Origin: Macrostomum lignano
Taxonomy: Eukaryota
DNA: 61,064 nucleotides
Direction: 5' to 3'
NCBI GenBank assembly: GCA_002269645.1
Contig: NIVC01002772.1
Coordinates: 1-61,064, forward strand
A model generated the notes under the pieces. It did not search any database and had not been told where the DNA came from. It saw only the letters and a program-made list of their open reading frames with translations. Each line of letters begins with the position of its first letter. Position 1 is the stretch's first letter. Both the position numbers and the translations under genes were made by a program. Positions 1 to 61,064 of this stretch are shown piece after piece.

Positions 1-227
1 TTTTGTAAATTTTAAGTTTACTAAGCCGGCTATTGCGTGGGTTAAATGTGTCAATCGATCTCGGACTTTTGTGTTTTAATTCTATTTATCAGTCAGCTCA
101 AAGACAACTAGTGCAAGTTGAGTCAGTCAACTTTTCCAATTTGCTTACAGTCTCGCGTCTAATTGCTTGTGTTAAAATTAAAATTTCGCTGTTTTTAGGC
201 CTAGTGTTTAAAAGTTTGCTTTTTGAA

Positions 228-14464
<14,237 letters not shown>

Positions 14465-14534
14465 GCCCGGCCGGTGCGCTTCATGCAACTCCTTGACTCG
14501 GAACTTTGAAGCTGTGCGCTGACTTACTGCTCAC

Positions 14535-15125
14535 CATCTGTCCCACCCATCCCAGTCCCACCCATCCCAGTCTCACCCATCTCAGTCTCACCCATCTCAG
14601 TCTCACCCATCTCAGTCCCACCCATCCCAGTCTCACCCATCTCAGTCTCACCCACCTCAGTCTCACCCATCTCAGTCTCACCCACCTCAGTCTCACCCAC
14701 CTCAGTCTCACCCATCTCAGTCTCACCCACCTCAGTCTCACCCATTTTACCCTCACCATCTCAGTCTCACCCATCTCAGTCTCACCCATGTCACTCTCAC
14801 CCATCTCACTCTCACCCATCTCAGTCTCCCCCATGTCACTCTCACCCATCTCAGTCTCCCCCATGTCACTCTCACTCATCTCAGTCTCACCCATCTCAGT
14901 CTCACCCATCCCAGTCTCACTCATCTGAATCTCACTCATCTCAGTCTCACCCATCTCAGTCTCACTCATCTCAGTCTAACCCATCTCAATCTCACCCATC
15001 TCAGTCTCACCCATCTCAGTCTAACCCATCTCAGTCTCACTCATCTCACCTTCACCAATATCAGTCTAACCCATCCCAGTCCCACCCATCTCAGTCTCAC
15101 TCATCTCAGTCTCACCCATCTCAGT
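14535..15125. repeat. 15-bp minisatellite CCCATCTCAGTCTCA downstream of the MCM3 copy 1 stop (paralog ~33075-33612)
   Basis: Tandem units visible directly. Confidence 0.95.
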
Positions 15126-15379
15126 GTGTCAGAGGCGCTGTGTAACTCACCCCTTGAAGATGTCACACCAGCCTTCAGCAAGCTTTGGATGTCTTCCAAA
15201 GCATCGCAACGAAATTCTAGGCTTTAGGCAGTCCGTTCGCGTGTTACATTTATTGTACCTGGCACCATAATTTGCTGCATTAATGATGCATTTGGGTTTG
15301 TCAATTTATTCTAATTGTTAACTAAGAATGCGCAAAGTTGGTATTGCTAATTTTTAATACTGCAATTTGAGTGTCCGTA

Positions 15380-16686
15380 CGAGGGATACTCCAAAAGTTT
15401 TGCAATTCAACCACTTGCGCAAGTCGCACAATCTTCAAAACCAACTCTCTGTACAATAAACATGTACATAGTCCCCACCTCAATTTTCAAGTGAATTCAT
15501 ACATATACGCCTGCTCAGCCCCCAGTCAAAGTCAGAGACTCCTTAACTGTACAGCTGCAGCCATGGAATTGAATCGTGAGCAGAATCGGCTACTAATTTG
15601 GTACTGCCACAAGCGAAAGCTCACGGCGCTTGAGACTCATGCCGAGCTACTAGCAACATTGGAGGCTCAAGCGCCGTCATATGCTACGGTTACACGCTGG
15701 TACCGCGAGTTCCAGGCCGGCAGGACCAGCTTTTCTGACGACCCCCGGCCGGGAGACCTCCGACAGCAGTGACGGAGGAAAACATCGCTGCAGTGCAGGA
15801 GCTGATTCATCAGGATCCGCGAATCACCACGGACATGCTAGCTATGAATGTCGGCATTGGATCGGCAGCGGTCGATACGATTCTACACGATCACCTAAGA
15901 GTCAGGAAGCTTTGTGCCCGATGGATACCCCACATCCTGACAGATGCTCAAAAACAGGCCCGCATGGAATTCTGTCAGTTTCTCATCGATCGATATGAGC
16001 ACGGGAGCCATCAGCGCCGCTCTGAGGTCATCACTGGTGATGAGACGTTTCTCTATCATTTTGACGTCGAGACAAAGCGCAGCAGTGCAGAGTGGGTGCC
16101 GGAAGGTGGTCAACGACCCCTGAAAGCAAGGCGGTCCCGGTCCCAGGGCAAGCGGATGTTTGCCATCTTCTTCGACTCACAAGGCGTGGTGGCGATGGTG
16201 AAGCTGGAGGGTCAAGCTACAGTCACTGCTCGATGGTACACTGAAGAGTGCTTGCCAGTCGTGATCGACAGCGTGACCCAGAGGGCGCCAAGGACGGGAA
16301 TGCGAGGGCGGAAGCTTCACCATGACAACGCCCCCGCCCACACGGCTGCTGCAACTCGAGCGTTCCTGGACCAAGAGGGCATTTCAACGCTACCACACCC
16401 GGCCTACTCACCAGACCTCGCCCCCTGCGACTTCTGGCTCTTTCCAGAAATCAAAAAGTCGCTTAGGGGGCGCAGGTTTCAGTCCGACGAGGAGCTGGAG
16501 CAGGCGGCGAAGGAGGCGATTGACGGCATCCCAATTGAAGACTTCCAGGGCTTGATGAACAAGTGGCTCGGACGAGCGCACAAGTGTTTGCAGTTCCGGG
16601 GAGCCTACTTTGAAGGATTGTAATAGAAAAGTTTGGCAAAATTAACTTTAAATAGTCGAATTGCAAAACTTTTAGAGTATCCCTCG
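15380..16686 (+). mobile_element. Mariner (DD34D) transposon, 1307 bp, irritans-like, recent insertion
   Basis: 29-bp TIRs CGAGGGATACTC(C/T)AAAAGTTTTGCAATTC (15380-15408 and 16658-16686, one mismatch). TA duplications at 15378-79 and 16687-88. The paralogous site in copy 2 has a single TA (33867-68). Subfamily is inferred from the TACGAGGG end and the N-terminus. Confidence 0.97.
15563..16623 (+). CDS. Mariner transposase, ~353 aa, one -1 frameshift at 15751-15753
   Basis: HTH N-terminus MELNREQNRLLIWY, WIPHILT, GDETFLY, HDNAPAH and YSPDLAPCDFWLF, with 34 residues between the second and third Asp. Adding one G restores the canonical PGRP linker. Confidence 0.95.
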
Positions 16687-16944
16687 TATTTTATAACTAT
16701 TTACAGCTCGCACTGGCATTTCAATTTTACTGCTGTCCCGTGCTGTCACCTTTTTTGCTCCTCTGCGTTGGTTTTTTAATAATTAACTTTATTTTTTCGC
16801 TTTCGGCACTGCATTTTTATCCACTAACAAAATACATAACCAGCTCGATGACTCCGTGCCAACTCTGTCCCGGCTACATTAACTGAACAGCACCTGAACT
16901 TGCGATTGGTCACCGCTCTGCTTTCATCTCCTTTGGCAGAGTTG

Positions 16945-17260
16945 GCCTAGTTTAGATTAGCCATCCATTCTGTTCCTTCATCAGTGATGCTGGCTAGATC
17001 AGCAATCCATTCTATCCTTCATCTGTGATGCTGGCTAGATTAGCAATCCATTCTATCCTTCATCAGTGATGCTGGCTAGATTAGCAATCCATATTCTATC
17101 ACTTCATCAGTGATGTTGGCTAGATTAGCAATCCATTCTATCCTTCATCAGTGATGCTGGCTAGATTAGCAATCCATATTCTATCACTTCATCAGTGATG
17201 TTGGCTAGATTAGCAATCCATTCTATCCTTCATCAGTGATGCTGGCTAGATTAGCAATCC
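16945..17260. repeat. 41-42-bp minisatellite GCTGGCTAGATTAGCAATCCATTCTAT(T)CCTTCATCAGTGAT, truncated at the duplication junction
   Basis: Tandem units; the longer paralog lies at ~34125-34790. Confidence 0.93.
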
Positions 17261-17774
17261 TAAATAATACAGTCTCGATAGAGTTTCATATTTTGCTATT
17301 TAAACTTTGTAACCATGGTTACGAATAGAGTTTCGCTGCGGTTCTGCTACTCACAAGCAATTTTCCCTAATTCCCAGCATCGAAATGTTTGCCCCATCAA
17401 GCAGCTGGCAAGCCGTTGGCTACTTCAATATTTGGATTTTCCTGGCTGGGAAAATATTCTACAATTGCAAACAGATCAGAGTATTATGTCAGATTGTTCA
17501 ATGCAAATCATTGAGCAGATTCCAGCCAATCAGCTGTCAGTCAGCAGATAACGGAAATTCCCTGTCTGTCGGGGGTTTTATGGTCTCTATTTCATGCTTT
17601 CGTATTGTCTGTCTAAGGTTGAAATCATTTCATCACGTGATTTAGCCGCGACAGACCTCGCGACCGCGGCTGCACCCGTGAGTGCATCTCAGCTCTTGAC
17701 ATTAAGGAACCATGAAACCTTAGTCATGATTATGCAATCATGAAAATTTGAAACCATTTAACTATGGAAGGAAT

Positions 17775-18205
17775 CGTGTAACCATGGAATCATGTAGCCA
17801 TGGAATCATGTAACCATGGAATCATGTAACCATGGAATAATGTAGCCATGGAATCATGTAACCATGGAATAATGTAGCCATGGAATCATGTAACCATGAA
17901 ATCATGTAGCCATGGAATCATGTAACCATGGAATCATGTAACCATGGAATAATGTAGCCATGGAATCATGTAACCATGGAATAATGTAGCCATGGAATCA
18001 TGTAACCATGGAATCATGTAACCATGGAATCATGTAACCATGGAATCATGTAACCATGGAATCATGTAACCGTGGAATCATGTAACCATGGAATAATGTA
18101 GCCATGGAATCATGTAACCATGGAATCATGTAACCATGGAATCATGTAACCATGGAATCATGTAACCATGGAATCATGTAACCGTGGAATCATGTAACCA
18201 TGGAA
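17775..18205. repeat. 16-bp minisatellite GGAATCATGTAACCAT
   Basis: Tandem units visible directly. Confidence 0.94.
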
Positions 18206-18544
18206 GCAGACTAATCATTCCCAATGAGTTAAACTGTAATTTTGCCAACAGGATCGAAGTACTCGTTCATAATTTTCTTTTTCGGAATTTGTTCTCGCGA
18301 GTTTCATGCCGCAGTGGTGTGGATTCTGCATCCGACAAGACGTGTTTGTTTTCACAGAAGGACAATTCGTTCGTTCTCTGCCGGGCTGCATAATGATGAG
18401 TCAATTTCGACTGCTGACTTTCGTCCTGCTCGTCAGCTGGGTCGCGACTGGTGCTGGTGAGCAGAGTTGAAAACAATGAACGGACTCAAGTTTGTTTCAT
18501 GGTAGAACTTTTTCTATTGAGCACGATGCTCTGGAAGTAATTTG

Positions 18545-20085
18545 AACAGGATCTCACAGGGTGTCACAGGATCGCACAGGATGTCACAGGATCGCACAGG
18601 GTGTCACAGGATCGCACAGGATGTCACAGGATCGCACAGGATGTCACAGGATCGCACAGGATGTCACAGGATCTCACAGGGTGTCACAGGATCGCACAGG
18701 ATGTCACAGGATCGCACAGGATGTCACAGGATCTCACAGGGTGTCACAGGATCGCACAGGATGTCACAGGATCTCACAGGGTGTCACAGGATCGCACAGG
18801 ATGTCACAGGATCGCACAGGATGTCACAGGATCGCACAGGGTGTCACAGGATCGCACAGGATGTCACGGGATCTCACAGGGTGTCACAGGATCGCACAGG
18901 ATGTCACAGGATCGCACAGGATGTCACAGGATCGCACAGGATGTCACAGGATCTCACAGGGTGTCACAGGATCGCACAGGATGTCACAGGATCGCACAGG
19001 ATGTCACAGGATCTCACAGGGTGTCACAGGATCGCACAGGATGTCACAGGATCTCACAGGGTGTCACAGGATCGCACAGGATGTCACAGGATCGCACAGG
19101 ATGTCACAGGATCGCACAGGGTGTCACAGGATCGCACAGGATGTCACAGGATGTCACAGGATCACACAGGATCGCACAGGATGTCACAGGATGTCACAGG
19201 ATCACACAGGATGTCACAGGATCGCACAGGGTGTCACAGGATCGCACAGGATGTCACGGGATCGCACAGGATGTCACAGGATCGCACAGGGTGTCACAGG
19301 ATCGCACAGGATGTCACAGGATCGCACAGGATGTCACAGGATCGCACAGGATGTCACAGGATCGCACAGGATGTCACAGGATCGCACAGGATGTCACAGG
19401 ATCGCACAGGATGTCACAGGATGTCACAGGATCACACAGGATCGCACAGGATGTCACAGGATGTCACAGGATCACACAGGATCGCACAGGATGTCACAGG
19501 ATCGCACAGGATGTCACAGGATCGCACAGGATGTCACAGGATCGCACAGGATGTCACAGGATCGCACAGGATGTCACAGGATGTCACAGGATGTCACAGG
19601 ATCACACAGGATCGCACAGGATGTCACAGGATGTCACAGGATCACACAGGATCGCACAGGATGTCACAGGATCGCACAGGATGTCACAGGATCGCACAGG
19701 ATGTCACAGGATCGCACAGGATGTCACAGGATCGCACAGGATGTCACAGGATGTCACAGGATGTCACAGGATCCACAGGATGTCACAGGATGTCACAGGA
19801 TCACACAGGATCGCACAGGATGTCACAGGATCGCACAGGATGTCACAGGATCGCACAGGATGTCACAGGATCTCACAGGGTGTCACAGGATCGCACAGGA
19901 TGTCACGGGATCTCACAGGGTGTCACAGGATCGCACAGGATGTCACAGGATCGCACAGGATGTCACAGGATCGCACAGGATGTCACAGGATCTCACAGGG
20001 TGTCACAGGATCGCACAGGATGTCACAGGATCGCACAGGATGTCACAGGATCTCACAGGGTGTCACAGGATCACACAGGATGTTA
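18545..20085. repeat. 10/20-bp minisatellite CACAGGATCG-CACAGGATGT, in the first coding intron of the secreted-protein gene
   Basis: Tandem units; the unit has no stop in any + frame, which explains the 500-aa spurious ORFs. Confidence 0.96.
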
Positions 20086-20869
20086 CGGCCAAAAGCTGTT
20101 GATTAGAATTGGTTTGGTATTAAATTACATTAACAATCTAGTAGGTAAATATTGAATATGAAACATGGAGTGCTTTAATAACCCTTAAATTTCATGTTAC
20201 CCAAGTCAACATATTACATATCATCAGTCACATTTTTAAATGTGGAGGAAGCGAAACGAGGGGGTATGCGAAATTTAAGACATGAAGTTTGTAGAATTTA
20301 AAACAGACCGCTTTGAAAGGTCCATAAACTGAACCGTCGAGTCCCCCCCCACAGGTCAGTCGGGCGAACCTTCTGCAGTGAAGTTCTGGTCTTCGCCTGC
20401 GGGCCGCACGCCTCGTTCTACTGGGCCCAGACTGGAGCTGATTCAATAGCGATCTCGACAGCTGCCCTGCCTCTCAGGCTGACCGTCATGCCCCCGCTCG
20501 ATGGCACTCCAGGCGCTGTCTCCCTGGTCCAAACCGGCTCCGCCACCCGCGTCAACGAGCTCGGGGAGGCGACGCTGGCAGCCGGGAGCGGCGATTTCAA
20601 TCGCAACGCCAGCTCCCTGATGCTGGTGGCTGACGAATTCTGTCACCACATCCGGTTGAGCGTCGCTCAGGCTTCCCCAATGCTGACTCTGCGTCATCAG
20701 AACTTCAATCTTCGAGCCTCGATCTACGATAGATGCCTTGTTCTTGACTGACTCCGCTTTGACGTTGCACTGCGTTAAATGTGAGTTCTGTACCCCTGCT
20801 TGTTGATTGTAGTCTTGGCCGGGAGACTTGCTCGTGAAAAACCAATGCACTGGGTCAGAGGGACAACTT

Positions 20870-21310
20870 AGAAAATGGGAGACACTACCTGAGGAAATAG
20901 GAAACACTACCTGAGGAAATAGGAAACACTACCTGAGGAAATAGGAAACACTACCTGAGGAAATAGGAAACACTACCTGAGGAAATGGGACACACACCAC
21001 CTGAGAAAATGGGAGACAATACCTGAAGAAATGGGAAACACTATTTGAGGGGATCGGAAACACTAAGGAAATGGGAAACACTACCTGAGGAAATAGGAAA
21101 CACTACCTGAGGAAATAGGAAACACTACCTGAGGAAATGGGAAACACTACCTGTAGAAATGGGACACACCACCTGAGAAAATGGGAGACAATACCTGAAG
21201 AAATGGGAAACACTATTTGAGGGGATCGGAAACACTAAGGAAATGGGAAACACTACCTGAGGAAATGGGAAACACTACTTGAGGGAATGGGAGACACTAC
21301 ATGTACCTGA
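20870..21310. repeat. 22-bp minisatellite GGAAACACTACCTGAGGAAATA, between the two module exons
   Basis: Tandem and degenerate units. Confidence 0.9.
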
Positions 21311-22636
21311 GAGAATGGAAGTCGAAGACGCTTCCAGGTATACACCCCTGAGAGAATGACATGGTAGCTAGATGGACATCGCATTTTTTAATTGCGACAT
21401 CTCCTGGAATAGGAGAATAAGGATAATGTATCTAATCCCGACAGACGAGCGACAATGTTCTTGGCGGCACAGACTGGCTGTATCCGGTGGTAGCTACTTA
21501 TTTTGTCCAGCAGGAAGTTCCTGCCAGTTGGTTGGATCTGAATCTATAGCGCAACACTATTCACGGAGCAAGCCGGAATCAGCGCGGAACTCCAGCCGCG
21601 GTGTCATTCCAATCGGCAACCAACGCCAGCTTCTACCTGTATGTTACGCTTGGTGACAGCCTGAGACTTCTCAAGAACAATGCCAGCTCAGAATTCTCGG
21701 TGGCCGCAACGTTCGTTTGAGCTACGTAGATTCCAATGGCCCTAACTGTCGAAGCTACCGCCTGCTACTGACTGCACCAACGCCTGGCGTGCTGATATCC
21801 GACAGTGTTGGAAAACTCATGGCAGTTGCGTGGAACGTCAAAGACTATGTTCGCAACGTCAATTTTTCATTTAGTTGCGATTCAGGTAAGATTCTCTGTG
21901 TAGTAGCACTTAGCCTATATAGATGTAGAATTTTGATTATAATGTTGTTTATTTATTACGTGAGCCGAACGACTGAATGAAAGGCATGTAATGTTGGTAA
22001 ATCAAGTAAGTTAACCCGAATGTTAAATTTAAATATAACCACATTTGCGGTTAAATTTACATGCATTCAGCTTGTCAGTCAAACTACATTTCTAAAAATT
22101 AAAGCTGGATAAGGACATACGGATGCCTTCGGTTAAATTATTGTAAACATAATATTTTAGAGACAAAACAGCCCATCTGCGCAATAATCGGGACTGTTGC
22201 TAGATTTAACATTAGATCAAGACTCCTTTAAACGTTTAAAATGTTTGATATAACAAACGCTTATACCACCGATTGAAAATAATAAACTTTAGAGCAGGAT
22301 CTGACAAAATGGCAGCATACTAGATATGTTTTGCTACTTTCTGCGTCAAATAAAATGCTTTCTTTGTTTTGCTCTGTTGAATTTGAATCACTTCTAGCAC
22401 GCCATTTTTTGTAAAGTTTTAAGTTTACTAAGCGGCTATTGCGTGGGTTAAATGTGTCATCGAATCTCTGACTTTTGGTGTTTTAATTCTATTTATCAGT
22501 CTAGCTCAATAAGACAACTAGTGCAAGTTGAGTCAGTCAACTTTTCCAATTTGCTTACAGTCTCGGTCTAATTGCTTGTGTTAAAATTAAAATTTCGCTG
22601 TTTATTAGGCCTAGTGTTTAAAAGTTTGCTTTTGAA

Positions 22637-33009
<10,373 letters not shown>

Positions 33010-34124
33010 GCCCGGCCGGTGCGCTCCATGCAACTCCTTGACTCGGAACTTTGAAGCTGTGCGCTGACTTACTGCTCACCATCTGTCCCACCCATCCCAG
33101 TCTCACCCATCCCAGTCTCACCCATCTCAGTCTCACCCATCCCAGTCTCACCCATCCCAGTCTCACCCATCCCAGTCTCACCCATCTCAGTCTCACCCAT
33201 CCCAGTCTCACCCATCTCAGTCTCACCCATCTCAGTCTCACCCATCTCAATCTCACCCATCTCAATCTCACCCATCTCAATCTCACCCATCTCAGTCTCA
33301 CCCATCCCAGTCCCACTCATCTCAGTCTCACCCATCTCAATCTCACCCATCTCAGTCTCACCCATCTCTCAGTCTCACTCATCCCACCTTCACCAATCTC
33401 AGTCTCACCCATCCCACCTTGACCAATCTCAGTCTCACCCATCTCAGTCTCACCCATCTCTCAGTCTCACTCATCCCACCTTCACCAATCTCAGTCTCAC
33501 CCATCCCACCTTGACCAATCTCAGTCTCACCCATCTCAGTCTCACCCATCTCAGTCTAACCCATCTCAATCTCACTCATCTCACCTTCACCAATCTCAGT
33601 CTAACCCATCTCAGTGTGTCAGAGGCGCTGTGTAACTCGCCCCTAGAAGATGTCACACCAGCCTTCAGCAAGCTTTGGATGTCTTCCAAAGCATTGCAAC
33701 GAAATTCTAGGCTTTAGGCAGTCCGTTCGCGTGTTACATTTATTGTACCTGGCACCATAATTTGCTGCATTAATGATGCATTTGGGTTTGTCAATTTATT
33801 CTAATTGTCGCTAAGAATGCGCAAAGTTGGTATTGCTAATTTTTAATACTGCAATTTGAGTGTCCGTATTTTATAACTATTTACAGCTCGCACTGGCATT
33901 TCAATTTTATTGCTGTCCCGTGCTGTCACCTTTTTTGCTCCTCTGCGTTGGTTTTTTAATAATTAACTTTATTTTTCCGCTTTCGGCACTGCATTTTTAT
34001 CCACTAACAAAATACATAACCAGCTCGATGACTCCGTGCCAACTCTGTCCCGGCTATATTAACTGCACAGCACCTAAACTTGCGATTGGTCACCGCTCTG
34101 CTTTCATTTTCTTTGGCAGAGTTG

Positions 34125-34790
34125 GCCTAATTTAGATTAGCCATCCATTCTATTCTTTCATCAGTGATGTTGGCTAGATTAGCAATCCATTCTATTCCTT
34201 CATCAGTGATGCTGGCTAGATTAGCAATCCATTCTATTCCTTCATCTGTGATGCTGGCTAGATTAGCCATCCATTCTATTCCTTCATCCGTGATGCTGGC
34301 TAGATTAGCCATCCATTCTATTCCTTCATCAGTGATGCTGGCTAGATTGGCAATCTATTCTGTTCCTTCATCAGTGATTCTGGCTAGATTAGCAATCCAT
34401 TCTATTCCTTCATCAGTGATGCTGGCTAGATTAGCCATCCATTCTATTCCTTCATCCGTGATGCTGGCTAGATTAGCCATCCATTCTATTCCTTCATCAG
34501 TGATGCTGGCTAGATTAGCAATCCATTCTATTCCTTCATCCGTGATGCTGGCTAGATTAGCAATCCATTCTATTCCTTCATCCGTGATGCTGGCTAGATT
34601 AGCAATCCATTCTATTCCTTCATCAGTGATGCTGGCTAGATTAGCAATCCATTCTATTCCTTCATCTGTGATGCTGGCTAGATTAGCAATCCATTCTATT
34701 CCTTCATCTGTGATGTTGGCTAGATTGGCAATCCATTCTACTACTTCATCAGTGATGTTGGCTACGAGTAGATTAGCGATCCATTTTACT
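34125..34790. repeat. 42-bp minisatellite between MCM3 copy 2 and the ptc 3' end
   Basis: Tandem units (translate as MLARLAIHSIPSSV repeats). Confidence 0.95.
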
Positions 34791-35484
34791 CCTTGATTCA
34801 AGACGGAGACTCAGCGAGTTGGTGCTCAATGAACACAGGTGACAGCGAGGTAATCGGAGCAGTCAGTGTGCTGCACTGTATTTGTTGCATAATAAATAGC
34901 ACTGGGCAAATATAAATAGACAAACACTGGCACATCTTGCATTGGTAAACCAATTTGGATAATGCAGCTACATTAAATAACAAAAACAGAATATGCATAG
35001 CAGTAATAGTATTTGCAGGCGGTGCAGGTGTGTCGCAGGTGCAGCATTGGCAGTAAAGCAGGGAGAGTATGATCATATGACAGCCACCTCTCTATCGGCT
35101 ACTGTTCATCGTAGAATGAAATGCAGTTCAGTTTCGGAGGTTTGCAAAACGGGTTATGGTGAGGCATTGTTAATATAAGAAACTGCAACAAAGAAACAAA
35201 AATACAGAATGTACTTCTGCTGCAATACAGATGTGTACTGATTAGTGAGTTGTAACCGGTTGGGGAGAAGCTGCTTTCAACTTTTACAGCGAGCGAAGAC
35301 TTTATATAAACAAATCGAGCACCAGTGATTTCATAAAAATCCTTCCACATGCGCACTTTGCTACTGCTCAGTGGCCGAGTTAGTAGCGTGAAAGGCAACT
35401 TCCAACGAATGATGCGTTTAAGCTTTCGTTAGATTGCAGTAGAAATGCCGAATTGAAAGTCACGTGATTTGGTCGCGCCCGCTC

Positions 35485-38400
35485 TCACACTTGGCTGATC
35501 GGAGCGCCGAAAAACCGGCCGCCAGCCGGGGCGGCGCGCACGAATCGCGGGGGCGGCGGCGGCGGCGCGCCCTGCTGCGGGAGGTAGAGGCGCAGCGTGG
35601 CCGTTACCACCTGCTGCTGCTGCCGGTGCTGCTGGAAGGCCGCCGAGCTGCCCGAAATGGGCGGCGTTGCAGCTGGCGAGGCCTCGCCGCCGCTCTCCTC
35701 CGGGATGGTGTTCAGCGACCGCTGGCTGGCCGTGTAGGCCGCCTCCGCCGCAGCCGCAGCCGCCGCCTCCGGGTAGCTGGGCGGCGAGGGCCGGACTGGC
35801 GGCGGCGGCGACTCGTCTGAGGAGGCGGAGGACGAAGAAGATGAGGAGGACGGCGAGGAGCCCCGTCGGCGCCTCCGAGACCGCCTATGTCGGTGCGCGG
35901 CCGGCCGCCTGCCGTTCTCGTCCTCGCTGTCGCTGCTGTAATCGTCATAGTCGTCGTTGGAGCTCGGCGACGCGCCCGATTGCTGCAGTGCCTGCCGACG
36001 TGGCGGCTTCGGTGACGGCGGCGGCCGGAGGTGGTGCGGCGGCAGCGCCTGAGGTGCCGGACTGGCGACGGCGGCCACCAAGGCGGCATTGGCGACGGCG
36101 GCAGCGACCCCAGCGACCAGCGGGCCGCCCAGGCAGGCGGTCAGCAGCGGCGAGCCCGGGAAGGCGGAGGCAGCAAAGGCGGCCAGGGCGGTCGGAGCGG
36201 CCAGGGCGGCGGCCCAGAGCAGCGCCGCCAGCGGCCAGTCCGGCCTGAACTGCGGCCTCCGCTTCGACAGCTGCTGCTGCTGGCCCGAGGCCTCCACGTT
36301 GTCGCTTCTCTGCTTCTGTCTGCTTCCAGAGTCTGCCTCTTCTGCCGGCCTGGTGTCTTCTGCTCCTGGCCAGGGGGTCAGGGCCAGTTCGGCGGCGGCG
36401 GGGGACGGCGGGGGCTGCAGGCTGAGTTGCTGCAAAGTGGGGGAGAAATTGTTAGCTTTGCAGCCACCCTCACCATCTCAGTCTCACCCAACTCTGTCTC
36501 ACCCACCTCAGTCTCACTCACCTCAGTCTCACCCACCTCAGTCTCACCCATCTCACTCTCACCCATTTTACCCTCACCCATCTCAGTCTCACCCACCTCA
36601 GTCTCACCCACCTCAGTCTCACCCATCTCAGTCTCACCCACCTCAGTCTCACCCACCTCAGTCTCACCCACCTCAGTCTCACCCACCTCAGTCTCACCAA
36701 TCTCAGTCTCACCCATCTCAGTCTCACCCATCTCAGTCTCCCCCATGTCACTCTCACCCATCTCAGTCTCCCCCATGTCACTCTCACCCATCTCACTCTC
36801 ACCCATGTCAGTCTCACCCATCTCACTCTCACCCATCTCAGTCTCCCCCATCTCACTCTCACCCATCTCAGTCTCCCCCATGTCACTCTCACCCATCTCA
36901 GTCTCACCCATGTCACTCTCACTCATCTCAGTCTCACCCATGTCACTCTCACCCATCTCAGTCTCACCCATCTCAGTCTCCCTCATGTCACTCTCACCCA
37001 TCTCACTCTCACCCATGTCAGTCTCACCCATCTCACTCTCACCCATCTCAGTCTCCCCCATGTCACTCTCACCCATCTCAGTCTCACCCATGTCACTCTC
37101 ACCCATCTCAGTCTCACCCATGTCACTCTCACCAATCTCAGTCTCACCCATCTCAGTCTCCCCCATGTCACTCTCACCCATCTCACTCTCACCCATGTCA
37201 GTCTCCCCCATGTCACTCTCACCCATCTCACTCTCACCCATGTCACTCTCACCCATCTCAGTCTCACCCATGTTACCCTCACCCATCTCAGTCTCCCCCA
37301 TGTCACTCTCACCCATCCCAGTCCCCCATATGTCACTCTCACCCATCCCAGACCCCCCCCCATGTCGCTCTCACCCATCCCAGTCCCCCCATGTCACTCT
37401 CACCCATCTCACCCAGCTACATGCCACCCTCGCACATCATACTCTCCTCAGCGCCCCGGAGCCCAGCCACTTACAAAGACCAGCATCAGGTTCACAAAGA
37501 ACATGACGGGAAAGGCCAGGGCCGCTCCTGTGCAGGTCAGCAGGTTCAGAGGAATCCCAGATGCCCACAGCATCGCAGCCAGCTGCAGCAGGTTGATGAG
37601 GCACAGCGCGGACTGCAATTTACGGGGATGTTGGTGAGGGCCGATGAAGGATTTGTCATGGTGGAGATGGAAAGAGGTCAGTTGACCCCCCCCAAAGATC
37701 CTCACTCACTAATCCACAGACTAAAAACTTCAGACAAGACAAAAAAATCGCAGCAGAACTCACGCAGACTACTGCCGGCAGTAGTTTGCAGAAGACGGCC
37801 AGGCTGGCCAGGGCGGCGGCGGCGAGCAGCAGCGACATCAGGCCGGCCATCTTGCCGGCGTCGATCCAGTCGGGAGAGTGAAAGTCGAACACTGGCCCGG
37901 ACACCGTGTGCTGCAGGCCCAGCTGACTGAATCGCTGGCTGACGTCCTTGATTCGAGCCCCGGCCTGCAGGTAAGCCCTCGTGCTGTTCAAGCCGCTGAG
38001 CTGGAGCACGCTCTGCACGAGTTCGAGCTCCTTGGACGGCGGAATGTACTGCAGATGGGGGTGCCTGGGCTGCACAGCGTACTGCTCCGGCTTGGGCAGC
38101 AGCAGGGAGTTGGCGAACTCGTAGGACATACCGGACTGGGAATACCAGCTGGTCAGGCAGGTGTAAAACCTGCCAGGGCTGATCACCCCGTGCTTGTCCA
38201 CCAGCCGGCCCCTGTCCGCCTCCAGCTGCGGGATTCGGGATTATTGGGGTGACGATTCGTTGCCTGGATTTCTCACCTGCCTGCATTTCATTTCTCACCT
38301 GCCTGCATTTCATTTCTCACCTGCCTGCATTTCATTTCTCACCTGCCTGCATCTCATTTCTCATCTGTCTGCATCTTATTTCTCACCTGCCTGCATCTCC

Positions 38401-41400
38401 TTTCTCACCTGCCTGCATCTCCTTTTTCACCTGTCTGCATCTCATTTCTCACCTGCCTGCATCTCATTTCTCACCTGCCTGCATCTCATTTTTCATCTGC
38501 CTGCATCTCATTTTTCATCTGCCTGCATCTCGTTTTTCACCTGCCTGCATCTCATTTCTCACCTGTCTGCACCTTATTTCTCACCTGCCTGCATCTCATT
38601 TCTCACCTGCCTGCATCTCATTTCCCATCTGCCTGCATCTCATTTCTCACCTGCCTGCATCTCAATTTTCATCTGCCTGCATCTCATTTCCCATCTGCCT
38701 GCATCTCATTTCTCACCTGCCTGCATCTCAATTTTCATCTGCCTGCATCTCATTTCTCATCTGCCTGCATCTCAATTTTCATCTGCCTGCATCTCATTTT
38801 TCATCTGCCTGCATCTCATTTCTCACCTGCCTGCATCTCATTTTTCATCTGCCTGCATCTCATTTTTCATCTGCCTGCATCTCATTTCTCACCTGCCTGC
38901 ATCTCATTTTTCATCTGCCTGCATCTCATTTTTCATCTGCCTGCATCTCATTTTTCATCTGCCTGCATCTCGTTTTTCACCTGCCTGCATCTCATTTCTC
39001 ACCTGTCTGCACCTTATTTCTCACCTGCCTGCATCTCATTTCTCACCTGCCTGCATCTCATTTCCCATCTGCCTGCATCTCATTTCTCACCTGCCTGCAT
39101 CTCAATTTTCATCTGCCTGCATCTCAATTTTCATCTGCCTGCATCTCATTTCCCATCTGCCTGCATCTCATTTCTCACCTGCCTGCATCTCAATTTTCAT
39201 CTGCCTGCATCTCATTTCTCACCTGTCTGCACCTTATTTCTCACCTGCCTGCATTTCATTTCTCACCTGCGAGAATCTCATTTCTCACCTGCCGGAATCC
39301 CATTTCTTTTCTTACCTAATTCTCTTTTAATCCAACACAAAATATCCAATCTTTACCTACCTGAATCACAATGCACCCACTTGAATCCCATTCAACCCAC
39401 CTGAATCCCATTCAACCCACCTGAATCCCATTCAACCCACCTGAATCCCATTCAACCCATCTGAATCCCATTCAACCCACCTGAATCCTAGTCAACCCAC
39501 CTGAATCCCATTCAACCCACCTGAATCCCATTCAACCCACCTGAATCCCAGTCAGCCCACCTGAATCCCATTCAACCCACCTGAATCCCATTCAACCCAC
39601 CTGAATCCCATTCAACCCACCTGAATCCCAGTCAACCCACCTGAATCCCATTCAACCCACCTGAATCCCAGTCAACCCACCTGAATCCCTGTCAATCACG
39701 CAGAGAACTCCCTCTTCCTATTCCCAGGTGACTCACCGCAGTCAGGTCGTACTCATCGAACCTGCCAGTCTGCACGAGCAGGTGAGCAGCCAGAATGCCT
39801 TCGTCCGAGGCGGCCTCGGTGAAGTTCAGGCCGTCCTCCTTGGAGCTGAGCCTCGTGCTGATGCTGCCCAGCCGAACGTCCTCGTCAAAGCGGCTCTGCA
39901 GCCGCAGCAGCCAGGCCCGGAACTCATCCAGCCAGAACGGGCCGCTGCCGCTGCTATTGGCGAATGGCAGCTCGGCGAGGGCGAGGAACAGCCGCCTGGT
40001 GAGCAGCTGCTGACGAGGGTAGTCGATTTTCTGAGGGTCGGCGGGGTGGCGGGTTGGAAGGGCTTGGCCACGCGTGCTGGGTCTCGTTTAATCCCTGTCT
40101 CAACAACAGCTCGAATCCCACCCGAATCCCACCCAAATCCTAGCCAAATCCCATCAGAACCCCACCCAGCCCCATCAGAATGCCACCCCAGCCCTATCAG
40201 AATGCCACCCCAGCCTCATCAGAATCCCACCCCAGCCCTATCAGAATGCCACCCCAGCCTCATCAGAATCCCACCCCAGCCTCATCAGAATCCCACCCAA
40301 GCCTCATCAGAATCCCACCCAGCCTCATCAGAATCCCACCCCAGCCTCATCAGAATGCCACTCCAGCCTCATCAGAATCCCACTCCAGCCTCATCAGAAT
40401 CCCACCCCAGCCTCATCAGAATGCCACCCCAGCCTCATCAGAATCCCACCCAAGCCTCATCAGAATCCCACATCAGCCTCATCAGAATCCCAACCCAGCC
40501 TCATCAGAATGCCACCCCAGCCCCATCAGAATCCCAACCCAGCCTCATCAGAATCCCAAACTGCCTCATCAGAATCCCAACCCAGCCTCATCAGAAGGCC
40601 ACCCCAGCCCCATCAGAATCCCAACCCAGCCTCACCCCAATGCGGAGCTGCAGTGCTGAGTCAGCGTACAACAGTCTCCTGTTAGCCAGGAAGGTGAACT
40701 CCTGGCAGCGGGCCGGCAGCAGCTCCACCGGGTTGTAGTCGGTCAGCTCGGCCAGGCGCCAGCAGGCGACACCGCCGAGAAGGCAGGCGGAGCCGACGCC
40801 GATTCCAGCCAAGATGGCTGCCAGCCAGCGCCGCCGACGCGTGCTCAGGCATCGGGCAACCCGACGGTCGAGACGGCTGCCCAGGCTGCGCGGCAAGGAG
40901 AGCTTCGCGCTGGCTGACTCTCTGGCCAATCGGCAGCAGACCAGGTCGGCTCCGAGGCGCCGCCGTCGGGCGCAGTCGGCGGCCAGAACGGCAGGCACGC
41001 CGGCCAGGCACAGCAGGGCCAGCTGCAGTCCGTTGGCTGCCCAGTGCCGGCAAAGAAGGCGAACGGCGGCCAGGGGGTCAGCAGGGAGCCGGCGGCGGCC
41101 GCCTGGCACACCAGCAGGAATGCCAGGGTCTGGGGCGCCGTGCGCTGCATCAGCACTGGGATGACGGCCTGCGGGATTGGGGTCGTTTGAGGATGGTTTG
41201 TTGGTGGGAGTGGGAAGACTAATCTATGAGAAAGATAGTCTATGGGAAGAAGTCTGGGAAGAACAGTATGGGAAGAAAATTCTATGGGAAGAACAGTCTA
41301 TGGGTAGAATAGTCTATGGGAAGAATAGTCTATGGGAAGAACAGTCTATGGAAAGAACATTCTATGGGAAGAAAAGTCTATGGGAAGAATAGTCTATGGG

Positions 41401-44400
41401 AAGAACAGTCTATGGGAAGAAAAGTCTATGGGAAGAATAGTCTATGGGAAGAACAGTCTATGGGAAGAATAGTCTATGGGAAGAATAGTCTATGGGAAGT
41501 ATAGTCTATGGGAAGAATAGTCTATGGGAAGAAGTCTATGGGAAGTATAGTCTATGGGAAGAATAGTCTATGGGAAGAACAGTCTATGGGAAGTATAGTC
41601 TATGGGAAGAATAGTCTATGGGAAGAACAGTCTATGGGAAGAAGTCTATGGGAAGAATAGTCTATGGGAAGAACAGTCTATGGGAAGAACAGTCTATGGG
41701 AAGAAGTCTAAGGTATGGGAAGAAGTCTAAGGGAAGGATAGTCTATGGGAAGAAGTCTATGGGAAGAAGTCTATGGGAAGAATAGTCTATGGGAAGAATA
41801 GTCTATGGGAAGAAGTCTATGGGAAGAATAGTCTATGGGAAGAATAGTCTATGGGAAGAACAGTCTATGGGAAGAAGTCTATGGGAAGAATAGTCTATGG
41901 GAAGAACAGTCTATGGGAAGTATAGTCTATGGGAAGAATAGTCTATGGGAAGAAGTCTATGGGAAGTATAGTCTATGGGAAGAATAGTCTATGGGAAGAA
42001 CAGTCTATGGGAAGTATAGTCTATGGGAAGAATAGTCTATGGGAAGAACAGTCTATGGGAAGAAGTCTATGGGAAGAATAGTCTATGGATAGCGAAAGGA
42101 AATGACTCCATCATCACAGGTGGGCAGAAGGAACTCACGTGATGCTGGGCAGGCTCGCTAGTCTGGTACAGGTGATTGTAGCAATTGGCCATTAGCAAGC
42201 AATAGAAGGTGCCGATTCCCAGCTGAACAAATGGCAGCACCTGTAGGAATGGAGCAGGTGTGTTTTTTAATTTTCATAATATAATGATTTATTTAATGCC
42301 AAGCGGGATACACAATTCCAAACTTGATTGATTCTTCCGACTTCAGATTCGAATCCTACCAGTATACACGATATTCCCCAATCCCGATAGTTAAATCTAG
42401 GAACTATCCCCAATTCTAGACATAAAATCACGGCTCATATCCAAAATCCCTGTTCCCATATACCGATTATTAAATCCCAAATCCCGAATCCCTGCTTTCG
42501 AATACGAGATCCTAAATCCTAGATCCCGAATCCCAGATCCCACAGCTAAAATCCCAAATCCCAGGTTTTAAATCCCAGGTTCCAAATTCCAGATCCCAAC
42601 TCCCAAGTAAAAAATTCCAGATCGGAAATCCCAATGATTCCCAAATCTCAGATACCAAATCGCAGATCTCGAATCCCAGATCCCAAATCCCAGATCTCGA
42701 ATCCCAGATCCCAAATCTTCAACCCAATATACCAATACCCGATCCCGGATCCCAGCACGCACCTGCACGGACAGCAGGTCCAGCGGCACGCGGCACCAGC
42801 AGGCGAGCCCGAGGCCGCCGGTGACGGACAACAGCAGCAGCGGCAGGGTCAGGCAGGCGACAGTCAGCTGGCTGTGCAGCAGCGAGTGCGAGTCGAACAG
42901 GACGGCCATGACGTAGGCGCAGCAGCCGGCGATCAGGAGGCTCCACTTGGTCCAGTGAACGGCGCGGGTGGCCTCGCCGAGAGCCTCGTTGACTGACTGC
43001 TGCTCGTTGAATGCCACGAAGATGGGCTCCTCGTGCCGGCTGTTCTCCTCGGCGACCAGCTGCGGGGGCGGGTAGTGGTCTTGAGTTCGAGTCCCAGCAA
43101 AAAAAACAATACACACAGTCCCAGTTCCGAGTCCCAACAGTCACACAGTCCTAGTCCCGAGTCCCAACAGTCACACAGTCCTAGTCCTGAGTCCCAACAG
43201 TCACACAGTCCTAGTCCCGAGTCCCAACAGTCACACAGTCCCAGTCCCGAGTCCCAACAGTCACACAGTCCAATTCCCGAGTCCCAACAGTCACACAGTC
43301 CAAGTTCCGAGTCCCAACAGTCACACAGTCCCAGTCCCGAGTCCGGCGCGCCCACCTTGTTAAAGTGCTCCCACCAGGCGTCCAGCAGCCGCTTAGTCTT
43401 ATCAAGCGACCAGTCGTTAAGCGGTTGATTTTGCCGATATTCGCGCAGCAGATGTTCGGGACTCTTGAGCACCAAGGCGCTGAGCAGAGCCCGGCCGCTG
43501 GTCAGCCGGCCAGTGTCCGGGTCGCGGCTGGCGCCGCCAATCAGCTTCTCGGCTGGCCAGTTGATGAGCTTCTCGGCGAAGCCGGAGCAGCCAGGGCTCA
43601 GCGTGTCCAGCACGCTGTGGTTGGCCCTGGCCCGGCCGGCCGGGGGGCATTGCGGATCGCCGGGGTCCAGGCAGGGGCGCCGGGTGTAGCCGTGCCTCAG
43701 GCCCACGCTGGACAGGGCCCGGGCCAGTCGGTCTATCGGGTGATGACGCCGCTCGGAGTCTGGGGACGCGCCTGGGTGCTTAGGCGGGAAGCTGCTAGTC
43801 TTGATAATGCGGGTGTATGACTGCAGCACCGACTGCGGGTCCAGGTTGGTCCAGCGGTAGGTCCGGTCCAGGTCCTTCAGGCTGGCCGGCGATGCGTTGG
43901 GGAGGCTGCGAACGGGAGCGGATTGGAGATGGAGAAGAGTGAGGTTTCAGGTGGTTTAGGGTGAAATTGTAGATGGAAAAGGACGAGCTTGGGGGATTAG
44001 GGCACGAGATTGAGTAGATTAGGGTGATATTGAGGGGATTAGGATGAGATTTAGGGGATTAGGGTGAGATTGAGGGGATTAGGATGAGATTGAAGGGATT
44101 AGGGTGAGATTGAGGGGATTAGGGTGAGATTGAAGGGATTAGGGCGAGATTGAGGGGATTAGGGTGAGATTAAGGGGATTATGGTGAGCGGAAAGACAGA
44201 GATAGGTGATATTGTGGATGGAGAAGGGTGAAATTGCAAATAGATGGAGAGGATATTAGGGCTACTAAAAGTCAGAATAGATCTTTTTGTTTTCTGTTAA
44301 CTAAGCCCTACTCAGAGTAGCGTGTTCAGCGCATTCCAGCGCATCGAGCAGCAGAATGTAGAAAGCAAGGCCGGCAGGCAAATGGAAAGTGAGCCAGTTG

Positions 44401-47400
44401 AGTCAGCAGGGCACTGGCTGGACTCTCACGCACCGGGGGACCCCCAGGCTGATGACTTTTTTCTCTTTTTTTCGAAGCACTTACTCTATTAAGAAAGAAG
44501 ACAGGCAGGCGGTCACAGGTAGAAAATGAGAATTCGCAGTGAGAGTGGCGAGTGCGAGTATCCAGTGGGGGGTGGGTATCCCGAGTTTTGAGTCATCTGA
44601 TTCAAGCAGTTTGAGACTCATTCAAGAGGCGCAGAGCTCGCCAATGCGCAGTGAAATGATTTTGAGGCAGGAGTTGAGCTGACAGGCACGCAGACAGATA
44701 TGAATCTATGAGTATGAGACATTCTGGCTGGGCTGGGGACCCACCGCAGCCGCTTTGTCTTCCGAGTGGGAGGGGCTCGGAGCGCATCTGTGCTTGAATT
44801 CCATTCCATAAAAGACAGTCGCCACTTGCCAGGCGCAATTTGGCCACTGTGTTCCTTTTTGGCGGGCAAATTCTGAGTTGGGTTATTCATACGGCCTGTT
44901 ATTATTGGGGACTTTGACGATTTTGAGGATCTCAGAATCGGGATTTCAGAATCGGGATTTCAGAATCGGGATTTCAGAATCGGGATTTCAGGGTCGGGAT
45001 TTCAGAATCGGGATTTCAGGGTCGGGATTTCAGATTCGGGATCAAGATCTCAGAATCGGGATTTCAGGGTCGGGATTTCAGATTCGGGATCAAGATCTCA
45101 GAATCGGGATTTCAGAATCGGGATTTCAGAATCGGGATTTCAGAATCTAGATCTCAGAATCGGGATTTCAGGGTCGGGATTTCAGAATCTAGATCTCAGA
45201 ATCGGGATTTCAGGGTCGGGATTTCAGATTCGGGATCAAGATCTCAGAATCGGGATTTCAGGGTCGGGATTTCAGATTCGGGATCAAGATCTCAGAATCG
45301 GGATTTCAGATTCGGGATCAAGATCTCAGAATCGGGATTTCAGAGTCGGGATCAAGATCTCAGAATCGGGATTTCAGAGTCGGGATCAAGATCTCAGAAT
45401 CTAGATCTCAGAATCGGGATTTCAGGGTCGGGATTTCAGAGTCGGGATCAAGATCTCAGAATCGGGATTTCAGAGTCGGGATCAAGATCTCAGAATCGGG
45501 ATTTCAGAGTCGGGATCAAGATCTCAGAATCGGGATTTCAGAGTCGGGATCAAGATCTCAGAATCGGGATTTCAGAGTCGGGATCAAGATCTCAGAATCG
45601 GGATTTCAGAGTCGGGATCAAGATCTCAGAATCGGGATTTCAGATTCGGGATCAAGATCTCAGAATCGGGATTTCAGATTCGGGATTTCAGAAATGCGGC
45701 TCTCACTAGCTGCCCATCAGTCCGATTCCCGGCAGCCGGACTGACCCCCTCGGCCCGAGCAGCTTGGCGCCCTCCCAGAAGCAGTCCAACGGGGTGACAA
45801 TCCGGCAGGGCAGCAGGGCCTCCATGAAGCCGCGCACGTGATCGGGGATCTCCAGCTGGCCGAGGTCGAATTTCAGGCACAGCTGCTCCAGCCTGATGGA
45901 CTGCACGGGCAGGTTGAAGACTCGAACGTCTGCGCTGACTACCCGTTCCAGCAGGCGCATGTGGGCGAGCAGCTGCCGCTTCGTCAGGACGGAGTCCGCG
46001 GCGGTGTTGTCGTCGGCGGCGTCGGCTGATGGCGGCTCCTGCCGACGAGAGGGGAGCTGCATGAGCAGCTGAGTTGAGGAGGACATCACGCTGGGATAGT
46101 TGCGGAGCAGCTCTGAATCCTGGGCCTTGGCGCTGCGACCTTCGTCTGTGGGTTGAGTGGGAGATGGAATTAGGCTAACCCTTCTCTGTTGTGAGTAAAC
46201 TGGAATGGATTTTGAAGTTGGAATTGTCAGATTTTGAAGTTGGAATGGTCAGATTCTGAAGTTGGAATGGTCAGATTCTGAAATTGGAATTGTCAGATTC
46301 TGAAATTGGAATTGTCAGATTCTGAAATTGGAATGGTCAGATTCTGAAGTTGGAATTGTCAGATTCTGAAATTGGAATTGTCAGATTCTGAAGTTGGAAT
46401 TGTCAGATTCTGAAATTGGAATTGTCAGATTCTGAAATTGGAATGGTCAGATTCTGAAGTTGGAATTGTCAGATTCTGAAATTGGAATGGTCAGATTCTG
46501 AAATTGGAATTGTCAGATTCTGAAATTGGAATGGTCAGATTCTGAAGTTGGAATTGTCAGATTCTGAAATTGGAATGGTCAGATTCTGAAATTGGAATGG
46601 TCAGATTCTGAAATTGGAATTGTCAGATTCTGAAATTGGAATTGTCAGATTCTGAAATTGGAATGGTCAGATTCTGAAATTAGAATGGTCAGATTCTGAA
46701 ATTGGAATGGTCAGATTCTGAAGTTGGAATGGTCAGATTCTGAAATTGGAATTGTCAGATTCTGAAATTGGAATGGTCAGATTCTGAAATTGGAATGGTC
46801 AGATTCTGAAGTTGGAATTGTCAGATTCTGAAGTTGGAATTGTCAGATTCTGAAATTGGAATGGTCAGATTCTGAAGTTGGAATTGTCAGATTCTGAAAT
46901 TGGAATTGTCAGATTCTGAAATTGGAATGGTCAGATTCTGAAATTGGAATGGTCAGATTCTGAAATTGGAATGGTCAGATTCTGAAATTGGAATGGTCAG
47001 ATTCTGAAGTTGGAATTGTCAGATTCTGAAATTGGAATGGTCAGATTCTGAAGTTGGAATTGTCAGATTCTGAAATTGGAATTGTCAGATTCTGAAATTG
47101 GAATTGTCAGATTCTGAAATTGGAATGGTCAGATTCTGAAATTAGAATGGTCAGATTCTGAAATTGGAATGGTCAGATTCTGAAATTGGAATGGTCAGAT
47201 TCTGAAATTGGAATGGTCAGATTCTGAAGTTGGAATTGTCAGATTCTGAAATTGGAATTGTCAGATTCTGAAATTGGAATGGTCAGATTCTGAAGTTGGA
47301 ATTGTCAGATTCTGAAATTGGAATGGTCAGATTCTGAAATTGGAATGGTCAGATTCTGAAATTGGAATTGTCAGATTCTGAAATTGGAATTGTCAGATTC

Positions 47401-50400
47401 TGAAATTGGAATGGTCAGATTCTGAAATTAGAATGGTCAGATTCTGAAATTGGAATGGTCAGATTCTGAAATTGGAATGGTCAGATTCTGAAATTGGAAT
47501 GGTCAGATTCTGAAGTTGGAATTGTCAGATTCTGAAATTGGAATTGTCAGATTCTGAAATTGGAATGGTCAGATTCTGAAGTTGGAATTGTCAGATTCTG
47601 AAATTGGAATGGTCAGATTCTGAAATTGGAATTGTCAGATTCTGAAATTGGAATGGTCAGATTCTGAAGTTGGAATTGTCAGATTCTGAAATTGGAATGG
47701 TCAGATTCTGAAACTGGAATGGTCAGATTCTGAAATTGGAATTGTCAGATTCTGAAATTGGAATGGTCAGATTCTGAAATTGGAATGGTCAGATTCTGAA
47801 ATTGGAATTGTCAGATTCTGAAATTGGAATTGTCAGATTCTGAAATTGGAATGGTCAGATTCTGAAATTGGAATGGTCAGATTCTGAAATTGGAATTGTC
47901 AGATTCTGAAATTGGAATGGTCAGATTCTGAAATTGGAACTGTCAGATTCTGAAATTGGAATTGTCAGATTCTGAAATTGGAATGGTCAGATTCTGAAAT
48001 TGGAATGGTCAGATTCTGAAATTGGAATGGTCAGATTCTGAAGTTGGAATTGTCAGATTCTGAAATTGGAATTGTCAGATTCTGAAATTGGAATTGTCAG
48101 ATTCTGAAATTGGAATGGTCAGATTCTGAAGTTGGAATTGTCAGATTCTGAAATTGGAATTGTCAGATTCTGAAATTGGAATTGTCAGATTTTGAAGTTG
48201 GAATTGTCAGATTTTGAAGTTGGAATTGTCAGATTTTAAAGTTGGAATTGTCAGATTCTGAAATTGGAATTGTCAGATTCTGAAATTGGAATTGTCAGAT
48301 TCTGAAATTGGAATGGTCAGATTCTGAAATTGGAATTGTCAGATTCTGAAATTGGAATGGTCAGATTCTGAAGTTGGAATTGTCAGATTCTGAAATTGGA
48401 ATGGTCAGATTCTGAAATTAGAATGGTCAGATTCTGAAATTGGAATTGTCAGATTCTGAAATTGGAATGGTCAGATTCTGAAGTTGGAATTGTCAGATTC
48501 TGAAATTGGAATGGTCAGATTCTGAAGTTGGAATTGTCAGATTCTGAAATTGGAATTGTCAGATTCTGAAATTGGAATTGTCAGATTCTGAAATTGGAAT
48601 GGTCAGATTCTGAAGTTGGAATTGTCAGATTCTGAAATTGGAATTGTCAGATTCTGAAATTGGAATTGTCAGATTTTGAAGTTGGAATTGTCAGATTTTA
48701 AAGTTGGAATTGTCAGATTCTGAAATTGGAATTGTCAGATTCTGAAATTGGAATTGTCAGATTCTGAAATTGGAATGGTCAGATTCTGAAGTTGGAATTG
48801 TCAGATTCTGAAATTGGAATTGTCAGATTCTGAAATTGGAATTGTCAGATTTTGAAGTTGGAATTGTCAGATTCTGAAGTTGGAATTGTCAGATTTTAAA
48901 GTTGGAATTGTCAGATTCTGAAGTTGGAATGGTCAGATTCTGAAGTTGGAATTGTCAGATTCTGAAATTGGAATTGTCAGATTCTGAAGTTGGAATTGTC
49001 AGATTCTGAAACAGGAATTGTCAGATTCTGAAACAGGAATTGTCAGATTCTGAAACAGGAATTGTCAGATTCTGAAATTGGAATTGTCAGATTCTGAAAT
49101 TGGAATTGTCAGATTCTGAAGTTGGAATTGTCAGATTCTGAAATTGGAATTGTCAGATTCTGAAATTGAAATTGTCAGATTTTGAAGTTGGAATTGTCAG
49201 ATTTTGAAGTTGGAATTGTCAGATTCTGAAGTTGGAATTGTCAGATTCTGAAGTTGGAATTGTCAGATTCTGAAGTTGGAATTGTCAGATTCTGAAGTTG
49301 GAATTATCAGATTCTGAAATTGGAATGGTCAGATTCTGAAATTAGAATTGTCAGATTCTGAAGTTGGAATTGTCAGATTCTGAAATTAGAATTGTCAGAT
49401 TCTGAAGTTGGAATTGTCAAATTCTGAAACAGGAATTGTCAGATTCTGAAATTGGAATTGTCAGATTCTGAAGTTGGAATTTTCAGATTCTGAAACAGGA
49501 ATTGTCAGATTCAGAGCTAGAATTTCGGCCTTGGCAGCTGCTGGCAATGTTAATTTGCACTTTTAAGGCCAGGTCACAAGACACGAAACTGTAACCAGCT
49601 AAAAATTTATCTATCTTCAAAATCTGGCGTCAAACGTTTGCCAAAGACCACCCAGGTCGGGGCTGGCTCTTCTCCGTCTTCCCTGTCTTCAAAACGCATT
49701 ATCAAGTTTGCAGTAAACTGAACCCGAGCCCCACAATCATTCTCATTTGGCATCCCCACCTCACGGCATAATCTAAAGACTGCACCGAAGCTGCCAGAGG
49801 GCAGTTCTTAAACAATATTTCCTGCGGCAAAAAAATGTTCTCCAAGTTCAAGTTCGCCACTGCATCCTGGCGCTTATGTTGTAAAATCATGGGAATGAGC
49901 TTGTAAAAATATAACCAACTTTACCGCCACAATATATAATTATTAAGGAGAGCTGAGAGGGGGACCATTGCGCACAACACAGCCGCTGAGCTGATGGGAT
50001 AGTGGAAAGAACTAAACGAAGAAGGGCTCAGAGTTCTGAGGCAGAGGTGAGGCAATACTGAGGCAGAGGTGAGGCAATGCTGAGGCAGAGGTGAGGCAAT
50101 GCTGAGGCAGAGGTGAGGCAATGCTGAGGCAGAGGTGAGGCAATGCTGAGGCAGAGGTGAGGCAATGCTGAGGCAGAGGTGAGGCAATGCTGAGGCAGAG
50201 GTGAGGCAATGCAGAGGCAGATGTGCGGCAGAGGTGAGGCAGAGGTGAAGCAATGCTGAGGCAGAGGTGAGGCAATGCTGAGGCAGATGTGCGGCAGAGG
50301 TGAGGCAGAGGTGAAGCAATGCTGAGGCAGAGGTGAGGCAATGCTGAGGCAGAGGTGAGGCAATGCTGAGGCAGAGGTGAGGCAATGCTGAGGCAGAGGT

Positions 50401-53400
50401 GAGGCAATGCTGAGGCAGAGGTGAGGGAATGCTGAGGCAGAGGTGAGGCAATGCTGAGGCAGATGTGCGGCAGAGGTGAGGCAGAGGTGAAGCAATGCTG
50501 AGGCAGAGGTGAGGCAATGCTGAGGCAGATGTGCGGCAGAGGTGAGGCAGAGGTGAAGCAATGCTGAGGCAGAGGTGAGGCAATGCTGAGGCAGATGTGC
50601 GGCAGAGGTGAGGCAGAGATGAGGCAGATTTAATCCAGAGATCCCTCAGTGCCACTGCTACGAGCATAAGTCAGCACATGATTGCAATTCAGACCCACAG
50701 CACAGGCGGACAGGGTAACTGCCTTAGTGGCATAAACTATCTTGAATAACAAAAGCAGCAGAAGCGTCTCCGAGCGCTTTGTATAAACAGTTATGAGGGG
50801 AGCTGGAATTTCCTGGAATTTGCAGAGCGGAATTCTGCTGGAACCACCGCAGTCTGCAGCCATTAATTTATTAAGGTCGATGTTTTTGTAGCGATGGAGA
50901 CTAAGTTTCGCTATTTCTGGGGCGAAACCCTTCTGGTAGGATCAGAATTGGATCAGTTTGGGAAGGGGATTCTTTTAATTGCGGGGATGAATTCGGTTTG
51001 CGGGAATCCGGACTTTTAACTAGGGACTCTGCGACTTGGACCCGGCATTGGGGAGTGAAACTATCATTGTGGGATTTCTGAGGTCGGGATTTAATTATTG
51101 GGTCTCAAGGATGATCGGGACTTGATGATTGGGAAACAAGGATCAGGACTTGATGATAGGAAACCAATGATCGGGACTTTATGATCGGAAACCAAGGATC
51201 GGGACTTTGTGATCGGAAACCAAGGATCGGGACTTTGTGATCGGGAACCAATGATCGGGACTTTATGATCGGAAACCAAGGATCGGGACTTTGTGATCGG
51301 AAACCAAGGATCGGGACTTTGTGATCGGGAACCAAGGATTGGGACTTTGTGATCGGAAACCAAGGATCGGGACTTTGTGATCGGGAACCAAGGACTGGGA
51401 CTTTGTGATCGGGAACCAAGGATTGGGACTTTGTGATCGGAAACCAATGATCGGGACTTGATGATCGGAAATCAAGGATCGGGACTTTGTGATAGGAAAC
51501 CAATGATCGGGACTTTATGATCGGAAACCAAGGATCGGGACTTTATGATAGGAAACCAATGATCGGGACTTTATGATCGGAAACCAAGGATCGGGACTTT
51601 ATGATAGGAAACCAATGATTGGGACTTTATGATCGGAAACCAAGGATCGGGACTTTGTGATCGGGAACCAAGGATTGGGACTTTGTAATCGGAAACCAAG
51701 GATTGGGACTTTGTGATCGGAAACCAAGGATCGGGACTTTGTGATCGGGAACCAAGGATCGGGACTTTATGATCGGAAATCAAGGATCGGGACTTTATGA
51801 TCGGAAACCAATGATCGGGACTTAATGATCGAAAATCAAGGATCGGGACTTTGTGATCGGGAACCAAGGATCGGGACTTGATGATCGGAAACCAATGGTC
51901 GGGACTTGATGGTGGGGACTAAATCGGGACTTGATGGTCGGGACTGGATCGGAAATTTATGGTCAGGACTGGATCGGGAATTGATGGTCGGGACTGGATC
52001 GGGAATTCATGGTCGGGACTGGATCGGGAATTGATGGTCGGGAATGGATCGGGACTTGATGGTCGGGACTGGATCGGAAATTTATGGTCAGGACTGGATC
52101 GGGAATTGATGGTCTGGACTGGATCGGGAATTGATGGTCGGGACTGGATCGGGAATTCATGGTCGGGACTGGATCGGGAATTCATGGTCGGGAATGGATC
52201 GGGAATTCATGGTCGGGACTGGATCGGGAATTGATGGTCGGGAATGGATCGGGAATTGATGGTCGGGTTTGGATCGGGAATTGATGGTCGGGAATGGATC
52301 GGGAATTGATGGTCGGGAATCAATGATTCCGACTCAATCATCGGGACTCAAGCACCTAGAAATTGTTACTCAATGATTGGGGTTTTATGATTGGGACTCA
52401 AGGATCGGGACTTAATGGTCGGGACTCAATAATTGAAGCACAAGGATTGGGACTGAATGGATCTTTGTCGGTCACCAACAAGAAAGTACTTGTTAAAAGA
52501 GCCATCAATCATGCTGCACAGCAACGTCAAGCCATTGTGAGCTATTAGTAAACAATTAAAGAATAAAAAAATGAATTCCACATTAATTTTACTGCTGCCA
52601 CAAGGCGGGGCACAAAATTTCACGCAGGTTTTCACTTTATCTTGGAAAGAAGTTCATACAGAGTTGCAAGCGGGACGGCGCACAGCACAGGCCACCAGCA
52701 CAATAGCTAGATGATGCATAACCCCCTTAATACCTATTGGCGTGGGTGGCCATTTTGTGGTCTCTCTCTCTCTCTCTCCCACCTTAGACCCCCGGCCGCA
52801 GCGAGCATTGCATATTTAATGAGGGTATTCTTGTCTTTCGCGTCTCTTTTCAATTTTTTACTGCATATACAGTCTTCTGCCTTTCGGATAGGGAGAGGGA
52901 GAGAGAGAATTCTGTGCGGCTGCAGCAGTCTGCGGTGGGTTCCTGCACTCCTTCATCACTTTATATCTGTGTGGCCGCCGCTGCTGTTTCGCAGCCATGG
53001 GTTTAATCTTGCCAAACCTGCACGCGTGCTGAACAAAACAGCTCGCATACTGCAGGGAGGGGTTGCGAGAAGAACGGGCAGCGCGGGCATGAAATAAGAA
53101 AATGGCCCGCTTCTAGGAGAGAAGGGGGAGCTCTTATGCAGCATTGGGCCACCCAGGCAGTCGAGTTTCCGGGGGGAGGGGGGTTGCTGGCACAGCTAGG
53201 TGCGCGGAAAGTGGTATTATAAATAATAATAATACTATAAATCATCTATACAATAATACGGTGTGTTATATGTGATGCCCAGCAGAAACTGGCGGACACG
53301 ACTCTGACGGATTTGCTGAAACCGGATTGCGGTCAGCAATAGACAGCAAGCAATGCAGGGCGCTGCATTATGAACAGCGAGCTCGTTTCAGCGCAAAAAA

Positions 53401-55012
53401 AATGCTTTTGAAGCAGTCAGTCAGAGCTATTGAATTCTTTTAACTTAAATCTTGTGCGCAGTTCAGACAGCTGGGAACCTGCAGTTCTATACTGAAAACA
53501 GATTTTCGTCAGAGAATGAAAACTATTTGGAAAAGTTTTCTCTGTGTGCACAAAAATCATTTTCTTTTCTCGAAATTAAAGCTTGAAACAATGTGTTTGA
53601 AAATTGCTGTTTCAACAAACTTGTACGGATACATTGGCCGCATAGGGGAGTTTTTATCATATTTGCAAAAGTAACAAGAATATATTAACCCCCTTCTTTC
53701 CAGCTGAAGAGCTGCGAGAATTCCGTTTAGTTATAACCCCGAGCTATTATTTCAGTGCAAAAGCAATAAAAGTGGTACTTACTAGCAGAAGAATTTCTGC
53801 TTTTAGTGTGGAATTTAATAGCTACTGTATACAGACGGTGAGCTACACTGGAACCCGTTTAGATCTTTTTCATCACTGATGCGTGCAGTCAGCTTTTTCC
53901 TCAGCGAAAAGGGGGTGGAAATTGAGAGGAGAGAATGGAGTGGAGTTGAGAGGAGATTGGGGGAGTGGAGAGGAGATGAGAGGAGAGAAGAGGACAGGAG
54001 GTCACGCTTCACACACAACTGCCATAGCGTCGAGGCCGGTAATGGAGAGCAAAGGAGAGGAGATCAGATCAGAGGAGATGGAATGAGAGGACAGGAATAG
54101 AGTGGAGAGGAGATCAGAGATCAGATGAGATGAGAGGAGAGAAAAGATCAGATGAGATAAGAGGAGAAGAGATCAGATGAGATAAGAGGAGAAGAGATCA
54201 GATGAGATGAGAAGAGATCAGATCAGAGGAGATGAGTTGGGATTTATTTGCATTCATGTCAAATTGCACCATGATTATGGACGAACAGAGAGACGAGAGA
54301 AAAGAAGAGTTCTGATAAGACGAGATTAGAATTAGATGTGCGAGATGAGAAGAGGTGAAATAAGCTGAGAGACAAGAGGGGGTGAGATGAGATTTGAGAA
54401 GACAGAGCAGGATAAGATAAAAGTGAAGTGAAGAGAAGATGAAAGGAGATATGAAACCAAGACATTTAATTAAAATGCCAAACTGAGGCCAAGCTCTCTG
54501 AGACTCACCTGACATCCAAAACTGGGTGAAATCCGTGTCAAAGCGGGCATCCTTGAGGCCCAGAGTGCAGAGGCTGAACGCCACCAGAGTCAAGAACAGG
54601 AACAATTTCCACTGACGGGTGACGGCTACTCCGTACTGATATGAGACCTTCTGGCAGAAATAGGTCACCGACTGTTGCCATGGCCGTTTGGAGCACGCGA
54701 ACTCGTGAGCATAAAGGCTTTGCTGCAATTAAGTGATCGAGTAAATTTGCGGGTTAGGGAAGAAGACTGGAAGAGATAGACGTTTATAAGATGAGCAGTG
54801 GAGCGAGCAGACATTGAGCCTTTAAAATAAGACCTTAGATTAGAGCAGAGGCAAGTAGATAAGAGAAATAAGTAACAATAAATCACCTGCGACAGCTGCA
54901 TGTCATCTGTGGCAGAGGGTCGTTGACTTCCGCACCGTCCTAGATTTTGCTGCTGTTGCCGCTGGTGGTGGCTAGTCCGCTGCCCCCCTTGGTGTCGATA
55001 ATAGCCGCTCAT
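35485..55012 (-). CDS. ptc: Patched (Hedgehog receptor family, 12-TM RND), divergent. Exons (minus strand) 55012-54887, 54722-54509, 46145-45707, 43905-43356, 43059-42763, 42240-42139, 41168-40636, 40030-39737, 38225-37764, 37612-37475, 36429-35485; ~1366 aa after repairing a -1 frameshift at 41073-41077
   Basis: GT-AG introns with phases 0,1,2,0,0,0,0,0,0,0. Patched-diagnostic motifs: PCRIVTPLDCFWEGAKL, RWTNLDP, GYTRRPCLDPGDPQCP, QVLPF.QLG, DLVCC, FWLDEFRAWL..LQ..FD.D, SDEGILAAHLLVQTG, VDKHGVISPGRFY..LT.W and a C-tail PPSY. These match true Patched rather than Ptr, Dispatched or NPC1. Confidence 0.93.
36470..37410. repeat. 15-bp minisatellite CCCATCTCAGTCTCA family, ptc intron 10
   Basis: Same unit as the arrays behind both MCM3 stops. 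Confidence 0.95.
38265..39690. repeat. ptc intron 8: 22-bp TCACCTGCCTGCATCTCATTTC array (~38265-39320) plus 20-bp CCACCTGAATCCCATTCAAC array (~39375-39690)
   Basis: Tandem units visible directly. Confidence 0.94.
40125..40635. repeat. 22-bp minisatellite CCCAGCCTCATCAGAATCCCAC, ptc intron 7
   Basis: Tandem units running up to the splice donor. Confidence 0.93.
41225..42090. repeat. 16-bp minisatellite CTATGGGAAGAATAGT, ptc intron 6
   Basis: Tandem units visible directly. Confidence 0.95.
42390..42750. repeat. Degenerate AAATCCC/GATCCC low-complexity array, ptc intron 5
   Basis: Recurring short motifs with no clean period. Confidence 0.65.
43085..43345. repeat. 30-bp minisatellite GAGTCCCAACAGTCACACAGTCCCAGTCCC, ptc intron 4
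   Basis: Tandem units visible directly. Confidence 0.93.
43985..44185. repeat. 20-bp minisatellite GGGATTAGGGTGAGATTGAG, ptc intron 3
   Basis: Tandem units visible directly. Confidence 0.88.
44925..45692. repeat. 14/20-bp compound minisatellite CGGGATTTCAGAAT / CGGGATCAAGATCTCAGAAT, ptc intron 3
   Basis: Tandem units ending ~15 bp from exon 3. Confidence 0.94.
46200..49515. repeat. 22-bp minisatellite GTCAGATTCTGAAATTGGAATK, ptc intron 2
   Basis: About 150 tandem units. Confidence 0.96.
49646..49654 (+). promoter_or_regulatory. Perfect Gli/Ci consensus GACCACCCA in ptc intron 2
   Basis: Exact 9/9 match, followed by GG, in a unique island between arrays. Function untested. Confidence 0.6.
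50030..50630. repeat. 22-bp minisatellite GCAGAGGTGAGGCAATGCTGAG, ptc intron 2
   Basis: Tandem units visible directly. Confidence 0.94.
51110..52320. repeat. ptc intron 2: 28-bp GATCGGGACTTTGTGATCGGAAACCAAG array grading into a 25-bp GATCGGGAATTGATGGTCGGGACTG array at ~51915
   Basis: Tandem units sharing GATCGGGA. Confidence 0.93.
52743..52751 (-). promoter_or_regulatory. Gli-type site GGCCACCCA in ptc intron 2
   Basis: TGGGTGGCC on the + strand; 8/9 match to the consensus. Confidence 0.45.
53147..53155 (+). promoter_or_regulatory. Gli-type site GGCCACCCA in ptc intron 2
   Basis: 8/9 match, followed by GG like the perfect site. Confidence 0.45.
53920..54440. repeat. Degenerate purine-rich GAGAT/CAGAT repeat, ptc intron 2
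   Basis: Recurring GAGATCAGATGAGAT-like motifs. Confidence 0.75.
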
Positions 55013-57169
55013 ATTCCCGTCCCGTTGCAGTTCAACAGTTCAACTGCAAGCTTGGGGCAGCGAGAATAAAATCGATAATTACACGATGCTTATCAGAAGG
55101 GGTCGCTAGATAATTGCGACACAGCTCACGCATTGCGTTTCATACGCAAAGTACATGGAAGAGCCTTTGGCTGTAACGGTTCAGCTTATCTTTGGCTTAA
55201 ATTTAATAGTAGTGAAATTTACTGTTTTGGGAGTTCAATTAAAAAAAGGAGAGCAGCTAGCTTTTTGTCTTTTTGTTTGGCCTTGGAGTTAAACTAAGGG
55301 ATTGGGAAAGGGGTGTAGGTGCAACCTTCCGTCACGCGGTCCGCGCTGGGGCCAAATCAAGGGCTTATAGTATAAGGTGAGGGAGGGATGCTTGTAAAAA
55401 AGGACGAGCGGGCCAACCCCCCGCTCCACACCCACCCCGCCCATAGCACGTCGACCCCCCTCCCAAAAAACTCTCGCAGCCGACCCACCACTAGCGAAGC
55501 CCCCTCCTCTACCCCAGGCTCCGAGTGTGCAAGCAGGGGCACCCACGCCGGGCGTGATTCACCCCACAGACGCAGCGCACACACATTATTATAACCAAAG
55601 CGGCCCAACAGCGCAGTGAACCAATCAGTGAAGGATTATACACGAAAGAAACGGGACGGGTAGCTCTTGCTCTTTATAGTACTATTCGTATAAATCTAAA
55701 TATACTAAATCTCTAATATTTGTATGCTTGCTTGCTTGTCCATATAGTACTATTCCTATTCGTATAAAAGGTGACAAAAATGCAGACTTCACATTGGGTA
55801 ACAGCTGGCCAACCTCACTTTTTTCTATCCCTTCGCCACAATAGAAAATTTGGATGGAAAATTAATCGGCTGATCTGTTTTCGTTATATGAAACCAATTT
55901 GAATAATAAATGCCAAATGACAACATTTTTCTTTGCTTGTGGTGGGAGTTTTCAGCCATTACATAAATTAAATATAAATTTGTTGAGACTGGGACCGAAA
56001 ACGTCCACAAAATTTGAGCTCACCAACGTGGCTGGCTACCGGAAATGAACTCGAATTTACAAAACTTCAATAGCTAGTGCCTAGTAGCTCTAAGCTGGCA
56101 AGAGGGACCGCCCCCCTCCAAAGGCTGACAAAAGATTTGGTGGCCATTTTGATTTCGCGCTCCCTTCAAAGCAGTCTTGGCGCCCCGTTCCCCAGTTTCA
56201 GCAGTTCCCAACTGACTCTGACTCCCAGAGACTAACCCCTCCCCCATGTGTGAGACTTATCGACGCAATGATGCATAAAGTGAAAAAACTAAGGGTCGAA
56301 GTTCGCACCGAATTCGGGCCAAGAAAAACAATCTCAGATCAGCTCTCTCAAATCAGACAGAACTGGAATAATACTAGTACTGTTTGTGCCATTAATATCG
56401 TATCAATCTACAAGTGGATTCTTCTGCCTATGTCGCACAAGTGGCACCACCCACCAGTTTGGCTTACAACTTGGACCCGAAATAAAATATATGCATGTTT
56501 ACGCTGTCTTGCTGTAACCAAGTTAATAAAGTAATAAAAAACATAAATTGCTACTTTTTCTACTCTATCAGTAGACTGTTGATGATTTTTTGGGAAAAAA
56601 TCCGATGCATGCTGTTTGGTCATCAAACCACTAGGCCTAGACTCTGGAGGGATGCGGTTCGATAATTTTCATCCTTTTAGAAGAGCCTGTGTTGGGAGAA
56701 AATTATCCTCAGTTCGAATGTGCCCGTATATTCCAATATGACGGAAGCTCTCTGGGTTGCTAAGGCGCAAAATGGACTGCACAATGAGCTGAACGCGATG
56801 ATATCAATCTGGATTTCCCAGCAGCGCCATCTTGCCTCATCAAACTCATTGTTTCGAGCATTTAGGGCCGGGAGAAAAATCCCCCAACCTCCTATCCCCG
56901 ATCGCGTGCAGATTTCCCAACCATCCTTCCCCTCTACTTTTTTCCCACTTTCCCCGAGACCCTTTTAATAGGTGACGCAACCGCTGGTGACGGGGAAGGC
57001 TGTGGGCGATTATTAATGAGGCATGCGATGGCAAATTGAGGGATGAAGCCCACTGCCAAGCGGTTCGGGTTTAGGCTAGGGGGATATAGAACTGCCCCGG
57101 GAGCTCAGCATGCGACGGTCGTATTGAGACTGTGGGGAATTGGAATTGAAATTCTAATTCCAATCTATG

Positions 57170-57275
57170 GTACCCAATCTAGCGCCAAATCTATAGCGCA
57201 AACTCTATAGCGACAAATCTATGGCGCCAAATCTATAGCGCAAACTCTATAGCGCCAAATCTATGGCGCCAAATC
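57170..57275. repeat. Short CTATAGCGCCAAAT-type tandem repeat
   Basis: About 7 imperfect units. Confidence 0.8.
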
Positions 57276-57643
57276 CATAGGTTTCAGTTCATCCATCCAG
57301 TCAGTCAGTCTGTCAGCTGTCAAAGCTGACCTGACAAAAAAGGCAACATCTATAACTGCAGCTTCAATGCGAGCTACTCGCTCGGTTGCTAGGGCACCCA
57401 GGCGACCTTTGGCATTCGCAGAGTTTCCGCAGATATCAAAGCATTTCTTCAGACGCAAGAGTTTATGCACGCGCAGTGCCAGTTTCCCATGCTTCCATAT
57501 TCCTCCCAAACGGGGAACTGCCGAGGAAGACAGGAGAAAAAAGCTTACAGAGCGTGAAGTTAATTAATGCTGACTGTGACAATGCGCAGCGGGAATGGGA
57601 TCTGAGGATCCTAGGAGAAATTGAAAAACTATTCCTGCTTTTT

Positions 57644-57652
57644 TGGGTGGCC
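57644..57652 (-). promoter_or_regulatory. Gli-type site GGCCACCCA ~2.6 kb upstream of the ptc ATG
   Basis: TGGGTGGCC on the + strand; 8/9 match. Confidence 0.4.
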
Positions 57653-57974
57653 GGTTTTCCTTTTTTTCTATTTTCAATAGCATCGGTCCTGAAGGTGTGC
57701 GCCGCGCCGAAATCCCCGGAGGACCGCAGTTTCGTCGTCCGCAAATTATTGAGGAAAAATGCCGCCACCCTTGCTATATACTGTAGCTGTTCGAACTGCG
57801 GAATCCCATTAATTTTCCCCCCGCCCGCGCCGGCCATATCTGAGGGACAGCTGCGCCCGTTGCCGAGTGCCATCTAACTAAACTGGCTTGGGGGCTGCGT
57901 ACGGCCTTGTTCTAATTAATTCCTTGACACCACACCGATGTTGCTGGCATTCCTGACCCCTGAGACTTCGTGTC

Positions 57975-58479
<505 letters not shown>

Positions 58480-58904
58480 CCCAGGTGTCCTGAGGCCAAT
58501 CCATCACAGCTACAGTGGCATCGGTCTCTCTGCGCAGATTCTCTCCTGGAAGCAATTTCCGAAGGCCTGAAGAAAAACTATAGTCATGGGAGCAGCTGTG
58601 ACATCGCGACTATCACGCGTGACCAGCTTCCAGGGACTGGCCAGATCCTATCTCTGTCCTTTCTTTCTTTATAGGCTTCTTTTTTGTTCCCAAAATCCTA
58701 AAGCCAGGCAAGCCACCGATGCGTCATTTTAGACGGCTCTCCTCTGCGCGTTTTTTGTCTTATTTTTCTGCTTTTAAAAGTCACGGCCTGCTCGGCTGAC
58801 TGCAGCAGGTGAACTCTCTGCTCCACTGTCTGGCACTGGCGATCCTTTGTTGTCTTTGCTGTGAGAATGGATGGGTTGGGAAGGTGGGTGAATGTGGCGT
58901 GAGA

Positions 58905-59975
58905 GAGGAGAGAATGGAGAGAGTGAAGAGAGCGGAGAGAGCGGAGAGTGGAGAGAGCGGAGAGCGGAGAGAGCGGAGAGAGTGGAGAGAGCGGAGAGAG
59001 CGGAGAGTGGAGAGAGCGGATAGAGTGGAGAGAGCGGAGAGAGCGGAGAGAGCGGAGAGCGGAGAGAGCAGACAGAGCAGAGAGAGCGGAGAGAGCGGAG
59101 AGAGCGGAGAGAGCAGAGAGAGCGGAGAGTGGAGAGAGCGGAGAGAGCGGAGAGCGGAGAGAGCAGACAGAGCAGAGAGAGCGGAAAGAGCGGAGAGAGC
59201 GGAGAGAGCAGAGAGAGCGGAGAGAGCGGAGAGTGGAGAGAGCGGAGAGTGGAGAGAGCGGAGAGTGGAGAGAGCGGAGAGCGCAGAGAGAGCGGAGAGT
59301 GGAGAGAGCGGAGAGAGCGGAGAGAGCGGAGAGCGGAGAGAGCAGACAGAGCAGAGAGAGCGGAGAGAGCGGAGAGAGCGGAGAGAGCAGAGAGAGCGGA
59401 GAGCGCAGAGAGAGCGGAGAGTGGAGAGAGCGGAGAGAGCGGAGAGAGCGGAGAGCGGAGAGAGCAGACAGAGCAGAGAGAGCGGAGAGAGCGGAGAGAG
59501 CGGAGAGAGCAGAGAGAGCGGAGAGAGCAGAGAGAGCGGAGAGAACGGAGAGAGCGGAGAGAGCAGAGAGAGCGGAGAGAGCGGAGAAAGCAGAGAGAGC
59601 GAAGAGAGCGGAGAGAGCGGAGAGAGCGGAGAGAGCGGAGAGAGCGGAGAGAGCGGAGAGAGCGGAGAGAGCAGAGAGAGCGGAGAGAGCAGAGAGAGCG
59701 GAGAGAACGGAGAGAGCGGAGAGAGCGGAGAGAGCGGAGAGAGCAGAGAGAGCGGAGAGAGCGGAGAAAGCAGAGAGAGCGAAGAGAGCGGAGAGAGCGG
59801 AGAGAGCGGAGAGAGCGAAGAGAGCAGAGAGAGCGGAGAGAGCGGAGAGAGCAGAGAGAGCGGAGAGAGCGGAGAAAGCAGAGAGAGCGAAGAGAGCGAA
59901 GAGAGCGGAGAGAGCAGAGAGAGCGGAGAGAGCGGAGAGAGCAGAGAGAGCGGAGAGAGCGGAGAGAGCAGAGAG
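58905..59975. repeat. 9-bp purine-rich repeat (GAGAGAGCG)n with variants
   Basis: Directly visible; source of the ERA/SAL-type spurious ORFs. Confidence 0.96.
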
Positions 59976-60499
59976 GTTGTGGATCAGAAGCTCTAACTTT
60001 CTATGCAGTTCATGCTGCAACACTGTCCTCCTCAAAATCCTGCAGAAGTCGATCGGTGCTGAGACGCATCTAGCAAACTGTAATGAGAAATTCCCCCCCC
60101 CCAATATGTGAAAAAACTACCGATATGACAGACAGACAGAAAAGGTTGAGTTTGCGGGTCCAACATAATCCCCACCCCCGCCTTATGCTTTGATGAGGAA
60201 GCAGTGTTAGGATAAAAATCCATCTAAAACTTCAGCTCCATCCCCCTCAATCATTTAATTCGACCCCCATTCAATTCCCCCATCATTTGCTCCCGTCTGC
60301 CATTGGCAGTGCAAACACTTGAGCCCCACAACACATTTTGGGAGAAAACTCCACGGCAGGATAAATTTGCGATTTTTAATGGGCGGGACTTGGATCTGGT
60401 TTTTAATTGTTGTCTCACGCACTCCGCACGGGTGCGCTCTGAGTATCTTTGTGTGTTGAGCTGCGCGACTCACTGACTCACTGCTTACTCCTGCCATCC

Positions 60500-61064
60500 C
60501 CGCTTCTTCAGTCCCCAATTCCCGCGCTTCTTCAGCTCCCCATTCCTCAGCTTCTTCAGCTCCCCATTCCCGCTTCTTCAGCTCCCATTCCCCGCGCTTC
60601 TTCAGCTCCCCATTCCCCCGCTTCTTCAGCTCCCCATTCCTCAGCTCTTCAGCTCCCCATTCCCCGCTTCTTCAGCTCCCCATTCCCGCCGCTTCTTCAG
60701 CCCCCATTCCCCCGCTTCTTCAGCTCCCCATTCCCCGCTTCTTCAGCTCCCCATTCCCCGCGCTTCTTCAGCTCCCATTCCCCCGCTTCTTCAGCTCCCC
60801 ATTCCCCGCGCTTCTTCAGCTCCCCATTCCCGCCGCTTCTTCAGCTCCCCAATTCCTCCGCTTCTTCAGCTCCCCATTCCTCAGCTTCTTCAGCTCCCCA
60901 TTCCCCCGCTTCTCAGCTCCCCATTCCTCAGCTTCTTCAGCTCCCCAATTCCCCGCTTCTTCAATCACCCATTCCGCCGCTTCTTCAGTCCGCCATTCCC
61001 CCGCTTCTTCAGTCCCCCATTCCTCGCTTCTTCAGTCCCCATTCGCCTCTTCAGTCCCCCATTC
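60500..61064. repeat. 22-23-bp minisatellite CTTCTTCAGCTCCCCATTCCCCG, running off the window end
   Basis: Tandem units with indel noise. Confidence 0.93.

Follow-up and report, generated by a model that had tools for sequence, protein, structure and literature searches.

A Patched gene of the flatworm Macrostomum lignano with uncharged residues at the transport positions of TM4 and TM10

The mechanism by which Patched represses Smoothened remains under debate, and the evidence for an ion-driven sterol pump comes mainly from engineered charge-neutralizing mutants. The Drosophila ptc S2 product (D584N) reportedly still sequesters Hedgehog, does not repress Smo and is dominant negative when over-expressed. 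Planarian phenotypes of hh and ptc RNAi are said to have been described in Rink 2009 and Yazawa 2009. The mouse PTCH1 variant NNQ (D499N/D500N/E1081Q) lost SMO suppression and still bound ShhN (Zhang et al. 2018, preprint 10.1101/352443), as claimed in an earlier note on this DNA that had invoked it as a precedent. In planarians, RNAi of hh serves to lower, and that of ptc to raise, pathway activity (PMC5055395). C. elegans has neither Hedgehog nor Smoothened, and yet its PTC-1 and PTC-3 are functional, a precedent for Smo-independent Patched function; PTC-3 requires an intact permease transporter domain (PMC3078328).

A Patched gene of M. lignano was located at 55012-35485 on the minus strand of the window, the whole stretch of 61,064 nucleotides that was analysed. 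Its 11 exons are joined by GT-AG junctions with consistent phases, all 20 splice sites being canonical. Literature searches on M. lignano Patched, PTCH1 and Smoothened found no description of the gene, whose features are as follows.

54887..55012, minus strand: exon 1, 42 codons (MSGYYRHQ...MQLSQ) with ATG at 55012-55010 and a GTGATT donor; the N-terminus matches UniProt model P0192.
54509..54722, minus strand: exon 2, the N-terminal part on the cytoplasmic side together with TM1 (WKLFLFLTLVAFSLCTLGL), aligned to the PTCH1 TM1 region.
45707..46145, minus strand: exon 3, first part of extracellular domain 1 (ECD1) with LEQLC, LLPC and PLDCFWEGAK; boundaries uncertain, as UniProt model P0192 takes acceptor 46112 and donor 45746.
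43356..43905, minus strand: exon 4, remaining ECD1 with RWTNLDP, GYTRRPCLDPGDPQCP and SPGCSGF; tblastn E=3e-19.
42763..43059, minus strand: exon 5, TM2 and TM3, where the sterol-sensing domain (SSD) begins.
42139..42240, minus strand: exon 6, TM4 (VLPFVQLGIGTFYCLLMANCY), with AG acceptor and GTGAGT donor.
40636..41168, minus strand: exon 7, TM5, TM6, cytoplasmic loop, TM7 and start of ECD2; 533 nt, a multiple of three minus one.
41073..41077, minus strand: C5 homopolymer, the reading-frame break inside exon 7.
39737..40030, minus strand: exon 8, ECD2 (FWLDEFRAWLLRLQ..., LLVQTG); tblastn E=2e-7.
37764..38225, minus strand: exon 9, remaining ECD2 and TM8; tblastn E=2e-9; junction to exon 10 identical in UniProt model P0008.
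37475..37612, minus strand: exon 10, TM9-TM10, without Asp or Glu; Met at 37504-37502 opposite human E1095.
35485..36429, minus strand: exon 11, a long loop between TM10 and TM11, TM11 and TM12 (both rich in Ala), a C-terminal tail of low complexity and TGA at 35487-35485; the exon 10/11 junction is confirmed by P0008.

The locus is a true Patched, on which sequence, fold and conserved ectodomain agree. In phmmer searches against PDB chains the protein matched PTCH1 (9ms8_A) with E=4e-62 and NPC1 with 4e-5, and the best full-length matches in the library search were named Patched proteins of Saccoglossus and insects. Twelve hydrophobic segments were counted. An AlphaFold model, run without one loop residue encoded by a split codon, had a mean pLDDT of 76.4 and a pTM of 0.73 and placed helices at the expected Patched positions, including the large extracellular domains after TM1 and TM7; confidence was mostly 80-96 over TM1-TM10 and both ECDs, and TM12 was poorly predicted, with low confidence. 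All 15 of the 15 best Foldseek matches in the PDB were PTCH1 (target-normalised TM-score 0.76-0.85, E down to 2e-44), with NPC1/NPC1L1 (E about 1e-20) and Dispatched (4e-12) far behind. The Pfam Sterol-sensing model (PF12349) scored above its cut-off (30.1 bits vs 22.3, E=5e-7) and the Pfam Patched model (PF02460) below its own (16.1 bits vs 23). Of 51 columns counted as family-invariant, at a conservation of 90% or more, 45 were kept. The TM3 GLG motif was retained, as were, in line with what the earlier note had described, all six ECD1 cysteines (C203, C227, C235, C337, C345 and C365) and the PLDCFWEGAK motif in the family alignment. Identities to human PTCH1, calculated with a hand-entered human sequence that had also guided tblastn and supplied the human row and the column numbering of the MAFFT tables, were 0.29 (ECD1), 0.23 (SSD), 0.27 (ECD2) and 0.17 (TM8-12) for M. 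lignano Patched, and 0.22, 0.24, 0.30 and 0.19, respectively, for Dugesia Patched. Overall, these alignments suggest that M. lignano Patched has diverged from human PTCH1 no more than its Dugesia counterpart.

Opposite human PTCH1 D513/D514, TM4 carries Phe554 (42207-42205) and Tyr555 (42204-42202), so that the FY reading of the acidic pair proposed from the DNA was borne out by both HMMER and MAFFT. The segment qvlpf...ancynh was aligned by phmmer to 9ms8_A without gaps across TM4, the MAFFT alignments (16-48 sequences) gave the same register, and this register was cross-checked independently of the hand-entered guide with PDB chains and database proteins such as P0010. No Asp or Glu is encoded at the D513/D514 positions by the other frames of exon 6. 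The D513 column of a 36-sequence family alignment was acidic in 26 sequences, and Phe was found there in the M. lignano gene alone. The GIGTFY peptide also occurs in four other M. lignano UniProt models, in at least two sequence variants, and is therefore not a sequencing error. Exon 10 was confirmed to encode no Asp or Glu and has no Lys or Arg either; the position of human E1095 is occupied in MAFFT by Met1043 (37504-37502), a register less secure than that of TM4 as the alignment needs a two-residue gap, and the whole predicted TM10 helix (model residues 1029-1054) carries no charge. With no charged residue in TM4 (VLPFVQLGIGTFYCLLMANCY) or TM10 (TGAALAFPVMFFVNLMLVF), the RND-type ion relay charges are missing from both. 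A search of the whole window for an alternative TM4 or TM10 exon with charges, by regular expressions and by tblastn with human, Dugesia and Opisthorchis peptides, matched only exon 6.

The gene thus resembles NNQ in that the TM4/TM10 triad positions are all uncharged and the ectodomain is intact. NNQ is an engineered set of near-isosteric changes in an otherwise canonical protein, whereas the M. lignano changes are natural, introduce bulky Phe, Tyr and Met and lie in a highly divergent flatworm membrane domain. The first TM4 Asp is also lost in ptc S2, where, unlike in the M. lignano gene, one point mutation was induced in a canonical Patched; it is not the evolved state of a species' gene. 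The proposal of the earlier note that this is a natural transport-dead Patched appears a reasonable one, because the triad is uncharged in a true Patched and NNQ offers a precedent; the D-D-E baseline needs correction, and the canonical partner that a decoy role presupposes was not found in the protein libraries searched.

D-D-E is not the appropriate baseline, as the TM10 Glu is already missing from Patched proteins that work as Hedgehog-pathway repressors: the position, Glu in most animals, is Arg in Dugesia and Schmidtea, Arg or Lys in trematodes and a cestode, and Cys in a Drosophila montana sequence. Patched proteins of Dugesia, Schmidtea, Schistosoma, Trichobilharzia, Opisthorchis, Paragonimus, Calicophoron and Mesocestoides combine Asp or Glu in TM4 with Arg or Lys in TM10. 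Judged from these sequences, the relevant flatworm baseline is a TM4 acid with a TM10 base, and Macrostomum has lost both. Flatworm Patched generally appears to carry this acid-base pair instead of the vertebrate D-D-E triad, an arrangement likened to that of bacterial AcrB.

In a neighbor-joining (NJ) tree, the only method applied and one with long branches here, the M. lignano protein was sister to the flatworm Patched clade in 128 of 200 bootstraps. The nearest functional relatives by this tree are the planarian Patched proteins (Dugesia japonica BAI49944 and Schmidtea mediterranea D2ILS0), which show a similar divergence from vertebrate PTCH1 and a weakly conserved TM8-12 but, unlike M. 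lignano, keep the TM4 acid pair (DE or EE) and have Arg in TM10. Nematode PTC-3 (P0042) keeps GxGxDD and GIGVEF, the opposite of the Macrostomum pattern. Patched-like entries with a non-acidic TM4 were found in the mites Fragariocoptes (KAG9511138) and Tropilaelaps (OQR67094), in the tardigrade Paramacrobiotus (XP_055339601) and among several Logan proteins. The mite and tardigrade entries, annotated or recognisable as Patched, are uncharacterised and could be orthologs or extra paralogs; some have no TM10 charge at all, and Varroa and Tropilaelaps retain a TM10 acid. The M. lignano case is therefore not unique.

Since the TM10 position varies among functional Patched proteins (Arg in planarians, Cys in the D. 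montana sequence), the site has some plasticity, and with scaffold and ectodomains intact the M. lignano protein might still repress Smoothened in conventional signalling, moving or sequestering sterol without the canonical charges by passive conduction, through other polar residues or with a partner. We consider this quite unlikely, as the surveyed functional Patched proteins are all acidic at the first TM4 position: Asp or Glu stands there in 26 of 36 aligned sequences, among them every named Patched of vertebrates, flies, nematodes and other flatworms. In addition, the predicted TM4 and TM10 helices are devoid of any charge, and neutralizing the triad abolishes the activity of mouse PTCH1 (10.1101/352443).

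As sequenced, the frame is interrupted at the C5 run (41077-41073) and runs into a TGA stop (40847-40845) after 683 amino acids, the window copy encoding TM1-TM5 only; one added C yields an open ORF of 1,366 codons. The C6 version of exon 7 reads ...GSLLTPLAAVRLLCRHWAANGLQ..., is identical to UniProt model P0192 and scored 297 vs 6 for the other reading (BLOSUM62 sum, 35 homologs), and UniProt model A0A1I8HIG6, from another assembly, reads through the break. The same broken frame is present in three of the four UniProt models covering the site (P0193, P0194 and P0001); the UniProt entries are gene predictions and, if the window is from the later Mlig_3_7 assembly, derive from the same PacBio reads and are not independent. 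Neither P0001 nor the ORF of exon 11 matched a contig in exact look-ups. A break near 41046 (...TPWPPFAFFAG/WAANG) was rejected, as a switch at the C run fits 32 of 35 homologs better and equals P0192. Small rescue introns were also considered and rejected: the sole GT-AG option (89 nt, 41111-41023) would cut out the last part of TM5 and the first part of TM6, and the remaining candidates need GC donors and introns of 29-53 nt. Two duplicate copies in the window differ by 29 single-nucleotide indels vs 36 substitutions; with such indels about as common as substitutions, an assembly artefact is plausible. The C5 run reflects either an error in the long-read consensus or a lesion confined to the window copy. 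Beyond it the coding sequence has no other stops, which makes one lesion in 4.1 kb.

The frame break with its premature stop, shared by three gene models, could also be read together with the Pfam Patched score below the cut-off, the Ala-rich and poorly predicted TM11-TM12 and the reported lack of Smoothened in M. cliftonense (preprint 10.64898/2026.07.29.741434) as marks of a decaying gene. The Patched lineage would then be in the course of being lost, perhaps with Smoothened, charge loss and frameshift being steps of pseudogenisation and no copy giving a functional protein. That the single lesion lies in a homopolymer and has an intact version (P0192), at an indel rate in the window typical of consensus noise, speaks against decay, as do the 20 of 20 canonical splice sites, the confidently predicted fold and a divergence equal to that of a functional planarian Patched. 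With 45 of 51 invariant residues kept, these positions have not been lost at a neutral rate, and we regard decay as unlikely.

An exhaustive HMMER search of a library that included the M. lignano UniProt proteome returned, as flatworm-like matches, the studied gene or Patched of other species, and no M. lignano protein was retrieved with Dugesia Patched as the query; both results apply to protein libraries from an incomplete proteome and not to the genome. The role of decoy or dominant-negative modulator suggested in the earlier note needs a canonical partner and is unsupported, because no second, canonical Patched was found for M. lignano in these searches. Many genes are duplicated in M. lignano, a recent polyploid, so copies for divergence are available (PMC10733133, PMC10468722), and the residue pattern resembles NNQ, as might be expected of a specialised decoy or dominant-negative paralog acting alongside a canonical Patched from another locus. 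Such a paralog seems improbable given the search results, the branching of the gene at the position of a Macrostomum ortholog, sister to other flatworm Patched, and the near-identity of the known M. lignano copies, all of which have GIGTFY.

The explanation we favor, to which we give about an even chance, is that this is the sole Patched ortholog of M. lignano and can no longer couple to an ion gradient. The species would probably have no other Patched-type gene, and recent polyploidy would account for the several near-identical copies of this one. The predicted protein keeps the scaffold of 12 membrane helices, the SSD and two extracellular domains that retain their disulphide cysteines. The buried charges with which RND-type proteins turn an ion gradient into transport cycles are replaced by Phe554/Tyr555, where other flatworm Patched proteins have Asp or Glu, and by Met1043, where they have Arg or Lys. 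Without these charges, ion-coupled sterol transport, and with it canonical catalytic repression of Smoothened, would not be expected. Ligand binding is probably retained because the ectodomain is conserved. The protein may then serve as a receptor that binds Hedgehog, sequesters ligand or works independently of Smoothened, in a lineage with a rewired Hedgehog pathway. The genome of the congener M. cliftonense is reported to lack Smoothened (preprint 10.64898/2026.07.29.741434). In nematodes without Smoothened the Patched permease domain is kept and required (PMC3078328), so the absence of Smoothened would not by itself lead one to expect that the charges disappear. A more tentative reading, less likely than not, is that the only Patched of M. 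lignano has given up ion-coupled transport with its fold and ectodomain under selection, Hedgehog being received without catalytic inhibition of Smoothened by Patched. If so, the ligand-binding role of Patched would be naturally split from its pump role, perhaps also in M. cliftonense.

The replacement of the TM10 Glu by Arg or Lys across flatworms shows that the "conserved triad" is not as widespread as work on mammals suggests. If the sole Patched of a species had lost its charges by evolution and kept the rest, that species would be a natural test case, and M. lignano is suited to such study because transgenesis and RNAi work there. Such a case would reveal either which functions of Patched do not depend on pumping, or how a Hedgehog pathway comes to be rebuilt or taken apart.

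Eleven coding exons of the Patched gene were reconstructed on the minus strand, with GT-AG junctions throughout and phases consistent except for exon 7.

Coding exons and intronic repeats of the Patched gene
Exon 1, 55012-54887, minus strand
Exon 2, 54722-54509, minus strand
Exon 3, 46145-45707, minus strand
Exon 4, 43905-43356, minus strand
Exon 5, 43059-42763, minus strand
Exon 6, 42240-42139, minus strand
Exon 7, 41168-40636, minus strand
Exon 8, 40030-39737, minus strand
Exon 9, 38225-37764, minus strand
Exon 10, 37612-37475, minus strand
Exon 11, 36429-35485, minus strand
Intronic minisatellites, 36465-37411, 38268-39689, 40152-40634, 41211-42088, 43112-43344, 44927-45693, 46208-49512, 50036-52318

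Nearly every intron was occupied by its own minisatellite array (periods of 14-48 nt; the largest a 22-mer with 150 copies), some giving rise to spurious long ORFs, e.g. GETEMGESDM repeats.

The two peptides underlying the earlier proposal of a transport-dead Hedgehog decoy were present letter for letter. Exon 6, flanked by an AG acceptor and a GTGAGT donor, reads VLPFVQLGIGTFYCLLMANCYNHLYQTSEPAQHH. A rough spliced model matched the solved PTCH1 chains (HMMER, E=4e-62), with QVLPFVQLGIGTFY aligned gap-free to a 14-residue PTCH1 segment and in identical register by MAFFT, and Phe (42207-42205) and Tyr (42204-42202) at the TM4 pair. Asp, Glu, Lys and Arg are all absent from exon 10 (37612-37475), and the position of human E1095 is held by Met (37504-37502; MAFFT), in a register weaker than that of TM4 because a 2-residue gap was needed. 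All six ECD1 cysteines are present, as previously stated, together with PLDCFWEGAK. No alternative TM4-like or TM10-like exon was detected within the window, nor was the different exon carrying GxGxDD that the earlier note had named as contrary evidence. The gene combines a Patched scaffold and conserved ectodomains with zero intramembrane charges.

The reported loss of the GIGVEF glutamate held in that Glu is absent from exon 10, but vertebrate PTCH1 is the wrong sole baseline, as TM10 of the other flatworm Patched proteins examined carries Arg or Lys. In the Patched proteins of Dugesia japonica (BAI49944), Schmidtea mediterranea (D2ILS0), Schistosoma, Trichobilharzia, Opisthorchis/Clonorchis, Paragonimus, Calicophoron and Mesocestoides, the TM10 position was Arg or Lys in all and Glu in none, the first TM4 position was always Asp or Glu, and the second varied. 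A Drosophila montana sequence had Cys in the TM10 position. The TM10 Glu was therefore lost long ago, and a Patched without it can still function, since planarian ptc is described in PMC5055395 as a working pathway repressor. What sets Macrostomum apart is that the acid of TM4 has become Phe and the base of TM10 has become Met, leaving both helices uncharged. The other flatworm proteins combine an acid with a base in a way that recalls AcrB (D407/D408-K940). Their TM10 Arg/Lys and one TM4 Asp/Glu form a pair rather than a D-D-E triad (compared proteins P0045, P0185, P0019, P0022, P0023, P0029, P0034 and P0187), of which no description was found in the literature searched.

When 1.84 billion representative proteins were searched exhaustively with HMMER, the hits were true Patched of other animals (28-32% identity) and five near-identical fragments, which are Macrostomum lignano UniProt entries; a later search added A0A1I8HIG6, A0A1I8FUZ9 and A0A1I8F2U2. 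These gene predictions share the exon junctions of our model and all read GIGTFY. Exon 3 of A0A1I8HIG6, unlike ours, uses acceptor 46112 and donor 45746 (GTCAGT), dropping 11 and 13 residues (46145-46112 and 45746-45707) from ECD1 loops, both versions being in frame. At least two sequence variants, 4-5 residues apart, were found among the models, consistent with the recent polyploidy of M. lignano (PMC10733133, PMC10468722).

As sequenced, the frame of exon 7 (533 nt) is broken, translation ending at a TGA (40847-40845) after 683 residues, and the product would therefore comprise TM1-TM5 only. A0A1I8HIG6 has this exon unbroken (...GSLLTPLAAVRLLCRHWAANGLQ...), a reading that needs C6 where the window has C5 (ACCCCCTGG, 41077-41073); one added C opens a CDS of 1,366 codons. 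The C6 reading was superior in 32 of 35 homologs and restores the conserved P..A.R..C pattern. An initial placement of the break near 41046 was rejected (BLOSUM62 sum 6 vs 297 for C6). The broken frame also occurs in three other UniProt models; the published assemblies ML2 and Mlig_3_7 were built on the same PacBio reads (PMC5730564) so that, if the window derives from Mlig_3_7, these models are not independent evidence. Comparison of the duplicate copies at 1-4990 and 22407-27416 gave 36 substitutions and 32 gap events; 29 of the gaps are single-base, and 14 of these fall in homopolymers of ≥3 nt. An indel:substitution ratio of ~1:1 is typical of long-read consensus noise and suggests that errors of this kind persist in the assembly. 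The exon 7 break may be such an artefact or a real, copy-specific lesion.

Other features of the window
1-13000 and 22407-32336, direct duplication, ~22.4 kb apart, 93-98% identity
15371-16620, plus strand, Mos1/mariner-type transposase
57971-58479 and 58901-59975, simple repeats 5' of Patched: (TGTCTGTC)n; 9-mer array, ~122 copies

Each duplicate carries, on the plus strand, one copy of a gene for a replication helicase of the MCM family (Pfam MCM_OB, MCM P-loop, MCM_lid), with the compared exons in frame in both; the duplication could be truly tandem or represent uncollapsed haplotypes or homeologs of a polyploid. The transposase is split between two overlapping ORFs that differ in frame, one with the HTH_48 domain and the other with the DDE_3/Transposase_1 domain; the element is thus frame-shifted, and either degenerate or affected by another assembly indel. 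The upstream repeats yield long ORFs of no evident coding value.

Apart from the one base in exon 7, the observations suggest no gene decay. The gene model has no further stops, all splice sites are intact, 12 hydrophobic segments are present, and 45 of the 51 positions conserved at ≥90% in a 36-sequence Patched alignment are kept. The AlphaFold model (mean pLDDT 76.4, pTM 0.73) scored mostly 80-96 across TM1-TM10 and both ectodomains, being weak only in TM12, loops and tails. Its best 15 PDB matches were all PTCH1 (target-normalised TM-score 0.76-0.85), with NPC1/NPC1L1 and Dispatched far behind. The Pfam Sterol-sensing model scored above cut-off and the Patched SSD model below. By region, divergence from human PTCH1 was not above that of Dugesia Patched.

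Identity to a human PTCH1 guide sequence by region
ECD1: Macrostomum 0.29, Dugesia 0.22
SSD: Macrostomum 0.23, Dugesia 0.24
ECD2: Macrostomum 0.27, Dugesia 0.30
TM8-12: Macrostomum 0.17, Dugesia 0.19

Neighbor-joining trees placed the protein as sister to other flatworm Patched (bootstraps 128/200), apparently the expected position of a macrostomorph ortholog. Among the best 150 library matches, all flatworm-grouping sequences were the same gene or another species' Patched, and a search seeded with Dugesia Patched returned no M. lignano proteins. The decoy reading presupposes a canonical paralog beside this gene; a second M. lignano Patched was not found in the protein libraries searched. Tree placement and searches together favor a sole Patched ortholog over that arrangement.

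With these charges neutralized, mouse PTCH1 (NNQ) neither suppresses SMO nor redistributes cholesterol, yet still binds ShhN (preprint 10.1101/352443), bearing out the precedent invoked earlier of a receptor that binds and no longer represses. Macrostomum Patched would likewise be incapable of ion-coupled transport, and hence of catalytic Smoothened repression, and may bind and sequester Hedgehog; alternatively, its role may be Smoothened-independent. Smoothened was not found in the M. cliftonense genome, in an analysis that did not include M. lignano (preprint 10.64898/2026.07.29.741434). Nematodes lack Smoothened and yet, according to PMC3078328, retain and require the Patched permease domain, whereas in Macrostomum the charges are gone; the Macrostomum state is therefore not an automatic result of Smoothened loss.

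No description of the M. lignano Patched gene was found in the literature searched. Patched entries of mites (Fragariocoptes, Tropilaelaps and, in TM4, Varroa), a tardigrade and several assemblies also lack these charges, apparently without having been studied. In the Patched-like proteins P0006, P0012, P0020, P0024, P0025, P0027, P0032, P0035 and P0066, from mites (Fragariocoptes, Tropilaelaps), a tardigrade and several assembled transcripts, the TM4 DD positions are non-acidic and the TM10 charge is absent in some. Natural charge-less relatives of Patched may thus be a recurrent, unstudied phenomenon.
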